Shown: in pieces, positions 1 through 63,000 of the stretch
Layout: every line of letters starts with the position of its first letter
Numbering within the stretch: the first letter of the stretch is position 1
From: a virus
Taxonomy: Duplodnaviria > Caudoviricetes
Reading direction: 5' to 3' (one strand)
Length of the DNA stretch: 63,000 nucleotides
Virus record (IMG/VR): IMGVR_UViG_3300042938_000809
Coordinates: 1 to 63,000 of that record
The notes under the pieces: model-generated
Database searches by the model: none
The model's input: the letters and a program-made list of their open reading frames with translations, nothing else
Told to the model about the DNA's origin: nothing
Position numbers and translations under genes: made by a program

Positions 1-760
1 GGTAATCAAGGACTTGAGAGGGATCAACGTTGTCAACTAATTTCTTAATTGCTTGCTTTTTTAATTCTGAAACTCTTACATAAGCACTATTTCCTTCGAT
101 ATTTAACAGTTCAGCAATAGTAATCGCAGAATGTTTATCGCAGTCTAATCCGTAACTTAATCTTAAAACTTCAAACTCACGATGATCTAAATGCCTCTTG
201 AGCAAACCAGTTAAGTAGATATTCATAAGATCTATATTATAACCTTCAGATAAATCTGGAATCTGATATAACATGTTATCCTCGTTATCGTCTTCCATCT
301 GTTCATCTACACTTAAGAATATTGAATTAAAGAACATTGCAACCATTTCATGGCTTTGGCCATTATCTTTACGCATTTCAATTAACTTATGTTCTGGAAG
401 TTTTATGCTGCCTCGATATATGTCTATATCTCTTCTAATTGAGCCTTTAATTCTTTTTGATAGAAATGACTTAATAGTTTTTTCTGGATCATTAGAATCA
501 GTTATTGTTGGCCATTCAATTTTATCAACGGCTAGTATTAAACCTTTAGACCCTGCTTGAATAAGATCTGTAATATCTAAGACTCCTGATGCTTGTGTAG
601 TTGTTGAAAACTTTTTAGCGATATTTTCCACTAAAGGAAGAAACTTAACGATCAATTCATCTCTAGTATATTCGTCCCAGAATTTACCATCGATGCGACC
701 CATTGACTGTTTAATATCTTCCTTATAGCGGATATAATTTTGTATATTATAACTTTTCAT
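1..760 (-). CDS. RNA polymerase sigma70-family factor (3' end runs off the window)
   Basis: Manual translation from ATG 760 (not in ORF track): MKSYNIQNYIRY...RDELIVKFLPLVENIAKKF...DLIQAGSKGLILAVDKI (region 2) ...LDHREFEVLRLSYGL...SAITIAELLNI...RVSELKKQAIKKL (region 4 HTH). Confidence 0.88.
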   Translation of the reverse strand, partial: MKSYNIQNYIRYKEDIKQSMGRIDGKFWDEYTRDELIVKFLPLVENIAKKFSTTTQASGVLDITDLIQAGSKGLILAVDKIEWPTITDSNDPEKTIKSFLSKRIKGSIRRDIDIYRGSIKLPEHKLIEMRKDNGQSHEMVAMFFNSIFLSVDEQMEDDNEDNMLYQIPDLSEGYNIDLMNIYLTGLLKRHLDHREFEVLRLSYGLDCDKHSAITIAELLNIEGNSAYVRVSELKKQAIKKLVDNVDPSQVLDY

Positions 761-1171
761 TTATGAAAGGAATATTTTAAGGGTTTCACCGCCATCTTGG
801 TAAGATAACTCTATTTCATTAAAGTCGTCCATTTCTTTATACAAAGTAAATATTCTACCGAAAGGGTATTTATTTTTGCAGTGGTTGATAACTTCAAGAC
901 GATTAACGTGTATAGCACTATTGCCATGCTGGATTAACGGCGCTGATGGAACAGCTTCGTATTTGAATTTACCAATGATGTATTGATTAATAAACTTACC
1001 CTTTGAATCTGAATCTGCAATGCCATTGAATACATGCTTTGGTACTTCTTTATAGATGTATTTACTTTTGTTAACGAACTCCACTTGTAAAGCTTCATTT
1101 TCAACATCATACTTTACTTCATTGATAGCCGTGCTATTTACTTTTACTGTTTCTAAAACGTTTGTTCTCAT
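761..1171 (-). CDS. KTSC domain protein with C-terminal extension
   Basis: VNSTAINEVKYD..LQVEF...YIYKEVP..F...SDSKGKFINQYI matches the KTSC pattern. Confidence 0.8.
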   Translation of the reverse strand: MRTNVLETVKVNSTAINEVKYDVENEALQVEFVNKSKYIYKEVPKHVFNGIADSDSKGKFINQYIIGKFKYEAVPSAPLIQHGNSAIHVNRLEVINHCKNKYPFGRIFTLYKEMDDFNEIELSYQDGGETLKIFLS

Positions 1172-1380
1172 AATTGTTCTTCTTTTTTATAAATTTCTAA
1201 TAGTTCTTCGTATGTTTTAAATGCTTTACCATTATACCATTCGCACCAATAAGCAAACCCAATAGCAAATTCATCTGCTATTTGTTCATGTTCAATAGCA
1301 ACTTTATTAACCATTCCTTCATAGTGTTCATCTTCTTCATCATTGATAAACCATTGCTCAAACTTTTCCTTTAGTGTCAT
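1168..1380 (-). CDS. hypothetical protein, tandem paralogue A
   Basis: Shares MTLxEKF...IADxFAIGFAxWC...ELLEIYKK with the neighbouring ORF; overlapping start/stop codons. Confidence 0.75.
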   Translation of the reverse strand: MTLKEKFEQWFINDEEDEHYEGMVNKVAIEHEQIADEFAIGFAYWCEWYNGKAFKTYEELLEIYKKEEQL

Positions 1381-1610
1381 AATGTTTTTTTATAAATTTC
1401 TAATAGTTCTTTTGTTGTAAATTTATTATCATTATCCCAATCCATTGATTCTGCCCAAAAGGATGTATTACCCATTCTAAAGTAATTGTCATCACACCAT
1501 TCTGCAAATCCAATAGCAAAATCATCTGCTATTTCCATTTGTTTATCAATCATTGTCATTTGCCAAATAGGATTGATGAGTACTTCTTTAAACTTTTCAT
1601 TTAGTGTCAT
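1377..1610 (-). CDS. hypothetical protein, tandem paralogue B
   Basis: Paralogue of 1168..1380 at protein and DNA level. Confidence 0.75.
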   Translation of the reverse strand: MTLNEKFKEVLINPIWQMTMIDKQMEIADDFAIGFAEWCDDNYFRMGNTSFWAESMDWDNDNKFTTKELLEIYKKTL

Positions 1611-2230
1611 AAATTTTTGTTTAATAGTTCTTTTTCTTTTTTTAATTCATTACTCATATTTCGATGTATTGTTCTGGTTGTACATCCTAATTCATTAGCT
1701 AACTTAACAACTGTGATTTTTACACCAGCATCGTTAAGATATAACATCATATCATATATATCGTTCTCAGAGACTTTCTTAGTCTTACCAATCATCTGTC
1801 CAACAATAGAAAGCTTCTCACTTAAACTCAATTTACATTTGTCATTGAATATAATCTTTCTAGTCTTATTAAATGGTGGAGTTTCTAGATCCTGAAGAGA
1901 TACATCGTATATCATGCTTTGTAGTAAAGTTTCATTAACATTAAAGGTAACGAATCCGTTATTCTTATTTGCAATAAACTTAGCTAAATTAACAAACTGA
2001 TCTTGATCCATAGAAGTATTAAGATACCATAAAACATATAAATGCCATTTCAAAGACTTATATGTAGGAATCTTGGCTTTACTTCTAAATAGATCATAAC
2101 ATTCATCAGTTCCATTTTCATAGTAGTCACCCCATTCAAACTTTTCAGTTGGTTTATCATTTATAGGAGATTGTTTATATATCACTCTTGTTTTATTTAA
2201 GTATTCTAAGTTTCTTTGATAATGCGACAT
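1607..2230 (-). CDS. DNA-binding protein with C-terminal helix-turn-helix (Rep/regulator-like)
   Basis: C-terminal KITVVKLANELGCTTRTIHRNM HTH; its start codon lies inside a 44-bp inverted repeat. Confidence 0.65.
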   Translation of the reverse strand: MSHYQRNLEYLNKTRVIYKQSPINDKPTEKFEWGDYYENGTDECYDLFRSKAKIPTYKSLKWHLYVLWYLNTSMDQDQFVNLAKFIANKNNGFVTFNVNETLLQSMIYDVSLQDLETPPFNKTRKIIFNDKCKLSLSEKLSIVGQMIGKTKKVSENDIYDMMLYLNDAGVKITVVKLANELGCTTRTIHRNMSNELKKEKELLNKNL

Positions 2231-2267
2231 TAGCCTGTTACTTATTATATTAATTAGCTTATGTCAC
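2224..2267 (-). repeat. 44-bp inverted-repeat element, copy 1
   Basis: Minus strand GTGACATAAGC-N22-GCTAATGTCGC; same element at 10235 and 12998. Confidence 0.85.
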
Positions 2268-2368
2268 TCTTTTCATATTCAAAAGTACCATATAACGTTT
2301 CATATATTATTTTTCCTTCGGATCTTTCTTCATTCATATCCATTATATATTCCTTTATCTTACTCATC

Positions 2369-2605
2369 TTAATTATTTTTTGCAAGTTCATCAGTTATTA
2401 TATTTATTTTTTCTGCTACTTCTGCAGCAAGTTCATATTTCTCATCCGCTACATACTTATCTCTAACTATCTTTAGAGCAGTTATCTTATCTATAAGTGC
2501 CTGGCGATCAGACGCATAATAGTAGTGTTTGTCCCATTCTTCTTGCTTCGCCAGTAGTTTTTGAAACACGCTTGATGCAATTTTCTCAATATCTTCATCT
2601 GACAT
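2369..2605 (-). CDS. small protein with UVR (UvrB/C)-like coiled coil
   Basis: KYVADEKYELAAEVAEKI resembles the UVR motif; start moved to MSDEDI to avoid overlap with the upstream gene. Confidence 0.5.
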   Translation of the reverse strand: MSDEDIEKIASSVFQKLLAKQEEWDKHYYYASDRQALIDKITALKIVRDKYVADEKYELAAEVAEKINIITDELAKNN

Positions 2606-2606
2606 A

Positions 2607-3008
2607 CTATTCATCTGTTTTAAGATCGCCATAAAATTCTTGCCATTGTGTTAATAGTATATCGTCTAACTCTTCTAAGATAGAGTCATTGTTAAGACAG
2701 ATGTTTTCTAGTTCAAGTCTATTGTCATAAGAGATATTAAACTCAGCAGAATCATAATCGATAACTTCAGTATTAGTACGATCTAAAAAGTTATCTAAAG
2801 AGCTTCTAACGGCTGCATTGAACTCTTGGAACTTAGCCTCATCAATAAGATAAGCGCTTGGCTGTGGCAACATTTCGTGTATAGCATGCAAAGATTCAGT
2901 TCTTAAACTAGATAGTAAGGTTATTACATCATCTTTAGAAAAGATACTTGGATAAGCGTCTATAGTTTTCGCTATTTGTACATCAAAAAGATCATTAATT
3001 TTTTCCAT
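2607..3008 (-). CDS. hypothetical acidic protein
   Basis: 133-aa ORF directly downstream of the promoter motif at 3040-3072. Confidence 0.7.
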   Translation of the reverse strand: MEKINDLFDVQIAKTIDAYPSIFSKDDVITLLSSLRTESLHAIHEMLPQPSAYLIDEAKFQEFNAAVRSSLDNFLDRTNTEVIDYDSAEFNISYDNRLELENICLNNDSILEELDDILLTQWQEFYGDLKTDE

Positions 3009-3255
3009 TGTTTTTAGTTGTTTGTTTGTTTATATTAATATTATCAGTTGTTGTTCGTGTTTGTTTTGTAAGACTATTATCGTCTAATTGTTCATTATAT
3101 TCTTCTATAGTGAAGTTTAATTTAACATTATGTTTTCTATCGCAAATTTCATTGCAATATAATGCTTGAGTAAATCCTCTATTTATAATCTTACTGCAGC
3201 AATGACATAGTGTTGCGCCATTACCATTATTAAACTTATGAATCGGTTTCATCAC
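2995..3255 (-). CDS. hypothetical protein with Cys cluster
   Basis: KPIHKFNNGNGATLCHCCSKII...YCNEIC; its 3' end overlaps a promoter motif. Confidence 0.55.
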   Translation of the reverse strand: MMKPIHKFNNGNGATLCHCCSKIINRGFTQALYCNEICDRKHNVKLNFTIEEYNEQLDDNSLTKQTRTTTDNININKQTTKNNGKN

Positions 3256-3439
3256 GTCTACCTATTGCCGCAAAATAAAATTCATCATTATCAAATACTA
3301 TTGCGGGGACACCGTCTTTTGAGTAGTGCCTTCTTAAGTATAATTCTATACTGTCCAATGTATTTTTTACTTCATTAGGGTCTTCTATTGTCATAGACAA
3401 TAACCCTTTAAATGTTAAACTGTAAGTTTCTTCTTTCAT
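3236..3439 (-). CDS. hypothetical protein
   Basis: ORF track; coupled to its neighbours. Confidence 0.6.
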   Translation of the reverse strand: MKEETYSLTFKGLLSMTIEDPNEVKNTLDSIELYLRRHYSKDGVPAIVFDNDEFYFAAIGRRDETDS

Positions 3440-4113
3440 ATTACTAATATATTACCATTACTACTTAATTTTCCAAATTTTCTATCAGTTACTACTGATC
3501 CATTACTAAAAAATGTATCACATATACTTAACTTCTGCAGTCCAGCATTAATAATGTCGCCGCCATTGTGTATATGACCAAATAAATGATATGCGGGTTG
3601 AACTTCTAATAACTTATTAAGCAAAGACTTATCACCGCAACATTCTAATTGATGATCACGGTTTTCAGACTTGTCTAGAATGCCTTTAGGAGGCCCATGC
3701 GTAACGACAATGTCGGTATTATCGTGTATAGCATCGCGCCAGAATCGGTCAAGTTTATTACGGTCTCTCATAAAAGACCAGTTGCCAAAGTTAGGAGTAT
3801 AAGGAGAACCAAATATTTTAAGACCTTCAATGGTAACATAATCATTTTCTAGGTATATAATACCGTTGTCTTCAAAATCTTTTTTAGTTACTAATTTCTT
3901 TTCAATGCTAGAGTCATGGTTACCAGCTACATATATTTTATACTTAGGCGATAACTCTTTATACCAGTCAATGAATTCTCTAACTTCAGGTTCATTATTG
4001 TATGGATCTCTAGGATTACTGCAATCGCCAGAATGTATTACCATATCAATTGCTATAGGTACTTTTAATAAGTCGTGATACGTATGAGTATCGGAGATGT
4101 GCCATATTTTCAT
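3436..4113 (-). CDS. calcineurin-like metallophosphoesterase
   Basis: Motifs DTH, GD, GNHD, THGPP, FGHIH. Confidence 0.92.
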   Translation of the reverse strand: MKIWHISDTHTYHDLLKVPIAIDMVIHSGDCSNPRDPYNNEPEVREFIDWYKELSPKYKIYVAGNHDSSIEKKLVTKKDFEDNGIIYLENDYVTIEGLKIFGSPYTPNFGNWSFMRDRNKLDRFWRDAIHDNTDIVVTHGPPKGILDKSENRDHQLECCGDKSLLNKLLEVQPAYHLFGHIHNGGDIINAGLQKLSICDTFFSNGSVVTDRKFGKLSSNGNILVI

Positions 4114-4114
4114 A

Positions 4115-4300
4115 TTATTCTTTTTTATAAAAATCTTTTTCTTCTAAAAATTCCCTGAAGCCTTCAACAATAGTTCTTTCTTGAAATGTAACGCCAATTA
4201 GTAAGGCATAGAATGTATCTATATAATCACCAATTGAAACATCATCATGATCAAATTCTGTTGTGTGTGTTTTTCCGTAACTTTCTATTGTAATTTTCAT
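4115..4300 (-). CDS. hypothetical protein
   Basis: ORF track; operon-like packing. Confidence 0.6.
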   Translation of the reverse strand: MKITIESYGKTHTTEFDHDDVSIGDYIDTFYALLIGVTFQERTIVEGFREFLEEKDFYKKE

Positions 4301-4491
4301 AATCTATTATCTTTTTCTATTAATTCTAATATATAACTCCATACTTTTTGTTCAAATATATCTCGCTTTTTTAATTGCTCTTGTCTATCTGTATCCATTT
4401 TCCAATATACATCATTATCATTAACTATTCCTGTCATTGATGCTAATTTAGCCCATACTTTATAAGCTGCTGCTTCTTTAATTTCTTGCAT
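4297..4491 (-). CDS. hypothetical protein
   Basis: ORF track; operon-like packing. Confidence 0.6.
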   Translation of the reverse strand: MQEIKEAAAYKVWAKLASMTGIVNDNDVYWKMDTDRQEQLKKRDIFEQKVWSYILELIEKDNRL

Positions 4492-4963
4492 AATTATGTC
4501 TTGTTATTATTTGTTCATTACTATTTCGTACGTTAACTTTTTCAGCTTCGTAATAATTCCAGTAAGCAGTTACACTATCGCCAGGAACTTTGTATTCATC
4601 AGGCATACATTGAGGCATTGGCGTAGCACCGATGTTTAACATACCACCGGGTACATTACTTAGTACATCTTCACACTTTGTTATAGTTAAATGCTTTTTT
4701 CCATAACGTTTAGTATACTCTTCGCCAAGCGCTAACATGTGAAAGTATAACCACGCATAATTGTCAGCGGATTCACGTGCCCATATAGCTGACGGATGAT
4801 TTTTATGGGTTGGCTTGTAAGGTACATTTGCATCATCGCCATCTAATACGTGGTGTGCAGTACATAATAATTGAGCGGATTCGAGGATCATTTTTACAAC
4901 GTGTTTATTGTACATCATTGTAGCCGCTTTGTCAGGGTCTTTGTCTAAATAAAAAATGTTCAT
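4478..4963 (-). CDS. pyrimidine-dimer DNA glycosylase / endonuclease V-like protein
   Basis: MNIFYLD...KHVVKMILESAQLLCTAH...YKPTHKNHPSAIWARES..NY.WL; start set at ATG 4963 because the longer ORF overlaps a promoter and the tmRNA. Confidence 0.72.
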   Translation of the reverse strand: MNIFYLDKDPDKAATMMYNKHVVKMILESAQLLCTAHHVLDGDDANVPYKPTHKNHPSAIWARESADNYAWLYFHMLALGEEYTKRYGKKHLTITKCEDVLSNVPGGMLNIGATPMPQCMPDEYKVPGDSVTAYWNYYEAEKVNVRNSNEQIITRHNYARN

Positions 4964-5031
4964 AGTTTGTTTGTTTATTATATTATCAAAGTTAATTCGT
5001 ATCCGGACTGTAAGACCGTGTATAGCATTAG

Positions 5032-5345
5032 TGGAGGCGGGGAGATTCGAACTCCCGTCCAAACAACTTTGGTTATTACAATTTATACAGCTTATGGGGT
5101 TAACTAGTCAGTTAACGTTTCCACCACTCTGTTTAATCTAACAGAGAAATCTTTCGATGCTACGCCGCTATAAGCCCTTTGACATCTGCGTTAATCAATG
5201 AATACACTTTGCTCATGTTAGCGTTAACTTGGTCAACATCTAACGAAATTACTTGGTTGTCATTTATTAAATTCACCTTAGTTTACAGTTATCTCTCTGG
5301 CTGATTGTAATAATTAGTGGTTGCCTGTCAAATCCAGTCGCCCCC
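5032..5345 (-). ncRNA. ssrA: tmRNA (transfer-messenger RNA)
   Basis: 5' GGGGGCGACTGGATTTGACAG; 3' GGGAGTTCGAATCTCCCCGCCTCCA; acceptor stem with G3:U Ala identity pair; internal tag frame 5261-5160 ending LIAA-stop. Confidence 0.93.
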
Positions 5346-5423
5346 TGTACGGGATTTTTGTCGATCTCTCTGAAGTTACCCCGTGCCTCTTCAGTTCATT
5401 CAAGCGCTACTTGACCTCTTTCT

Positions 5424-6032
5424 TTAATGTATGATTAACCCTACTTTGTTAGTCTTGTTAAACCATTTAGTAGCATATAAATCAATCTCGCTTGTATCTA
5501 CATATCCGAACTTAAGTAGTTCAATACTATTACTGAAGATTCTTGCATGACGATCAACTTCTGTATTGATCATGTGCTTTTGTTTACCAGACATACTATA
5601 AATGATGTCGTAATTTTCAGGTAAAGTTATTTCTTTAAGCAACTCAACCATGTTGGTGTAACTGTAAAACCTAACGTCGGGATTAGCTTTAGCAATTTCA
5701 ATCCACTTTTGTAGATATTCTCTGCTGTAGTAATCGCCGGAGTCGTGAACACGCACATATTGTGGTTTTCGCTTTTGAATTTCCGCATTCATCTCAACTA
5801 TGAAATCTGATGTTTTGGTTAATTCATATCGTCTCTCGAACGCTGGTTTTACATTACTCCATGTATACGCGCTTTTTCTAGCATAACAGAACTTAATACA
5901 TTCGTCAGCCATTGGGCAAGTTAATTTTCCTGTAATTGATTTGTATGCAGGTATTCCGAAGTTGAATACTTTAAGACCTAGTACTTTACTAGTCTTTTTT
6001 AATTTTGAATTCTGTGTTAATAAGTTAGCCAT
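5424..6032 (-). CDS. GP88-like protein with a radical-SAM-like Cys cluster
   Basis: TCPMADECIKFCYA, RVHDSGD, FYSYT motifs; start set at ATG 6032 downstream of the promoter at 6051-6083. Confidence 0.7.
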   Translation of the reverse strand: MANLLTQNSKLKKTSKVLGLKVFNFGIPAYKSITGKLTCPMADECIKFCYARKSAYTWSNVKPAFERRYELTKTSDFIVEMNAEIQKRKPQYVRVHDSGDYYSREYLQKWIEIAKANPDVRFYSYTNMVELLKEITLPENYDIIYSMSGKQKHMINTEVDRHARIFSNSIELLKFGYVDTSEIDLYATKWFNKTNKVGLIIH

Positions 6033-6090
6033 AGTTGTTTTGTTTATTATATTATCAATTATTATTCGTATTCGTTTTGTAATAGTATTT

Positions 6091-6163
6091 GGGGATCCGG
6101 CAGGAATCGAACCTGCATCGCTCAAGTTATTATGAGTCATGTTGCCATTTTCACTACGTATCC
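6091..6163 (-). ncRNA. tRNA-like RNA with non-canonical anticodon arm
   Basis: Acceptor GGATACG/CGGATCC (1 mismatch), T arm GCAGG-TTCGATT-CCTGC, D loop with GG, anticodon arm CTCA-TAATAACT-TGAG (8-nt loop). Confidence 0.7.
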
Positions 6164-6262
6164 ATTTTGTAGGATATCGCTAAACCTACTATGAATGGCC
6201 TATTCATATTCACCTATTATAGTTGCATTCTAAACGAGAAACTATAGTGTACGATTTTTTTG

Positions 6263-6412
6263 AAGCAAGGGCAGGACTCGAACCTGCACCGCATCCGCAC
6301 TCCTGCGTTGATCAATTTTTTTATTAACGTGAGGATCGCTTAACCTCAGTGCAGTTTTTTTGTGTCTACCTTGAAAGAAACTTTAGATTTCTAACTATTC
6401 CACCACCTTGCT
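6263..6412 (-). ncRNA. expanded (150 nt) tRNA-Leu-like RNA
   Basis: Perfect acceptor AGCAAGG/CCTTGCT, T arm GCAGG-TTCGAGT-CCTGC, Leu-type D arm TGGTGGAAT...GGTAGACAC with an ~26-nt insert, anticodon arm replaced by a ~70-nt branched structure. Confidence 0.72.
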
Positions 6413-6436
6413 AACCGACCGGGGTCACCCCAATCC

Positions 6437-6679
6437 CTAATCCAATAATACCATATAAGCATCAGGATTTGCACGTCTAAACCAATTCAATGCTTTGACA
6501 AAGGTTTGATCTTGTTTTCCTATATACACACAACCCATAATGAAGTCATACATACTTAATTCTGCAGGTGTTAAACCTATACTTGCACCACTGAACGGGT
6601 TAGTAACAACGCCGCCGTCAGTGTATAGCATTCCGTTAAACCACTTTGGTAACGGTTGTTCTTTAGTTTCTTTTATCAT
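6437..6679 (-). CDS. hypothetical protein
   Basis: ORF track; NPFSG..L...ELSMYDFIMG...Y.VLLD resembles a pattern seen in small phage proteins (from memory). Confidence 0.7.
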   Translation of the reverse strand: MIKETKEQPLPKWFNGMLYTDGGVVTNPFSGASIGLTPAELSMYDFIMGCVYIGKQDQTFVKALNWFRRANPDAYMVLLD

Positions 6680-6681
6680 AA

Positions 6682-6909
6682 TTATAAATCAGCAGTTAGA
6701 CAAATTCTTGTATCATTGTTTTTCCCTTCAAGGGCTAAAGTATTAGCGTTCCATGTTAATATTACGCCTAAATTCTTTGCAATTTCTAATGTTTTACGGT
6801 TTAAATTACCTTGTAATTCTAATCTATTTTTCCATAAAGTTACTACATAAAATTCATCAATATCATCATAAGGCATTGCTGTTAATTTGCATAATTCGTC
6901 TGAAATCAT
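6682..6909 (-). CDS. hypothetical protein
   Basis: ORF track. Confidence 0.6.
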   Translation of the reverse strand: MISDELCKLTAMPYDDIDEFYVVTLWKNRLELQGNLNRKTLEIAKNLGVILTWNANTLALEGKNNDTRICLTADL

Positions 6910-7103
6910 TGTTTGTGTTTTTTAAGGGTTAAGTCGTCTACTGTGTTTGTTATTTCTTTTACCATTTGTTCTAAGTAAGCAACAGTAAATAAACTGCGCT
7001 TGCCTTGCTCTTCTAATTCGTTAATATCATTACTCCAATCTTTAAGTAATACTTGTAATCCTTCTTTTAAGAACCACGCTTCCTGACCATTTAATTTTCT
7101 CAT
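6906..7103 (-). CDS. hypothetical protein
   Basis: Downstream of the promoter at 7130-7162. Confidence 0.65.
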   Translation of the reverse strand: MRKLNGQEAWFLKEGLQVLLKDWSNDINELEEQGKRSLFTVAYLEQMVKEITNTVDDLTLKKHKQ

Positions 7104-7133
7104 AGTTGTTTGTTATTAGTTACATTAATATTA

Positions 7134-7415
7134 TCAATTGTTATTCGTATCCATTCTGTAGAACTGATCTAACACTAGCTTCTCAAGCTTCTCTAATAAT
7201 TCGTCATCAAGATCGTTGTCATCAAAGAGTATAGTTATTTCTTCGTCACGTTCGTATTTACCGCCACGTACAGTTAACGTACCAGTATATTCATCGCCTT
7301 CAATTGTTACTTCGCCGCCAACAAATGTTACTTCTTCAGCGTCTAAAATTACATCAAAATAATAATGGTCTACTGTTCTGCTGGAATGGTGGCTTATGTC
7401 TACTATATCTTTCAT
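7134..7415 (-). CDS. hypothetical acidic protein
   Basis: ORF track; strongly D/E-rich. Confidence 0.6.
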   Translation of the reverse strand: MKDIVDISHHSSRTVDHYYFDVILDAEEVTFVGGEVTIEGDEYTGTLTVRGGKYERDEEITILFDDNDLDDELLEKLEKLVLDQFYRMDTNNN

Positions 7416-7651
7416 TATTTTACTACTTTTATAAATTGTCCGTTTTTATCGTATAATATGTTTAATTCTAATTCGTGATCTACTTTGTCGATCATTGCGT
7501 TAATATCTTGGAATTGTAAACCTGCAGAGAATTGTTCCGCTGTTAGTTTAGAACCGGCACAGTGTATAGCATAGTCATACAAGAGTTGCGGGTTGATATT
7601 TTTGTCATTGCGCATTGCAATCCATCTACTTTTTATTGCGTCTTTTACCAT
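7415..7651 (-). CDS. hypothetical protein
   Basis: ORF track. Confidence 0.6.
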   Translation of the reverse strand: MVKDAIKSRWIAMRNDKNINPQLLYDYAIHCAGSKLTAEQFSAGLQFQDINAMIDKVDHELELNILYDKNGQFIKVVK

Positions 7652-7801
7652 AAAATAATTCTATTCTTAAATAATTATTATACACTCTAGTATATGCTTC
7701 AGTCATTTTCTCATTACTACAATACTCTACATTTTGTATTGTATTCCGCATCCACGTATTAAACTTATCAGTTTCTTTAATTGCTAATTGCTCTATAGTC
7801 A

Positions 7802-8092
7802 TTAGTATTTTTCTTTAATTTCTGTTAATGTTAGGTTATAATGATTCCATAATTTAGTTCTACTAAATGCACTCGCTTTAGCACCGTATGAAGACTTCAT
7901 TTTCGTTTTGATTTGTTTATAGTCATCGCTATTAAACTGCTTGCACTTACCGTCAGTATTTACTGCATTGATACGGTTTGCTCTATTGCGCGCTTTCTTT
8001 TCTTCAAGATATTGACACGCTTCTTTCATATTGTTCGCTATTACTATCATTAGTCTTTGATTATATAAGTTAAACCGTTTAAATTGAACCAT
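7802..8092 (-). CDS. hypothetical protein (true start probably ATG 8050)
   Basis: ORF track; upstream part overlaps the previous gene. Confidence 0.5.
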   Translation of the reverse strand: MVQFKRFNLYNQRLMIVIANNMKEACQYLEEKKARNRANRINAVNTDGKCKQFNSDDYKQIKTKMKSSYGAKASAFSRTKLWNHYNLTLTEIKEKY

Positions 8093-8241
8093 TCAGAATA
8101 TCCGTCACGATCGTTTTCTGCATCGAACTTGAAACCGAATTTTTGTGGTAGATCACCGACAAGATATGGCGTGTATAGCACACCGTTTAGTTTAATAAAA
8201 TTGTTCTTTAAAAACTTGATTGATTTTTTTTCTTTGTTCAT
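8050..8241 (-). CDS. hypothetical protein
   Basis: Downstream of the promoter at 8268-8300. Confidence 0.65.
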   Translation of the reverse strand: MNKEKKSIKFLKNNFIKLNGVLYTPYLVGDLPQKFGFKFDAENDRDGYSEWFNLNGLTYIIKD

Positions 8242-8277
8242 AGTTGTTTATTGTTGGTTACATTATTATTATCAAAT

Positions 8278-8496
8278 CTAATTCGTATTCGTTCTGTAAG
8301 GGTGTTGAGCTATTAATTCTTTCGCTATTTCATCATGAATTTCTTCGATCATTCTAAGTATGTGGTATGACTCACGTGCTTGGTGATTGTCATTACATCT
8401 TAAGGCATCAGCGAGCACATCCGTATGCTCGTCTCTTAAATGGTCAATAGCCACTTGAATTACATTAGCTTCTCGCTTTGTTATAGTTATAACCAT
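8278..8496 (-). CDS. hypothetical protein
   Basis: ORF track. Confidence 0.6.
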   Translation of the reverse strand: MVITITKREANVIQVAIDHLRDEHTDVLADALRCNDNHQARESYHILRMIEEIHDEIAKELIAQHPYRTNTN

Positions 8497-8501
8497 AGTG
8501 T

Positions 8502-8747
8502 TTAGTCGTTTAAGTATTCAGTTAAAGCATAGTTAAATGCAGCTTCTAATAAATCAAGTTCACAAATTTCGTCAATTCTTTTATTAACTAATTCACATTC
8601 AAGAGCAGTGAATATAGGCTCGTCACTTCTGTCGATCACTTCAGACGGCTCGTCTTCAAAGTGAAATAATTTATCATTCAATACTAGATTGTCGACGAAA
8701 GACTTCATATCAGCTAAAGACTTAATTTGATTGTTTAAAAACTGCAT
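8502..8747 (-). CDS. hypothetical protein
   Basis: Downstream of the promoter at 8774-8806. Confidence 0.65.
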   Translation of the reverse strand: MQFLNNQIKSLADMKSFVDNLVLNDKLFHFEDEPSEVIDRSDEPIFTALECELVNKRIDEICELDLLEAAFNYALTEYLND

Positions 8748-8810
8748 AGTTAGTTTGTTTTAGTTACATCAATATTATCAAATACAATTCGTATTCGTTT
8801 TGTAAGAGTA

Positions 8811-8972
8811 TTATATTGCCATAATGTCGGTGCAATCATAGTCCTCCCAGTCTAATACAATTTCTGCTTTTCCGTATTGTTCGCTAACAATATCAATTGC
8901 TGATTGCTCGTCAACCGCATCAATGTATAGCACTCTAGATGCCGTCTCTGTAATTCTAATTTTATATTCCAT
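8811..8972 (-). CDS. DpnD/PcfM-like small protein
   Basis: Manual translation MEYKIRITETASRVLYIDAVDEQSAIDIVSEQYGKAEIVLDWEDYDCTDIMAI; pattern resembles the DpnD/PcfM family. Confidence 0.55.
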   Translation of the reverse strand: MEYKIRITETASRVLYIDAVDEQSAIDIVSEQYGKAEIVLDWEDYDCTDIMAI

Positions 8973-9150
8973 ATTATTGTTGTTTAATTAATTTCGGTTT
9001 CCACAGTCCTATTCTATTAGACGAAAATAACTTTCCGTAGTCTTGTGAGTATCTATAATGAGCAACTTCGTTAAGTGCTTTATAGTTGTATACTTCAATA
9101 TACACACCATTGCCGTAATATTCTAATACTTTATATCCTTCTTTCATAAC

Positions 9151-9375
9151 TTAATCTTTACTTGTTGTTGTACCCTCAAAGAATGAGTGGATTGCTTTAT
9201 CTTCTGCTTCTCTAATAGCCTTGTATTTCTCAACATTAGTTATTTTTTCTAATAACCATTCTTGTATATCTTCTCTACTGTCAGAGTGATATTCTTGGTT
9301 CATCCACTTTGATCGGTACATAGCTTGTATGGTACCATTACGTAATGTTCTTGTGTATTCAACTATATCTTCCAT
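9151..9375 (-). CDS. hypothetical protein
   Basis: ORF track. Confidence 0.6.
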   Translation of the reverse strand: MEDIVEYTRTLRNGTIQAMYRSKWMNQEYHSDSREDIQEWLLEKITNVEKYKAIREAEDKAIHSFFEGTTTSKD

Positions 9376-9769
9376 ATTATCGTCTCATAGCGTAACCCGC
9401 CGCTTTGCCCGCTTCACGGAGTTCATAATTAATTCTTAGTAATATTAACTTAATTGCATCGGAAAATCTAATCTTTCTTCTCATTATATACTGTTTATTT
9501 GATTAATAGTAAGCGAATTTCTCCACATTTGTATGTATTCTTCTTCTTCAGGGTATTCAACCAAAGAACCTTTGTTATTAGAGTTCATAAATTCTTCGCC
9601 AAACATATAGGCAAAGTACTCTTTTTCAGTCATTCCATAGTAATCTTGCATAGTAGAATTAGTTTTTGTTAGTTACATTTATATTATCAAATCACTCTCG
9701 TATTCGTTTTGTAAAGGTATATAGTTTGTTTACTCATTTTTTTAGTAGAACAGGTGCTACCCACTGTAT

Positions 9770-10042
9770 CTAGATGTTCAATTGGTAAGAACAGTAAGCC
9801 CAGATTGCTTGGTTTATACGGTCAAGTTCGCATTCACCACTGAGATATACGTTAACAGCGTTGTAGAACTTAGTTAATTTAGAGTCGGCGTAGCAAAATT
9901 CTCTTTTAAACTCGTCAAGTTCTTCGCCTTGCATGAAATTTAACCCGACGATCTCGTCTTTTACTTTTATAATATAGACATAGCGGTCATCTTGGTTGCA
10001 CCACACGATCTGTTTACTCTCGACTAATTCATATTCGCTCAT
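9770..10042 (-). CDS. hypothetical protein
   Basis: Downstream of the promoter at 10068-10100. Confidence 0.65.
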   Translation of the reverse strand: MSEYELVESKQIVWCNQDDRYVYIIKVKDEIVGLNFMQGEELDEFKREFCYADSKLTKFYNAVNVYLSGECELDRINQAIWAYCSYQLNI

Positions 10043-10234
10043 AGTAGTTGTTTTTAGTTACATCATTATTATCAAACTTCATTCGTATTGGTCTTGTAAG
10101 AGTGCCCATGGAGAATAGCGTATAGCATTTTCACCGAAAATAACATAAATACTTAGTTTTTAACTAAAAAGTAGGACGGGGTCTACTCTTCCGACATTAT
10201 TTCAGTGCCAGGCCGGTGGTGTATAGCAAAAAGA

Positions 10235-10278
10235 GTGACATTAGCTGCTTATAACTACTAATAGCAGGCTAACGTCGC
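10235..10278 (+). repeat. 44-bp inverted-repeat element, copy 2
   Basis: GTGACATTAGC-N22-GCTAACGTCGC. Confidence 0.85.
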
Positions 10279-10402
10279 ACTTTTCTAATCATTATTTTTT
10301 ATTCAACTGGTTTATTTCTGATGCTATCATCCATAAAGGCCATGCTATAATAATACTTGCAATTATTGTTATCATATTATTTATTTTTAAGTTGTTTTAT
10401 CA

Positions 10403-10615
10403 TTATTTCATATCCTCATCATATACAAACTTACCAGTTTCGATCCAGTTTAGCACTTCTTCTTTGTATGCGTTTTCTACATGCAATGTTACGTCTGGAT
10501 ACTGGCTGTCGGCTTGATGTATCGTGTATTGTTCACGGCTCCGATCAGAGTTGAACCCTTCAGAGTGTATAGCACCTGTTATCAGGTACCATACAAAGAT
10601 TATTTTTGTTATCAT
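10403..10615 (-). CDS. hypothetical protein with hydrophobic N-terminus
   Basis: ORF track. Confidence 0.55.
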   Translation of the reverse strand: MITKIIFVWYLITGAIHSEGFNSDRSREQYTIHQADSQYPDVTLHVENAYKEEVLNWIETGKFVYDEDMK

Positions 10616-10781
10616 ATACTATCTTTCTTGTTCTAGTATAAATCTGATTAAGTTGCTTAGTTTAAGTTGATCTGAATAGCTCAGGATCATGAATTCAGTT
10701 GTACGTGTGTACTTGTAGCCGTGCTTAGTTGCTAATTTGTAAGCTAGATTTTGTAATTGCATAGTTATTTATTTAAGTTAG

Positions 10782-10861
10782 TAGTCTGGACAGGATTCGA
10801 ACCTGTAAGGATTTCTCCACGCGAAATCATCACGCTTGTTTACCATTTCCAACACCAAACC
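10782..10861 (-). tRNA. class-II (Leu-type body) tRNA-like gene with apparent GAT anticodon
   Basis: Acceptor GGTTTGG/CCAGACT, discriminator A, D arm TTG-GAAATGGTAAA-CAA, anticodon loop ATGATTT, variable arm GGA-GAAA-TCC, T arm ACAGG-TTCGAAT-CCTGT; own promoter motif at 10879-10911. Confidence 0.7.
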
Positions 10862-10943
10862 TTTTGTTTTACATTATTATTATCAATTGTACTTCGTATT
10901 CGTTCTGTAAGTGTATAGCATTTTTGCTTGCGCTTAAAGCGGC

Positions 10944-11297
10944 CTATGTTAGGCTCGCTTCAGCATCTTGAAATTCTTTTGAATTTTCATCAATTTCGAT
11001 CTTTTCAATCTTAGCTAGATGTCTGACATTACTTGGCATATCAGTTGATTGCGACCAGTATTGTCTTTTAATCCAACATGGCATTATACTTAGTTTAGGC
11101 AACATTACTTTTAATACTTCATCATGATTGTAAGTTACTTTCTGATTTTTGTTGTTGATGAAAGTTATTACTTGATTTCGGCCAAGCCAATTCTTTCTGA
11201 CTACAAAGTTAGCTCGTTCTATTGGCGGATATATTAAAGCCAATTCTTCAGTTGATAATTTCGCAATTGCTTGTTGTAATAATTCTTGATTGTTCAT
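10944..11297 (-). CDS. hypothetical protein
   Basis: 117 aa, downstream of the promoter at 11351-11383. Confidence 0.7.
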   Translation of the reverse strand: MNNQELLQQAIAKLSTEELALIYPPIERANFVVRKNWLGRNQVITFINNKNQKVTYNHDEVLKVMLPKLSIMPCWIKRQYWSQSTDMPSNVRHLAKIEKIEIDENSKEFQDAEASLT

Positions 11298-11388
11298 AGT
11301 TATTTAATTTAAAGTTATATTATTATTAGTTGTTTGTTATTTACATTATTATTATCAAAGTCTATTCGTATTGTTATTGTAAGAACTT

Positions 11389-11568
11389 TTAGACTATTTT
11401 ATATTTTAATAAATTTCTATCTAAAACTTTGTCTACAAATTCTAGATCTTTTGAATTTATATATAAGATATTTTTTGAAGTTCTAATTGTAAATTTTAAT
11501 TTATTTGAATTAATTAATAATTGATAAATTGATTTTTTGAAATTTTGATTGAATTGAAGTTTGATCAT
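11389..11568 (-). CDS. hypothetical protein (59 aa)
   Basis: Manual translation MIKLQFNQNFKKSIYQLLINS...; downstream of the promoter at 11595-11627. Confidence 0.5.
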   Translation of the reverse strand: MIKLQFNQNFKKSIYQLLINSNKLKFTIRTSKNILYINSKDLEFVDKVLDRNLLKYKIV

Positions 11569-11735
11569 TTGTTGTTGTTTTTAGATTCATATTTATTATC
11601 AAATACTCTTCGTGTTCAGACTGTAAAGATTTTTGCTATACGCGTTGCTATACGCAGCCACGGCTCCGCCTGCCAATTCCATCTAGTGGAGGAAAAGGAT
11701 CCCTGTTACAGGACCCAGTAGCTGGCCAGTATTAT

Positions 11736-11909
11736 TTAGCTGGCATAGGTTTCGATTATAAACTGTAGCCAGTCGATCTGATTATTATTATCGTTCAGGA
11801 CCCCGTAGCAATCTGCTATCTGATCTTCCAGATCTTCAGATAATTTTAATCTGTTATCTGATTTTAATAAATTTAATAATTCTGTTAATTCTGATTTTTT
11901 AAAATCCAT
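11736..11909 (-). CDS. hypothetical protein (57 aa)
   Basis: Manual translation MDFKKSELTELLNLLKSD...IIETYAS; downstream of the promoter at 11936-11968. Confidence 0.55.
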   Translation of the reverse strand: MDFKKSELTELLNLLKSDNRLKLSEDLEDQIADCYGVLNDNNNQIDWLQFIIETYAS

Positions 11910-12041
11910 TTTATATATATTTTATATTCAGATATATTATCAGAATCACCCCGTGCTCAGACTGTAGGGAAATGCTATACGCAAATGCTATACATTTGCT
12001 ATACACCTTCGGTGCTTGCGCACCTCCGGTTTATCGTTACG

Positions 12042-12329
12042 TTAGTTCAGAGCAGGATCGAATTCATCTGAGTCAACCCATGCCCAGTACGTAGCTCCTT
12101 GCCGAGTCCTAGACCAGTCACACATACCGTTAATCTCAGCATTAGTGTCTATGCAATGTTGCACATGCTCCTGACCGAATTGCCATCTAGACTCCTCGAT
12201 CATGTCGAGTCTCGTTTGCGGATGTAAATCATTTATTCTTTTCATGCGATATATTCGTTTAATTGTTTCAATTGTTCGTTCGTTAGGCTCGATCTCCAGG
12301 CTTGCACGTATGCTTCGTCTTCTTGACAT
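12042..12329 (-). CDS. hypothetical protein
   Basis: First ORF of the early arm, downstream of the promoter at 12383-12415. Confidence 0.6.
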   Translation of the reverse strand: MSRRRSIRASLEIEPNERTIETIKRIYRMKRINDLHPQTRLDMIEESRWQFGQEHVQHCIDTNAEINGMCDWSRTRQGATYWAWVDSDEFDPALN

Positions 12330-12415
12330 AATAATTCTAATTCTTCTTCTGACATCTTGTAGTATTTATTTGTTACATATATATTATCAAAACCACTTCG
12401 TGTTGGTGTTGTAAG

Positions 12416-13090
12416 GAAATGCTATACGCGTTGCTATACACGCTTCGCGTCGCTCCGCTCCGTTATCGTTCGTATCGTGTGGGTTACCTCACAAGTAACA
12501 TACGCACTACGGAATGCCATATAACGCACATTCGTACGCAATAACACGTATCGTAAGCACATACACGGATCATAGTGTCACGTAACGCCCATTAGCTCAC
12601 ATATCATACACATCGCAACGTATCGGCACGTATCGTATAACATGGCAGCCATCACGTACGCACCAAATCATAACATGTACACGACACCAAATCATAACCA
12701 ACACACGACACGTGGCACACGGAAACGCAGCCATGCACGTACACACACACAGGACCCCAGGAAACCCGGAAGCGTAGGCCGTAATCCGTACGGAAAAGGC
12801 AAAACATTTTCCCAAATCCCGAAAAACGCACGGGGGGTGGGGTGAAAAAATCGATTTCCCGTTTGGGGTGCGCGGCGAAAAATGCTATACATAGCCCGTT
12901 GCTTATATTTACGTAACAAAATTTTTTTTTATTTTCCCGTAACGTAAGATATAGTACACGAAACGACGTTGTTTTGTTAATTATATCATACATTATAGTG
13001 ACATTAGCTAGTTATATATAATAGTAGTAGGCTAACGTCGCTATTTTAAATTGTTAATTTACTATGTGATTATAACCTTATAAACAAACT
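12416..13090. other. non-coding divergence region (candidate genome end, origin or packaging region)
   Basis: Transcription diverges here; low-complexity CGTA/CACG/ACAC tract, direct repeat CACCAAATCATAAC x2 near 12661-12698, G-run, higher GC than flanks. Confidence 0.55.
12998..13041 (+). repeat. 44-bp inverted-repeat element, copy 3
   Basis: GTGACATTAGC-N22-GCTAACGTCGC just upstream of the late block. Confidence 0.85.
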
Positions 13091-13092
13091 AT

Positions 13093-13338
13093 ATGGCACA
13101 GAAGTTATCGGCTACGGCTAAGAGAGATAAAGCTGCTAGGGATTTAGCTTTTGCTAAGACACCGGCTAGGCGAGCAAAGAAGGCAGACAGCCAAAGAAAG
13201 CATCGAGCTAACCCTAATGCTAAAGGTTTGGATTGGGATCATAAGGATCAAAGATTTGAATCACCTGCGAAGAATAGAGGGAACGATGGCCAAGGTACTA
13301 AATCAGAAGGCAAAGCTAACTATAAAATAACAAGATGA
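13093..13338 (+). CDS. small basic protein with HNH-like remnant
   Basis: GLDWDHKD...SPAKNRG. Confidence 0.55.
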   Translation: MAQKLSATAKRDKAARDLAFAKTPARRAKKADSQRKHRANPNAKGLDWDHKDQRFESPAKNRGNDGQGTKSEGKANYKITR

Positions 13339-13339
13339 T

Positions 13340-13648
13340 ATGAAAGCAGGTTGCAAATGCGCAGTGAAATCTCCAGCAAAGAAAACAGAAGCCTGGACCC
13401 GCAAAGAGGGTAAGGACCCAAAAGGAGGATTGAATGCTAAAGGAGTGGCAAGTTATAGAGCGGCTAATCCTGGTAGTAAATTACAAACCGCGGTTACTAA
13501 AAAACCATCGGAATTAAAAGCAGGTAGTAAAGATGCAAACCGTAGAAAATCATTCTGCGCTAGAATGTCTGGTATGCCTGGAGCAATGAAAAAGCCAAAT
13601 GGCGAACCAACTAGAAAAAAATTAGCACTAGACAAATGGAACTGTTAA
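13340..13648 (+). CDS. conserved basic phage protein (DUF6321-like, from memory)
   Basis: AWTRKEGK.PKGGLNAKG.ASYR...RRKSFCARM...WNC. Confidence 0.65.
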   Translation: MKAGCKCAVKSPAKKTEAWTRKEGKDPKGGLNAKGVASYRAANPGSKLQTAVTKKPSELKAGSKDANRRKSFCARMSGMPGAMKKPNGEPTRKKLALDKWNC

Positions 13649-13776
13649 AGAGAAAAGACGGTAGTACCTCAAAAAGAGGATTGTGGGATAATATTAGAGA
13701 AAACAAAGGTTCTGGCAAGAAACCCACTAAAGCCATGCTGAAACAAGAGAAGTTAATTAAAAGCAAAAAGAAATAA
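13636..13776 (+). CDS. small basic protein (46 aa)
   Basis: Manual translation MELLKRKDGSTSKRGLWDNIRENKGSGKKPTKAMLKQEKLIKSKKK fills the gap between ORFs. Confidence 0.55.
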   Translation: MELLKRKDGSTSKRGLWDNIRENKGSGKKPTKAMLKQEKLIKSKKK

Positions 13777-13777
13777 C

Positions 13778-14032
13778 ATGGCACGGATACAAACTTACAA
13801 TATAGATTCTCTTATAGAAGGTTCGGATAAACTTGTAGGCACTGATGGTACTATAGGCTTAGAATTAAATAAAACTAAGAATTTTACATTAGGCGGAATA
13901 AAAGCATACACGTTAGATGAGCCTATATTGACAGGCATATTTGAATACACTGATAACGCTGATGCTATCGCAAATGGGTTAGCAATCGGCGCAGTGTACA
14001 GGACAGCAGACTTGTTAAAAATAGTACATTAA
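13778..14032 (+). CDS. short virion protein sharing its N-terminal domain with tail fibre 19186..22440
   Basis: MARIQTYNID...DKLVGT...KTKNFT vs MARISTYIID...DKWIGT...TTKNFT. Confidence 0.6.
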   Translation: MARIQTYNIDSLIEGSDKLVGTDGTIGLELNKTKNFTLGGIKAYTLDEPILTGIFEYTDNADAIANGLAIGAVYRTADLLKIVH

Positions 14033-14067
14033 TATATTACAATAATTAAACAATTAAATTAAATAAA

Positions 14068-15660
14068 ATGGAATACAATAATCCGAGTGAGATTGTTAAA
14101 GATCTTACCTATGGCGAAGAAGCTAGAGGAAAAATAATGCTAGGCGTTGAGAAATTAACAAACGCAGTGAAGTCCACATTGGGAGCTTCTGGAAAATGCG
14201 TGATATACGAAGACGCGCTAGGTCGGCCGGTGATTACAAAAGACGGAGTTACAGTCGCAGAGTCTGTAGTCTTGATAGATCCTGTCGAAAATATAGGCGC
14301 TACCTTAATAAAAGAGGCCGCCGCTAATACAGTGAGAGACGCGGGAGACGGTACTACTACAGCTACCGTCTTAGCGCACTCATTATTAAAAGAAATAAAC
14401 AACTATAAAGGGTACGATACCGCAAGGGAAATTAAAGGGGGCATCGACAAAGCAACTGCTGCGGTAATGGCTTACTTAGATTCTACAAGCGTTCCTGTTA
14501 AAGGTAAAATGTTGCGAAGTGTTGCTAGTATAAGTTGTAACAATGATAAAGAATTAGGCGAAAAGATAGGCGATGCTTATGAGAGAGTAGGTGCTGACGG
14601 CGTTGTTATGATGGAAGAATCAGAAACAAATGAAACTTATGTAGAGTTTGTAGATGGCGTACAATTTGACTCTGGGTTAAAATCACAGTACTTAGTTACT
14701 GACCGGGATAAAATGACGGCCGTTTTAGATAAGCCATACGTGCTAATTGTTAGTTCACCATTGCCTAACATTAGAAAAATACAAAACGTCCTAGAACACA
14801 TCCAGAAGACGCGTAGGAGCCTATTAATAGTAGCTGAGGTTGATCAGCAGCCATACGCAACATTGCTAGCTAATAAAGTCAAGGGTAATATAAAAGTAAA
14901 CATCGTGGATCCTCCTGGGTTTGGAGCGACAAGATTAGATACATTAGAAGACTTAGCTTTTCTAACAGGAGCTACGTTAATTGACGAAGCAATGGGCGAC
15001 GATCTAGACTTAATAGATATTAATATATTAGGTGAGGCTGTTAAAGCTGTTACGGATAACAAAGTTACTGTTCTACAAATAGACGAAGCGGGTGAAGAAC
15101 TAGCTGTGCGTGTAGAAGATGTTAGAAAGAAGATAAAGAATGAAACAAATTCTTTCCTTAAGAAAAAATTAGAGCAAAGGTTAGCAATGCTTTCTGGTAA
15201 AGTAGGCATTATTAAAGTAGGAGCTGATTCTAAGGTTGAGCTTAAAGAAAAGAAAGATAGAGTAGAAGATGCAATATACGCAACTAAAGCGGCATTGAAA
15301 GAAGGAATTGTTGCCGGTGGAGGTGTTGCTTTATTAGATGCGGCATTAAATATAAAACCAGAAAAAGACACTACGTTTAGTGACGGAGAAACACTATTAT
15401 TAAACGCTATAAAAGCTCCATTTTTTACAATATTAGATAACGGAGGCGTTGCTAAACCAGACGCTGAAACATTGATGTATAAAGAAGTTGGGAAAGGGAT
15501 TGATGTTACATGCGAATGCCATGTTGACATGATTACCAGAGGCATAATAGATCCGGTTTTGGTAACAAAATCGGCGCTCAAAAATGCGGTGAGTGTTGTA
15601 ACTACTATAGTTTCAGCAGATTGTGTAATCAGTAATATGAGGATCAATGCAAGCAATTAG
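14068..15660 (+). CDS. groEL: phage chaperonin GroEL (Cpn60)
   Basis: ITKDGVTVA, AGDGTTTAT, KKDRVEDA, GIVAGGG, GIIDP motifs; no GGM tail. Confidence 0.97.
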   Translation: MEYNNPSEIVKDLTYGEEARGKIMLGVEKLTNAVKSTLGASGKCVIYEDALGRPVITKDGVTVAESVVLIDPVENIGATLIKEAAANTVRDAGDGTTTATVLAHSLLKEINNYKGYDTAREIKGGIDKATAAVMAYLDSTSVPVKGKMLRSVASISCNNDKELGEKIGDAYERVGADGVVMMEESETNETYVEFVDGVQFDSGLKSQYLVTDRDKMTAVLDKPYVLIVSSPLPNIRKIQNVLEHIQKTRRSLLIVAEVDQQPYATLLANKVKGNIKVNIVDPPGFGATRLDTLEDLAFLTGATLIDEAMGDDLDLIDINILGEAVKAVTDNKVTVLQIDEAGEELAVRVEDVRKKIKNETNSFLKKKLEQRLAMLSGKVGIIKVGADSKVELKEKKDRVEDAIYATKAALKEGIVAGGGVALLDAALNIKPEKDTTFSDGETLLLNAIKAPFFTILDNGGVAKPDAETLMYKEVGKGIDVTCECHVDMITRGIIDPVLVTKSALKNAVSVVTTIVSADCVISNMRINASN

Positions 15661-15907
15661 TCACTACTTAATAATAGATAATATAAAAGAAGCGCCAAAG
15701 ACAATTGGAGGCTTAGAAATAATGGATTCTCAAAATAACGAATTACGTTATTTAAAAGGAGAGATAGTTAGTATAGGCGATTTAGTTCCCGATGTACTCA
15801 AAGTTGGCGACTTAATAAGATATGACAAACATGCGGGTCATAGTATCCCAGTTGATGATAAATTATTGTATGTAATAAAAGTAGGGGATATAGTATGTAA
15901 GCTATGA
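15647..15907 (+). CDS. groES: co-chaperonin GroES (Cpn10)
   Basis: KTIGGL mobile loop, GEIVSIG, LKVGD; overlaps the groEL stop. Confidence 0.88.
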   Translation: MQAISHYLIIDNIKEAPKTIGGLEIMDSQNNELRYLKGEIVSIGDLVPDVLKVGDLIRYDKHAGHSIPVDDKLLYVIKVGDIVCKL

Positions 15908-16344
15908 AACTAAACGCCCAACTCTTAAAAGATATGAATTTATTTAAGTATTATAGGCTTGTCAGAAGATGGGCCTGTAAAACTTATGATTTAACGGATG
16001 CTGATTTAGAATTACTTATTTATTTAGATTGCAAATTACGATTTACACGTAATGATTTCATTAATGGTGTATATACCTACTCATGGGATAAAAACCGGTG
16101 GGAGCGCTTAAGAAAAGACGGGTGGATAGATGTATGGCGGGAACGCAATAGAACTACCATAAAATACAGTATATATAAAACGTCTTTTAAATGTCAACAA
16201 TTAATAAGTAGGATATATAGGATCCTGCTAGCAGAAGAGGATCTGCCAACATCCTATAGGAGCAAATTTTTTAACAACAAGTCATATACGGACAAAGTCT
16301 TTAATAAAGCTATTGACGATATGATAAAAGACAAAGACAGGTAA
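15904..16344 (+). CDS. winged-helix-like DNA-binding protein
   Basis: LTDADLELLIYL...RLRKDGWI, a MarR-like pattern. Confidence 0.5.
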   Translation: MKLNAQLLKDMNLFKYYRLVRRWACKTYDLTDADLELLIYLDCKLRFTRNDFINGVYTYSWDKNRWERLRKDGWIDVWRERNRTTIKYSIYKTSFKCQQLISRIYRILLAEEDLPTSYRSKFFNNKSYTDKVFNKAIDDMIKDKDR

Positions 16345-16355
16345 AACCAATAATT

Positions 16356-17033
16356 ATGGCAATTAAAAAGAAAGTTACAGAAAAAGCTACTGGAGAAAAG
16401 TATGCTTCAAAATCCGCAAAAGCAAAACACGAGAAAAAAGAGTCAAAAGCGGAAATGAAGAAAGAGTACGGGTACGTAAAGTCCCCTGCTAAGATGGGTA
16501 GTTCAGAGGCTATTAGTAAAGCAAGATCTACTCAAGTTAATGCTGACAAAAAAAGAAAAACCAACGAGGCAACAAAAAGTTATAACGACGCTAAAGCTAC
16601 GCTTCGCTCTACAGATAAAAAACTTGATCAACCAGGCGGTAGATACGGAACAGCTAGGCAAGCAGCTGCAAGACGTGTTTCATCAATGGAAGCATCAGAC
16701 CCAAAAACATATAAAAGTATTAAAGGGTTACCGGCTCCTGGCGCAAAAGCAACGACTAAGCCGGCTACTAAGCCAGCAGAAAAACCAAAAGCAAATAGTT
16801 ACGAAACTGCTAATAAAGGCGGAGCTATGGACAAACTTGTTAAAGCAAGAAATTCCGCAGCAAAAGGCAGCCGCGAATATGCTGCGGCTCAAAACCAAAT
16901 CAATGCAGCGATGGGATCAAAAGTTAGACATGCTGCTAAAAAAATTGAATCGGTTAGTGTGTTAAAACCTGTTGAAGTCAAAAAAGCTGAAATAACAGTT
17001 TCTACCCCGGCTAAGATGAAAAAAAAGTGTTAA
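16356..17033 (+). CDS. Lys/Ala-rich protein with (S/T)PAK motifs
   Basis: KSPAKM and STPAKM; low complexity, basic. Confidence 0.7.
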   Translation: MAIKKKVTEKATGEKYASKSAKAKHEKKESKAEMKKEYGYVKSPAKMGSSEAISKARSTQVNADKKRKTNEATKSYNDAKATLRSTDKKLDQPGGRYGTARQAAARRVSSMEASDPKTYKSIKGLPAPGAKATTKPATKPAEKPKANSYETANKGGAMDKLVKARNSAAKGSREYAAAQNQINAAMGSKVRHAAKKIESVSVLKPVEVKKAEITVSTPAKMKKKC

Positions 17034-17052
17034 TAAACAAAATATAAAAAAT

Positions 17053-17226
17053 ATGGCATCAGTACCAATTACAACAAGATTATTCAAAGGCGGTAAAAAA
17101 ACTGGCGGGAAAAAATTAAATCCAGGAGGATCACCTGTGGTTGCCCCTGACGGTAACCGTCCAATCAAAACTTATGCCGGAGATAAGTTATTTAAAAACG
17201 CTCCGAACTCCCCACTAAATAAATAA
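17053..17226 (+). CDS. small basic protein (57 aa)
   Basis: Manual translation MASVPITTRLFKGGKK...NAPNSPLNK. Confidence 0.6.
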   Translation: MASVPITTRLFKGGKKTGGKKLNPGGSPVVAPDGNRPIKTYAGDKLFKNAPNSPLNK

Positions 17227-17227
17227 C

Positions 17228-17380
17228 ATGAGTTACTTAATTCCTGTTACTAGTAAGTTGAAGAAAGGCAGTCCTAAAAGTTCAACAAAAAAACCAGTTA
17301 AATCACCGGCTAAGTTAGCTCCGCTTTTAGCGGCGGTTGCTCCTATGATTGCCGGGAAATTAATGGAAAAAGCAGAATAG
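17228..17380 (+). CDS. small basic protein with hydrophobic amphipathic C-terminus (50 aa)
   Basis: Manual translation MSYLIPVTSKLKKGSPKSSTKKPVKSPAKLAPLLAAVAPMIAGKLMEKAE. Confidence 0.6.
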   Translation: MSYLIPVTSKLKKGSPKSSTKKPVKSPAKLAPLLAAVAPMIAGKLMEKAE

Positions 17381-17382
17381 TT

Positions 17383-17748
17383 ATGGCCTTCAAAATGAAA
17401 ACTAAAGATTCTTTGTTTGGAATTGATCCAAGCACGTCTACTATTAATAATCCTGTATTTAGTAAAAAACTAGACAAAGGCATAGGCGCTGAGGCAAATA
17501 GAGATGGTACTATTTTTGTTAATGAAGACTTGAGTGATTCTAAAAAAGAAGAGGCGGTAGAGCATGAGGACTTGCATTTAAAGCAAATGGCTCAAGGTAA
17601 ATTATCGTATACGAATGATACCGTAACTTGGAAAAAAGATACGAAATCTCCGGCTAGGGTATATACAAGGCTTATGATGATGGAAGGTGCTAAAAACCTA
17701 CCCTGGGAAAAAGAAATATATGATAAAACAAAAAAACAGAAAAAATGA
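17383..17748 (+). CDS. putative zincin-like metallopeptidase
   Basis: GAEANRDGTIFVN...AVEHEDLHLKQM (HExxH) ...LPWEKE. Confidence 0.7.
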   Translation: MAFKMKTKDSLFGIDPSTSTINNPVFSKKLDKGIGAEANRDGTIFVNEDLSDSKKEEAVEHEDLHLKQMAQGKLSYTNDTVTWKKDTKSPARVYTRLMMMEGAKNLPWEKEIYDKTKKQKK

Positions 17749-18035
17749 AATCACTACCAATAACTCATAAGGCTTTAAACTCGCCTGCTAAGGTAAGCAT
17801 GGAATTTCTTGTAGAGAACGATAGCCAGACACACAAACAATTCCAAGACATTGGAGGCGACTACGCTAAAGGCCGAAAAGAAGGTTTAAAAATGACCGAA
17901 AAAAAAGGGCCTCAACGTAAGGAACCAGAGCCCGCGAAAACATCCCCGCAAGACGCAAAAGCAAAAGCAGAAGCAGAAGCAGCGGCAGCTAAAGCCTCAG
18001 GCACAACAGAAATTAAAGCGGCCCCGGCCCCATAA
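17745..18035 (+). CDS. small protein with SPAK motif
   Basis: MKSLPITHKALNSPAKV. Confidence 0.6.
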   Translation: MKSLPITHKALNSPAKVSMEFLVENDSQTHKQFQDIGGDYAKGRKEGLKMTEKKGPQRKEPEPAKTSPQDAKAKAEAEAAAAKASGTTEIKAAPAP

Positions 18036-18048
18036 AAAATAAAAAAAT

Positions 18049-19161
18049 ATGAAAAATATGAATAGAGGATTCAAAATGACATCCCCGTTGAAATTTGAAA
18101 AAGGCGGACCTGGCGATAAGAACGCCTCGGAAAAGGCAAATACAACTACTACGAAGAGACCTGGCCAATATGGAGGTATAGAAGGTACTATTGTTAGCAA
18201 AACCACTATAAAAGAAGGAGCAAAAGGATCAACAGTGGCACTAGAACCGGCGAAAAAATGGAAAAAAGAAAAAACTACAGCAAGAAACCTAGAGGCATAT
18301 AAAAAGATGACTCCAGAACAGAAAGCAATTGCTGACAAAAAAGAAAGAGCAAAAAACAAAGTTAAAAAAGCAGACTTTGAAAAAGCAAACCCCGCTAAAA
18401 CTACAACGACCGCCTCAGCATCAAGCAGATCAACAGAAGACGCTTTTGAGCCAACAAAGGAAGAAGCAAAACCCGGCGATAGAATTGATAATTTTACACC
18501 CGAAGAAAGAAGAATGCAAGGTAGAGAGGGCAAAATTTCAAAAAGACAGGAAAAAGAGGAAGGAGCACAAAACACTAGACGTACAGCTAGATTTGCAAAG
18601 CAAGAGGCTAAAAACCAGAACATGAGTGGTAAAGACGCTAGACAAGTTAAAAAAGATATTAAGTCCGGAAAAACCAATGCAAATGTTACTGCAGCTTTAG
18701 GAGGCGAGGAAAATGCAAAATTAGCTCGTTCTGAATATGAAAAATCTAAGTGGCAAGGACCGGTTAGCAAAGCAGGCAAAAAATTGTCGTTAGAAAACCC
18801 TGATCAAGCTGCGGCCGTTAAAGGGCAAGGAGCCAAAGGGCAAAGTAGTAATGCTGTCTCAGGAGCTAGCACTGGTACTGAGTATACAGAAGGTTCTCTA
18901 CTACAAGGAAAAAAAGAAGGTGGTGACAAAAAAATAACTGAAGCTACAAAAAATCTAGAGGTTGCAGTGCCAGGCAAAAAATCTGTAAGTGTTTCAGAAT
19001 CTAAAGAAACTACTACTACAGAAAAACCAAAATATGATTTTTCAGCTGAAGGTAATAAAATACCAGAGAGCTTTAAAGATACTAAAGCACCCGCTAAAAT
19101 GAGATCAAGCGCCTTGAAATTTGTAATGAAAGGATTTGGATCAAAATTAGGCAAAAAATAA
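18049..19161 (+). CDS. Lys/Glu-rich low-complexity protein
   Basis: FKMTSPLK at the N-terminus, APAKM near the C-terminus. Confidence 0.7.
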   Translation: MKNMNRGFKMTSPLKFEKGGPGDKNASEKANTTTTKRPGQYGGIEGTIVSKTTIKEGAKGSTVALEPAKKWKKEKTTARNLEAYKKMTPEQKAIADKKERAKNKVKKADFEKANPAKTTTTASASSRSTEDAFEPTKEEAKPGDRIDNFTPEERRMQGREGKISKRQEKEEGAQNTRRTARFAKQEAKNQNMSGKDARQVKKDIKSGKTNANVTAALGGEENAKLARSEYEKSKWQGPVSKAGKKLSLENPDQAAAVKGQGAKGQSSNAVSGASTGTEYTEGSLLQGKKEGGDKKITEATKNLEVAVPGKKSVSVSESKETTTTEKPKYDFSAEGNKIPESFKDTKAPAKMRSSALKFVMKGFGSKLGKK

Positions 19162-19185
19162 TATTATAAGGAAAACACGTAACTA

Positions 19186-22100
19186 ATGGCTAGAATAAGT
19201 ACATACATTATAGATCAGCCAGTCGATGCGGATGACAAATGGATCGGCACCGCGTTTGGCTTAGGAACTACAAAAAACTTTACAGCACGTGGGGTTGCTA
19301 GTTTCTTAAACACTTCTAGTTCAATAGCAGGTCAAACAAATTTCTTTTTTCAAACTAACTTAAACCCTGGTAGACTTAAAGGGTCGATAAGTTTCTTAAA
19401 CGGAGGCGGAGTAAATACTCCGTTTTCTAGTTTAATATCTATAAAGGTTAGTAAGTATTCTTATTCAGATAATCTAATAGCGGAATATTTACAAACTATG
19501 GTTGGGTCGAATATAATTATTTCCCAAACGGATGATATAAATAAATTTGGGGTTTATAAACTAAATAACTTAACACAAGATCCAGTTGAACTAGATTTTT
19601 TGGATGCTTCATTAGAGTTGGTAATATCCAACGGAGCATTACTTTTTGATAAGTTTTACACATTTATGCCGTATTCGTCAGGAGTCACAGACTTATCATA
19701 TACTCCTGGTATTCTAAATGGGATCGTTAATAGCAGTACTGGTACAGATGCAGTAATACCTCTAGCAGGACTTGTTAACGCTGGATTATTTTCAGCTGCA
19801 GAGAAGTCTAAGTTAGATGGACTTGAACTACAAAACCTACAAAAGGTTGTAAATATAGGAAATAGTATTTCTAACTACGGAGGTATCGGAAATGCAAGCA
19901 TACAGTCTACAAACTTTTCAAATAATAGAACCTTATATTTAAATAATAATAGTCATCCAACTATAAAGTTAGAGGATAACCTAGACGGTAATCACTACAC
20001 GGTAATTGATATAGACACGTTGAATTTAAGCGGTGTGTCTTATCCTTGGAGTAGCATTGTTGAAGGTTCTCAGAATCTTCAGGATGTAACTGATGAGGGA
20101 GCAATTACTACGAATAGCATTCAACTTATTGATTCTGCTGAGGTGTTATTTGGAACTGGTGGAGGTATATTACTAGATAACGCATCAAGACTTAGAGAGG
20201 GTACTATTGATGCTGGATTAGGTGGTTCAAAAGGGATCGCTCAAATATGCGGTATTGGGTATGAGTTGAAATGGGAAGCAGGTAGGCTTTATGTGATGAA
20301 TGGAAATGGAAATGGGATTAGAGGGTCATTGTATAATTTCAACATTGTACCTACTGTAGATGATGATAATACAAAAGCCTACTATATAGGATCGTTGTGG
20401 TCATTAGATAATGGAGATGTTTATGAATGTTTAGATGCTACAACAGGTGCGGCAGTTTGGGATTTAAAGAATACAGGTAGTACTCCAAACCTTCAACAGG
20501 TTACAGATGAGGGAGCAACTACTGATAATACTATAACTATAAATCCAACAGTAAGTACAAACGGATTAAATATAAATACCACTTGGATTGATGGAGAACC
20601 AAGTTCAAAAGGAATAAATATAATTTCAGCAGGAGAAAATACAGGTATATATATAAATAATTCAATAAATGGAAACGCAATTTATGCATTAGGTAATAAT
20701 AATGATGTAACCGCTTATATTAATGGCGGTGATACTGGACTTAACCTAACTAACATTGGAAGTACAGGGATAGCCGTGAGTGGAGGTTCTTCAGAGTCTA
20801 TTAATGTATATAACGCTAATGGAGACGTAGGTTTAAGAGTGTATCAAAATCTTGGTGATGCTATTCTACTTAATTTAAGTTCTACTTCTAGTGGTATTAC
20901 AATTAATAGTGGTTTGTCATCGGTAGGTAATACTATTGTTATAAATAAAAACGGAGTTGAAAAGTTAGTAGTAAATCAAGCAGGGGAATTAACTGCCCAA
21001 AAACTAATAAAAGATGGAGGATTTGACTTTCAGTTTTTAAAGGCAGACGGTTCGGTTGATAATAATACATATCTTACTTCTGCTGACTTACCATCTACAC
21101 TAGACCTATACGCTACAACATCACCTGATCCTATTATAGCTGGTTATACAGCATTAGTTAGAAATATAGCTGACGCAAGATATAATACTGACGCAGCCGA
21201 TGTTCTAACTCCATTAGTTGACGGAACTATAGCATCACCTACGTTTTGCGGGGCGGTAATTAGTGACCCTAGTGTTCTATTAGGTAATCCTGGGGTATTT
21301 AACTTTACAGTAATTGGTAATATAAGAAGAGTAAGCGGTTCTACATCTAGTGGAGCTGATTTTTTCTATAGTATTTATAAAAGAGATTTAGCTGGAACAG
21401 AAGTATTTATAGCTGACGGAGCTAAAGTTCCTGTGCCTGCTAACGGTGGATTATATATTGAGTATATATCTACAGCGTTATGGAATAATGGAATTTTCTT
21501 AAGTACAGACAGGATAGTCCTAAAGTTTTACGGAATCCAAACAGGTGGAGGAACTGGAGCTTATTATGAATTTCTATTTGGAGGAGCTGATCCAGTAAGA
21601 GGGACGGCGGCCATATCTTCTGCAATAATACCTAACATTTACTTAAAGGATTTAGCCGATGTTGAGAAAACTCCCGCTTTAGATAATGAGATACTATATT
21701 GGAATGACTCTGCGTCTTTATGGGAGCACTCAGAAGCTGTTGATTTAATTCCAGACGCAACAACTACTCAAAGAGGGTTAATGTCAACAGGAACACAGAC
21801 ATTCGCTGGAGATAAAACATTTACAGGAACAACTGCTGGAATAAGTAAATCAATGGTAGGATTATCTAATGTAGATAATACCACTGACTTACTTAAGCCT
21901 ATTTCTACTGCTACACAAAACGCTTTAGATTTAAAATCTAACGATAACGACGTGGTTCATTTAACAGGAGCGGAAACAATAGCAGGGATAAAAACTTTTA
22001 GTTCTTCGCCTATTGCCCCAACTTCGGCAACAGGAACAAATAACACGGAATTAGCGACAAACGAATTTGTAACAAATGCTATAAATACAGCTACCCCAGG

Positions 22101-22440
22101 AACTGGGTATACAGTATACAATATATTGATAACCAAATCGGAAAATATAACAACCCAAACGACGGGAACGTCTGGAGGCGTTCCTTATGTTCAAAACGGT
22201 AGAAATGTAATGATAAACAACGGAGCGACAGCAATAACGATAGACGTTACAAACGCGGTTACTGACTTTATCGCTAGTTATACTAAAATCGGAAACGCAA
22301 ACATAACATTTATTGGGACAGGAATAACATTTGTAAATTCTTTTAGTGGCGTTGTATTAAACGGGCTTTCGGGTAGTACCGCGTTGTTAGTAAAAAACGG
22401 GTCAAATGTATATTTGTCAATTAATAATATAATAACATAA
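19186..22440 (+). CDS. tail fibre / appendage protein
   Basis: Gly/Asn/Thr-rich; repeated NLQxVTDEGAxT linkers; FLKADGSVD, VGLSNVDNT.D..KPIST, VVHLTGAETIAG.KTF fibre motifs. Confidence 0.8.
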   Translation: MARISTYIIDQPVDADDKWIGTAFGLGTTKNFTARGVASFLNTSSSIAGQTNFFFQTNLNPGRLKGSISFLNGGGVNTPFSSLISIKVSKYSYSDNLIAEYLQTMVGSNIIISQTDDINKFGVYKLNNLTQDPVELDFLDASLELVISNGALLFDKFYTFMPYSSGVTDLSYTPGILNGIVNSSTGTDAVIPLAGLVNAGLFSAAEKSKLDGLELQNLQKVVNIGNSISNYGGIGNASIQSTNFSNNRTLYLNNNSHPTIKLEDNLDGNHYTVIDIDTLNLSGVSYPWSSIVEGSQNLQDVTDEGAITTNSIQLIDSAEVLFGTGGGILLDNASRLREGTIDAGLGGSKGIAQICGIGYELKWEAGRLYVMNGNGNGIRGSLYNFNIVPTVDDDNTKAYYIGSLWSLDNGDVYECLDATTGAAVWDLKNTGSTPNLQQVTDEGATTDNTITINPTVSTNGLNINTTWIDGEPSSKGINIISAGENTGIYINNSINGNAIYALGNNNDVTAYINGGDTGLNLTNIGSTGIAVSGGSSESINVYNANGDVGLRVYQNLGDAILLNLSSTSSGITINSGLSSVGNTIVINKNGVEKLVVNQAGELTAQKLIKDGGFDFQFLKADGSVDNNTYLTSADLPSTLDLYATTSPDPIIAGYTALVRNIADARYNTDAADVLTPLVDGTIASPTFCGAVISDPSVLLGNPGVFNFTVIGNIRRVSGSTSSGADFFYSIYKRDLAGTEVFIADGAKVPVPANGGLYIEYISTALWNNGIFLSTDRIVLKFYGIQTGGGTGAYYEFLFGGADPVRGTAAISSAIIPNIYLKDLADVEKTPALDNEILYWNDSASLWEHSEAVDLIPDATTTQRGLMSTGTQTFAGDKTFTGTTAGISKSMVGLSNVDNTTDLLKPISTATQNALDLKSNDNDVVHLTGAETIAGIKTFSSSPIAPTSATGTNNTELATNEFVTNAINTATPGTGYTVYNILITKSENITTQTTGTSGGVPYVQNGRNVMINNGATAITIDVTNAVTDFIASYTKIGNANITFIGTGITFVNSFSGVVLNGLSGSTALLVKNGSNVYLSINNIIT

Positions 22441-24290
22441 TGAACCCAGCAATTCTTTATTTATCGGGCGTAGAAGTTAAAGCCAAATACAATCCAACCC
22501 CTGTTATTATAGGCGGTCAAATATGGGATTTAAAAAATTTAAGTACATTTACTTATAGGGACGGTGCGGCAATTCCTAGGACAGGGGCATGGGTAGGAGC
22601 AACGACAGGAATTTGGAGGTATTATAATAATGATTCAAACAACGGTCAAATTTATGGAAAACTTTATAATTGGTATGCAATGGCGGGCATTTACGATTCC
22701 GCTTCGTTGTCAAATCCATTATTAAGAAAAAATATCGCACCCGAAGGTTGGAGGGTAGCGACGGAGTCCGATTGGAATAGATTATCTTATTACAACGGTA
22801 GAGACGCGGTTTCGGGCGGACTATTAAAAGAGTTTGGGACTACAAATTGGACAGCCCCGAACACAGGTGCGGTTTCTTCGCCAAATTTATTTAAGGCATT
22901 GCCAGGGGGTTTTAAATCAGGCGCAGACGGAACGTTTAACGGAATAAATACCACCGGGACTTGGTGGGCTTATGACTCAAATGTCGTGCCGGGTAGAAAT
23001 GTTGTTTATAACGACGACGCTTTATTAAAAACAGCGTTAAGCGCAAATATAGGGCGTTCAATTAGATTAATTAAAGAAGACCAAACAATACCCGATTTTA
23101 CAGTAAATTCTATAAGCAATTTAACCGAAAGTACGGCAACTAGTGGCGGAACATTTGGAAATTTATCATTAACCCCAAGTTTGTCGGATAAGGGTATTTG
23201 TTGGAGTTTATTTAATTTTCCAAATAAAGTTAACGATTCTTTTATTTCCGCAGGTAGTGGAACAACGCCAAATCCTTACAGTTCAAATATAACGGGGTTA
23301 ATACCAGGACGGACTTATTATGTAAGGGCTTACGCTGTTCCGTCAGACGGTTCGGAAACTTTGTATTCTACAAATACAGTCACTTTTACAGCGCAATACA
23401 GTTATATTTTAGACACTTACGGAACGTCCGTACATCATGCTTTTTCGTTACGAAAATTAAAATCTACTTATAGCGGTTTTTGTTTCCGGGGGGCTAGAAC
23501 AATAGGGGGGATTACTGTAGAGGTGAACGTCGGTTTTGATTCAAATTTCACAATTTCACTAGATAGCCCAATTACTACTATATCGGGAGCAGGTTCGACT
23601 AGCGCGACAACGTTAGGACAATTTGCGGGTTCTTTAGGATATACAAATCCTGATGCAATTCCGCAATTACAAACGGTTTCCGTTGTAACGTGGTATGACC
23701 AAAGCGGAAATAATAAAAATGTTACAAATGCTGTATTAGGAGGGCGCCCATTTATAGTGTTTTTAGGCGATTTACTTGGTATTAACAGTTACAATAGAGT
23801 AGCGCTTAGGTTTGTGAAAAATTCTAGTCAGAGTTTAACTAGAACTGACACGACAGCAAACATAAATAACATGTCAAGTTATTTTACAGGTGGTATAGCT
23901 CCATTAGCTACTGCTAGTCAAGTTGGTTACTCATTGAGTAATACAACAGCAAATAGATTTTTCTTTCCAAACTATACTGGAACAAATATAACTGCGGGAT
24001 ACAATACTTTAGGACAAGCAATAATATTGAATACAGGGTTTACATCAGATAGAAAATTATACGAGTTAATTTCACCAACGCCAGGAAGTACTACACTTAC
24101 AGAGGCTTGGACAAATGGTGTATCTAAAGGAACTGTAGCAACAGCTAATGCGGCAACTACTAGTATACAAATAGGAACTGCTGGAGCAGCATATTTTGAT
24201 GGATTTATTAATGAGGTTATAGGTTGGCAAACAAATGCAAACAGGGTAGAAAAAGAAACAAATATTAACGCATATTGGCAAGTATATTAA
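22440..24290 (+). CDS. receptor-binding-like protein: Fib_succ_major domain + Fn3 + lectin-like C-terminus
   Basis: IGGQIW..KNL, YGKLYNWYA, APEGWRVAT..DW, F.ALPGG; Fn3 ITGL.PG.TYYVRAYA; AFSLRKL...Y, V.TWYDQSGN. Confidence 0.75.
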   Translation: MNPAILYLSGVEVKAKYNPTPVIIGGQIWDLKNLSTFTYRDGAAIPRTGAWVGATTGIWRYYNNDSNNGQIYGKLYNWYAMAGIYDSASLSNPLLRKNIAPEGWRVATESDWNRLSYYNGRDAVSGGLLKEFGTTNWTAPNTGAVSSPNLFKALPGGFKSGADGTFNGINTTGTWWAYDSNVVPGRNVVYNDDALLKTALSANIGRSIRLIKEDQTIPDFTVNSISNLTESTATSGGTFGNLSLTPSLSDKGICWSLFNFPNKVNDSFISAGSGTTPNPYSSNITGLIPGRTYYVRAYAVPSDGSETLYSTNTVTFTAQYSYILDTYGTSVHHAFSLRKLKSTYSGFCFRGARTIGGITVEVNVGFDSNFTISLDSPITTISGAGSTSATTLGQFAGSLGYTNPDAIPQLQTVSVVTWYDQSGNNKNVTNAVLGGRPFIVFLGDLLGINSYNRVALRFVKNSSQSLTRTDTTANINNMSSYFTGGIAPLATASQVGYSLSNTTANRFFFPNYTGTNITAGYNTLGQAIILNTGFTSDRKLYELISPTPGSTTLTEAWTNGVSKGTVATANAATTSIQIGTAGAAYFDGFINEVIGWQTNANRVEKETNINAYWQVY

Positions 24291-24291
24291 G

Positions 24292-24648
24292 ATGATAACA
24301 ATTAACACAAACAGAGAGATCGAAATTAGAAATATCACCTACGAGGTGATGTTTAGCAAGATAGTTAGTCTATCAATTCAAAAGATTGAACAGGATAGAA
24401 ATGGTGTAACAGCTACTGGATTTTATTATTATACAGACGACGAGGGTATGGTTGTAAAACTAAAAGACAATAAGACTTATATGTCTTGGGAACAAATAGA
24501 GGAGGCTGAATTCAACGGTATACCGCCAATGACAGATGTGAACTATAAAGAAGCAAACTTTGAGAGGTTAATGACGTTTACTATTCTTAAACTAACTCAA
24601 GAGTCTGGTCAAAACTTTGGTATTAATATTGAAGACTGGGATATATAA
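24292..24648 (+). CDS. hypothetical protein (possible fibre chaperone)
   Basis: Position directly after the fibre genes. Confidence 0.5.
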   Translation: MITINTNREIEIRNITYEVMFSKIVSLSIQKIEQDRNGVTATGFYYYTDDEGMVVKLKDNKTYMSWEQIEEAEFNGIPPMTDVNYKEANFERLMTFTILKLTQESGQNFGINIEDWDI

Positions 24649-24673
24649 TAATAAATTAAAACAATTAATCATT

Positions 24674-24859
24674 ATGAGCACTAAGGAAAAGTTAGATATT
24701 GTATTGAATAAATGGATTAGTAGGAAATTGTCCGTTTTTATAGTCGCATGCTTCGGGTTATATTCTGGTTATTTAGAATCAGCAGACTGGGTTATAATAA
24801 GCACAGCTTACATAGGAATTCAAGGGGTTACTGACATTGTTAACAAATTAAAGAGATGA
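24674..24859 (+). CDS. holin-like membrane protein
   Basis: SRKL followed by two hydrophobic segments and YIGIQG; precedes the lysis genes. Confidence 0.6.
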   Translation: MSTKEKLDIVLNKWISRKLSVFIVACFGLYSGYLESADWVIISTAYIGIQGVTDIVNKLKR

Positions 24860-25056
24860 TAGATCAGGGATCAATAAAACTATATTGTTTGAATGCTTTA
24901 ACAATTTATTTAAGCTTTACAAATTTGGAAACAACATTAAAAATAGTATTATTATTAATATCAATAATATATACTAGCATGAAAATATACGATTGGGTAC
25001 TAACTAAATTAAATAAAAAAGATGGTAATAACAGTAAAGAGACTTTACAAGACTGA
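24856..25056 (+). CDS. holin-like membrane protein
   Basis: Hydrophobic helices with a basic C-terminus. Confidence 0.55.
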   Translation: MIDQGSIKLYCLNALTIYLSFTNLETTLKIVLLLISIIYTSMKIYDWVLTKLNKKDGNNSKETLQD

Positions 25057-25408
25057 GAATTCAACAATAGGAGAATTATTAATAGATGGCGTATTCGAAT
25101 GTTTTACTTTGGAAGACAAAGAGAGACCTGTAAAAATTAAAGGAGAAACTGCAATACCTAAAGGCACATACAAAGTAATTATAAATCAGTCTAACAGATT
25201 TAAAAGATTACTGCCTTTGCTAATTGATGTACCAAACTTTGAAGGAGTGAGAATCCATAGTGGTAATTCTAATCATGATACAGAGGGATGCATACTAGTT
25301 GGCCAAACTAGGAATAAAAACTACATAGGTCAATCAAGAAAAGCTTTCGAAAAATTATTCAAAAAAATGCAAGCTGCTAAGAATATAACACTAACAATTA
25401 TATCGTAA
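25022..25408 (+). CDS. DUF5675-family protein, putative endolysin
   Basis: TIGEL..DG.F.CFTLED...TAIP.GTY...VPNF.G.RIHSGN...DTEGCILVG. Confidence 0.8.
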   Translation: MVITVKRLYKTENSTIGELLIDGVFECFTLEDKERPVKIKGETAIPKGTYKVIINQSNRFKRLLPLLIDVPNFEGVRIHSGNSNHDTEGCILVGQTRNKNYIGQSRKAFEKLFKKMQAAKNITLTIIS

Positions 25409-25935
25409 TGGCAAAGCATAATAGAAATTTTATAGTCTTTTGGATATTAGTATTAATATCATGTATTATTGTATCTACCACATCTTCTTGTGCATCTAGG
25501 AAAGTTAGCGTAGAAAAACTTAATGCTAAAAGTGATAGCATCGTAAATACAGAAGTTAAAGTTGTAACTATAGAAAACAAAATAAAAACGGATTCTACAA
25601 ATATAACTACAAATATAGATAGTAGTGAAATTACTATAACACCTATTGATTCTAGTAAAACAATTATCGTTGATGGTAAAAGTTATAAAAATGTTGTTTT
25701 GAATATTAAAAGAAGTAAAACTAATAGGTTATACACTAACAATAAAAAAGAGGTACAGGAAAAGCAAAAAGATTCTGCTGCTGCTACAGAAACAAAAGTA
25801 AAAAAACAAACAACTAATAAGAATAAAACAGTAGATAAAAAAGCAAACTATTGGTACTTACTCTATTGGTTAATATTAATATCAATATTATATTTATTAT
25901 GGCGAAACAAACTGTGGTTACTAAAAAGGTTGTGA
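25408..25935 (+). CDS. putative unimolecular spanin / lipoprotein
   Basis: N-terminal hydrophobic signal ending SSCAS (lipobox-like), plus a C-terminal TM helix; follows the endolysin. Confidence 0.55.
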   Translation: MAKHNRNFIVFWILVLISCIIVSTTSSCASRKVSVEKLNAKSDSIVNTEVKVVTIENKIKTDSTNITTNIDSSEITITPIDSSKTIIVDGKSYKNVVLNIKRSKTNRLYTNNKKEVQEKQKDSAAATETKVKKQTTNKNKTVDKKANYWYLLYWLILISILYLLWRNKLWLLKRL

Positions 25936-26030
25936 AAAATATTTCAAGACCTGGTGTTCATGCAAAAAGTAAAACATCAAAATTAAAGTCTTCAAAGTTA
26001 TATAAAAAAGCTTACGCGGGACAAGGCTAA
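25899..26030 (+). CDS. small basic protein (43 aa)
   Basis: Manual translation MAKQTVVTKKVVKNISRPGVHAKSKTSKLKSSKLYKKAYAGQG. Confidence 0.55.
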   Translation: MAKQTVVTKKVVKNISRPGVHAKSKTSKLKSSKLYKKAYAGQG

Positions 26031-26113
26031 TAAGTAGCTTTATACAAGTATTCTTAAGATACCTTATAAACAAGTGATTTATATAAATAATAACAATCAA
26101 ATCAAATAAAAAA

Positions 26114-26383
26114 ATGAAAAAAACAGAAAACACAATTGTAGAACAAATTACATTAACTGCTGAAGAGCTTGCTCAATTACAAGGATTAGTAAAAGATTTT
26201 AATTCCCTTCAAGCTAAATGCGGCGAGATCGAAATTCAAAAGCATCAACTTTTACATAAAGTTGACGAAGTTATGCAAACATTAGATATTATGCAAGCTG
26301 GATTAAAAGAGACTTATGGCGATGTAGTAATTGATATAAATACTGGCATTTGCAGACCACAAAGCGATGAAATTAGTTCGTAA
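26114..26383 (+). CDS. coiled-coil hypothetical protein
   Basis: ORF track; YGDV.IDI.TG C-terminus. Confidence 0.7.
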   Translation: MKKTENTIVEQITLTAEELAQLQGLVKDFNSLQAKCGEIEIQKHQLLHKVDEVMQTLDIMQAGLKETYGDVVIDINTGICRPQSDEISS

Positions 26384-26585
26384 AATAAGTATAGGCAAGG
26401 ATTATAAGACCGACGCTATGCACTACTCTGTTGGGCAGGAAGTATACGGCGGTCATATAATCAGCAATATAATAGAAGAAGAAGATAAGTACTCTATATA
26501 TATTAAAAAGAATGAAGAGGTAGTGCCGTGGAAAGACTTTAATAAAAATATGGCTATATCTGTAGAATATAATTTAGATTACTAA
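26367..26585 (+). CDS. hypothetical protein
   Basis: RKISIGKDYK.DAMHY.VGQ. Confidence 0.7.
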   Translation: MKLVRKISIGKDYKTDAMHYSVGQEVYGGHIISNIIEEEDKYSIYIKKNEEVVPWKDFNKNMAISVEYNLDY

Positions 26586-27181
26586 TGCGAAGTGTTTTTA
26601 GTTTTATAGTAGAGCCTATAGCTAATAGGTACACTAACGTTAAAGAAACAGAGAATGGTAAACTAATACTAAACACAGAACTACAAAATTATCAATACGT
26701 AAGTAGGCATGGTGTAGTTAAAGGTTTACCTTTAGCAATAGATACTCCTATAAAAGAAGGAGATGAGGTAATTGTGCACCACAATGTATTTAGAAGGTTT
26801 CACGATATCAAAGGAATAGAAAAAAATAGTAAAGCATATTATGATGAGTCTACCTATTTTGTAGATGAAAATCAAATATTCTTATATAAACATAATGGTA
26901 AATGGATTGCGCCTAAGGGTTATTGTTTTATAAAACCACTAAAGTCAAAGAATATATTTACTACAGATCATGAAAGACCATTAGTCGGTATATTAAAATA
27001 TGCCGATGAAAGTCTTTTAAAAAATAATATAGAAGCAGGTTCGCTAGTAGGTTTTTTACCTGGTAGTGAATATGAATTTATAGTAGAAGGGCAGAGGTTA
27101 TACCGAGTACCCACCAATTTAATTTCAATAAAATATGAATGTAAAGGAGACGAAGAAGAATATAATCCTAGCTGGACATAA
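26585..27181 (+). CDS. tandem GroES-like (Cpn10 fold) protein
   Basis: FIVEP...GVV.GLP...IKEGDEVIVHHN, then a second repeat CFIKP...GILKY...G.LVGF. Confidence 0.55.
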   Translation: MRSVFSFIVEPIANRYTNVKETENGKLILNTELQNYQYVSRHGVVKGLPLAIDTPIKEGDEVIVHHNVFRRFHDIKGIEKNSKAYYDESTYFVDENQIFLYKHNGKWIAPKGYCFIKPLKSKNIFTTDHERPLVGILKYADESLLKNNIEAGSLVGFLPGSEYEFIVEGQRLYRVPTNLISIKYECKGDEEEYNPSWT

Positions 27182-27413
27182 AGCCGTACTTGAGTTAATC
27201 AAGGTTGCTGAAGAAGCTATCTTAAACAACGGAGAGGACGATCTATCTGCTGATAAATTAAAAAATGCAGCAGCCACAAAAAAACTAGCTATTTTCGATG
27301 CGTTCGAAATACTCAGTAGGATCGAAGAAGAAGACAATATTCTTGAGGATCGACCGAAAGAAGAAGTTGAGAAAGTTGCATTCAAAGGCTTTGCAGAAAG
27401 GAGATCTAAATAA
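27135..27413 (+). CDS. putative terminase small subunit
   Basis: Short helical protein immediately upstream of the large terminase. Confidence 0.5.
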   Translation: MNVKETKKNIILAGHKAVLELIKVAEEAILNNGEDDLSADKLKNAAATKKLAIFDAFEILSRIEEEDNILEDRPKEEVEKVAFKGFAERRSK

Positions 27414-29623
27414 TGTACGAGCAAAGTTTAGTTAAGTCAATTGAACCTATTAAACTTACAACCATATCTAGGTTGAACAAAGCTAAGAAGTGGGAGTATG
27501 GATATAATAAGGAACACGATATTGTAGTAATAAGTAAAACTGGCCAGATAGGCGATATATACGAGATACAGAATCTTAAAATAGCTTTACCTAAAACTCC
27601 AGCCAAGATTGACAATATAAATAACAAATGGACAGTATCTGATTATCCAAAAGAACTAAAAAGCATTAAGAGCGTTTTTGATTGGAGAGAATACCCTGAA
27701 GCATTTAAAGAAAAGTGGGAAGGTTATATTGATGAGGAGTTTAAACGTAGGGAGGAAGGTCATTGGTTTGTTAATAAAGGAATAAACACATATATAACTG
27801 GTACACATTATATGTACCTACAATGGTCAAAAATTGACGTTGGACCACCTGAATTTAGAGAAGCAAATAGATTGTTTTTTATATTTTGGGAGGCTTGCAA
27901 AGCAGATAATAGATGTTACGGTATGTGCTATTTAAAGAATAGACGTTCCGGATTTTCATTTATGGCTTCAGGCGAAACGGTAAACCTAGCTACAATAACC
28001 GGTGATGGACGATTTGGTATATTATCAAAGTCAGGGGCGGATGCTAAAAAAATGTTTACAGATAAGGTTGTACCCATATCATTAAACTATCCGTTCTTTT
28101 TCAAGCCAATACAAGATGGTATGGATAGACCGAAAACGGAACTTGCGTATCGTATACCTGCTTCTCGTTTAACAAGAAAGTCTATACAATCTAAAGATAA
28201 GACAGAAGTACTTGAAGGTCTTGATACAACTATTGACTGGAAAAACACAGGAGATAATGCTTATGACGGTGAAAAACTACAGTTGTTAGTTCATGATGAG
28301 TCCGCTAAATGGTTAAGACCAGATAACATTTTGAATAACTGGAGGGTAACCAAAACTTGTTTAAGGTTAGGTAGTAGAATTATTGGTAAGTGTATGATGG
28401 GATCAACATCAAACGCATTAGACAAAGGCGGTGAAAACTACAAAAGTTTATATTATAATTCTGACGTAACAAAAAGAAATAGGAACGGTCAAACTAGATC
28501 AGGTTTATATGCTTTATTTATTCCAATGGAATGGAACTATGAGGGTTTTATCGACCAATATGGTCACCCTGTATTTGACACGCCTAAGAAAGATGTTTTA
28601 AGCCCTCAGGGGGATATAATCGACATCGGGGTTATAGAACATTGGAACAATGAAGTTGATGGCTTAAAAGGAGACCAGGACGCTTTAAATGAATTATACA
28701 GACAATTTCCAAGAACCGAAGAACACGCGTTTAGGGATGAGACAAAAAGCAGTATATTTAATTTAGCAAAAATATACGAGCAAATAGATTACAATAGCGA
28801 TTTACGTTTTAGCAATGTAATTACGCGTGGGAGTTTCTCTTGGGCTAATGGTATTAAAGACTCTAAAGTAGTTTTTAATCCAAATGAGAATGGTAGGTTT
28901 CTAATAACCTGGGTGCCATCTGCTAATTTACAAAATAGTCAGATTGTACGTAATGGGTTTAAGTTTCCGGGAAATGAACATATAGGTGCTTTTGGTTGTG
29001 ATAGTTATGATATATCCGGAACAACTGATGGGCAAGGTTCAAAAGGAGCTTTGCACGGATTAACAAAATTTTCTATGGAAGATGCACCGCCAAACACATT
29101 TTTCCTACAATACGTTGCTCGCCCTCAAACAGCGGAAACATTTTTTGAAGAAGTGCTAATGGCCTGTGTATTTTACGGCATGCCAATTTTAGCAGAAAAC
29201 AATAAACCTAGATTATTATATTATTTTAAAAGAAGAGGATACCGTGGCTATTCAATAAATAGACCCGATAAATTATGGACTAAATTGTCTGTAACTGAAA
29301 AAGAAATTGGGGGTATACCTAATTCAAGTGAAGATATTAAACAAGCTCATGCCGCTGCTATAGAAAGTTATATACAAAAATATGTTGGTATAAAAGAAGA
29401 TGGCGAGTTTGGCAGTATGTATTTTAATGAAACTTTAAATGATTGGTCAAGATTTGATATAAGTAATAGAACTAAATATGACGCAACAATAAGCTCGGGG
29501 CTAGCTATAATGGCTTGCAATAAAAATATGTATCACCCTTCAGCAGAAGTACAAAGGCAAAAATTGAATTTAACAATCGCTAGGTATACTAATAGCGGTT
29601 CAACATCACAAATAGTAAAATAA
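27413..29623 (+). CDS. terminase large subunit
   Basis: Walker A-like KNRRSGFS, Walker B LLVHDE, coupling motif GSTS, nuclease GCDSYD...ENNK...YDA. Confidence 0.9.
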   Translation: MYEQSLVKSIEPIKLTTISRLNKAKKWEYGYNKEHDIVVISKTGQIGDIYEIQNLKIALPKTPAKIDNINNKWTVSDYPKELKSIKSVFDWREYPEAFKEKWEGYIDEEFKRREEGHWFVNKGINTYITGTHYMYLQWSKIDVGPPEFREANRLFFIFWEACKADNRCYGMCYLKNRRSGFSFMASGETVNLATITGDGRFGILSKSGADAKKMFTDKVVPISLNYPFFFKPIQDGMDRPKTELAYRIPASRLTRKSIQSKDKTEVLEGLDTTIDWKNTGDNAYDGEKLQLLVHDESAKWLRPDNILNNWRVTKTCLRLGSRIIGKCMMGSTSNALDKGGENYKSLYYNSDVTKRNRNGQTRSGLYALFIPMEWNYEGFIDQYGHPVFDTPKKDVLSPQGDIIDIGVIEHWNNEVDGLKGDQDALNELYRQFPRTEEHAFRDETKSSIFNLAKIYEQIDYNSDLRFSNVITRGSFSWANGIKDSKVVFNPNENGRFLITWVPSANLQNSQIVRNGFKFPGNEHIGAFGCDSYDISGTTDGQGSKGALHGLTKFSMEDAPPNTFFLQYVARPQTAETFFEEVLMACVFYGMPILAENNKPRLLYYFKRRGYRGYSINRPDKLWTKLSVTEKEIGGIPNSSEDIKQAHAAAIESYIQKYVGIKEDGEFGSMYFNETLNDWSRFDISNRTKYDATISSGLAIMACNKNMYHPSAEVQRQKLNLTIARYTNSGSTSQIVK

Positions 29624-29624
29624 T

Positions 29625-32051
29625 ATGGCTGAGTCAGTTATAAAAAGTTTTTTTCCGAGCCAAGTAGCTAGCGATAAAGAGAAAATGTCGCAAGAGTATG
29701 GGTTAAAAGTAGGTAGAGCTATTCAAGATGAATGGTTTAAAACCAATTCAGGCACTACCAGGTTCAAAAATAACCAAGCCGCGTTTCACAGATTAAGACT
29801 GTACGCAAGAGGAGAGCAGTCAATACAAAAATATAAAGATGAATTGTCTATTAATGGTGATTTATCTTATCTTAATTTAGATTGGAAGCCAGTCCCTATT
29901 ATCCCTAAATTTGTAGATATAGTAGTGAATGGTATTGCAGATAGAGGCTTTGATATAAAAGCATATTCGCAAGACCCTTATGGAGTTAATAAACGCACAG
30001 AGTTTATGGAGTCTATAATAAGGGATATGCAAACACAAGAATTAAACAGGTTTGCAGAAGAAAAGTTTGGCGTTAATTTATTTGAAAACCCGCCTGAACA
30101 ATTACCTGAGTCTAAAGAAGAGTTGGATATATACATGCAACTAACATACAAGCAAGGTGTAGAAATAGCGGAAGAAGTAGCTATCAATACTATATTAGAC
30201 GGTAATAGATACGACTTGACGAAAAGAAGAATCATATATGACATTACAACATTAGGAATAGGTTGTGCAAAAAATACTTATAATAAGGCTCAAGGTATTA
30301 AAGTGGAATATGTGGATCCAGCTAATTTAGTATACTCATATACGGAGTCTCCATACTTTGATGATATATACTATGTTGGCGAGATTAAGTCTGTTCCAAT
30401 AAATGAATTGAAATTACAATTCCCAGAATTAACGAATGAAGACTTAGAATCTATATCTCAACAGGGTTACCAAAATAACACTTTTTTTGATACAGTAAGA
30501 AATTCACAAGACAATGCTGATTCTAATACAATACAACTATTGTATTTTAATTATAAGACTTACATGAATGAAGTCTATAAGGTTAAAGAAACTGCCACAG
30601 GAGCTTCAAAAATAATAGTTAGAGATGATCAATTTGACCCACCGATAGATGAGCTAGAAGCTAAATACGGTAAGATGTCTAGATCGCTTGAAGTATTATA
30701 TGAAGGCGTATTAGTATTAGGCACACCAAGATTACTCAAATGGGAGATAGCTAAAAACATGATGCGCCCAAAGAGTGATTATACTAAAGTTAAAATGAAC
30801 TATAGTATAGTTGCACCTAGAATGTATAAAGGTAGAATAGAATCGTTAGTTGGTAGAATTACCGGCTTTGCGGATATGATACAACTAACACATTTGAAAT
30901 TACAACAAGTTTTATCTAGAATGGTGCCAGATGGTGTATATCTAGACGCTGATGGACTTTCAGAAGTTGATTTGGGTAATGGCACAAGTTATAATCCACA
31001 GGAAGCATTAAATATGTATTTCCAAACAGGATCTGTAATAGGTAGGTCATTTACGCAAGAAGGAGATATGAATCCTGGCAAGATACCAATTCAAGAGTTG
31101 AATACGGGCAATGCTGGTGGTAAAATGCAAAGCTTAATAGGCACATATAATTATTACTTAGGTATGATCAGGGATGTGACGGGATTAAACGAAGCAAGAG
31201 ACGGTTCAACACCGGATGCTAATGCCTTAGTAGGGGTACAAAAAATGGCGGCTGCTAATTCAAATACCGCAACTAGACATATATTACAAAGTGGTTTATT
31301 TATTACCGCTGAGATGGCTGAAATGCTTTCGTTAAGAATTTCAGATGTATTAGAATACGGGCCGTCAAAAGAAGCATTCGTACAAAAGATAGGAGGACAC
31401 AATGTTGGTATCCTGGAAGAACTAAAAGATTTACATCTTCATGATTTTGGTATATTCATAGAATTAGTTCCTGACGATGAGGAAAGGCAAATGCTAGAAA
31501 ATAATATACAGGTATCACTCGCCCAAAAGAATATAGATATAGAAGACGCTATTGATATTAGAGAAGTAAAGAATCTAAAGTTAGCAAACCAACTATTAAA
31601 AATAAAAAGGAAAAAGAAGGTAGAAAGAGACCAAGCTATGCAGCAAGAGAATATGCAGGCACAAGCTGAAGCTAATATGCAAACTCAACAACAAGCAGCA
31701 CAACTAGAAATACAGAAAGAACAACAATTAATTTCGCAGAAAATACAGTTAGAACAAACTAAAGCAGAATTAGAGTTAAGACGTATGGAAAGAGAAATTG
31801 CTGCTAAAAGAGAATTGATGCAGTTAGAATTTGAATTAAGCATGCAATTAAAGGGCGTTGAAGCTGATGCTTACAAAGCAAAAGAAGGTTTTAAAGAAGA
31901 CCGCAAAGACGATAGAACAAAAATACAAGCTACACAGCAAAGTAAATTAATTGAACAACGTCAAGGGGCTGTTGGACCACAAGATTTTGAATCGTCAGGT
32001 AATGACATAATGGACGGTGGATTTGGTTTAAATTCTTTCGACCCTAAGTAA
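29625..32051 (+). CDS. portal protein
   Basis: 808 aa after the terminase; PIIPKFVD, IRDVTGLNEARDG, Gln-rich C-terminal coiled coil. Confidence 0.85.
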   Translation: MAESVIKSFFPSQVASDKEKMSQEYGLKVGRAIQDEWFKTNSGTTRFKNNQAAFHRLRLYARGEQSIQKYKDELSINGDLSYLNLDWKPVPIIPKFVDIVVNGIADRGFDIKAYSQDPYGVNKRTEFMESIIRDMQTQELNRFAEEKFGVNLFENPPEQLPESKEELDIYMQLTYKQGVEIAEEVAINTILDGNRYDLTKRRIIYDITTLGIGCAKNTYNKAQGIKVEYVDPANLVYSYTESPYFDDIYYVGEIKSVPINELKLQFPELTNEDLESISQQGYQNNTFFDTVRNSQDNADSNTIQLLYFNYKTYMNEVYKVKETATGASKIIVRDDQFDPPIDELEAKYGKMSRSLEVLYEGVLVLGTPRLLKWEIAKNMMRPKSDYTKVKMNYSIVAPRMYKGRIESLVGRITGFADMIQLTHLKLQQVLSRMVPDGVYLDADGLSEVDLGNGTSYNPQEALNMYFQTGSVIGRSFTQEGDMNPGKIPIQELNTGNAGGKMQSLIGTYNYYLGMIRDVTGLNEARDGSTPDANALVGVQKMAAANSNTATRHILQSGLFITAEMAEMLSLRISDVLEYGPSKEAFVQKIGGHNVGILEELKDLHLHDFGIFIELVPDDEERQMLENNIQVSLAQKNIDIEDAIDIREVKNLKLANQLLKIKRKKKVERDQAMQQENMQAQAEANMQTQQQAAQLEIQKEQQLISQKIQLEQTKAELELRRMEREIAAKRELMQLEFELSMQLKGVEADAYKAKEGFKEDRKDDRTKIQATQQSKLIEQRQGAVGPQDFESSGNDIMDGGFGLNSFDPK

Positions 32052-32085
32052 TAATACTATTAACACAATTATATAATATTTTATC

Positions 32086-33267
32086 ATGAAAATAGAAGAA
32101 CAAGAAGTTGCCCAAGACTTGGAAATTAGTCCGGTAATACAAGAAGACGGAGTTATAAAAGTAAATTTAGGTAAACTTAACAAAAAGAACAAAGATGCCG
32201 TTCAAGAGCAAAGCGCAGATGAGGTTCCTGTTCTCACAGAACCCGAAGGTGGCGGAGAAATTCAGGAAGCACACAACGAAGAGCCAATTGTCAAAGTTAC
32301 CGGACAAGAAAGCCCCGTTCAAAATGAAGAAAGTGTACTAGAAGAAATAACTGAAGAAGAAGTACAGGAAATTGTAAACACCGTAGAGGTTGATGTGGCG
32401 GAAGCAATAGAAGCCGAGTCTAAAGGAATACCATTACCAGATAATATTCAGAAAGTTGTTGATTTTATTAACGAAACTGGTGGAAGTTTAGAAGATTACG
32501 TAAGACTTAATGCGGATTACGCATCGTTAAATGAGGACCAACTATTAAAAGAGTACTATCAATCAACACGTCCAGATTTAGACGCTGAAGAAATTGAATT
32601 CTTATTAGAGGATAAATTTCAATGGGAAGAAGAATATGATGACGACAAAGATATAAAAAGAAAAAAATTAGCTAGAAAAGAAGAACTACTAAGGGCAAAA
32701 AAGCATTTAGAAGGTTTAAAGTCTAGATATTACGAAGAAATTAAAGCTGGATCTAAATTAAACCCTGAGCAACAAAAAGCTGTTGAGTTTTTTAATAGAT
32801 ACACTAAAGAAAATGAAGAGGATTTAAAAGTAGGCGAAAGACAAAAGTCTATATTCCTTAATAAAACCAAAGAGGTTTTTTCTAATGAGTTCAAAGGTTT
32901 TGAATATGCAGTTGGAGAAAAAAAATACAGGTTTAATGTTAAGAATGTAGATGAGGTTAAAAATACCCAAAGCGACATAAATAATTTTGTTAAGAAGTTT
33001 CTTAATGAAAAACATGAAATGTTTGACGCAAAAGGGTATCACAAATCACTTTTTACTGCAATGAATCCCGACGCAGTTGCGAACCATTTCTATGAGCAAG
33101 GCAAAGCCGATGCAATTAGAGAAAGTATTGCCAAAGCTAAAAACGTTGATATGGATGCAAGGGGTGTTCATGAAGGCGTTACAAATAACTCTGGCTGGTC
33201 TGTAAGGTCCGTTAATGGTGTCGATGCTTCTGAATTTAAAATAAGGATAAAAAATAACAAAATTTAA
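32086..33267 (+). CDS. capsid scaffolding protein (putative)
   Basis: Very acidic N-terminus, helical, between portal and capsid. Confidence 0.65.
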   Translation: MKIEEQEVAQDLEISPVIQEDGVIKVNLGKLNKKNKDAVQEQSADEVPVLTEPEGGGEIQEAHNEEPIVKVTGQESPVQNEESVLEEITEEEVQEIVNTVEVDVAEAIEAESKGIPLPDNIQKVVDFINETGGSLEDYVRLNADYASLNEDQLLKEYYQSTRPDLDAEEIEFLLEDKFQWEEEYDDDKDIKRKKLARKEELLRAKKHLEGLKSRYYEEIKAGSKLNPEQQKAVEFFNRYTKENEEDLKVGERQKSIFLNKTKEVFSNEFKGFEYAVGEKKYRFNVKNVDEVKNTQSDINNFVKKFLNEKHEMFDAKGYHKSLFTAMNPDAVANHFYEQGKADAIRESIAKAKNVDMDARGVHEGVTNNSGWSVRSVNGVDASEFKIRIKNNKI

Positions 33268-33278
33268 AACAACTCATT

Positions 33279-34682
33279 ATGGCAGGTACATTTGCAACCG
33301 CACCGAGTACGCTAGCTAACCTAGCGCATTTAACTCCACGTCCAGTAAAAGGACTTTTTGGGGACAACTATCTTAGCTTATCAGCTATGAATTTTACACA
33401 ACAATTTTTACCAGACGTTTACGAAAAAGAAGTAGAGCGTTATGGTAATCGTACAATCTCAGGTTTCTTGCGTATGGCTGGAGCTGAATTGCCCTTGGCA
33501 TCAGATCAAGCGGTATGGTCAGAACAAGGAAGATTGCACATCGCTTACGAGGGATTAGTAACTCCTACTGGAGGGGCTACTATTACTTTGCCGTCAGGAC
33601 ATTTGCTTGGGGCTGGTATGACAATCGTTGTATCTAAAGGGCCTGTTACTGTAAAAGCTAACGTAATTAGCGTAACAACTACATTAGCGAACATCGTTTG
33701 TTATGGATCTAGCGCAACATTACCACCCGGTCTTACCGATACTACAGATGTTAAACTTTTCGTATTTGGTTCTGAATATGCAAAAGGATCTTCTTTAGCA
33801 GGTAACTCTATCGATGCATCCTTCTCAACATTCTCTAACCAACCAATTATCTTAAGAGATAAATATAGAGTTAGCGGTTCTGACGTTGCTCAAATTGGAT
33901 GGGTAGAAGTAACTACTGAAGCTGGTGGATCTGGATACTTATGGTATTTAAAATCAGAGCATGAAGCTAGAATCCGTTTCGAGGATCAATTAGAAATGTC
34001 TATGATTGAGGCTGAAGTTTCTACTGCTGGTATTACTAATGCTGCAGGTAAAACCTTAAAAGGTACTCAAGGTTTATTTGACGCTATCTCTACTAGAGGT
34101 TTGGTATTCAACGATCCTGACTTTGGCGCTGCTGGTGGTGCTGGTCTTGTTGACTTTGATACTATCCTACAAGAGCTTGACAAACAAGGAGCTATTGAAG
34201 AAAATATGATGTTCTTGAACCGTGCCACTGCACTACAGATTGACAATATGCTTGCTGGTCAAAATACTTACGGCGCTGGTGGTACATCTTATGGTGTATT
34301 TGATAACTCTCAAGATATGGCTTTGAACTTAGGTTTCTCTGGATTCAGAAGAGGTTCTTATGACTTCTACAAAACTGACTGGAAATACTTAAACGATTCA
34401 ACGACTCGTGGTAATATTAATGATGTGTCAGGTGTAATCACCCCTGCTGGAACATCTACAGTTTACGACCAACAATTAGGTCAAAACATTTCACGTCCTT
34501 TCTTACACATCCGTTACAGAGCTTCTGAAGCAGATGATAGACGTTTGAAATCTTGGGTTACTGGTTCTGTTGGAGGTAACTTCACAAATGATACGGACGA
34601 AATGAATGTTCACTTCTTATCTGAAAGAACAATCTGCGTTCAAGCTGCAAATAACTTTGTAATGTTGAAAAAAACAACATAA
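33279..34682 (+). CDS. major capsid protein
   Basis: 467 aa after the scaffold, strong codon bias, followed by a terminator; T.GL motif. Confidence 0.82.
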   Translation: MAGTFATAPSTLANLAHLTPRPVKGLFGDNYLSLSAMNFTQQFLPDVYEKEVERYGNRTISGFLRMAGAELPLASDQAVWSEQGRLHIAYEGLVTPTGGATITLPSGHLLGAGMTIVVSKGPVTVKANVISVTTTLANIVCYGSSATLPPGLTDTTDVKLFVFGSEYAKGSSLAGNSIDASFSTFSNQPIILRDKYRVSGSDVAQIGWVEVTTEAGGSGYLWYLKSEHEARIRFEDQLEMSMIEAEVSTAGITNAAGKTLKGTQGLFDAISTRGLVFNDPDFGAAGGAGLVDFDTILQELDKQGAIEENMMFLNRATALQIDNMLAGQNTYGAGGTSYGVFDNSQDMALNLGFSGFRRGSYDFYKTDWKYLNDSTTRGNINDVSGVITPAGTSTVYDQQLGQNISRPFLHIRYRASEADDRRLKSWVTGSVGGNFTNDTDEMNVHFLSERTICVQAANNFVMLKKTT

Positions 34683-34705
34683 TATTAGCAGTAAACTAAT
34701 GTAAG

Positions 34706-34740
34706 GATTGCCCTCGTTGAATTTACGGGGGCGGTTTTTA
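34706..34740 (+). terminator. intrinsic terminator after the capsid gene
   Basis: GCCCTCGT/ACGGGGGC stem followed by a T tract. Confidence 0.7.
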
Positions 34741-34772
34741 CTTTTTAAACAATTATTAAATTTTATTATATT

Positions 34773-35585
34773 ATGGCAAAAGCTAGAACACAAGAAGAAG
34801 ATGTAGTTATTGAAACAATCGAAACTACAAAAAAACAAAAGTCTGCTCCTAAATGGGTAGTAAAAGATAGGTTATACCAACTAACAGGTGAAAAACAACC
34901 TTTAGTTTTTACAATATCAGGAAAACACACAACTTCATCACCACTTTTATACTACGATGAAGAAACCGGTTACCAAAAAGAAATTAGATATGCAACCAAC
35001 CAACCAAGTGTATTTGCTGAAGAACAAAAAGGCGAAGCTACTTTAGGGAGAATTGTATTCAGAGACGGCGTACTTAAAGTGCCAAAAGAACAACAAAATC
35101 TACAAAAGCTATTAAGCTTATATCACCCATTAAAAAATTTAGTTTACGAAGAGTATGATGCTGAACAAGAATCAGAAGATGACTTAGATTGGATTAACTT
35201 AGAGATTGAGGCATTGATTTGTGCGAAGGGACTTGATATTGAACATGCCGAAGCTGTGTTAAGATCAGAATTCGGAAGTAAGGTTGGTGAATTAACATCA
35301 AACGAACTTAAAAGAGATTTATTAGTATTCGCTAAAAGAAACCCAATTTTATTTTTACAATTAGCTAATGATGATAATGTTTCACTAAGGAATGTAGGTA
35401 TTAAAGCAACTGAAATGGGGCTATTGCAGCTTTCAGAAGATCAAAGAACATTTACATACGGCGAAACAAAAAGAAAATTAATGACTGTTCCGTTTGACGA
35501 ACACCCATATTCAGCATTAGCTGCTTGGTTTAAAACAGATGAAGGAATGGAAGTTTACAAAAATATAGAAAAACGACTTAAATAG
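34773..35585 (+). CDS. conserved hypothetical protein in the morphogenesis module
   Basis: 270-aa ORF after the capsid gene. Confidence 0.7.
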   Translation: MAKARTQEEDVVIETIETTKKQKSAPKWVVKDRLYQLTGEKQPLVFTISGKHTTSSPLLYYDEETGYQKEIRYATNQPSVFAEEQKGEATLGRIVFRDGVLKVPKEQQNLQKLLSLYHPLKNLVYEEYDAEQESEDDLDWINLEIEALICAKGLDIEHAEAVLRSEFGSKVGELTSNELKRDLLVFAKRNPILFLQLANDDNVSLRNVGIKATEMGLLQLSEDQRTFTYGETKRKLMTVPFDEHPYSALAAWFKTDEGMEVYKNIEKRLK

Positions 35586-35592
35586 TCACCAT

Positions 35593-35637
35593 TTTATAGT
35601 AATAGGTCGCTGTAATGGTGGCCTATTTTACTATAAA
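35593..35637 (+). terminator. hairpin / probable terminator
   Basis: TTTATAGTAATAGGTCGC...GTGGCCTATTTTACTATAAA. Confidence 0.55.
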
Positions 35638-35651
35638 TAATAAAAAAAATT

Positions 35652-36377
35652 ATGGCTGTAAGTATAGATACCGTTTACCAAAGAGTATTAGGTATACTCA
35701 ATAAAGAACAAAGAGGATATGTAACACCTCAAGAGTTTAATTTATTTGCCAATCAGGCACAATTAGATATATTCGAACAATATTTTTATGATATAAATCA
35801 GTTTGGCAGAGTTGCTGGAAATAGCACAGAGTATTCTGATATGCTAACGCTGCTAAACGAAAAAATAAATATATTTGAGACTGATGCAACTATGCCTTAC
35901 ATCAGTAGCTATTTTGAATTCCCATCAAATCTGTACCGCCTTGGTACAGTTATATATACAAATGTTACAACAAACGCTTTTGGCGTTGTGCTAACTGAAA
36001 ATATAGAAATAGAAAGAGTTAATAAAAATGAATTTTTATATATAAATTCTTCTCCATTAACCAAACCAACAAATTTACGTCCTATATATGTAGCAGATAC
36101 TAACGGTATAAAAGCATACGGAGATACAGTGCTAATAGACGACGTTAGTTGTAACTATATTAAGAAGCCTGTTAAAGTACAATGGGGCTACCAAATGATT
36201 TATGGTGAAGCCTTATACAATAGCAATACATCACAAGACTTTGAGTTACATCCATCAGATGAAACAGAACTTGTTATGAAAATATTAGCTTTATCTGGGT
36301 TAGTTACTAAAGACCCCGATATTTATTCTACAGCAACCGAAGGCGTAATTACAACTATACAACAAGAAAAATCATAA
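35652..36377 (+). CDS. head-tail adaptor / tail ring protein
   Basis: NKEQRGY.TPQEFN.FA.QAQ...Y.K.P...W...FELH; position in the morphogenesis module. Confidence 0.65.
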   Translation: MAVSIDTVYQRVLGILNKEQRGYVTPQEFNLFANQAQLDIFEQYFYDINQFGRVAGNSTEYSDMLTLLNEKINIFETDATMPYISSYFEFPSNLYRLGTVIYTNVTTNAFGVVLTENIEIERVNKNEFLYINSSPLTKPTNLRPIYVADTNGIKAYGDTVLIDDVSCNYIKKPVKVQWGYQMIYGEALYNSNTSQDFELHPSDETELVMKILALSGLVTKDPDIYSTATEGVITTIQQEKS

Positions 36378-36380
36378 TAA

Positions 36381-37280
36381 ATGGCACTGATAAACGAAAC
36401 TAATGAGCAGTATTACCTAGGTCCTGACGGAATATGGAATAGTCTTGATGAAAACTACGGTGGTTATCAATTTATTCCTATAAAGGATGTAATAAATAAT
36501 TTTGTTATATCGTATGTTGGAGAGGATAAGATAATCAGTAAGATCAAACGGACCGATGTTGCTTTCCACGCCCAGCGAGGTATACAAGAATTAAGTTTTG
36601 ATACATTACCTTCCGTACAGAGTCAAGAAATAGAAGTATCTCCACAATTGTACATGGTGCTACCACAAGACTATGTAAACTACGTTAAACTAACATGGAC
36701 TGACGCTAGCGGAATAGAGAGAGTAATATATCCTGCTATAAAAACAAGTGATCCTAAGCCTATTCTACAGGACAGCCAATTCCAATATACATTCGATAAT
36801 GACGGCCAAATATTATACGCGGCTGAATCTGAGACATTGAAAAAATTTGTTGCGGCTAGTAGCGAGCTAACTCGTGATTCTTTCAGAGAAGACGGACTAA
36901 TAACGCACGATTACGGTAGAAGGTACGGGACAACTCCGGAAAACATGCAGAATAACGGGGTATTTTACATTGATCAAATTAAAGGGTTAATACATTTTAG
37001 TTCCGATTTAGTTGGTAGAATTATAACCATAAAGTACATTAGCGATGGATTAGCTACAGATAAAGGAATGGGAGTGCACAAGTTTGCAGAGGAGGCTTTG
37101 TATAAATATATAGCTCACGCAATATTAGCTACCCGTATTAATACCCCAGAATATGTAGTAGGTAGATTTAAAAAAGAATACCACACCGCGCGTAGAAATG
37201 CTAAAATAAGATTATCAAATATTAAAATAGAAGAAATTACACAGGTAATGCGTAATAAATCAAAACATATAAAACACTAG
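36381..37280 (+). CDS. tail ring / structural protein
   Basis: LPQDYVNYV, YISDG, EEALY.YI. Confidence 0.6.
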   Translation: MALINETNEQYYLGPDGIWNSLDENYGGYQFIPIKDVINNFVISYVGEDKIISKIKRTDVAFHAQRGIQELSFDTLPSVQSQEIEVSPQLYMVLPQDYVNYVKLTWTDASGIERVIYPAIKTSDPKPILQDSQFQYTFDNDGQILYAAESETLKKFVAASSELTRDSFREDGLITHDYGRRYGTTPENMQNNGVFYIDQIKGLIHFSSDLVGRIITIKYISDGLATDKGMGVHKFAEEALYKYIAHAILATRINTPEYVVGRFKKEYHTARRNAKIRLSNIKIEEITQVMRNKSKHIKH

Positions 37281-37283
37281 AGT

Positions 37284-40200
37284 ATGCCAGAATTATTGCA
37301 TGTTTTTTCGGCTGGAAAAATGAACAAGGACTTTGACGAGCGATTAGTTCCAAACGGCGAATATAGAGACGCTTTAAATTTAGAAATAACTGATTCAGAT
37401 GGCGCCAACGTAGGTACATTGCAAAATATGCGCGGCAATATAGAATTAACAAATAAATATTACAATCCGTCAACCGGGGTATTTACACCTTGGTCGACTA
37501 GTTATATTAATGCACTAGCAAACCCTATATGTATTGGTAAGATAATTGACAATACTACCGAAAAAATATATTGGCTTATAGCTTCTGAGAGTGTTAGCGC
37601 TATAGCCGAGTATGACCAAGCAAAAGATTTAATTACCCCTATATTAGTAGATACCCAAAATATATTAAAATTTAGCAAAGACTACTTAATTACCGGCATA
37701 AATATAATTGAGGGGGTTATGTATTTTACAGACTACCAAACAGAGCCAAAGTCTTTAAATATAAATATGTTTAAAGCGTTAAACACTCCTGACTTTCAAA
37801 CGCATACTCAAATATACGGTAGACCATTTGTTGAAAGCGATATAACTGTAATAAAAAAATCTCCATTAACTGCTCCTGCATTGACTGTGGCGGCTTCCTC
37901 TGCTGGAAGTAACCAACCTGGAACAGGAGTTGACCCTGTGTTAACAATATATAATGTAGTTAACCAAGAGAACTTCACTTATATCCCAAATTCCGCGACT
38001 ATAGAGTCATCTCAAGTTTATGTATCAATGCCAACATTCGCAGAGGTAGAAAACGGTACTCCTCAATTTCCATTAATTCCTGGTATAACAGGCATAGTTA
38101 CATTTAATGTAAATATAGAGCCAGTAGCATGGGTGATTGGTAGCATTGTGAATTTAAAAGGTAGTGCCGTAAATGATTTTAATGAGCAGTTTGAATACCA
38201 AGCTAGGTTTCTAGTTACAAATAGGTTTGGGACAACAGTAACAGCCAAAATACTATCTATATCAGAAAATATTAAAAAGTTTAGTTCTCCTATAACATGG
38301 GAATGTGTGTTAGAGGAAAAACAGCCTATGTTTGAATTTAGTTTCCCTAGGTTTTCTTATAGATGGAAATATAAAGACAATTCATTTTCATGTTTGGCCC
38401 CTTTTACAGAGATTGCATTTGTAGGCGGTAAGTTTAAGTATGTTTCTGTAGATGGGTATAATACAGGCATGGTGAATAATCTTAGACTAATAAAGTTAGA
38501 AAATATTGAATGGGGCGATGAGTCAGTTGTAGAGATTGAAATACTATATAAAAACTCAGAAGGCGCTCCAATATATAAAGTAGACTCCTTAAAAGACAGA
38601 ACGGTAAATACGTTTATAGTGGAGTCTGAGGTACTTGGCGCAACTCTAGATTCTTTACAACTGCTAAGACCATGGGACAACGTGCCTAGGAAAGCTAAAG
38701 CTCAGGAGATTGTTGGCAATAGACTAATGTTTGGTAATTATTATCAAAACTACAACGTTAGCACCTCTGGCGTTAATCTATCGTTATCAGAAAGTAGATT
38801 GCCTCACCCAGGAACCGTTAATGAAGCTTTACCAGATGAACCGCCGTATTACGGTAGTATAGACGATCCGTTCCCGTCTATAAAATCAATTAGGACATAT
38901 CAGGCCGGTATAGTTTATAGAGACGTATACGGGAGAGAAACTCCTGTTTTTACAAATAAAACGGCGTCATTTGCTGTTCCTAAAGACTCAGCTAAATTTC
39001 AGAACCGATTATCAATTAGATCTTTGAATGCGCCCCCACCCTGGGCTACGCATTTTAAATATTTTATAAAAGAGACGTCATCTGGGTATTATAATATCGC
39101 TTTGGACAGGTTTTATTTTGCAGAAGACGGAAATGTTTGGTTATCATTTCCTTCCTCTGAAAGAAATAAATTAACAGAAGAAACCTACATAACTATAAAA
39201 AAGCAACACGATAATAGTATAAGTGTATCGGAAGCGGCTAGGTACAAAGTTTTATCTATAGTTAGCGAGGCCCCGGAATTTATATCTACATTTTATAAAA
39301 ACGAAACGTTTTTTACATGTGGCCCAACGTCCGGTTTCCAAACAGGGTTTTTAACAATAAATTTTAATGGGCCTAGCAGTTCGCAAAATAATAAGTTTTA
39401 TACTGGTATTGACTCAAGTAAGTATATTGTAATATCCTCAGGCGGGAATAGTACCGGTAGATACCAAGTAGCATCAGGGGGCCCAACAGGGGCTAACGCT
39501 GCTTACTCAATAACATTAAAAAAGCCATTATCTGAAGACGCCGCATGGCTCGGTACAACTTCTTCTTATACCGGTGCCGTTAATATTGATATATATTCAT
39601 TGCAGCCTGAAAGACTACCTGAGTTTGACGGTAGGTTTTTTGTAAAAATAAATAGAGACTCCGCTTTTGATACCAATATAGTAAACTCCTTTAGAGCACT
39701 TAAAAAAAATTACGCTATTACTAGTGAAATTATAAAAAAAGCTAATAGAGCAGGATTTTCTCCTGGTAATAGTGGTGATTGGGGTGTATATTTCCAAAAC
39801 GACGGAGGACATTGCAACGGTTGGTGGGGCATGTACGACCGTGATTTTAGGCCTAATCAAAAAGGTGGCGCCGCTTGGAATGATCTTTTTGGTATGCCTT
39901 TAGTTGGCTCATCGTACGCATCTATAATGAAATGCGGCATGGGAAACAGGGATTCTTGGGAAGGTTATGGAGCTGAATTTGTAAACACCCAAGCGCAAGC
40001 AGGCGCTTTCTTAAGGCTAGTTAGTAATAACGGAGAAGTATCAAGTGTACCGTACAAAATAGTTAGATCTGCACACGGCGGATCCGTTAGGGGTTATAGA
40101 GACCCTGGTAAAAGCAGTTGTCAATGGAGTAGACAAAATGAAATAGGTGGAAATTATATGCATACACTATCTATGGAGCTAGACCGTCCAATTGACGACT

Positions 40201-43148
40201 CGTGGGCTACTTCCTTAGATAACATTTCGGGTTATCAGATAGTTAGAGAAATTATAAACGATGGTAACAAAATAATATCTTCAAGTAATCCAGCGGTATT
40301 TGAAACTGAACCAATAGAAACTGTTGACTTAGATCTGTATTATTCTGCTTCGAACAATTTCCCAATTGCTGAACACTCAGACGAAAAAATACTATCGTGG
40401 CATAATTGTTATTCTTATGGCTCAGGTGTTGAGTCAAATAGAATAAGAGATGACTTCAATGCGCCTACAATGGACAAAGGTCCGGTAGTTTCAACTGTAC
40501 TTAATGTACCTTACGCGGAAGAAATTAAGCTTAATGGGATAATTTATTCTGGGATATTTAATTCTATTTCAGGGGTAAATAATTTAAACCAATTTGTACA
40601 AGCTGACACTATAACTAAAAATCTAAATCCTTATTACGGCAGCATACAAGCATTGCTAGCAAGAGATACTGACCTTATAACTTTTTGTGAGGACAAAATA
40701 TTAAACATATTAGCAAATAAAGATGCTTTATATAATGCTGATGGCAATCAGCAATTAATTGGTTCCAATTCTGTATTAGGGCAAACAACTCCATACGTTG
40801 GTGAATTTGGCATATCTAAAAACCCGGAATCTTTAGCTAGTTATGGGTTTAGAACATACTTTACAGATAGAGCAAGGGGGACTGTGCTTAGGTTATCCAG
40901 GGACGGTTTAGAGCCTATCGGAGACAAAGGCATGACAACTTTCTTCTTTGACAATTTACCAGTTAACAAAAATTTAATAGGTGTTTTTGACGACAGTAAA
41001 GGTACTTATACACTTACATTAGATAACTTAACTCCAGCTTGGCAAAAGCTTCTCGCTAAAGGAGAGTTTGATAGAACAAATCCTGATTGTGCAGAATGGG
41101 AACCTGCGGCTGAAGACCTAACTCTTAATACTACCGTTGTGTTCAAAGAGAATGCAGATGGCTGGACTAGTAGAATGTCTTTTATACCGGAGAATGGTGT
41201 GTCTTTAAACTCTATATTCTATACCTTCAAAAATGGTAGGATATGGAGACATAATGATAGTGCTGTTCCTTATAATAATTTTTATAATGTTCAGTATGAT
41301 TCTTCTGTCAACGTACTAATTAATGATGAGTTTGCCTCTGTAAAAGGGTTCAAAACATTAAACTACACAGGATCAGAATCTCGGGAATATGTTTATACAA
41401 TAGCTGGCAGCGCTAGAAAATATTCTATAGCAGAAATACAAGCCAATAATTTAATGCCAATTGATTTTACTACAAATAAAGGGTGGTATGCAAATTACAT
41501 TGTAACTGACTTACAAGAAGGTAAAATAAAAGAATTTATAAAAAAAGAAGGTAAATACTTTAATTACATAAAAGGATTATCTACATTCTTCAATACAAAC
41601 TGCGACAACAATGTTAGTTCATCTGAATTTGCCGTACAAGGAATTGGCAGTGCTTCTTTAATAACAGGCGATACTATTAAAACTGAATACAATGTTAATG
41701 TATTTGCTAGCTCTAGCTGTTTCCAATATATTGTTCCACCAACTCTTGTCCCGCAATCTTTTATCGGTCTTGAGGATCAAGTAGGGGTGTATAGCATAGG
41801 GCAAACAAATGAATGTTCTTCAGGTATAATAATACAACTTGTTAATAACAATACTAATAATGGTACGTTAAGTGCTATTAATCCTAATGGGTCATTTACA
41901 TTTACCCCAAACCCAAATTACAATGGGCCAGCCGGGTCATTCACTGTAACCGCATGCTGCGGTAACTTATGTAGCGAACCAACGGTGGTGACTTTACACA
42001 TTGATCCAGTTGCTGACAATCCTTATTTTACAACCACACACCCTACTTTAACAGGTTTAGGCGTTGGTGATTGTTGGGAATATCCTGTAATAGGAATAGC
42101 TTCTGTTGATTACGCTAGTACAGATTTAATTATACAGACACCTGTTGTTGGATTGCCAGCGTGGATGAGCCAACCGCAACCGCTCAATGATGGCAGCGGT
42201 GATTGGTATATACCTCAAAGTTGTGTACCCCCAGATCAAGCGGCCGGGACTATTGATTTTACACTAGTTGTAGAGGATCCAATAGGGAATACTGGCGAAC
42301 AACAAGTTACAGGCGATACTTTAGTTGAAGCTTTATTAGCTTTAGAGTTTATAGGTTCATCAACAAGCATTATTGCAACAGCACAAACATGGACTAACCC
42401 GGACGATCCAACTGAAGTTGTAGTCCAAAGACCTAGGGACGTTAATTCTGGGCATGGTTGCAATAGAGGTTGCTATAGAGTAGTCGCTAATAAACAAATT
42501 AACGGCGGATTAGTAATCGGTAGAATTTGGAATAGCAATGGCGGTAAAAAAGGCACTGCAACAGTCCCAGGTACGCCTGGGTCAGGAGAATATTATAACA
42601 CATTTACGTTAAGCCCACTGGGAATACCAAATAGTCCATCGCAAGATCCTATTGCTTGGGCAGGAACGCCTGCCGCTTTAGCTCAAGGTAATTTAGATAG
42701 TTTAGGCAATCCTATAAATTATATGTATAAAAATAGCGAACCTGAATGGGGAACTGATCCTGCAAACAGCAAACAAAGATATGTAACTACATTGCACATG
42801 CCTGCAACTGGAGGGAATAATGGGCAAGGTGGTAACAGATATAGTTATTTAAAAATTACTCAAGCAGATGCGGATAATATAGTTGCAAACTATGCGGACC
42901 CAGCTAATCCTAGCCACATAACATTTACGATTGAACCAGATACTTATAGCCCCGACGGAGTAATAAACACACATGGTACTTCTGTATGGTTCCAAATATT
43001 TAAAGCGGGATCAACAGCTGGTTATGCTGGCGGTTCAGAAGTATTTAGTAATGGTCTATTAACAAATTGTTCATACAATTATGTTTGTGATCCAGCCGCG
43101 TTCCCTAAGATAAAAATAGATGTTCTAACAGGAAGTATAATACCTTAA
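37284..43148 (+). CDS. tail stabilisation (nozzle) protein with C-terminal Ig-like extension
   Basis: F.AGKMNKD.DERL.PNGEYRDALN N-terminus; GIS.NPES.A.YG...F.D..RG.VLRLS.DG beta-propeller; GSFTFTPNPNY.G Ig/cadherin repeat. Confidence 0.75.
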   Translation: MPELLHVFSAGKMNKDFDERLVPNGEYRDALNLEITDSDGANVGTLQNMRGNIELTNKYYNPSTGVFTPWSTSYINALANPICIGKIIDNTTEKIYWLIASESVSAIAEYDQAKDLITPILVDTQNILKFSKDYLITGINIIEGVMYFTDYQTEPKSLNINMFKALNTPDFQTHTQIYGRPFVESDITVIKKSPLTAPALTVAASSAGSNQPGTGVDPVLTIYNVVNQENFTYIPNSATIESSQVYVSMPTFAEVENGTPQFPLIPGITGIVTFNVNIEPVAWVIGSIVNLKGSAVNDFNEQFEYQARFLVTNRFGTTVTAKILSISENIKKFSSPITWECVLEEKQPMFEFSFPRFSYRWKYKDNSFSCLAPFTEIAFVGGKFKYVSVDGYNTGMVNNLRLIKLENIEWGDESVVEIEILYKNSEGAPIYKVDSLKDRTVNTFIVESEVLGATLDSLQLLRPWDNVPRKAKAQEIVGNRLMFGNYYQNYNVSTSGVNLSLSESRLPHPGTVNEALPDEPPYYGSIDDPFPSIKSIRTYQAGIVYRDVYGRETPVFTNKTASFAVPKDSAKFQNRLSIRSLNAPPPWATHFKYFIKETSSGYYNIALDRFYFAEDGNVWLSFPSSERNKLTEETYITIKKQHDNSISVSEAARYKVLSIVSEAPEFISTFYKNETFFTCGPTSGFQTGFLTINFNGPSSSQNNKFYTGIDSSKYIVISSGGNSTGRYQVASGGPTGANAAYSITLKKPLSEDAAWLGTTSSYTGAVNIDIYSLQPERLPEFDGRFFVKINRDSAFDTNIVNSFRALKKNYAITSEIIKKANRAGFSPGNSGDWGVYFQNDGGHCNGWWGMYDRDFRPNQKGGAAWNDLFGMPLVGSSYASIMKCGMGNRDSWEGYGAEFVNTQAQAGAFLRLVSNNGEVSSVPYKIVRSAHGGSVRGYRDPGKSSCQWSRQNEIGGNYMHTLSMELDRPIDDSWATSLDNISGYQIVREIINDGNKIISSSNPAVFETEPIETVDLDLYYSASNNFPIAEHSDEKILSWHNCYSYGSGVESNRIRDDFNAPTMDKGPVVSTVLNVPYAEEIKLNGIIYSGIFNSISGVNNLNQFVQADTITKNLNPYYGSIQALLARDTDLITFCEDKILNILANKDALYNADGNQQLIGSNSVLGQTTPYVGEFGISKNPESLASYGFRTYFTDRARGTVLRLSRDGLEPIGDKGMTTFFFDNLPVNKNLIGVFDDSKGTYTLTLDNLTPAWQKLLAKGEFDRTNPDCAEWEPAAEDLTLNTTVVFKENADGWTSRMSFIPENGVSLNSIFYTFKNGRIWRHNDSAVPYNNFYNVQYDSSVNVLINDEFASVKGFKTLNYTGSESREYVYTIAGSARKYSIAEIQANNLMPIDFTTNKGWYANYIVTDLQEGKIKEFIKKEGKYFNYIKGLSTFFNTNCDNNVSSSEFAVQGIGSASLITGDTIKTEYNVNVFASSSCFQYIVPPTLVPQSFIGLEDQVGVYSIGQTNECSSGIIIQLVNNNTNNGTLSAINPNGSFTFTPNPNYNGPAGSFTVTACCGNLCSEPTVVTLHIDPVADNPYFTTTHPTLTGLGVGDCWEYPVIGIASVDYASTDLIIQTPVVGLPAWMSQPQPLNDGSGDWYIPQSCVPPDQAAGTIDFTLVVEDPIGNTGEQQVTGDTLVEALLALEFIGSSTSIIATAQTWTNPDDPTEVVVQRPRDVNSGHGCNRGCYRVVANKQINGGLVIGRIWNSNGGKKGTATVPGTPGSGEYYNTFTLSPLGIPNSPSQDPIAWAGTPAALAQGNLDSLGNPINYMYKNSEPEWGTDPANSKQRYVTTLHMPATGGNNGQGGNRYSYLKITQADADNIVANYADPANPSHITFTIEPDTYSPDGVINTHGTSVWFQIFKAGSTAGYAGGSEVFSNGLLTNCSYNYVCDPAAFPKIKIDVLTGSIIP

Positions 43149-43165
43149 TAATAAAAAACAAATAT

Positions 43166-46100
43166 ATGGTCACAGTTTTTGACAATTTTACTATAAGTAA
43201 GACTGGCTTTCCAGAATCGGTCGGCAATAATGTAGTAACTGATAACCCTCAAGCAATACTATTAATAACACCTAATACTGGATACTCTGTGTTAGCTGAA
43301 AACTTTAATATTACTTTGCCCCTGCCTAGTAATGTAACTAGTGTTAGTTTTATACAGGCCGGCAATTTGGTGGAATGTATAGTTACTTTTAATAATCCTT
43401 TTATAATGCCTGCTAGTGATGTTGAAATTGGGTTATGTTTAACGGGGCTAGCTCGTGCTGTGGAGTACAGTGTTGCAGGATTAATAAACGTTACTAAAAC
43501 GAACGCTACATCCAGCCCTGCAAATCTTAGCTTTAATATATCTGAAAACTTTAACCATGTTTCTGTGGCAAAAACTGTAACACTGACAGCCACCAGTGGT
43601 TTTTATTTTCCGGTTGAACCTACGTTAATTCAGACTACTGGAGACACTTCTATATTTTCTATAGCTGACTCTAAAGTTTTTGATATTGCAGGAAGATTGT
43701 TATCAAAAACATTTACAATAAGTTGTACTATGCCTAACTACAACTCCTTAAATAACATATTCCAAGCTGTTGCTGAGGGAATACAAATATTTACGCCTGT
43801 TCCATCAATAACGGCTTATAGTATTAGATCTACTGTTTTCCCATTAAATGGAGAAACAAGAGACCTATTAATATATGGTGGTTATTCGGGCAATTGGACA
43901 TTGACTACTACATTACCTATACTACAAACAGGACCACCGGATCCTATAACAGGTATAATACCTTACGGCACTAGTGCGTCTGGACAAGTAGGCCCTACTG
44001 GATTTTCTACAATATCCATACAAGTACCTAGCGTAACAGCTAGTGCATCTTATTCAATAGCGCTAAGTGGCGATTTAATTAACCCTTTCCCGCAATCTAA
44101 TCCTATAATACTGAACCAATATGGGAATGTAACTATAACGTATATAATAAACAATTCCGCTTTCTTTACTAATAATGGGAATAAGACTAATTCAGGACCA
44201 TCTTTTACTGTCCCAATAAACGGAGCCGATGGAGAATTAAATAATTTTAATTGGGATATAACCCCCTCAAATGGATATGGCTTGATGCTGATTAATCAGC
44301 CTAGCGTTCCAGGATTTGATCCTATTGGAGGCACCCCTTCTAGTGCAAATAATATTATCAATATAAGTAATATAGTAGCCGCACAAGTATCAAGTAGTTT
44401 AATAACAGTTAACGTCACAGGGAGCGTTGGAATATATGGGACAGCGTCCATAGACACAACGTTAGATTTAGGAGGTATTATAGCATATATAGATACTAAT
44501 GGCGCGTCTAATGTGGCTGCAACTACCGCTACATCAGGCGGTAGTGTATTATTACCAGGTGGTAGCGGAATAATTGGCATAAAAGGTTTGTGTTATAGCA
44601 CTTCACCATTACCGACCATCGCTGATTCAATAATGCCTGCTGGTACTGGTTTTGGAACATTTACTTCAAACTTGACCGGGCTTGATGGCTCTACGCTTTA
44701 TTACACAAGAGCTTATGCCTATGACTCAACTGGCACTAATGTTTTCTATGGCCCTGAAAAAACGTTTACTACGCTACCTGAATTAGAAGCATTACCTACA
44801 ACTTTCGTAACAAATGAAGATACTAACTTTACAATACAATTATTAAGCATGTCAGTTGGCCCCCCACCAGACTTCGTGATAACATCTTTACCTGATCCAT
44901 TGCAGGGAGATATATATGACCCGGGTACAGGTTTAAAAATAGCGACTGTGCCATATACACTAGTTAACTCTGGATCAACAGTATTATTTGATCCCGCGCT
45001 AGATTACTTTGGCAATGTTGACCCATTTAATTTCAAGCTATATCAAAATCCAGATGATAGTAATATAGCCGCGGTTACAGGTATAGTACTAGCCGTTAAT
45101 GATTCTCCTATATTTATGCAATCAGCTCCGTTATACGACGGAATACCTGGTGGAACATATACGTACGTAGGATATGTAACTGACCCAGATACTCCAGATG
45201 CTCAATTAGTTGTAACTTTTGTACCAACAATATTGACGCCGTCTTTACCTTCAGGATGGACATTTGCACAAACCCCCGGTACTAATCAATTCACGCTTAC
45301 AGGGCCTGTTCCTTCCGGGGCAACTTACAGTATAACATTGCAAGTATCTGATGGAACACTTGTAACTCAACAACAAGTAGAAGTTAATGCGGTATTCGCT
45401 ACATTATCCAGTATGGAGTTTAAATTAGAATTTATAAAGGCTCAAATACCAGCAGGCGGATTTGGACAATCGCCAAAAACAACTAGTCCTATAGTATTAA
45501 GTTCACAGCCAAACTATGGTGTTAGTGGTGGTTTTAATAATAATCATACTTGTAATAGAGCACAATTTAATTTAGTTGCAGGAGTATATGCAAACGTAAG
45601 TGGCGGTCAATGGCAATGGACAGATTTAGGAAAAGGTAGTTTAAACAATGTTGTGCCGGGCTCAAGTGATACTTACAATGTTTATGATTTCGTAATTCCA
45701 ATATTAGCCTCGAATCCATATATCCAAACTGGTGTAACCAATATATTAACCCCCCCATATTGTCCAACATCGGCATGTAATTATATAAACAATTCTGCAC
45801 TACAAGTAGATTTAGGTAACTTACTTAGTAAAGATTTTGTAAATGGCACTCCATCTACATATTACAATTCTACAACCGCAACTATAGCCAATGGAACTGA
45901 TAGAGGCAGTTATTTTGATATATCAACAGCAGAAGCAACTGCATTAGCAATTGCATCAAATTGGGGAGGTTCTGGTAATGTTAATAGAGGAGTAGTTAAA
46001 TTTAAACTAATACCTAACTCTTATTCTTCTATTACAGCTGGGTTAGCAAACTATCATTCTGATTCAAGTTGGTTAAAAGTATTTAAGAAAAACTCTGCTG

Positions 46101-46210
46101 GAACTAATCAAGAAGAAGTTTTAGTTGGCGGTAAAAGTTTCTTATTAACTGCTTCTGTAGTAATAACAGTTGATATATTAAATAATGATGTATCAGTAGG
46201 TACTACATAA
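43166..46210 (+). CDS. virion protein with Fn3 and cadherin/Ig-like repeats
   Basis: LTGL....YYTRAYA Fn3; TNEDT, VNDSP, VSDG cadherin-like motifs. Confidence 0.7.
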   Translation: MVTVFDNFTISKTGFPESVGNNVVTDNPQAILLITPNTGYSVLAENFNITLPLPSNVTSVSFIQAGNLVECIVTFNNPFIMPASDVEIGLCLTGLARAVEYSVAGLINVTKTNATSSPANLSFNISENFNHVSVAKTVTLTATSGFYFPVEPTLIQTTGDTSIFSIADSKVFDIAGRLLSKTFTISCTMPNYNSLNNIFQAVAEGIQIFTPVPSITAYSIRSTVFPLNGETRDLLIYGGYSGNWTLTTTLPILQTGPPDPITGIIPYGTSASGQVGPTGFSTISIQVPSVTASASYSIALSGDLINPFPQSNPIILNQYGNVTITYIINNSAFFTNNGNKTNSGPSFTVPINGADGELNNFNWDITPSNGYGLMLINQPSVPGFDPIGGTPSSANNIINISNIVAAQVSSSLITVNVTGSVGIYGTASIDTTLDLGGIIAYIDTNGASNVAATTATSGGSVLLPGGSGIIGIKGLCYSTSPLPTIADSIMPAGTGFGTFTSNLTGLDGSTLYYTRAYAYDSTGTNVFYGPEKTFTTLPELEALPTTFVTNEDTNFTIQLLSMSVGPPPDFVITSLPDPLQGDIYDPGTGLKIATVPYTLVNSGSTVLFDPALDYFGNVDPFNFKLYQNPDDSNIAAVTGIVLAVNDSPIFMQSAPLYDGIPGGTYTYVGYVTDPDTPDAQLVVTFVPTILTPSLPSGWTFAQTPGTNQFTLTGPVPSGATYSITLQVSDGTLVTQQQVEVNAVFATLSSMEFKLEFIKAQIPAGGFGQSPKTTSPIVLSSQPNYGVSGGFNNNHTCNRAQFNLVAGVYANVSGGQWQWTDLGKGSLNNVVPGSSDTYNVYDFVIPILASNPYIQTGVTNILTPPYCPTSACNYINNSALQVDLGNLLSKDFVNGTPSTYYNSTTATIANGTDRGSYFDISTAEATALAIASNWGGSGNVNRGVVKFKLIPNSYSSITAGLANYHSDSSWLKVFKKNSAGTNQEEVLVGGKSFLLTASVVITVDILNNDVSVGTT

Positions 46211-46233
46211 TATAAATAATATAAAAAATAGAC

Positions 46234-46560
46234 ATGGATTCAATAACACTAAATTTCCCCAATCCAATAAATGTATCTGTACAGGTTGGGGATACCGCTT
46301 ATTACAACGACGATATAAATGGTGATGTACTGAACTTAATAGGTACCATTACAGCGGTATCAATGTACTCCTTTGATGTAGATATATTACCTTCCGCTCC
46401 TCGCCCAACCACTTCTAGCTTCATATTGTTTAGCAAAACTAATGATACTAATGTAAGTGCAGTTGTTGGGTATTATGCAGAAGTACAACTTAGAAATGAT
46501 TCTACTAAAGCAATAGAAATGTACTCGATTGCTTCTGAAGTATTTGAGAGTAGTAAATAG
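46234..46560 (+). CDS. structural protein
   Basis: INVSVQVGD.AYY...FSK...GYYAEV. Confidence 0.6.
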   Translation: MDSITLNFPNPINVSVQVGDTAYYNDDINGDVLNLIGTITAVSMYSFDVDILPSAPRPTTSSFILFSKTNDTNVSAVVGYYAEVQLRNDSTKAIEMYSIASEVFESSK

Positions 46561-46607
46561 CGCGTAATTATAACAATAATAGTAATAACAAGATAATAAA
46601 TAGATAT

Positions 46608-47210
46608 ATGGTAGGATTAGCAAGTGCAATTGGCACTGGAGTGCAAGGACTAATGGGTATTGCCGGTGGTATAATCGGTAGTAAAAAAAGAAAGAAAGAG
46701 CAAAGAGCTGCGCAGGCAGAATACAACCAAAATAAAGCTAGGTTTAATAATCTAGATACATCTAATATATATGCTAACCAGCAAAATATGTATGAAGACT
46801 CTACTGTTAACCTTAAGGAAGCAGAGTTCACTAAGCAACAACAAATGCAAAGCCAGTCTAATATAATGGGTGGTATGAACCAAGCAGCTGGCGGAAGTGG
46901 AATTGCAGCAATGGCTCAAGCTTTAGCTAATCAGTCTTCAGCAGATGCTCAAAGTGCTAGTGTATCAATTGGTAATCAAGAAGCTGCTAACCAAAGCAAT
47001 TTCCAAGCAGCTGCAACAAACATACAATCACAAAAGCTAGCGGGTGAAGAATCATCACGTGAGCAAGAACTAAATAAAACTTCCACATTGTTAGGTATGT
47101 CGCAAAGCAGGTTAGGTGCTGCTAATGCAGCCAGAGCAGCTGCAACATCATCTATTATGGGGGGAATTGGAACATTGGCCGGTGGAGCTGAGAAATTTTT
47201 TGGTAAATAA
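46608..47210 (+). CDS. putative ejection (internal virion) protein
   Basis: Gly/Ala-rich hydrophobic ends and Gln-rich coiled coil, typical of small podovirus ejection proteins. Confidence 0.65.
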   Translation: MVGLASAIGTGVQGLMGIAGGIIGSKKRKKEQRAAQAEYNQNKARFNNLDTSNIYANQQNMYEDSTVNLKEAEFTKQQQMQSQSNIMGGMNQAAGGSGIAAMAQALANQSSADAQSASVSIGNQEAANQSNFQAAATNIQSQKLAGEESSREQELNKTSTLLGMSQSRLGAANAARAAATSSIMGGIGTLAGGAEKFFGK

Positions 47211-47223
47211 ATAAAGTTTAATA

Positions 47224-48300
47224 ATGGAAGAAATAGAAGAAAAACCAGTAGCTCAAGAAGAAACAACGGACCAATCTACAACACAATTGCCAGAAGATGA
47301 CAACGCGAGCACTGCTGAGTACATCGAGAAACTAAATACAGGAGGGGCTAAGTTAGGCATGCCCCCAGGATCTAAAGCCAAAATAAATTCTTATTTAATA
47401 GGATTAAGACGGAAGTATGCTGACGCAGCTTCAAGATTAAGAATACTTAACTCTAACTCTCCTGAATACCAAGAGCACGTAGCTACCATGAATAGCGTTA
47501 ACCAAGCTATGGTAACTTTAGCGGACCAAGTCGATTCTTTTAAAGAGAATCAAGTTGGGTATATTCAGGATTTTGATAACAATGCATTGTCAAAAGCGGA
47601 CGAAATAGAGGGTAAAGCATCTGCTATTAGTAAACTATATAGAGGAGCATTAGATTTAGAAATAAACGAAGACGGCACATTAAACTTTGGAATGGACGGG
47701 AAATATGCACCCTACTCAGCAATAGCTAAACACGCAGTTAAGGACTTCAAGACCGCTGATAAGATATTGAAGTTAACAAATGATATGTACGAAACGAAGG
47801 AGCCAATGGGTTCTGCCCGTAAAAACTTAGTATTAAACCAAGTTAAAGGATTGATACAAGAAGGAGGCAGGGAGAGTGTAATATCCATGATTAATGACGG
47901 GTTAATTCCAGGTTTTGAAAATGTTAAAATACCTCAAGAATTATATAAGAGAGAAAATTATGGTAAGTTAGAACAATTCTTTTTAGACAAAGTTACTAAC
48001 GGACTTGCTGCTGCGGCTGAAGCTGGATATAGCGATAAGTTAGTTAAAGAAACCGGTAGCCATAGTAGAAGTTTAGATTATCAAGAACAACAAAGACAAG
48101 CCGCATACAATTTCAAAGTTAAACATCCTAATCCTAATAAGCGATCAGGTGGTAGCAGCGGAGGCAGTGGCAAAGGAAGTACGGATAAAATGTCATTAGC
48201 CGAAAGAAAAGCAGCAACTCAATTTGAATTGGCATTTGCAAAAGCTAAGAAAGGACAAAAAGTTAAAGGACCAGACGGAAAATACTACGAAAAAAAATAA
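47224..48300 (+). CDS. putative internal virion protein
   Basis: Helical protein between the small and giant ejection-type genes. Confidence 0.55.
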   Translation: MEEIEEKPVAQEETTDQSTTQLPEDDNASTAEYIEKLNTGGAKLGMPPGSKAKINSYLIGLRRKYADAASRLRILNSNSPEYQEHVATMNSVNQAMVTLADQVDSFKENQVGYIQDFDNNALSKADEIEGKASAISKLYRGALDLEINEDGTLNFGMDGKYAPYSAIAKHAVKDFKTADKILKLTNDMYETKEPMGSARKNLVLNQVKGLIQEGGRESVISMINDGLIPGFENVKIPQELYKRENYGKLEQFFLDKVTNGLAAAAEAGYSDKLVKETGSHSRSLDYQEQQRQAAYNFKVKHPNPNKRSGGSSGGSGKGSTDKMSLAERKAATQFELAFAKAKKGQKVKGPDGKYYEKK

Positions 48301-48303
48301 TAT

Positions 48304-51300
48304 ATGAGTAATTGGACACCACCAGAAGATGCAGTTGAAGTGAAATCATGGGCTCCACCAACAGGTGCAGTAGAGGTAAAACCAAAAAGCGTCTTGTCTG
48401 CTGAAAAAAAAGTAGCTCAAGATATAGCTAGAAATACAGCTAAAAGAAAATCACAAGGATTATCTACATATTACTCTCCAGAAAAAGTAGCTTTAAAAGT
48501 AAAGTTAGAAAATCAATCAAGAGAAAAACAAAGAGCAATTGAAGCAGGCGTTCCTGAGGTTACTCAAGAAGAACAAGAAGCTTACAAAAGGTATTCTAGT
48601 AATAACGCTGTAACTAAAGAAGATGTAGATGAAGTTAGAAATAAAGCTTTAGAAGAAAAAAGTTTTAAAACTATAGGTGATAAAAGAAGAGCAGAAAGCT
48701 TGACTTCTGTTGGAGCTGCTATTGAGAATTGGTGGGAAGGCGATGCAGATAAAGAATATGTTGCTTTTGAAGATGAAAGAAAACAGGTATTAAAAGAAGC
48801 TAAGAGAGAAGGTAAGAAATATACCGGTGCCCAAATTGAAAACTTAACTGAAAGAAAGTTCAACCAAAGACAATATAAAAAGTTAATAAACAAAAAAGCT
48901 GAACAGTATCTAAAAGATATAAGCGGTGAAGAACAAGACTTATTAGAATCCAAAGGATTAAAAGAAGTAACAATTGAAACTAAAGCATTTAACAAAAGAG
49001 CCGCTGTAAATAAAAAATTAGAGACCGATATAACTAATTATTCAAAAGCTTATGATACCCAGCTAAAAGAAATTAAAGCTTACGGCAAAGAACCTAAACT
49101 TAATTCTCAAGAAGAGGTAAACTCTTATAATGAAAAGGTGCAAAACTTAAATAGGATAGCTAAAGAACTAACGCCTATTTATTCAACATACAAGTCTAAC
49201 CTAACTGAATACGACAAGTCTAGTAAGAAATTAGGTACCGCAGAAGAGGAATACGATCTAGCTAAAAGACACTATGGCGTTGGCTGGAACCTTTTGAAAA
49301 CAGCGGATGCCTTTGAAAACTTCTTTATTGGCGCAGCTGGTTTAGCCGGAATGGCAGGTGACTTAGCTACATACGTTCCAAGAAAAGTAGCTGACTTAGT
49401 TACAGGTGATGACGAAACCGGGTTTATGACAAGCGGCACCGAGTGGTTATACAAAAGAGCCGCTCAGCGTGAAGAAGAACAAAACAAATTTTATGCAAAA
49501 GACCGAGAGGTAGAAGGCGTAGAAACATTCTTTGAAAAAGGATGGGATCTGGTAGCAACACAAATTCCAAATATAGTCTTATTTGCTGTAAGTGGCGGAA
49601 CAGGTAACGTAGCGAAAGCAGGAGCTACTGAAGTCGCTGGATCAGTGGCTAAGGCTGCTGTTGATGATATTGCTATTGTTGCAGGCAAGAAAGCCGTTGG
49701 TAGTGGTGCAAAATATTTAGAACAGTTTGCTAATACTCGTATTGGTAAAACAGTTGTTGATGCGGCTACATTAAAAGGTTTCGCATCAAAAGCAATTGCA
49801 GGTAGTTCTGCTGGTACTAAATATCTAGATCTAAATTACGAAAAAGAACGAGGCAATATTGATTATAACCCACTGCAAATGATGGGGGCATCGTTATTAT
49901 ATGGCTACGCTGAAGGTGTTGGTGAAAATGTTACAATGGATATATTCAAGGGCGCAACTAGGCCATTAAAAGCTTTAGCTGAAGATGGCGCAAAGAAAGC
50001 ATTCCTGGATACATTGAAAAAAGAAACCGTTGTGTCTTGGTTCGGCCAAAGAGGTAGAGACATGCTAAATGAAAATATCTCTGAGCAAGTTACTAATCTA
50101 GCACAAAACGGTATAGATAAATTTATGCTTGGCAAAAATGTTGGTATGTTAGATAATACTGGCACAGTGTTTAAAGATACTACTATGTTAACCGCATTAA
50201 TGATCGGTAGTCCAGCTATAGCGGGTCAAGTAATAAGACCTTTTATACCTGTGTCCGATCAATCTAAAATGAAGTCTAATAGTTCTGAAATGGCTAGGTT
50301 GATTTCAAAAATGAATGGAGCAAGTGAAATTACTCAAAAAGCATACCAAGATAAAGTAGAGGCTCTGACAAAAGAGAACTCTGAAATGACTAAAAAAACA
50401 ATAGATAGAATTGGCGGTATTCCAAATGGCACGTACAATACTATATTAGAATTAGATAAAGGAAGAAGAGATATACAGGTAAGAGCTCATGACATACTTA
50501 ATAGTAATGAAAGTGAACAAGACAAAGCCAACTCTTTAAATATATTAAAAGAGGAGTACGACGCTAAGGATAATGAGTTAGCTGTTATACAAGATAATAT
50601 AAAGTTAGTAGATAATATTAGTTCAGATTTTGACGCTGAAACTAAAGAAGATATTTACAATTCACTTGTAGAAAGAAAGGAACTTGAACAGTCTATTAAG
50701 ACTATGGATCCTATGCAAAAGCAAGATGCTTTGGAAAAAATCAAGGAGATTGACGACACATTTAAAGCGTATAAGATTAGAAGCATCGTTGAAAAAGAAA
50801 TTGTAAAAGACTTTAACAAGACATTAAAAGCAAAAGAGCAACTTGGACTTGATAAACTATTCATACCAGATATTAGTACCTCAAACAGCGCTATGGAATG
50901 GTTACAAGCTAATACAAGTCTAACTGAGGCCCAAATTGAAGAACAGTCTGGTAAATACGGGTTTTTTGTTCCAACTAGTCTAATGATAGACCCTGCAACC
51001 GGTGAAGCTTTTACAGACGGTAGAACAGCTCTTATTGTAAACAAAGAAGAGTCTGGTCTAGACGGCGTAATAACAACCGGCCAGCACGAGATGTTACACG
51101 CTTTAATTTACAATGCTGTAAAAGGTAATCCCGAATTTGCGAAAAAGATAGGTAGTGATCTATATAACTTCTTAGAAACTACTTTAGCAAAAGATGTATT
51201 AGAAGGTTCTGAATTTAAAGAAAGATATGACAGTTATAAAGATGACTTTGTAAGTGAAAAAGAATCTTTGAATAAAGCTCGCAAAGCTAAAATAGAGAGT

Positions 51301-54300
51301 GCTAAAAAAGACATTGCTAATGCTAGTGAAGCTACTATCGCTAAATTCACAAAAACAATAAATACATTTTACGATAATAAAATAAATTTAGCAGAAGCAG
51401 ACTTTTTAGAAGAAACGTTAACGTTGTTATCTGAAGCTATATCAAAAGGCGATATAAAATATAATGAAACTTTTTTCACAAAGTTAGGTGATTTAATTAG
51501 AAGAGTTTTCCAAAACTACGGTTTAAAAGTAAATTTTTCTACAGGGCAAGATGTATTCAACTTTGTAAGAGACTATAATAAAAGTTTTGAGAAAGGTAAA
51601 TTTACAGACGCTTTTAAAGCTTTAGCTGTTAAAGGCGAGTATAAACCAACTAGCAATAAGAATGCTAAAGTAGGAACTGAAAGTATCAAAGCGTCAAAAT
51701 CTTTAGAACTAAAGAACCAATTAAAAGCGTTAGAAGAAGAATACGACGATGGTCTTGGCGAAATGCAGGAAGAGGAATACTTACCAACTAAAGCAAATCT
51801 TGAATTAAAATTAAAAGCCGCGTTAAAAGCAGAAGCATCTAGCGGTGTAGTTGAAAAGCCAAAGAAAGAAGAGACAGAAGAAGATGAAGTAAAGGCAATC
51901 ATAAGAAATGAAAAAGGAACTATAGCTTCTGATAAAGTACAAAAAATATATGATGAAAAAGGCGTACAAGGAGCCAATGAAATTATAAAATTATTTAAAC
52001 CTATAACGGCAAAAATAGTTCAGAAACGTAGAGATGCTCCTGGCTTTAATGAAGAAGAGCTTACTAAAGAAATAGAACTTGGAGCAGGTGGATTATTTGA
52101 TTTAATTAGAAAATTTGAAGCTAGCAAAGGCGTTCCTTTAGCGGCTTATATTAATAAAAATCTACCTTTAAGGGCAATTACTGCATCTAGAAGGGTATTA
52201 GACAAAGAGTTTACCAGTGATGTTGAAACAGAAGTCAATGTAAAAGCAACTGAAACTGCGGATCAAAATATGACCGATAGGGTTGCTGAAAAACCAAAAT
52301 ATAAAGATGCATTAGAATCTAATCTTTTTGAACCAGAAGTACTAGAAACAGCAACAAAAAAGATAATAACTATAGTTAGGACTTTGCGTTCTAAAATAGA
52401 CGAACCAGTTACCTTAAACCGTACTGTAACTCCGTTTATAGCTGAGATTAGGGATGAGGTTGGTAAGCAACTTGATATTGATATAAAAACAATGTTAGGT
52501 GGCAAGAAAGATGGTGTACTTAGAAAAGAACTTTTAAGAACTAAACGTTATATTCTAGAAAACATGACCACCACATGGTTAATGGGTAAAGACGGGCAAG
52601 GCGGAATACCTCAAGCAATACAAAAACGTATTGATGGCAAATGGGTTAATTTCCCTGATTGGGTCGGGCAAAAAATAGATAGAGAAGCAATGTCTACCGA
52701 TTTAGCTGGAAGAACTTCTGGTGCAGAATTGGTTAGAAGATTGCCTAATGTATTTAACAATGTACCTAACGAGGATTTTTTAGCGCAAATAATCGGTCCT
52801 GATGGCAATCCAATCAGGGGTAGAAAAGAATCGGTTTCTAAAGCTATGGCTGAAGAATCAGCTATGGATATTATTAAAAATGATCTTGAAAACGACGGTC
52901 CAATATCTCAAGCTATCATAGCTAACCAAGAAAGGATTGGCGCTAAAATAACAGAATCTTTTGGAACAGAATTCGCTAGACAAGCTGAAAGAGGTAATAT
53001 AAAAAATTCTGAAAGACTTAAAAAAGGGTTTAAAGTATCTATTTCAAGATTAACAGACTCAATAATAGACGCTAAGGGTGATGTTGGATTGCAATCTATT
53101 GCTATTAAAAAATGGTTAGCATCTGACGGTAGGTCTATAAGAACCAAATCCTGGGCAATTTCAGGAAAATCTAAAGAGTTTACAACAAATGCTGCTTTGA
53201 TGCAGAAGATATTAATACCAGCGTTTAAAAGCTCATTAACAACTCCGTTTGTAATAGATAATGAAAATTACTTTCATTTAGTTGATGTTGAAAATGGCCA
53301 GACTATATATTACGGTGATGAACCTGTAAAATTATGGATGCAGATATCTGAAATAAAAGCTAACTGGGAAGACAATAAAGAAAAAGTTAGTCTGGAATCT
53401 AAATATGCTTATAGTCAAATAATAGAATTAGTAAATTGGGCTAAAAATAAAAAATTAGGTATTGAAGACTTTAAAGCTTATTTGTTTTTATTAAGTCAAG
53501 ACCAAAGAGGGCTTGTACGTAAGTTAGGTTCTCCTGGATTAGGGTTTATTGGTAAAATTGAAAACCCATACCTAGAACACAATCCTCCGCGATTTGATAT
53601 AATGGAGAGCATAGTTGATTTGTATACTGATTCAAACGGGATGACTGAGGAAAAATTAAAAGATATAATCTCAAAATCAAATGTTAACCTAATCCCCGGT
53701 AAATTAAATAAATTATTACCTAAGTATAAAAAAGGCGATAATAGAATGGAGGACCCTAAAGTTTTGCTATACATATCCAAAGCTCTTGAGTCTGGCCAAT
53801 TGATCACAGGTATCGAGTCTGAGTATGGTTCAATAGAAAGATTTGAAGCGCTGGTAAAAGAAGCAAAAACACCTACTGAATTACAAGAGGACACAGACGG
53901 TACAGCTAGAATTAAATCCAGTAAAAAATTAAGTGAAGACTTTAATAAAATAATAGAGGTGAACACCGGGATGGAAAACTTTAAAGTGTTTTCTGACATC
54001 GTTGCAAAAAGAAGAGGTGCTGGTATTGGAAAATATAGATTTTTCCTACCGCCATCAGCCGAAGATTTTACAGGTTTATTATATGACTTTTTAGGAAAAG
54101 GTAAAGCGGGAGAAGAACAGTTTGCATTCTTTAAAAAGAACTTAATAGACCCATACGTAAAAGGTACTGCCTTAATTGATTCAGCTAGACAATCTATAAA
54201 AAGAGATTACAAAGCATTGTTAGCGGCTTTCCCCGAGGTTAGAAAGAAATTAGGCAAAAAAATACCAAGTGGAGATTTTACTTATGACCAAGCAATTAGA

Positions 54301-56130
54301 GTTTCTATATGGGAAGATGCTGGACTAGAAGTTCCTGGATTGTCAAGAAGAGACACTGTTAAACTTAATGAGTTAGTAGCTAACGATCCTGAATTAAGTA
54401 CATTCAAAGCTAACCTAATTGTTACAGGAAGACAAGGCAATGGCTGGGTTGCTCCTGCAGAGTTTTGGGATGCCAACACAATAATATCTGACTTACACAA
54501 TATAACAGAAAAAGTAGGTAGAAAAAAATTCTTAGAAGAGTTTATTGAGAATGTTAATGAAATATTCTCTAAAGATAATTTGAATAAGATAGAAGCTATA
54601 TACGGATCTAATTTTAGAGAATCATTAGAAGACTCTATATACAGAATGTCTAATGGTACAAACAGAACATCTGGATCTAATAGATTAACTAACCAATGGA
54701 ATAACTGGGTTAATAATTCTACGGGGGCTATAATGTTCTTCAATACTAGATCTGCATTATTACAGGTAATATCAGGTATAAACTTTATTAACTGGAGTGA
54801 TAATAATCCAGCATCAGCAGCGTTGGCATTTGCTAATCAAAAACAATATTGGAAAGACTTTGCCTATATATTCAACTCTGACAAAATGAAAGAGAGAAGA
54901 TCAGGGCTTAAAGAGGATGTGAGCGCAGCTGAAATCGCAAACGCGGCTGAGGGTAGTAAAAATAAAGTTGGCGCAGTATTATCTTATTTATTGAAGATAG
55001 GTTTTACACCTACTCAAATAGCGGATAGTTTTGCAATATCAGCTGGTGGATCAACGTTTTATAGAAATAGAGTAAAGACTTATATTAAAAACGGTTTATC
55101 AGAAACTGAAGCAGAAGCTGAAGCATGGAAAGACTTTTCTAAAACAGCAGATGAAAACCAACAGTCTAGTGATCCTATGTTGATCTCTCAACAACAGACT
55201 AGCTCTATAGGTAGATTAATACTAGCTTTCCAGAATACGCCTATGCAGTATAACCGTTTAATGAAAAAAGCAGCTAGAGACCTTATCAATAGAAGAGGTA
55301 ATCCAAGCGAGCACATTTCAAAGATATTATATTACGGAGCGGTTCAAAGTTTTATTTTCAATGCTTTACAATCTGCATTGTTCGCGGTTGCTTTTACTGG
55401 AGGAGATGACGAAGAGAAAGATAAAGAAATAAACAAAAAGTCTGCAGACATAATTGATGGCATGATAGATGGTATCATAAGAGGCTCTGGATTAGGTGGG
55501 GCTATCGTTGTAACATTAAAGAATGCAATACAGAAATATCAAGAAGAGTCTGAGAAAGGATTTAAAGGAGACAATGCAAAAGTTTTATTACAATTACTCA
55601 ACATATCCCCCGCAATCGGTTCTAAAGCTAGCAAGATATATGGATCAATGCAAACAGCTATCTTTGAAAAAGATGTTATAAAAGAAATGGGGTGGAGTGT
55701 TACAAGAGATGGCAAATTAAATGTCAGTCCAGTATATGAAGCAACAGGAGCTCTTGTGGAAGGTACAACGAATATACCAATGAGTAGGCTAGTTTCTAAA
55801 GTTGAGAACATGTCGGAAGCCTTAGACTCTAGGAATGCAACTTGGCAAAGAGTAGCTTCTGCATTAGGATGGAAACCTTACGCTATAGGAGTGCATAACG
55901 AAGAACAAGACTTAATAAAAGCCGGTGCTAAAGTTAGGAAAAAAGCAGAGGGTGTAGAAAAAGCAAAAATAACTAGATTAGAAAACAAACTTAAAGAGCT
56001 TGATATGTTATCTAATATGACTACAGAAGAATATGATAATTATCTCAATATAAAGAAACTTGAGAGAAGATTAAAATATTTAGATAAGAAAATCAAGGAT
56101 GAAGAAACAAGGAAGATGTTAGGTAAATAA
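48304..56130 (+). CDS. giant internal virion / polyvalent protein (zincin HExxH, sigma region-2-like, nuclease-like and helical domains)
   Basis: 2608 aa, last gene of the virion block; HEMLH at aa 928-932; sigma-2-like segment at about aa 1220-1295. Confidence 0.7.
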   Translation: MSNWTPPEDAVEVKSWAPPTGAVEVKPKSVLSAEKKVAQDIARNTAKRKSQGLSTYYSPEKVALKVKLENQSREKQRAIEAGVPEVTQEEQEAYKRYSSNNAVTKEDVDEVRNKALEEKSFKTIGDKRRAESLTSVGAAIENWWEGDADKEYVAFEDERKQVLKEAKREGKKYTGAQIENLTERKFNQRQYKKLINKKAEQYLKDISGEEQDLLESKGLKEVTIETKAFNKRAAVNKKLETDITNYSKAYDTQLKEIKAYGKEPKLNSQEEVNSYNEKVQNLNRIAKELTPIYSTYKSNLTEYDKSSKKLGTAEEEYDLAKRHYGVGWNLLKTADAFENFFIGAAGLAGMAGDLATYVPRKVADLVTGDDETGFMTSGTEWLYKRAAQREEEQNKFYAKDREVEGVETFFEKGWDLVATQIPNIVLFAVSGGTGNVAKAGATEVAGSVAKAAVDDIAIVAGKKAVGSGAKYLEQFANTRIGKTVVDAATLKGFASKAIAGSSAGTKYLDLNYEKERGNIDYNPLQMMGASLLYGYAEGVGENVTMDIFKGATRPLKALAEDGAKKAFLDTLKKETVVSWFGQRGRDMLNENISEQVTNLAQNGIDKFMLGKNVGMLDNTGTVFKDTTMLTALMIGSPAIAGQVIRPFIPVSDQSKMKSNSSEMARLISKMNGASEITQKAYQDKVEALTKENSEMTKKTIDRIGGIPNGTYNTILELDKGRRDIQVRAHDILNSNESEQDKANSLNILKEEYDAKDNELAVIQDNIKLVDNISSDFDAETKEDIYNSLVERKELEQSIKTMDPMQKQDALEKIKEIDDTFKAYKIRSIVEKEIVKDFNKTLKAKEQLGLDKLFIPDISTSNSAMEWLQANTSLTEAQIEEQSGKYGFFVPTSLMIDPATGEAFTDGRTALIVNKEESGLDGVITTGQHEMLHALIYNAVKGNPEFAKKIGSDLYNFLETTLAKDVLEGSEFKERYDSYKDDFVSEKESLNKARKAKIESAKKDIANASEATIAKFTKTINTFYDNKINLAEADFLEETLTLLSEAISKGDIKYNETFFTKLGDLIRRVFQNYGLKVNFSTGQDVFNFVRDYNKSFEKGKFTDAFKALAVKGEYKPTSNKNAKVGTESIKASKSLELKNQLKALEEEYDDGLGEMQEEEYLPTKANLELKLKAALKAEASSGVVEKPKKEETEEDEVKAIIRNEKGTIASDKVQKIYDEKGVQGANEIIKLFKPITAKIVQKRRDAPGFNEEELTKEIELGAGGLFDLIRKFEASKGVPLAAYINKNLPLRAITASRRVLDKEFTSDVETEVNVKATETADQNMTDRVAEKPKYKDALESNLFEPEVLETATKKIITIVRTLRSKIDEPVTLNRTVTPFIAEIRDEVGKQLDIDIKTMLGGKKDGVLRKELLRTKRYILENMTTTWLMGKDGQGGIPQAIQKRIDGKWVNFPDWVGQKIDREAMSTDLAGRTSGAELVRRLPNVFNNVPNEDFLAQIIGPDGNPIRGRKESVSKAMAEESAMDIIKNDLENDGPISQAIIANQERIGAKITESFGTEFARQAERGNIKNSERLKKGFKVSISRLTDSIIDAKGDVGLQSIAIKKWLASDGRSIRTKSWAISGKSKEFTTNAALMQKILIPAFKSSLTTPFVIDNENYFHLVDVENGQTIYYGDEPVKLWMQISEIKANWEDNKEKVSLESKYAYSQIIELVNWAKNKKLGIEDFKAYLFLLSQDQRGLVRKLGSPGLGFIGKIENPYLEHNPPRFDIMESIVDLYTDSNGMTEEKLKDIISKSNVNLIPGKLNKLLPKYKKGDNRMEDPKVLLYISKALESGQLITGIESEYGSIERFEALVKEAKTPTELQEDTDGTARIKSSKKLSEDFNKIIEVNTGMENFKVFSDIVAKRRGAGIGKYRFFLPPSAEDFTGLLYDFLGKGKAGEEQFAFFKKNLIDPYVKGTALIDSARQSIKRDYKALLAAFPEVRKKLGKKIPSGDFTYDQAIRVSIWEDAGLEVPGLSRRDTVKLNELVANDPELSTFKANLIVTGRQGNGWVAPAEFWDANTIISDLHNITEKVGRKKFLEEFIENVNEIFSKDNLNKIEAIYGSNFRESLEDSIYRMSNGTNRTSGSNRLTNQWNNWVNNSTGAIMFFNTRSALLQVISGINFINWSDNNPASAALAFANQKQYWKDFAYIFNSDKMKERRSGLKEDVSAAEIANAAEGSKNKVGAVLSYLLKIGFTPTQIADSFAISAGGSTFYRNRVKTYIKNGLSETEAEAEAWKDFSKTADENQQSSDPMLISQQQTSSIGRLILAFQNTPMQYNRLMKKAARDLINRRGNPSEHISKILYYGAVQSFIFNALQSALFAVAFTGGDDEEKDKEINKKSADIIDGMIDGIIRGSGLGGAIVVTLKNAIQKYQEESEKGFKGDNAKVLLQLLNISPAIGSKASKIYGSMQTAIFEKDVIKEMGWSVTRDGKLNVSPVYEATGALVEGTTNIPMSRLVSKVENMSEALDSRNATWQRVASALGWKPYAIGVHNEEQDLIKAGAKVRKKAEGVEKAKITRLENKLKELDMLSNMTTEEYDNYLNIKKLERRLKYLDKKIKDEETRKMLGK

Positions 56131-56166
56131 AAAAAACCGCGTAGCAATTAAGTTACGCGGTTTTTT
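56131..56166. terminator. bidirectional intrinsic terminator
   Basis: AAAAAACCGCGTAGC-AATTAA-GTTACGCGGTTTTTT between convergent genes. Confidence 0.9.
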
Positions 56167-56210
56167 ATTATGTTCAATATTGTAGGCTGTTCATTGACAA
56201 TGAACGAAAA

Positions 56211-57929
56211 TTATCCGTCACAGGATAAACAGCCTTCATCCATTGCTTTGGCAGCTATATCACCACGTAAAACAGATTCAGTCCTCATATAGTATAAAGT
56301 CTTGACTCCTTTTTTCCATGCATCCATGTGCACCTTATTAAGCCATTTAGGGGTTGCTTCACTTGGAAAAGCTAAATTCAAACTAACTGCTTGGTCAATA
56401 TACTGCTGTCTCAAGCCTGCTTGATTAACTAATTCAAGTTGATTAATTTCTTTAAACGTTTTAAAAACCTCTTTAGCTGAAACTCCGTGAGAACAGAATA
56501 TATCCTCAAGTTCATCAACGCCCTGGACCGACCCACCGTCTGCCAATATTTTATTCCAAATTTCATCTGTGTTTAATTTATGTTTCTTTAATAACTTAAC
56601 TAACGTAGGATTTTTCCTGATGAATGTTCCTTTCGCGCTCTGCTCAGTGAATACGTTTGCAGCCCACGGTTCAATCCCTGCTGACACGTTTCCAGAAAGT
56701 TTGCTATTGCTAACAGTAGGAGCAAGGGCCCGCAAATGAGTGTTGCGCATACCAGTGCCGACACACCATAAAGGCTCACCGTAAACCTCAGCCAAAGCGC
56801 GACTAGCGCGTTCACTTTCAATTTTGATTTGTGAAAAGATTTTTCTTGTTTCGTATTGCGACAACAGTCCTTCGAACGGCAACCCTTTTTCTTGCAGGTA
56901 TGTATGCCAGCCAAGGACTCCAAGACCAAGTGCTCTTCCTTTCGTCGCTGAACGGACCGAATTTTCAAATCCGCGTAAGCCTTTTGCTCTTTGTATAAAT
57001 TCCTCCATGACTCCATCAAGGAACCATACTGAGTCATAAATGAGATTAGTGTCTTTCCACTCTTCATATTTTGCTAAATTTAATGATGATAAACAACACA
57101 CAAAACTATGTGTTTCGTCTGTATGTAATGTTATTTCACTACATATATTAGTCATGTGAACTTTTAATCCGTTGGTTTTATATGCCTGCGGATTTGCCTT
57201 ATTAACATTTCCTTTAAACATGATATACGGTTCGCCAGTCGCTTTTCGTTTTCTAAGAAGTTTACTCCATCTATCTCTAGCTTTAGCATCTCCTTGTTCA
57301 AGTTTTCGCATAAACTTATCACCAACAACTGCGCATTGATGTAAATTAAGCGATTGTCTATTGACATCTCCTTTGGGTTCGCGGATTTCAATCCATTCCT
57401 CAAAATCATTGTGTTCAATGTTGATGTTAACTGATGCTGCTCCTCTCCTAACAGAACCTTGATTTGTTGCAAGGATTGTTGAATCATAGATTTTACAAAA
57501 TGGCACGACTCCGTCTGATGTTCCATTACCTGTTATTTTAGCGCCAGCGGGTCTGATCTGATTAATACCGATACCAACTCCACCGCCGTGCTTAGCGAGT
57601 AGCATCATCTCTAAATTTTTTGTACCGATGTCTTGAATACTATCTGCAACATCAATTCCAAAACAACTAATAGGCAACCCTCGATCTGTGCCTGTGTTAG
57701 ACAACACTGGGGAGGCTAAACATAGCCAGCCATTCCAAATGTATTCAAAAAACTTTTCAGCTAGTTCTGGCTTGTATAAACGCCTTGCTACGGTTTTGGC
57801 TACACGCATGTAAGCGTCTTTTGGTGTCTCGTCAAATATTAAATAACCACCTGTTATTGTTTTCTTATATACATCTGTATCTCCCCATATAGGATAGTCT
57901 ACTCCTTTAACCCATTCATTATTCCACAT
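56211..57929 (-). CDS. nrdA: class I ribonucleotide reductase alpha subunit (short, no ATP cone)
   Basis: ASPVLSN, ISCF, GGGVG, TNICSEI, APTVSNS, DQAVSLN, TLYY, C-terminal CLSC. Confidence 0.95.
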   Translation of the reverse strand: MWNNEWVKGVDYPIWGDTDVYKKTITGGYLIFDETPKDAYMRVAKTVARRLYKPELAEKFFEYIWNGWLCLASPVLSNTGTDRGLPISCFGIDVADSIQDIGTKNLEMMLLAKHGGGVGIGINQIRPAGAKITGNGTSDGVVPFCKIYDSTILATNQGSVRRGAASVNINIEHNDFEEWIEIREPKGDVNRQSLNLHQCAVVGDKFMRKLEQGDAKARDRWSKLLRKRKATGEPYIMFKGNVNKANPQAYKTNGLKVHMTNICSEITLHTDETHSFVCCLSSLNLAKYEEWKDTNLIYDSVWFLDGVMEEFIQRAKGLRGFENSVRSATKGRALGLGVLGWHTYLQEKGLPFEGLLSQYETRKIFSQIKIESERASRALAEVYGEPLWCVGTGMRNTHLRALAPTVSNSKLSGNVSAGIEPWAANVFTEQSAKGTFIRKNPTLVKLLKKHKLNTDEIWNKILADGGSVQGVDELEDIFCSHGVSAKEVFKTFKEINQLELVNQAGLRQQYIDQAVSLNLAFPSEATPKWLNKVHMDAWKKGVKTLYYMRTESVLRGDIAAKAMDEGCLSCDG

Positions 57930-57946
57930 CAATTTATTATTTTTAA

Positions 57947-58915
57947 TTACCAAATATTTTCATAATCCTCGCCTTCACCTGCTTTGCTATAATCCGTAGA
58001 TCTTATTGCGAAGAAATCCGTGTGCGTATGCCCTCCGGTTAAATGGTAAAACCAATCTAAGTTTGCCGCAGCTTCTTTATTAAACGGGAAATAAGATCCA
58101 AGATCTATATAACCTAATTCAACTAGTTTTTCATTTGTACGTTTTTTTATAAACTGTATTAAATCATAAGACTTAATACCCTCAATCTCTCCTCCTTCAA
58201 ACATCTTATCAATATACTTAATTTCGAGAGCAACCATTGTTTCAGCAGCTTTTATTATATCTTCTCTACATAAATGTAATAATTGATCATTTTCTCTGCA
58301 CATATCGCGGAATAACTTACAACCCATTTTGCTGTGTAACGATTCATCACGTACACTCCATTTCATTTGTTGCCCAATACCCTTTAATAGATTCCTCATC
58401 TGAAAAGAATACAATACAGCAAATGCAGAATAAAGACTAACCCCTTCAGCGAAAGCGCTAAAAACAGCAAGAGACTTGCCAATCCCAGTATGTGATCTGC
58501 CTTCATAACCAACCAGATTGTTAAATCTTTCAGCTGTTGCAGGCTCGTGTAAAAAAGCTTTGTAATCTTCAAGTCCAAGTGTTTCATTTAAGTAGCTATA
58601 AGCAACAGCGTGAATAGTTTCTTGTGATCCAAACATCATTGCCATTTGTTGTATCTCATGTTTAGGAAACCAACCAACAACTTTCTGTGTCCAATAATCT
58701 GAAACTGCGCATTCTGTTTGAGCAAAACCTAGTAGAATATTTCCTACCAGGTTCTTTTCTTTTTCATTTAATTTTTCATTCCAATCTTTTAAATCTCCTG
58801 ACATACTAATCTCAGTATGCAACCAAAAGGCCTGCGCTTGTTTAAGCCAACCCTCTGTATAATAATCGGGATATTCAAATGGTTTGTATTCTATTCTTTT
58901 ATCAAATAATCCCAT
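57947..58915 (-). CDS. nrdB: class I ribonucleotide reductase beta subunit
   Basis: FW...E, ETIH..AYS, EGVSLYSAF, RDESLH, DFFA.R.T.Y. Confidence 0.95.
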   Translation of the reverse strand: MGLFDKRIEYKPFEYPDYYTEGWLKQAQAFWLHTEISMSGDLKDWNEKLNEKEKNLVGNILLGFAQTECAVSDYWTQKVVGWFPKHEIQQMAMMFGSQETIHAVAYSYLNETLGLEDYKAFLHEPATAERFNNLVGYEGRSHTGIGKSLAVFSAFAEGVSLYSAFAVLYSFQMRNLLKGIGQQMKWSVRDESLHSKMGCKLFRDMCRENDQLLHLCREDIIKAAETMVALEIKYIDKMFEGGEIEGIKSYDLIQFIKKRTNEKLVELGYIDLGSYFPFNKEAAANLDWFYHLTGGHTHTDFFAIRSTDYSKAGEGEDYENIW

Positions 58916-58921
58916 ATATTT

Positions 58922-59068
58922 TTATTTATCTATTTCAAAAGCAATATCTACGAATGGCAAGTATAACACGTGTGTTGAATACGTTTCTTCTTCATAAGTT
59001 CTAATGCCAAATAGTATTCCTGGATATAATCCAATTGTTAAACTCCAATACTTTTCTTCTTTTTCCAT
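58922..59068 (-). CDS. hypothetical protein (48 aa)
   Basis: Manual translation MEKEEKYWSLTIGLYPGILFGIRTY...LYLPFVDIAFEIDK. Confidence 0.55.
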   Translation of the reverse strand: MEKEEKYWSLTIGLYPGILFGIRTYEEETYSTHVLYLPFVDIAFEIDK

Positions 59069-59085
59069 AATGTTTTATTTAATTA

Positions 59086-59253
59086 TTAATTATCTATTTT
59101 ATATTTTTCACGCATTTTTAATACATCTTGGTATTTAACTTTGCCTTTTACATTGAAAGACCATTTGACCCACTTGTCAAATTGTGCTTCAGCATATTTC
59201 TTCCAGGCTAACCTTCTCGATTCTCCAGGATTAACTGAACTGTCTTGTCGCAT
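59086..59253 (-). CDS. hypothetical protein (55 aa)
   Basis: Manual translation MRQDSS...WKKYAEAQFDKWVKWSF... fills the gap between ORFs. Confidence 0.45.
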   Translation of the reverse strand: MRQDSSVNPGESRRLAWKKYAEAQFDKWVKWSFNVKGKVKYQDVLKMREKYKIDN

Positions 59254-59654
59254 TCTGCTTGATTTTGTGGTTTATATAATGTTCTATGATCATTGTTTTG
59301 CATCATCCATTGTTTAAATAATTTCCATCGCAATGGAAAAGAATCGTTAGCTCTACCTTTTGTTTCAATTATAAAATCTTTACCAATGAAGTCTGGCGTA
59401 TATTTTAGGTTAAGTATTTTTTTGTCGCCACGGTTCTCAAAGCCTCCTTTACCATTGGATTGTCTCTCAAAACTTTTGTTCGGAAATTGAAAACTAGGGA
59501 CAAGTTCAAAAGTATGGGATTCATATTGTGCTTTTATATCGTGTTCTTTTAATACTTTGTACATATACTTTTCAAGACCTGAAGCAAAGGTAATGCCATC
59601 ATACATTACCTTTTTTGCTACTACAGGACCTTTCTTTCTGCTAATCTTTTTCAT
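59208..59654 (-). CDS. PD-(D/E)XK endonuclease (T7 endonuclease I / Holliday junction resolvase-like)
   Basis: DGITFASGLE, YE, YTPDF, IIETKG. Confidence 0.8.
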   Translation of the reverse strand: MKKISRKKGPVVAKKVMYDGITFASGLEKYMYKVLKEHDIKAQYESHTFELVPSFQFPNKSFERQSNGKGGFENRGDKKILNLKYTPDFIGKDFIIETKGRANDSFPLRWKLFKQWMMQNNDHRTLYKPQNQAECDKTVQLILENREG

Positions 59655-59947
59655 TAATTGTAATTACCATATTTGTCTTTTTTGACATCAACTAATGTGT
59701 AATTAACTTCAGCGCGTTTAATCATTGCTTCTTGTTCAAGATCGGTTAATTCTTCTTTTAAACGTTGCATGTATAGCACAGCATCCATTAACTCTTCTTG
59801 TAAATGATTAGCCCACGCAAACAAGTCTGACTTATCATCTCGCAATGTTTTGCCGTATTTTGCAAAGCCAACATCTGATCTACTTACAAATTTAGCCACG
59901 ACTGATTCAACTACTGGATCTCTAAATTGGATTGTTACTTCTTTCAT
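59654..59947 (-). CDS. small all-alpha NTP-pyrophosphatase-like protein
   Basis: RS.VG..KYG.TL...W..HLQEELMDAVLY (EExxD helix). Confidence 0.5.
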   Translation of the reverse strand: MKEVTIQFRDPVVESVVAKFVSRSDVGFAKYGKTLRDDKSDLFAWANHLQEELMDAVLYMQRLKEELTDLEQEAMIKRAEVNYTLVDVKKDKYGNYN

Positions 59948-60825
59948 TATAGTGTTGTTGTATTTAATTGATTAGTGCCTGTTACATTTAATTGATTAAT
60001 ACCTGTTGAGCCTGTGTGATTAGTACCTACCCAAGGGCCGTCTTTAACAAATGTACCATTTCGCATTGAACCCTTACGATCTTTAATTACATTATAAGCT
60101 AATAAAACACAGTCTTCAACTTTTAATCCTTCTAATGCAGCTAGATTTGTTAATACAACCATACAATCGCCAATAGCATCTATGAATTCAACTTGATCTT
60201 TTTTCAATATTGCTTTTCCTAATTCTCCAAACTCTTCTGATAATTTAAGAAATTGAGTTTTAACATCTCCATCTTTATATATACCTTTTTCATCTGCCCA
60301 TAACCTAATTAAATCGTACACGTTAGGGACTTCTGTTTTTGTTTTTGCTTTCGGTTCTATTAACGTTTTAGCAAATTCTTCTAATGCTTTATTATATACG
60401 TATGTTCTACCTGGATTGAACATTGATACGTTTGCATTCTTTACAATCCATTCTACTATTGCGGGAGTTAATGTATAACTGCCAAAGCCTGTTTTAAATT
60501 GTATTCCTAAGTTGTCAAACAAGTTACCCTTCAGTTTATTAATTGGACATGGAAACGTTGTTGTCTGTTCTGTTACATTTAATACCATTTTATTTTTTTG
60601 TTTATCGATTAAATTTTTATATGATTGTCTGTCTATCTTATAGCCGTAGATAAGTTGAAGTTCTAATTCTCGCGCTGATATATAATCTATATCATTACTT
60701 GAATCTAGAACTTCGTATTCTCCGGTATGGTATCCTTGTTGGATTGTTAATCTATCTTTAAGATTACGTGTTACTCCAATTTTTTTACCAAATATATGAT
60801 ATAAATAATAAATTGTTTTTGTCAT
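59947..60825 (-). CDS. GIY-YIG-like N-terminus fused to a MazG-like nucleotide pyrophosphohydrolase
   Basis: YYLYHI...KIGVT..L..R; C-terminal WA..KGI...Q..KL.EE.GEL...DAIGD..V.L...AY..IKDRKG. Confidence 0.75.
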   Translation of the reverse strand: MTKTIYYLYHIFGKKIGVTRNLKDRLTIQQGYHTGEYEVLDSSNDIDYISARELELQLIYGYKIDRQSYKNLIDKQKNKMVLNVTEQTTTFPCPINKLKGNLFDNLGIQFKTGFGSYTLTPAIVEWIVKNANVSMFNPGRTYVYNKALEEFAKTLIEPKAKTKTEVPNVYDLIRLWADEKGIYKDGDVKTQFLKLSEEFGELGKAILKKDQVEFIDAIGDCMVVLTNLAALEGLKVEDCVLLAYNVIKDRKGSMRNGTFVKDGPWVGTNHTGSTGINQLNVTGTNQLNTTTL

Positions 60826-60833
60826 AGTGTTAC

Positions 60834-61601
60834 TTATATAGCTACTGTCGCTGTTATTACTGGACCATGTTTGTATGCAATTAATTCTAATAGATTACCA
60901 TCTAACTTATATTTAGGCAATTCAAAGTTATCTTGCTTTAAGTACTCATGAACAGCCTCTAATTGGTTATTGTATATGTGCGCATCTACTATCTGTATAT
61001 CCAAAACATTAGCATCTAATCCTGTGTAGTCAGCTACATATAATAGTATTCTAGTAAACAAAGCAACATCATAAGGTATACCTAAGAATAGATCGCCAGA
61101 TCTTTGCACAACAAACATATTAAGTTTGCCTTTGTCTACAAAAAATTGAAAATACAAATAACAAGGAGGCAAAGCCATCTGATCTTGCTGAGCTGGATTC
61201 CACAATGATATGATATGCCTACGGCTATCTGGATCAGTCCTTAATGATTTTATTACGTTTTGCATTTGATCTATATTTTGATTGTTAAAATTGCGCATTT
61301 GATGCCCATACACAGGACCAAGATCTCCATTCTCATCTGCCCAAGCATCCCATATTTTTACTCCAGCATCTTTAAACATTTTAATATTTGTTTGTCCAGT
61401 CATAAACCATTCAAACTCCGTATTAAATATTTTTTGTGACATTTTTCTACCTGTTATTATAGGAAAGTATTTTGAAACATTGATGCTTAAGGACGCATTG
61501 AAAATAGAACTGCAGCCTACTTTAGTACGATCTAATCTATGAGTACCTTTTGTTAAACATTCCCATAATAATTCTTTATATTGTGATTCATAATTTGCCA
61601 T
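60834..61601 (-). CDS. thyA: thymidylate synthase family protein (Asp at the Asn177 position; possibly dCMP-specific)
   Basis: DRT.VG, IWDAW, LGPVYG.Q.R, DSRR, LPPC, QRSGDLFLGIPYD, HIY. Confidence 0.9.
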   Translation of the reverse strand: MANYESQYKELLWECLTKGTHRLDRTKVGCSSIFNASLSINVSKYFPIITGRKMSQKIFNTEFEWFMTGQTNIKMFKDAGVKIWDAWADENGDLGPVYGHQMRNFNNQNIDQMQNVIKSLRTDPDSRRHIISLWNPAQQDQMALPPCYLYFQFFVDKGKLNMFVVQRSGDLFLGIPYDVALFTRILLYVADYTGLDANVLDIQIVDAHIYNNQLEAVHEYLKQDNFELPKYKLDGNLLELIAYKHGPVITATVAI

Positions 61602-61602
61602 A

Positions 61603-61941
61603 CTAAAATAGTTTTAAGTCTTCGTTAATTGGTTTTTCTTTTTTAGTTTGTTTTTCAACAACTTTTTTTTCTTCTTTTATTTCATTCTTGGTGTACTTAT
61701 TGTAGTAATAACAATAGTATTTATATATCTGTTTCCATATCTCCACTTTGCCATAAGCTTCAGGACTGGTTCGGTTTCTTCCATTGATATTTATCATTAC
61801 ATACCATTCAGTATTACTCTTTGCAAATGGTCCAATGTATATACCATTTCTTATGCCCCACTCTCTAGCGTCGCATTCACTTAGTTTGCATGAGTAATTA
61901 CCCATGTCAACACCACCTTTCTTTTTAGTTCCACTACCCAT
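61603..61941 (-). CDS. hypothetical protein
   Basis: ORF track. Confidence 0.65.
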   Translation of the reverse strand: MGSGTKKKGGVDMGNYSCKLSECDAREWGIRNGIYIGPFAKSNTEWYVMININGRNRTSPEAYGKVEIWKQIYKYYCYYYNKYTKNEIKEEKKVVEKQTKKEKPINEDLKLF

Positions 61942-63000
61942 TTATTCCCAAGGCATTTTATCATTCTCACTAACTGCTGGAACATGAGGCAGGAAACAAC
62001 CTGAGGCTGGTTCCCATTTAAAATGACATTCAGCACCATTCTCACCTAGGTTTTGAAACTTACATTTTAATACTTTCACTTTGACAGTCTTGTCTTCATA
62101 GTTTCTATGAACTAGTAACCCATGATAAGAAGCATCATACCATTCACCCCCTCCTTTAATATTGTACATGGTAGGTTCTTCAATATTGCCTTTTGAATCT
62201 TTGTACATTTTAGTGGGGTGAGCTACAACCATAACTAATACATCGTATTTTTTAGCAAAGATTTCAATCTTACTTAAGTATTCCAATGTATACACATTAA
62301 CGTCCCCTGATGAATCATTGTCCCTAACCTTGTTAAATGGATCTATAACAAGACATTTGATACCTTTACGTTTAACTAATTCAGCACCTTTTCTTAATAC
62401 AGAATCCAATGTATAACGTTCCATGTCAATAAAGAAATAATTATCATTGACATGATCCGCTATTTGATCCCATTTTTCAGTTTTAATATCTTCAACTCCT
62501 GGCATGCCTTGCCATGTTTTTCTCATCAGTTTGTGAGCATGCAAATATGTGGGTGTATTCTCAGGAGAAGCATAAGCAGTCTTCCAACCGTAGTTAGCAT
62601 TGTAACCTATAACCATTTGGTCAACAAAGTCAGACTTTCCAGAACTAGGTATACCAGTAACAGTGATGAACTGACCCGTATAAGTAGAGAAAATACTATC
62701 GAAATTCTCAAGCCCAACTTGGAATCCAGGTTTAAACCCATTGCGCACAAAATCCGTGACTTCATCTTCTATGTCTCTAAAGGTTGTTACATTTTCTAAC
62801 GGCACAGGTTTAGCTCTACTAATTCTATTAGATAAAGCTTCCTTGCCGTATTTAATTAAGTATTCATTAGCATCCTTACAATCATCGAAAGTTGCAATAT
62901 AACAAGTTTCTGATCCTAATCTCCTAACTAACTCAGACTGCAAGGCTTGCCCGGCAGCGTCTGAATCAACTGCTATTATTATCTTTTGTTTGTCTTCAAA
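61942..63000 (-). CDS. T7 gp4/Twinkle-like primase-helicase (5' part outside the window)
   Basis: TOPRIM end AVDSDAAG...KDANE, Walker A GIPSSGKS, LVIDP, VAHP. Confidence 0.9.
   Translation of the reverse strand, partial: FEDKQKIIIAVDSDAAGQALQSELVRRLGSETCYIATFDDCKDANEYLIKYGKEALSNRISRAKPVPLENVTTFRDIEDEVTDFVRNGFKPGFQVGLENFDSIFSTYTGQFITVTGIPSSGKSDFVDQMVIGYNANYGWKTAYASPENTPTYLHAHKLMRKTWQGMPGVEDIKTEKWDQIADHVNDNYFFIDMERYTLDSVLRKGAELVKRKGIKCLVIDPFNKVRDNDSSGDVNVYTLEYLSKIEIFAKKYDVLVMVVAHPTKMYKDSKGNIEEPTMYNIKGGGEWYDASYHGLLVHRNYEDKTVKVKVLKCKFQNLGENGAECHFKWEPASGCFLPHVPAVSENDKMPWE

Follow-up and report, generated by a model that had tools for sequence, protein, structure and literature searches.

The locus analysed here raises a testable question: which factor fires the 13 conserved promoters that stand ahead of the phage's own sigma gene? 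The window, i.e. the whole 63,000-nt stretch of DNA under study, covers a 63 kb, 98%-complete record of an uncultured Flavobacteriia-type podovirus that is a distant relative of crAss-like phages. As stated in the initial annotation, a separate sigma gene was present at the distal end of the early arm, with no gene of this promoter-rich minus-strand arm beyond it (Table 1). Its product matched phrog_351 (E = 1.5e-18) and TIGR02937 (E = 3.8e-11, at the cut-off of that model), with weak matches to the Pfam r2 and r4 families, and its 254-aa homologues were 74-98% identical. The 13 non-host-like promoters described at the outset were likewise recovered, with copies starting at 12420, 11973, 11632, 11388, 10916, 10105, 9720, 8811, 8305, 7167, 6088, 5019 and 3077. 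In a PWM scan of both strands all 13 copies fell on the minus strand and no further copy was found, every copy lying approximately 20-30 nt upstream of an ATG.

The conserved 9-bp core of these copies, TTGATAATA(T), resembles an extended -10 element (TGnTAnAAT), a type of element that can be served by sigma region 2/3.0 alone. The motif does not fit the Bacteroidetes promoter consensus (TTG...TAnnTTTG), and a scan of the window for Bacteroidetes-type TTG-N17-21-TAnnTTTG sites returned 2 forward and 8 reverse matches (shuffle mean of 2.5), none of them upstream of any gene. Inspection of the intergenic regions by eye revealed no clear late-promoter motif. In the direction of transcription the sigma gene follows the last promoter copy and is thus behind all 13 promoters, so that something must fire them first.

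The structural module, on the plus strand, closes with a giant ORF whose start lies 4 nt past the end of the preceding ORF, with terminase, portal, capsid-like and crAss-muzzle-like genes upstream. Matches to Crass_capsid (E = 5e-4) and crAss_MUZ_C (E = 3e-6) mark the module as distantly crAss-like. The same gene order (terminase, portal, capsid, muzzle-like, giant last gene) is shared with Elemovirus (Flavobacterium phage vB_FspP_elemo) and MW202828.1, in which the giants at the same position measure 3694 aa (Elemovirus, annotated as 'structural protein') and 3859 aa (MW202828.1). On the basis of this synteny and of the annotations of relatives, the 2608-aa protein is presumed to be a polyprotein-like virion cargo or ejection protein, present in the particle and ejected from it. 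Similarity to the giants of these relatives was weak and N-terminal, one pairwise comparison giving E = 3e-5 for aa 497-678. HMMs built from four alignments (A2, A4, A6 and A5) detected no sigma-like domain, A4 domain or A6 block in the Elemovirus and MW202828.1 giants, and a search of the same two genomes for a stand-alone sigma factor detected none, such searches being unable to prove absence. A tblastn search with three parts of the giant protein against 50,697 phage records returned no match.

The family defined by aa 1150-1600 of the giant protein comprised 1061 clusters at 90% identity (among 7997 candidates scored), and 115 viral contigs matched it. The nearest cultured relatives of these phages have Flavobacterium, Cellulophaga, Tenacibaculum and Maribacter as hosts and, together with the size of the family, they make the locus relevant to how common aquatic phages take over their hosts. 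Sequencing-run matches to the record consisted of three rows from two studies (one recorded as RNA and two guessed) kept as contigs, shared only 0.06 of words and have no bearing on expression or habitat.

Table 1. Features of the window bearing on early transcription, with their strand and the evidence used to delimit them.
Feature	Position	Strand	Evidence
Stand-alone phage sigma factor gene, 253 of 254 residues inside the window	2..760	-	phrog_351, TIGR02937
Array of 13 promoter-like motif copies, ~45 nt, cTTACAaaAcgAAtACGAAnnnnatTTGATAATAntaATgtAAc	3007..12420	-	repeat families, PWM scan
Giant ORF, 2608 aa	48304..56130	+	ORF list and translation
HEMLH (HExxH) motif, aa 928-932, possible zincin-type protease site	51085..51099	+	regex match
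Helical domain resembling sigma-70 domain 2 (aa 1192-1305), predicted to form six helices	51877..52218	+	AF2 model, Foldseek, Atlas
Acidic variable linker after the sigma-like domain, predicted disordered (aa 1302-1329)	52207..52290	+	pLDDT <50, residues 263-290 of the 561-aa model
Domain with the highest conservation in the giant protein (aa 1335-1579), rich in invariant K/R/G	52306..53040	+	alignment A4
Second conserved block (aa 1850-2560)	53851..55983	+	conservation profile, alignment A6

The initial annotation had pointed to residues resembling sigma-70 region 2 inside this giant protein. The quoted residues are present: nucleotides 51961-52200 of the plus strand translate to GVQGANEIIKLFKPITAKIVQKRRDAPGFNEEELTKEIELGAGGLFDLIRKFEASKGVPLAAYINKNLPLRAITASRRVL, and the quoted stretch, beginning with ANEIIKLFKP, spans aa 1224-1295 of the 2608-aa ORF. 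Its likeness to sigma factors was nonetheless below every HMM threshold. Searches with the whole giant protein, with aa 1128-1569 and with a 120-aa piece returned no Sigma70 family in Pfam at E<=10, a Pfam scan of all 66 family members did not place Sigma70_r2 among the best 25 of 95 families, and PHROGs and NCBIfam gave nothing relevant on the giant protein or its pieces. HMMs of regions 2, 3 and 4 built from the phage's own sigma family and run against 307 six-frame ORFs matched the true sigma only. Sub-threshold Sigma70_r2/ECF Pfam matches were obtained in two of ten fragmentary family members (E = 0.05-0.18, 12.1-12.7 bits, compared to a gathering score of 24 bits for PF04542, which the segment of the window also fails to reach), and these weak matches of two divergent fragments fall at the right profile positions. 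Alignment with hhalign against two sigma alignments was marginal (P = 0.071 and 0.053, probability about 1%), and yet placed regions 2.1-2.4 in the expected register. The segment reads KEIELGAGGL...RKFEASKG..L..Y, with the subfamily consensus DEIETGxGGIL, and this signature aligns with DLIQxGxIGL...DK, which marks region 2.2 in the phage's own sigma factor; divergent subfamilies retain a (K/E)FDPxK..L..YI...L..R...AL pattern typical of region 2.2-2.4. PDB sequence-profile searches with alignments A1, A4 and A6 returned coiled-coil or noise matches only, and when small proteins related to the domain and standing alone were sought by profile, the 15 matches looked like fragments of giant genes.

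The structural evidence pointed more clearly to sigma factors. The AF2 model of aa 1185-1309, obtained from a 66-row alignment and no templates, reached a pLDDT of 87.8 and a pTM of 0.79, with helices at model residues 8-22, 25-46, 48-57, 66-75, 80-86 and 95-121. When this model was compared to the PDB with Foldseek, sigma-factor entries made up 48 of the 49 matches listed, with probabilities up to 0.98, TM-scores of 0.44-0.52 by query and of 0.54-0.65 for chains consisting of sigma domain 2 only; the E-values were about 0.2-1.7 (best 0.21, none <=0.001). These matches included a fragment of RpoS covering regions 1.2 and 2 (probability 0.96, TMt 0.54, 86 columns) and the N-domain of SigE (TMt 0.65, rmsd 2.9 over 74 columns). 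In a larger, 561-aa model (aa 1040-1600), sigma rows were 36 of the 49 Foldseek matches listed, again with no E <=0.001, and in a fold search of BFVD phage sigma factors occupied ranks 2, 7, 21, 30 and 36. Among the ESM-Atlas features, PF04542 (Sigma70_r2) was found in 26 of the 30 nearest named clusters (score 0.96, recognition 3086), a result to be read against the tool's own calibration, in which a first match >=0.95 arises in about one in 100 shuffled proteins and ten concordant matches in one third. Since the AF2 model, Foldseek and the language-model clusters agree, the segment is read as sigma-2-like, and it probably adopts a real sigma-70 domain-2-like fold, as modelled. Of the earlier proposal, the region-2-like segment was borne out by fold and language-model features and received no HMM-level support.

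The domains that neighbour the segment within the giant protein are better conserved. The linker that follows it (aa 1302-1329) varies in length across the alignment. The next domain (aa 1335-1579) showed a mean column identity of 66% and 46 invariant columns over the 66 sequences of alignment A4, with a pLDDT of about 86-92 in the 561-aa model; it had no PDB match by sequence-profile search, and ESM-Atlas features of aa 1340-1579 gave no named family. Mean column identity was 63% over the 41 sequences of alignment A6, which covers aa 1850-2560 and also lacked a PDB match by sequence-profile search. Moderately hydrophobic segments were found by hydropathy at aa 340, 626, 2346-2364 and 2387-2405, the last two inside the aa 1850-2560 block. 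The region of the HEMLH motif matched no zincin family in Pfam or NCBIfam. Precomputed DUF6934 matches to the C-terminal part of a few homologues, and DUF3293 in the Elemovirus giant, were uninformative.

The annotated absence of a virion RNA polymerase motif held for the two-barrel type. DxDxD is absent from the giant protein, and D-hydrophobic-D-x-D is absent from the six-frame open frames longer than about 150 codons (stop to stop). No Pfam match to a single-subunit (T7/N4-type) polymerase was found in the giant protein, nor any such polymerase among the Foldseek matches listed for aa 1040-1600; a 'DLAGR' string at aa ~1466 occurs without supporting single-subunit polymerase motifs. The remaining parts of a sigma factor were not detected either. 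There was no Sigma70_r4 or Sigma70_r3 Pfam match at E<=10, region HMMs of the phage family matched the true sigma only, and hhalign of A4 and A1 against the sigma alignment A5 gave nothing consistent, so that neither sigma-3 nor sigma-4 was recognised. For aa ~1365-1400, hhalign between A4 and A3 (P = 0.15) had suggested a likeness to sigma-3; this reading was discarded once A5, a deeper sigma alignment, produced a different match that made no sense. In E. coli sigma-70, the tryptophans of region 2.3 melt the -10 element. Judged by eye on the hhalign register, one Tyr of the region 2.3/2.4 aromatics is kept in the segment (AAY), whereas K and N occupy the two Trp positions; next comes a basic helix, RAITASRR.

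Contact with the host polymerase was assessed by docking the domain with residues 200-360 of the Flavobacterium beta-prime subunit (RPOC_FLAJ1) in ESMFold2, which gave a weak pass with a score of 0.32. The runs scored 0.32, 0.38 and 0.28, compared to 0.00 for the best of three controls, with at least 57% of contacts in common and a partner pLDDT of at least 65. Of 80 solved complexes 58 reach the mark used, as do 2 of 110 mismatched pairs, and scores <=0.60 include only 7 of the 80 solved complexes and both passing mismatches. As the pairing of sigma with beta-prime is a textbook case, the pass may be due to resemblance and not to binding.

These elements differed in their conservation across relatives. 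The sigma-like domain, the stand-alone sigma and the promoter array occurred together in 5/5 related records of the window's clade, and the core of the promoter motif was kept in all five lineages. Identity to the window in these five lineages was 70, 24, 29, 26 and 15% for the sigma-like domain, compared to 74, 66, 60, 55 and 49% for the adjacent domain and 94, 71, 71, 74 and 66% for the stand-alone sigma, the sigma-like domain thus evolving much faster than its neighbours. Conservation of motif and stand-alone sigma, with the domain at 15-29% in four of the five lineages, argues against the domain reading those promoters. Family-wide, conservation within the domain is limited to hydrophobic core positions, and its putative DNA-facing helix varies. 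The region-2.2-like DEIExGxGG signature is restricted to the window's large subfamily and lost in the others, which is unexpected for a surface meant to bind the highly conserved clamp helices. The stand-alone 254-aa sigma is more likely than the sigma-2-like domain to be the long-term reader of the 13 promoters.

The reading tentatively preferred is that a sigma-2 domain in a packaged and ejected giant protein captures the host RNA polymerase for the first transcription of the promoter-rich arm, which we regard as possible, though short of an even chance. Under this scheme, the giant protein would be packaged and ejected with the DNA, like the same-position giants of crAss-like phages, and its hydrophobic parts would remain with the ejection channel. 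The sigma-2-like domain would then grip the host RNA polymerase via its beta-prime clamp helices at the site where DNA enters, and the first transcription of the arm would start before the phage's 254-aa sigma exists. The earlier proposal went further, in that the module might redirect the polymerase to the 13 promoters. Its fold, its place in the last, giant structural gene, the 13-copy arm ending in a sigma gene and the lack of a polymerase motif all stood; promoter reading would be less likely, the domain falling to 15-29% identity in four of five lineages and the sigma keeping 66-94%. A minimal, region-2-only specificity factor for the 13 early promoters, replacing the virion polymerase of crAss-like phages, would agree with a core like an extended -10 element and unlike the host-type consensus, with a sigma gene placed behind the promoters so that another factor must act first, with a record lacking polymerase motifs, and with the joint presence of domain, sigma and array in 5/5 clade records when neither domain nor sigma was detected in the two outgroups. 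However, the promoter core is constant across five lineages in four of which the domain is so divergent, with a variable DNA-facing helix; conservation of the stand-alone sigma parallels that of the motif, nothing that would read a -35 element was detected, and the outgroup negatives come from searches unable to prove absence. Such a role is accordingly considered unlikely, as is the broader scenario in which the clade swapped the injected crAss-like RNA polymerase for an injected 'starter sigma' that takes hold of the host core polymerase where the DNA enters and fires extended -10-like early promoters, from which the phage's own full sigma is then expressed.

Polymerase capture also has to be weighed against a sigma-2 fold kept for a non-transcriptional use, either as a packing or spacer module or for another partner (DNA end, portal or muzzle lumen, host defence protein), with no polymerase contact. 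The restriction of family-wide conservation to core hydrophobics, the surface signatures that differ among subfamilies, the strong conservation found in neighbouring domains rather than in the sigma-like one and a docking result that is a weak pass only would all suit this reading, which is judged somewhat improbable because the fold is almost confined to sigma factors among the matches listed (48/49 in Foldseek, 26/30 in the Atlas), the window's large subfamily retains its region-2.2-like signature and the phage plainly invests in sigma-based transcription. More doubtful is a likeness without homology, i.e. a generic helical bundle drawn to sigma factors by AlphaFold2 and the language model together with a chance motif. 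Uniformly negative HMM-level tests with an hhalign probability of ~1%, Foldseek E-values of 0.2-1.7 and the scores >=0.95 or concordant matches that shuffled proteins sometimes obtain in the Atlas calibration speak for it; against it, the fold searches (PDB and BFVD), language-model features and hhalign agree on one family and register, model confidence is high from 66 rows without templates, divergent subfamilies keep the region 2.2-2.4 pattern and the weak Sigma70_r2/ECF matches of two divergent fragments are correctly positioned. Finally, the protein, or a fragment cut by the HExxH domain, might act late in the producing cell as a sigma-like or anti-sigma factor instead of being delivered by the virion. 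The gene is indeed co-oriented and contiguous with the late structural genes, and the HExxH motif could free fragments, but its size, its post-muzzle position and its giant counterparts in relatives, structural proteins encoded at the same place, indicate a virion component, and the product of the last gene of a late operon would arrive when transcription of that operon is under way, which makes a late role very improbable.

Two ways of starting transcription are known in phages: use of the host holoenzyme as it is, and delivery of a polymerase packaged in the particle (N4, crAss-like and jumbo phages). A sigma-type domain in a presumed ejected protein would, if true, stand between these two solutions and give the sigma fold a new architecture, and a 'starter sigma' would, if true, constitute a third phage early-transcription strategy beside the host holoenzyme and the whole delivered polymerase. 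A virus particle may thus carry its own transcription starter. A surface-level literature search returned no description of such a polymerase-binding domain. As a mechanism, the putative delivery of a sigma-like module is both plausible and novel. Even if polymerase contact had been lost, the locus would clearly exemplify the exaptation of a sigma domain by a virion protein.

Among crAss-like phages, a close parallel is phi14:2, for which the published description reports a zincin-like domain in the virion protein gp65 (bioRxiv 10.1101/2020.03.07.982082). That source, with the annotation, gives the last structural genes as MS-verified virion proteins, including an ejected polymerase, that serve early transcription (bioRxiv 10.1101/2020.03.07.982082). 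The zincin protein gp65, the two-barrel polymerase gp66 and gp67 resemble the giant protein of the window in being giants that end the structural module, with HExxH in both phages. In contrast to gp66, the giant protein has no DFDxD/DxDxD motif and has a sigma-like domain instead. Neither BLASTP nor HMM comparison found similarity between gp65-67 and the three giants of the window, Elemovirus and MW202828.1.

With Sigma70_r2 (PF04542), the segment shares the predicted fold and the order of helices; it carries a region-2.2-like signature, which is kept in its own subfamily, and a KF(E/D)..(K)G..L..Y stretch that aligns in register. It differs from sigma-70 in lying inside a 2608-aa protein of the structural module instead of forming a free factor of 20-70 kDa, and in being fast-evolving, below every HMM threshold, with neither a sigma-3 nor a sigma-4 part detected, and devoid of the region 2.3 tryptophans. 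A functional model is T4 gp55, a region-2-only minimal sigma; it attaches to the clamp helices and recognises one element of the extended -10 kind. The 9-bp core TTGATAATA would suit a gp55-type reader. However, gp55 acts late as a free protein of 185 aa and depends on co-activators, whereas the domain described here is part of a presumed virion protein. Delivery with the genome has its own models: T4 Alt is a virion-delivered ADP-ribosyltransferase that modifies host transcription, and T7 gp15 and gp16 are channel proteins in a phage whose genome is pulled in by host polymerase at the entry site. Although none of them has a sigma fold, they provide precedents for ejected proteins that act on the host polymerase and for polymerase-driven genome entry.

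The record spans 63,000 bases, the length of the window, with an estimated completeness of 98% and a G+C content of 35%. The giant presumed ejection protein is encoded by the final gene of the plus-strand block, which starts 4 nt past the preceding ORF and is followed 3′ by convergent nucleotide-metabolism genes. This block also encodes a GroEL-like chaperonin, tail-fibre-like proteins, the large terminase, the portal, a capsid protein that matches Crass_capsid weakly, and a 1954-aa muzzle-type protein with the crAss muzzle C-terminal domain. Based on the terminase comparison, the closest cultured phages infect Flavobacterium (Elemovirus, 45% identity), Cellulophaga, Tenacibaculum and Maribacter, while the uncultured MW202828.1 (60.9-kb genome) possessed a terminase 63% identical to that of the window. 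In the Elemovirus record, a GroES co-chaperonin was annotated immediately before the terminase. The last genes of Elemovirus and MW202828.1 also encode giants (3694 and 3859 aa, respectively); no sigma-like domain was detectable in these giants and no stand-alone sigma factor was found in either genome, by searches unable to prove absence. One record end truncates the primase-helicase gene and the other cuts the final sigma codon, which places the contig break within the leftward arm.

Features located in the window, with the evidence for each
Feature	Position	Strand	Evidence or remark
Stand-alone sigma factor	2-760	-	phrog_351, E 1.5e-18; TIGR02937, E 3.8e-11, at cut-off
Tandem duplication of a small ORF and its upstream AGAACTATTAGAAATTTATAAAAAA stretch	1168-1610	-	directly upstream of the KTSC-domain gene and the sigma gene
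Imperfect palindrome GACATTAGC...GCTAACGTC then T-run, 3 copies	2226-2273, 10237-10302, 12997-13065		repeat families D5/D7
tmRNA-like gene, unusually long tag peptide	5031-5345	-	ARAGORN
tRNA, four-base anticodon (ataa)	6091-6163	-	ARAGORN
tRNA-like 3′ arm repeat, not a called gene	6270-6292		repeat family D14
tRNA-Ile	10781-10861	-	ARAGORN
GroEL-type chaperonin	14068-15660	+	Cpn60_TCP1, E 5e-53; phrog_5725, E 4e-134
616-aa protein	22440-24290	+	Fib_succ_major domain, E 5.6e-26
1014-aa protein, between muzzle-like gene and giant	43166-46210	+	weak arabinanase-like match, E 8.9e-7, 27.8 bits, far under cut-off
Giant ORF, 2608 residues	48304-56130	+	ORF list, translation
HEMLH motif	giant aa 928	+	motif match
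Moderately hydrophobic segments	giant aa 340, 626, 2346, 2387	+	hydropathy
Primase-helicase gene, 5′ part missing	61942-63000	-	phrog_239, E 8.5e-60

Residues 1150-1600 of the giant matched 1061 protein clusters (E ≤ 0.001, 7997 candidates scored), and the best 120 of these were giant proteins of 1673-3532 aa, 61-100% identical, many of them from 45-76 kb contigs. Among viral contigs, a relative was encoded in 115 stretches, from which 80 loci were retained. Mapping of these loci onto the giant revealed two conserved blocks, at aa ~1850-2550 and at aa ~1050-1560 (peak at aa 1350-1550), the latter favoured by construction since the loci were picked with aa 1150-1600, and a poorly conserved N-terminal stretch of 1000 residues. 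The alignments comprised 65 loci and the window, leaving out 11 rows with duplicate segments, L039 (no alignment in range), and the short L026, L042 and L073. Conservation was highest in the domain at aa 1335-1579, where 46 columns are invariant and K, R and G are frequent among these; it lacked relatives among PDB sequences and fell into no named family of the Atlas. A PDB sequence search with the C-terminal conserved block returned no match.

The sigma region-2-like segment reported in the initial annotation was recovered as a predicted fold. The residues quoted there are present (nt 51961-52200 translate as given, and 'ANEIIKLFKP' starts at residue 1224). The AlphaFold2 model of aa 1040-1600 (561 aa, pLDDT 74) showed a helical domain, modelled with confidence, over aa 1192-1299, followed by a disordered linker and a domain at pLDDT ~90. 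Sigma chains accounted for 36 of the 49 PDB matches listed by Foldseek for this model, and phage sigma factors ranked 2, 7, 21, 30 and 36 in the BFVD fold search. With the domain-only model (aa 1185-1309; pLDDT 87.8, pTM 0.79), 48 of the 49 matches listed were sigma-factor entries, the exception being a cyclophilin, with probabilities up to 0.98 and TM-scores of 0.44-0.52 by query (0.54-0.65 for chains of sigma domain 2 alone). As neither PDB search gave an E-value below 0.2, the fold case rests on hit-list uniformity and TM-scores. ESM-Atlas features pointed the same way, with PF04542 in 26 of the nearest 30 named clusters (score 0.96, recognition 3086).

Sequence profiles were negative. No Sigma70 family was found by Pfam (E ≤ 10) in the whole giant, in the range of the segment or in a 120-aa piece, Sigma70_r2 was absent from the best 25 of 95 Pfam families in a scan of all 66 family members, and PHROGs and NCBIfam gave nothing on the giant. 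The family profile retrieved only coiled-coil noise from PDB sequences. Of 307 six-frame ORFs, the true sigma alone was matched by HMMs of regions 2, 3 and 4 of the phage sigma family, whose best stretches on the giant lay outside the sigma-like domain and had negative scores. Profile-profile support was marginal: the 66-row domain alignment gave P 0.071 against close sigma factors and P 0.053 against 29 diverse phage sigmas (probability ~1% in both cases), and both comparisons placed residues ~45-112 of the 125-aa piece in the register expected for sigma regions 2.1-2.4. Sub-threshold Sigma70_r2 or ECF matches (profile positions 17-69) occurred in 2 of 10 fragmentary family members. By direct reading, KEIELGAGGL...RKFEASKG.PLAAY in the window (subfamily consensus DEIETGxGGIL) runs parallel to the signature DLIQxGxIGL...DK found in the stand-alone sigma of this phage. 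Pfam, profile-profile comparison and region HMMs revealed neither a sigma-3 nor a sigma-4 part in the giant; a region 3.0-like stretch hinted at by a first comparison was lost with a deeper alignment.

The 13 non-host-like promoters of the initial annotation were likewise retrieved, as strongly conserved promoter-like motifs of ~45 nt (cTTACAaaAcgAAtACGAAnnnnatTTGATAATAntaATgtAAc); all 13 are on the minus strand, from 12420 to 3007, and the window has no further copy. Each copy lies 20-30 nt 5′ of an ATG, and most are directly 5′ of a small ORF. The motif core TGATAATA(T) resembles the E. coli-type extended -10 element and is unlike the Bacteroidetes TTG...TAnnTTTG consensus, which was upstream of no gene in the window scan. 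A conserved ATgtAAc block ~5-7 nt past TAATAt may mark the transcription start site. The separate sigma gene does lie at the distal end of this arm, as the last gene, downstream of the copy at 3077; its sequence matches identify a genuine sigma factor, with 253 of 254 residues inside the window. One of the three palindromes, which may be terminators or regulatory hairpins, sits in the divergent region between both arms.

The promoter motif, the stand-alone sigma and the sigma-like domain were compared across five related records (96-100% complete). The motif core ACGAA-N6-YTGATAATA (≤ 2 mismatches) was strand-biased in all five, with 14, 14, 16, 10 and 6 occurrences on one strand and 1, 2, 1, 0 and 1 on the other (reversed control, 0-4). 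All five possessed the stand-alone sigma, at 94, 71, 71, 74 and 66% identity to that of the window; the sigma-like domain showed 70, 24, 29, 26 and 15% identity in the same lineages, and the adjacent domain 74, 66, 60, 55 and 49%. Across the whole family, conservation of the sigma-like domain was limited to hydrophobic positions of its core, and the region-2.2-like signature was restricted to the window's subfamily, each subfamily being internally conserved.

The sigma-like domain, entered as its 66-row alignment, was also folded together with a Flavobacterium johnsoniae RpoC fragment (residues 200-360), a stand-in for the RpoC of an inferred host, and scored 0.32 (runs 0.32, 0.38 and 0.28) against 0.00 for the best of three controls, with at least 57% of contacts common to all runs and a partner pLDDT of at least 65. 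When the method was calibrated, 58 of 80 solved complexes and 2 of 110 mismatched pairs attained the mark; with scores ≤ 0.60, just 7 of the 80 solved complexes did so, along with both of the passing mismatches. The prediction weakly supports binding to the RpoC fragment, and the pass may reflect likeness only, because sigma and beta-prime are a solved textbook pair.

The observation of the initial annotation stands, and its interpretation finds partial support. The segment is probably a true sigma-2-type fold; a chance likeness or prediction artefact, with which the negative sequence profiles would agree, is unlikely. That the domain itself confers promoter specificity, the stronger version first proposed, is quite unlikely: the predicted fold, promoter array and sigma gene on which it drew all stand, but the fold is kept while its surfaces vary and promoter and free sigma stay constant, which argues against base-specific reading of these promoters by the domain.

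The reading that best joins these observations, held tentatively, is that the giant would be packaged in the virion and ejected into the host, where its sigma-2-like domain would engage host polymerase at DNA entry and help to transcribe the promoter-rich arm for the first time. In this reading, the promoters would be read mainly by the 254-aa sigma. Packaging, ejection and polymerase binding are suggested by crAss-like synteny, by the weak docking pass and by a bootstrapping problem, which arises because the sigma gene lies behind its presumptive promoters. A variable surface is not what one expects of a domain binding the very conserved clamp helices, though subfamilies are internally conserved. 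An exapted sigma fold without polymerase contact is a somewhat less likely alternative. A late intracellular role of the giant is highly improbable.

This is an unexpected architecture in a large family, with one comparative result against the most exciting version; the sigma-like domain occurs in a new architectural context, and possibly a new delivery context. Literature searches turned up no account of such a domain in a virion protein or an ejection protein, though one may exist. In line with the initial statement that no virion RNA polymerase motif was seen, DxDxD was absent from the giant, and D-hydrophobic-D-x-D from the record's open frames longer than ~150 codons (stop to stop). In the Elemovirus giant (L081 18719-29800, a 3694-aa 'structural protein'), a YDIDSD string at aa ~2167 fits the DxDxD pattern, a HEIFH motif is also present, and BLASTP gave no match to phi14:2 gp66. 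For crAss-like phages such as phi14:2, the last structural genes are described (bioRxiv 10.1101/2020.03.07.982082) as encoding MS-verified virion proteins that include an ejected polymerase. The giant shared no similarity with phi14:2 gp65-67 by BLASTP or HMM; its gene is syntenic with these last structural genes.

Follow-up and report, generated by a model that had tools for sequence, protein, structure and literature searches.

A ThyA homologue with aspartate at the pyrimidine-specificity position as a candidate 5-methyl-dCMP synthase in a lake-water phage group

Does a phage gene that looks in most respects like thymidylate synthase make dTMP, or does it act on dCMP and supply a building block for modified DNA? 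The question is raised by an open reading frame near one end of the window analysed here, a stretch of 63,000 nucleotides of caudoviricete DNA (positions 1 to 63,000 of the IMG/VR record IMGVR_UViG_3300042938_000809). The original prediction for this gene placed aspartate at the position of Asn177 of E. coli ThyA and proposed 5-methyl- or 5-hydroxymethyl-dCMP as the product. The Asn177Asp replacement is already a literature marker for cytosine-modifying ThyA homologues (Xp12, MetaGPA), and the making of 5-methylcytosine building blocks is a known phage trick, one that is probably present here in an unstudied phage group. The best explanation of the locus, feeder and pathway steps included, and the one that we favour on balance from the sequence evidence, is that the gene would encode a folate-dependent deoxycytidylate C5-methyltransferase (a 5-methyl-dCMP synthase) on an almost unaltered ThyA scaffold. 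The features on which the argument turns are collected in Table 1.

Table 1. Features of the ThyA-MazG module and its surroundings, in coordinates of the window.
Feature	Position	Strand	Evidence or remark
ThyA-family enzyme, 255 aa, Asp at the Asn177 position; predicted dCMP C5-methyltransferase	60834..61601	(-)	PF00303, PDB matches, alignment, residue table
GAT codon, Asp178 = E. coli Asn177 (pyrimidine-specificity position)	61068..61070	(-)	Asp in 117/117 full-length close homologues
TGT TAT, catalytic Cys147 and Tyr148 = E. coli Cys146 and His147	61158..61163	(-)	DNA read (TGT 61163-61161, TAT 61160-61158)
TTG, Leu144 = E. coli Leu143	61170..61172	(-)	DNA read; Asp/Glu here in hydroxymethylases and 5-hydroxylases (PMC6400193, PMC13326640)
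Val-Ala-Ile C-terminal tail = E. coli ThyA 262-264	60837..60845	(-)	Val and Ala in 117/117; Ile in 81, Val in 36
Fusion, 292 aa: N-terminal T5orf172/GIY-YIG-like region (lead only) and C-terminal MazG-fold NTP pyrophosphatase	59947..60825	(-)	Putative dCTP pyrophosphatase
MazG-like domain of the fusion, ~residues 165-262	60040..60333	(-)	Invariant E197, E198, E201, E213, D216, D220
Conserved 97-aa helical protein within the module	59654..59947	(-)	In 21/21 loci; no Pfam, PDB or fold match
Conserved 112-aa protein directly upstream of the enzyme gene	61603..61941	(-)	In 20/21 loci; no Pfam, PHROG or NCBIfam match
Toprim/DnaB-like primase-helicase, C-terminal 352 aa, cut by the record end	61942..63000	(-)	phrog_239, 8.5e-60
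Class I ribonucleotide reductase, alpha 56211-57953 and beta 57947-58915	56211..58915	(-)	In only 4/21 loci within the fetched flanks

The ThyA homologue and its active-site residues

The gene product belongs to the thymidylate synthase superfamily by its match to PF00303 (E 1.4e-75, 254.3 bits against a cut-off of 24.3), and it also matches phrog_160 (3.5e-83) and solved thymidylate synthases in the PDB, down to 9.6e-64. Aligned by MAFFT with the ThyA sequence of E. coli K-12 (NC_000913), which also served to check the residue numbering, the protein shows 40% identity, and the query stretch QRSGDLFLGIPYDVALF lies against QRSCDVFLGLPFNIASY with no gaps, so that the GAT codon does put aspartate at Asn177, as had been claimed. 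Reading of the DNA likewise bore out the change of the PCH motif to PCY, and the IWxxW, GPVYG and HIY motifs that had been listed as retained were all found. Neither Asn177 nor His147, both features of a canonical dUMP methylase, is present in the query, which has Asp178 and Tyr148 in their place. The catalytic cysteine, both phosphate-binding Arg pairs, Glu58, Tyr94, Asp169, Trp80, Trp83, Leu143 and the C-terminal tail are kept (E. coli numbering), and Cys146, Arg21, Glu58, Tyr94, Arg126/127, Arg166, Ser167, Asp169, His207 and Tyr209 are present in the query and in all 117 full-length homologues. At the catalytic and folate-binding residues that were checked, the differences from E. coli ThyA are H147Y, C168G, F176Y and N177D, each in 117/117 of these homologues, with minor changes at E82A, K48R and H51 (to S or F).

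The altered residues are a stable property of the lineage. QRSGD..FLG.PYD and LPPCYLY occur in every one of the 120 listed close metagenomic homologues (65-98% identity), and because Asp178 and Tyr148 are fixed in this way they are not a matter of chance or of sequencing error; the matches listed include more than 120 protein clusters at 73% identity or above, on contigs of up to ~68 kb. The two positions also vary together at greater distances. Among the best 150 distant 50%-identity representatives, His147 is present in all 112 proteins with Asn177, whereas the 32 with Asp177 have Tyr (13), Pro (9), His (9) or Leu (1) at this position, a loss of His147 in 23/32 as against 0/112. This covariation independently reproduces the two top 'modified-contig' positions named in PMC8670742. 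In a FastTree tree the query falls inside a nine-row, all-Asp clade (support 96) and apart from the long Xp12 branch, a placement that the long branches make unsure. None of the best ThyA matches from the phage collection exceeds 42% identity, and the three that were checked (Correa, Magritte and Y10) are of the Asn/His type.

Proposed substrate and product of the enzyme

In canonical ThyA, Asn177 reads O4 and N3-H of uracil. It is described as the major determinant of dUMP specificity, and Asp mutants at this position become dCMP methylases (work cited in PMC8670742). Action on dCMP by the phage enzyme is supported by the fixed Asp177, by the co-varying loss of His147, by linkage to a MazG-fold gene in Asp-type and not in Asn-type records, and by the published use of the replacement as a marker. 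The closest designed counterparts are E. coli ThyA N177D and Lactobacillus casei (L. casei) TS N229D, in which the Asn-to-Asp change alone is reported to give a preference for dCMP and formation of 5mdCMP (PMC8670742); the query resembles this design but, unlike the engineered enzymes, the natural clade is also fixed for H147Y, C168G and F176Y. The clade would then be a natural, near-minimal example of the specificity switch and a useful one for enzymology. In the reaction as we picture it, a protonated Asp would pair with N3 and N4 of cytosine, so that Cys147 attacks dCMP rather than dUMP; the methylene of CH2-THF would be transferred and then reduced by the cofactor hydride within a sealed hydrophobic pocket, and the products would be 5-methyl-dCMP and dihydrofolate.

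The product pair proposed at the outset can be narrowed. The published signature of the hydroxymethylases consists of Asp or Glu at the third position ahead of the catalytic Cys (Asp145 in T4), Ser or Thr two before Tyr94, and the lack of a C-terminal tail (PMC6400193, PMC13326640). The query departs from it at three of three points, with Leu144 at the first (as in 117/117 homologues), Pro of GPVYG at the second, and the Val-Ala-Ile tail intact. Because of this, 5-methyl-dCMP is favoured over 5-hydroxymethyl-dCMP; the proposed specificity for dCMP is supported by the sequence evidence, and the hydroxymethyl half of the pair does not fare well. A methylating enzyme is expected to lack the acidic residue and to keep the hydride-transfer apparatus, which is what is found in Leu144, Trp87, Asp170 and the tail, the last of which seals the folate site for hydride transfer (PMC6400193). 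The 5-hydroxy-dCMP synthases of the RB69 gp48 / DLP3 gp80 type combine N177D with L143E, and of these the query has the Asp but Leu at 143.

It might still be argued that the enzyme acts on dCMP but begins a hypermodification, adding at C5 either a hydroxymethyl (the group made by T4 gp42) or a hydroxyl (that made by RB69 gp48). Those two proteins do share with the query the Asp177 equivalent (as had been noted for the T4 enzyme; Xp12 has Asp in the same column) and the catalytic Cys, and would share with it a pre-replicative route at the mononucleotide level, and the position-143 product rule is imperfect because Xp12 itself is an exception, with Asn rather than Leu. However, the two differ from the query in their acidic residue at 143 (Asp or Glu), in Val or Ile at position 83 and in the absence of the C-terminal tail, whereas Leu143, Trp83, the Pro two before Tyr94 and the tail of the query are of the kind seen in methylating enzymes. 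The query is 23% identical to T4 gp42 and 20% to RB69 gp48, and a set of 32 window ORFs, without the smaller ones and the two giant ones, yielded no glycosyl-, carbamoyl- or other tailoring transferase when scanned against Pfam and PHROG; we regard this alternative as very improbable. A different objection is that the protein still converts dUMP to dTMP as a thymidylate synthase, or has dual specificity, that it tolerates Asp177 and that its MazG neighbour is a dUTPase supplying dUMP. The extent of identity to E. coli ThyA, with the catalytic and folate residues kept except for four, speaks for it, as do the absence of any other thymidylate synthase candidate in the genome and the ribonucleotide reductase that adjoins the gene in its closest relatives. 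The NCBI equivalog model TIGR03284 for thymidylate synthase also counts against action on dCMP, since the query exceeds its cut-off (222.6 vs 108.35); the score of the Xp12 enzyme, 99.6, is below it. The query nevertheless reaches none of the six equivalog cut-offs of the NF series (NF002497, for instance, 259.1 vs 327) and scores below that of TIGR03283. Against a dUMP enzyme stand the published role of the residue (PMC8670742), the fixation of Asp and the confinement of His147 loss to Asp-type proteins, and a MazG linkage, described below, that a general supply of dUMP would not predict. A true thymidylate synthase here seems to us unlikely.

The 5-methyl-dCMP synthase that we favour has one classical natural precedent, the enzyme of Xanthomonas phage Xp12 (QNN97214, MT664984). 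All C in Xp12 is replaced by 5mC, and its enzyme gave 5mdC in E. coli, as did 5/7 metavirome Asp-type homologues (bioRxiv 10.1101/2024.12.05.627091). Like the query, the Xp12 protein combines the ThyA fold and catalytic Cys with Asp177, Tyr176 and the loss of His147. It differs in having Asn143, Phe83 and Pro147 and in lacking the Val-Ala-Ile tail, and its identity to the query of 24%, together with its separate position in the tree, counts against the reading that we favour. The Xp12 gene is, moreover, paired with a dCMP-family deaminase and DHFR, neither of which is found in the query phage, where the MazG fusion stands instead. The MetaGPA Asp-type homologues share the 177/147 signature of the query, have co-localised PRA-PH/MazG and are linked to 5mC-selective deaminases; PRA-PH is among the domains reported to co-localise with Asp-type homologues (bioRxiv 10.1101/2024.12.05.627091). 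The MetaGPA enzymes were chosen for a neighbouring deaminase, whereas the query lineage is without one.

The MazG-fold neighbour and the rest of the module

The fusion gene that follows the ThyA homologue matches PRA-PH at 2.9e-4 (21.6 bits, just above the cut-off of 21.3), MazG at 1.3e-3 and phrog_1992 at 1.2e-35, and it has both a MazG-like fold and the acidic metal-binding motif. Foldseek returned 1vmg (TM 0.75 on target), DCTPP1, MazG, PRA-PH and S-2L MazZ, none at E<=0.001, and a PDB sequence search gave one match, at an unusable E of 0.039. A relationship to the T4 gp56 dCTPase was considered and dropped, as there was no detectable similarity (best E = 1.0); this and the weak Foldseek E-values count against the proposed pathway.

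What ties this gene to the ThyA homologue is its position. A MazG/PRA-PH fusion lies directly downstream of the ThyA gene in 21/21 related phage loci. In a further 50 viral records, drawn from three single-protein scans and comprising 16 of the Asp type and 34 of the Asn type, PRA-PH is matched no further than 1.3 kb from the ThyA gene in 14/16 Asp-type but 0/34 Asn-type records (1/34 if the distance is extended to 1.6 kb); Fisher's test for 14/16 vs 1/34 gives p = 1.8e-9, a figure uncorrected for relatedness of the records. In length or architecture the linked MazG genes fall into at least five different forms. Because the linkage is seen in Asp-type and not in Asn-type records, a feeder step from dCTP to dCMP is suggested, and it is from this linkage that a dCTP specificity of the MazG domain suggests itself. 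Such an enzyme would hydrolyse dCTP to dCMP, both feeding the methylase and draining the canonical dCTP pool.

Two small conserved proteins are encoded beside these genes. The 112-aa gene is missing from a single locus of the 21, which is cut at its end. For the 97-aa protein, the idea of a second NTP pyrophosphatase was rejected: AlphaFold gave a two-helix hairpin (pLDDT 71.8) for which Foldseek found nothing better than E 2.2, the PDB sequence search returned E 0.62 or worse, and an Atlas lead to YosH_C scored 0.77, which is chance level. A PDB sequence search with the GP88-family protein was equally unusable (best E 0.44). The primase-helicase that is truncated here is found in its full 569-aa form in a relative (L002).

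Proposed fate of the nucleotide, and the phage group

If 5-methyl-dCMP is made, host kinases and the host replicase would have to carry the 5-methyl-dC nucleotides into phage DNA, where they would shield it from restriction; the host enzymes are proposed because neither a kinase nor a polymerase gene of the phage's own was found. Apart from the helicase, only the giant ORFs and the 97-aa protein match a P-loop kinase motif in the window, and these two matches are incidental; no second thymidylate synthase or family A/B DNA polymerase was found in the phage group; and the 98%-complete record contains no other ThyA, no ThyX and no C5 DNA methyltransferase. In the systems that have been characterised, the dNMP kinase is supplied by the phage. 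The lack of this kinase, and of the deaminase also seen in those systems, counts against the proposed 5-methyl-dCMP pathway; the published in-vivo assays co-expressed T4 gp1 (bioRxiv 10.1101/2024.12.05.627091). No dCMP deaminase is present in the window or in five relatives (two with terminal repeats), so that a phage with a genome of ~65% A+T would depend on its host for all dTTP.

This dependence leads to a further alternative, that dCMP is methylated but 5-methyl-dCMP, or the triphosphate, is deaminated by the host to thymidine nucleotides, in which case the module would be a shunt from dCTP to dTTP and the virion would contain little or no 5mC. Such a shunt would suit an A+T-rich genome that has no other route to dTMP. 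Xp12 is reported to deaminate part of its 5mdC nucleotide pool for dTTP, with Asp-type homologues often linked to deaminases (bioRxiv 10.1101/2024.12.05.627091), and a PF00383 deaminase is present in 3/16 of the other Asp-type records, adjoining the ThyA and MazG genes in two and adjoining MazG, 12 kb from ThyA, in the third. Yet in this lineage the deaminase would have to come from the host, the shunt in Xp12 coexists with full replacement by 5mC (same source), and a MazG enzyme that drains dCTP would favour incorporation of the modified nucleotide; we consider the shunt improbable. Avoidance of palindromes is an ambiguous proxy for protective modification and was set aside. CATATG (0 observed vs 12.9 expected) and GATATC (3 observed vs 15.4 expected) are still avoided, from which it follows that some C-containing sites remain under restriction pressure, a point against the favoured reading.

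Judged by the large terminase, MW202828 (63%) and, at 45%, the Elemovirus phages of Flavobacterium come nearest among catalogued phages; they were considered as a test bed and dropped, as none of them has a PF00303 gene. It is a tentative proposal, which we would stop short of calling probable, that widespread uncultured lake-water podophages of 60-68 kb, probably infecting Flavobacteriia, replace C by 5mC through a minimal, pre-replicative module of two genes, a MazG-type dCTPase and a near-canonical Asn177Asp ThyA, with host kinases and replicase handling the modified nucleotide, and that phage DNA substituted with 5mC may be much more frequent in freshwater viromes than has been realised. 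Such genomes would be annotated as ordinary because the enzyme passes the standard thymidylate synthase cut-off, and the JGI label of the gene, 'thymidylate synthase', would be one instance of a systematic annotation error. If the proposal is correct, an abundant freshwater lineage would have fully or largely 5mC-substituted DNA from only two phage genes, in a system that could work with the kinases and polymerase of the host, and pre-replicative cytosine methylation would reach beyond phages of the Xp12/PaMx74 type. It would also bear on the behaviour of these viromes in restriction, in workflows based on bisulfite or enzymatic conversion, and in nanopore basecalling.

A run search listed 24 runs from 12 studies, all as assembled contigs, three of them with a substantial share; run rows with a share of 0.19 or less were left out of the habitat evidence. 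A marine origin was considered and dropped, as the runs with large shares are lake-water metagenomes.

Identity and conservation of the ThyA homologue

The ThyA homologue carries, as originally predicted, an Asp at the position of E. coli Asn177: the 17-residue stretch behind that prediction aligns without gaps to the reference used here, E. coli K-12 ThyA from NC_000913, and the replacement of PCH by PCY can be read directly from the DNA. The residue numbering is that of E. coli ThyA and agrees with the letters of the NC_000913 sequence. The Pfam match spans almost the whole protein, PHROG 160 'thymidylate synthase' scores 3.5e-83, and the top match among solved thymidylate synthases is 6auj (9.6e-64), with E. 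coli ThyA entries at ~2e-54. In the alignment the query and E. coli ThyA are 40% identical; the values for the Xp12 enzyme, T4 gp42 and RB69 gp48 are 24%, 23% and 20%. The query passes the TIGR03284 equivalog cut-off, whereas Xp12 (99.6) and T4 gp42 (30.6) do not, and the JGI label for its clade is 'thymidylate synthase'.

Coordinates of the ThyA homologue, its diagnostic codons and other features of the window
Feature	Position or codon	Strand	Basis or remark
ThyA homologue, 255 aa	60834..61601	-	Pfam Thymidylat_synt, E 1.4e-75
Asp178 (E. coli Asn177)	GAT, 61070-61068	-	gap-free alignment and DNA
Catalytic Cys	TGT, 61163-61161	-	DNA reading
Tyr at E. coli His147 position	TAT, directly after Cys codon	-	DNA reading
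Leu	TTG, three codons upstream of catalytic Cys	-	DNA reading
MazG fusion, 292 aa	59947-60825	-	directly downstream of ThyA homologue
Early-region genes	4478-5062, 3436-4113, 2-760, 5424-6140	-	family matches
Cpn60/GroEL-like chaperonin, 530 aa	14068-15660	+	PF00118, 5.1e-53
Capsid protein	33279-34682	+ (block)	weak sub-threshold Crass_capsid match, E 5.4e-4
Giant ORFs, 1954 and 2608 aa	37284-43148 and 48304-56130	+	late block

Asn177Asp is the textbook switch of ThyA towards dCMP. It has already been used to predict 5mdC or 5hmdC in phage genomes (PMC8670742; PMC13326640; bioRxiv 10.1101/2024.12.05.627091). The clade considered here is large, uncultured and freshwater, and its enzyme resembles genuine ThyA much more than it resembles any characterised cytosine-modifying homologue. 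No clade enzyme was found in catalogued phages (phage-collection matches are at most 42% identical), no ThyA in the nearest phages by terminase, and no description of the clade in open-access text.

Of 8,000 candidates scored in a word-indexed search, 7,980 reached E<=1e-10. Residues were counted on the 120 best listed, which are 73-98% identical to the query and include three 202-aa fragments. All 120 contain QRSGD-x-FLG-x-PYD and LPPCYLY. Among the 117 of at least 250 aa, the tabulated catalytic or folate-site residues R21, E58, I79, W80, W83, Y94, R126, R127, L143, C146, Q165, R166, S167, D169, L172, G173, H207, Y209, V262 and A263 are unchanged relative to E. coli, position 264 is Ile (81) or Val (36), and H147Y, C168G, F176Y and N177D are fixed. 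An exhaustive search of 50%-identity representatives gave 15,580 proteins at E<=0.001; of the best 150, 112 have Asn at position 177, 32 have Asp and 6 have another residue or a gap. His147 is present in all 112 with Asn177; in the 32 with Asp177, residue 147 is Tyr (13), Pro (9), His (9) or Leu (1). The MetaGPA study (PMC8670742) found that 177 and 147 were the two positions whose conservation differed most between modified- and canonical-cytosine viral contigs, and the covariation in our best 150 representatives reproduces that result on independent data.

The FastTree input comprised 107 of the 150 representatives (235-340 aa, the other 43 being fragments or fusions), 5 close homologues, the query and 6 references. 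In the resulting tree the query falls into a clade of 9 rows that all have Asp (SH-like support 96). Xp12, T4 gp42 and RB69 gp48 lie on long separate branches, and such branches make deep placement unsure. The Asp and Asn states at 177 require at least 8 changes on this tree, at least 2 of them forced by well-supported branches.

Probable product of the enzyme

According to PMC6400193, hydroxymethylases have an acidic residue, Asp or Glu, at the third position ahead of the catalytic Cys, where it activates water (T4 D145N did not make 5hm-dCMP). They also have Ser at the second position ahead of the Tyr94 equivalent and Val for Trp83, and they lack a C-terminal tail. In ThyA, Leu143, Trp83 and the tail close the site for hydride transfer. 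The 5-hydroxy-dCMP synthases of RB69 and DLP3 have Glu at 143 (PMC13326640). Because the query has Leu at 143, Pro two residues before Tyr94, Trp at 83 and an intact Val-Ala-Ile tail, it is predicted to carry out reductive methylation, yielding 5-methyl-dCMP and dihydrofolate. Of the two products originally proposed, then, Leu143, Trp83 and the tail argue for methyl, and the absence of the signature argues against hydroxymethyl; a C5 product other than methyl, hydroxymethyl included, seems very unlikely. One caveat is the Xp12 enzyme, which has been proven to produce 5mdC (bioRxiv 10.1101/2024.12.05.627091) and differs from the query in having Asn143 and Phe83 and no Val-Ala-Ile tail. The signature rule is better at excluding hydroxymethylases than at defining methylases.

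A MazG-type neighbour

The C-terminal 100 residues of the MazG fusion match Pfam PRA-PH slightly above the cut-off, the protein matches PHROG 1992 at 1.2e-35, and six acidic residues of the MazG domain are invariant in 19 aligned homologues. The best Foldseek neighbours of its AlphaFold model (mean pLDDT 72.7), none at E<=0.001, are Sulfolobus MazG, PRA-PH, the human and mouse dCTPase DCTPP1 and cyanophage S-2L MazZ. On this evidence the C-terminus is an all-alpha NTP pyrophosphatase of the MazG/PRA-PH type; sequence comparison with T4 gp56 gave no similarity. Residues 1-150 are conserved and resemble T5orf172/GIY-YIG-like phage proteins, an Atlas lead only (score 0.97), with that family on just 11-12% of members in the best Atlas clusters.

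MazG fusion frames of 260-300 aa adjoin Asp-type ThyA genes (Asp at position 177) in seven other viral records, and the order ThyA homologue, MazG fusion, 97-aa ORF, DUF1064 is kept in 21/21 related IMG/VR loci (ThyA identity 65-97%). Within the flanks covered, only 4 of these 21 (L002-L022), the closest relatives, have ribonucleotide reductase (RNR), alpha and beta following the module there and different genes flanking it in the others, so that RNR is either a recent addition or a loss beside a stable core module.

Alignment to E. coli ThyA divided 84 further viral ThyA loci into 21 Asp-type and 63 Asn-type, and PF01503 was sought in 50 of the records behind them, 16 Asp-type (not previously used) and 34 Asn-type; giant-virus bins and the other Asn-type loci were not part of this set. 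Matches at E<=0.01 occurred in 15/16 Asp-type and 7/34 Asn-type records; matches no more than 1.3 kb from ThyA occurred in 14/16 and 0/34, with one of the 34 at <=1.6 kb (14/16 vs 1/34, Fisher p 1.8e-9, a figure inflated by relatedness). The linked MazG frames come in no fewer than five size classes (112, 137-170, 243 and 260-300 aa among them), so several lineages contribute to the linkage. The pattern fits a MazG acting as a dCTP-to-dCMP feeder, by analogy with the logic of T4 gp56/gp42, since a dUTPase with a general role in dUMP supply could be expected beside Asn-type enzymes as well. In bioRxiv 10.1101/2024.12.05.627091 the PRA-PH/MazG domain is likewise one of the five that co-localise most with ThyA and deaminase genes on modified metavirome contigs. 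Together, fixation of Asp177, loss of His147 and this linkage support the dCMP specificity first proposed.

Gene complement and the fate of the product

We lean towards a dCMP methylase that would feed 5mC into DNA, modification of the genome being the more tentative part of this reading. Within the window there is no second ThyA or ThyX, no PF00383 or MafB19 deaminase, no C5 DNA methyltransferase and no Walker-A motif outside the helicase other than incidental matches (two giant ORFs and the 97-aa protein); five relatives (four rated 100% complete, two with terminal repeats) have no deaminase, and neither the window nor the complete relatives G001, G003, G004 and G005 have a family A/B DNA polymerase. 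DNA synthesis presumably falls to the host polymerase or to an enzyme that escaped recognition. Genes for primase-helicase, Erf, exonuclease and, in some members, RNR are present in this group of 60-68 kb phages. A deaminase is present in 3/16 other Asp-type records, adjoining the ThyA and MazG genes in two, the arrangement of Xp12 and mSCD-B5, and in the third adjoining MazG ~12 kb from ThyA. At L033 (record G007) and L090 (record G019), from two other Asp-type lineages, MazG-like, Asp177 ThyA and dCMP-family deaminase genes lie within ~1 kb, matching the published Xp12/mSCD-B5 cluster that the window lineage lacks. With no deaminase, kinase motif, second ThyA/ThyX or polymerase found, the window lineage is a pared-down version whose companion set is MazG only.

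Barring an unrecognised phage protein, the host would then supply 5mdCMP phosphorylation, polymerisation and all dTTP. The missing phage enzymes are the main weakness of the 5mC-genome reading, and because of this dependence we retain two rivals. We think a functional thymidylate synthase unlikely, the pairing of MazG with Asp-type but not Asn-type enzymes speaking against it; a dCMP methylase serving only a dTTP shunt is also unlikely.

The window, a whole IMG/VR virus record of 63,000 b, is rated 98% complete and has ~35% G+C. A plus-strand block (13-56 kb) holds the Cpn60-like chaperonin, large terminase, portal and capsid protein, and minus-strand blocks hold early and replication genes, with the order primase-helicase, 112-aa ORF, ThyA, MazG fusion, 97-aa ORF, DUF1064 nuclease, RNR alpha and beta. 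The early-region genes encode a T4 endonuclease V-like pyrimidine-dimer glycosylase domain (PF03013 8.5e-6; phrog_624 4.6e-53), a calcineurin-like phosphoesterase, a sigma-factor-like protein (phrog_351 1.5e-18) and a GP88-family protein (PF17338 1.3e-37). According to the 97%-identical, 68,280-b relative L002 (1395-5559), the window ends (1-760; 61942-63000) are adjacent in a permuted genome; the ~3.2 kb between them in L002 encodes an Erf recombinase (183 aa), a PDDEXK exonuclease (243 aa), a 106-aa ORF and the N-terminal 217 aa (a third) of the primase-helicase, and none of these extra genes bears on nucleotide modification.

Against maximal-order Markov expectations for the whole window, the hexamer palindromes CATATG (0 observed against 12.9 expected, z -4.2) and GATATC (3 against 15.4, z -3.7) are strongly avoided. 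Avoidance is mild for GGCC and CATG (observed/expected 0.70 and 0.73) and absent for GATC (1.11). NdeI and EcoRV belong to the class with adenine-specific cognate methylases. Xp12 DNA resists ~90% of 218 type II enzymes, those of that class still cutting it (PMC7653180). These site counts are soft evidence and carry no weight in the reading given above. When large terminases are compared, the closest catalogued phages are an uncultured spring-water podovirus (63%) and the Flavobacterium Elemovirus phages (45%); Cellulophaga, Tenacibaculum and Maribacter phages come next. We infer a host among the Flavobacteriia. The three runs that contain much of the sequence (shares of 0.90, 0.70 and 0.32) are metagenomes of lake water.
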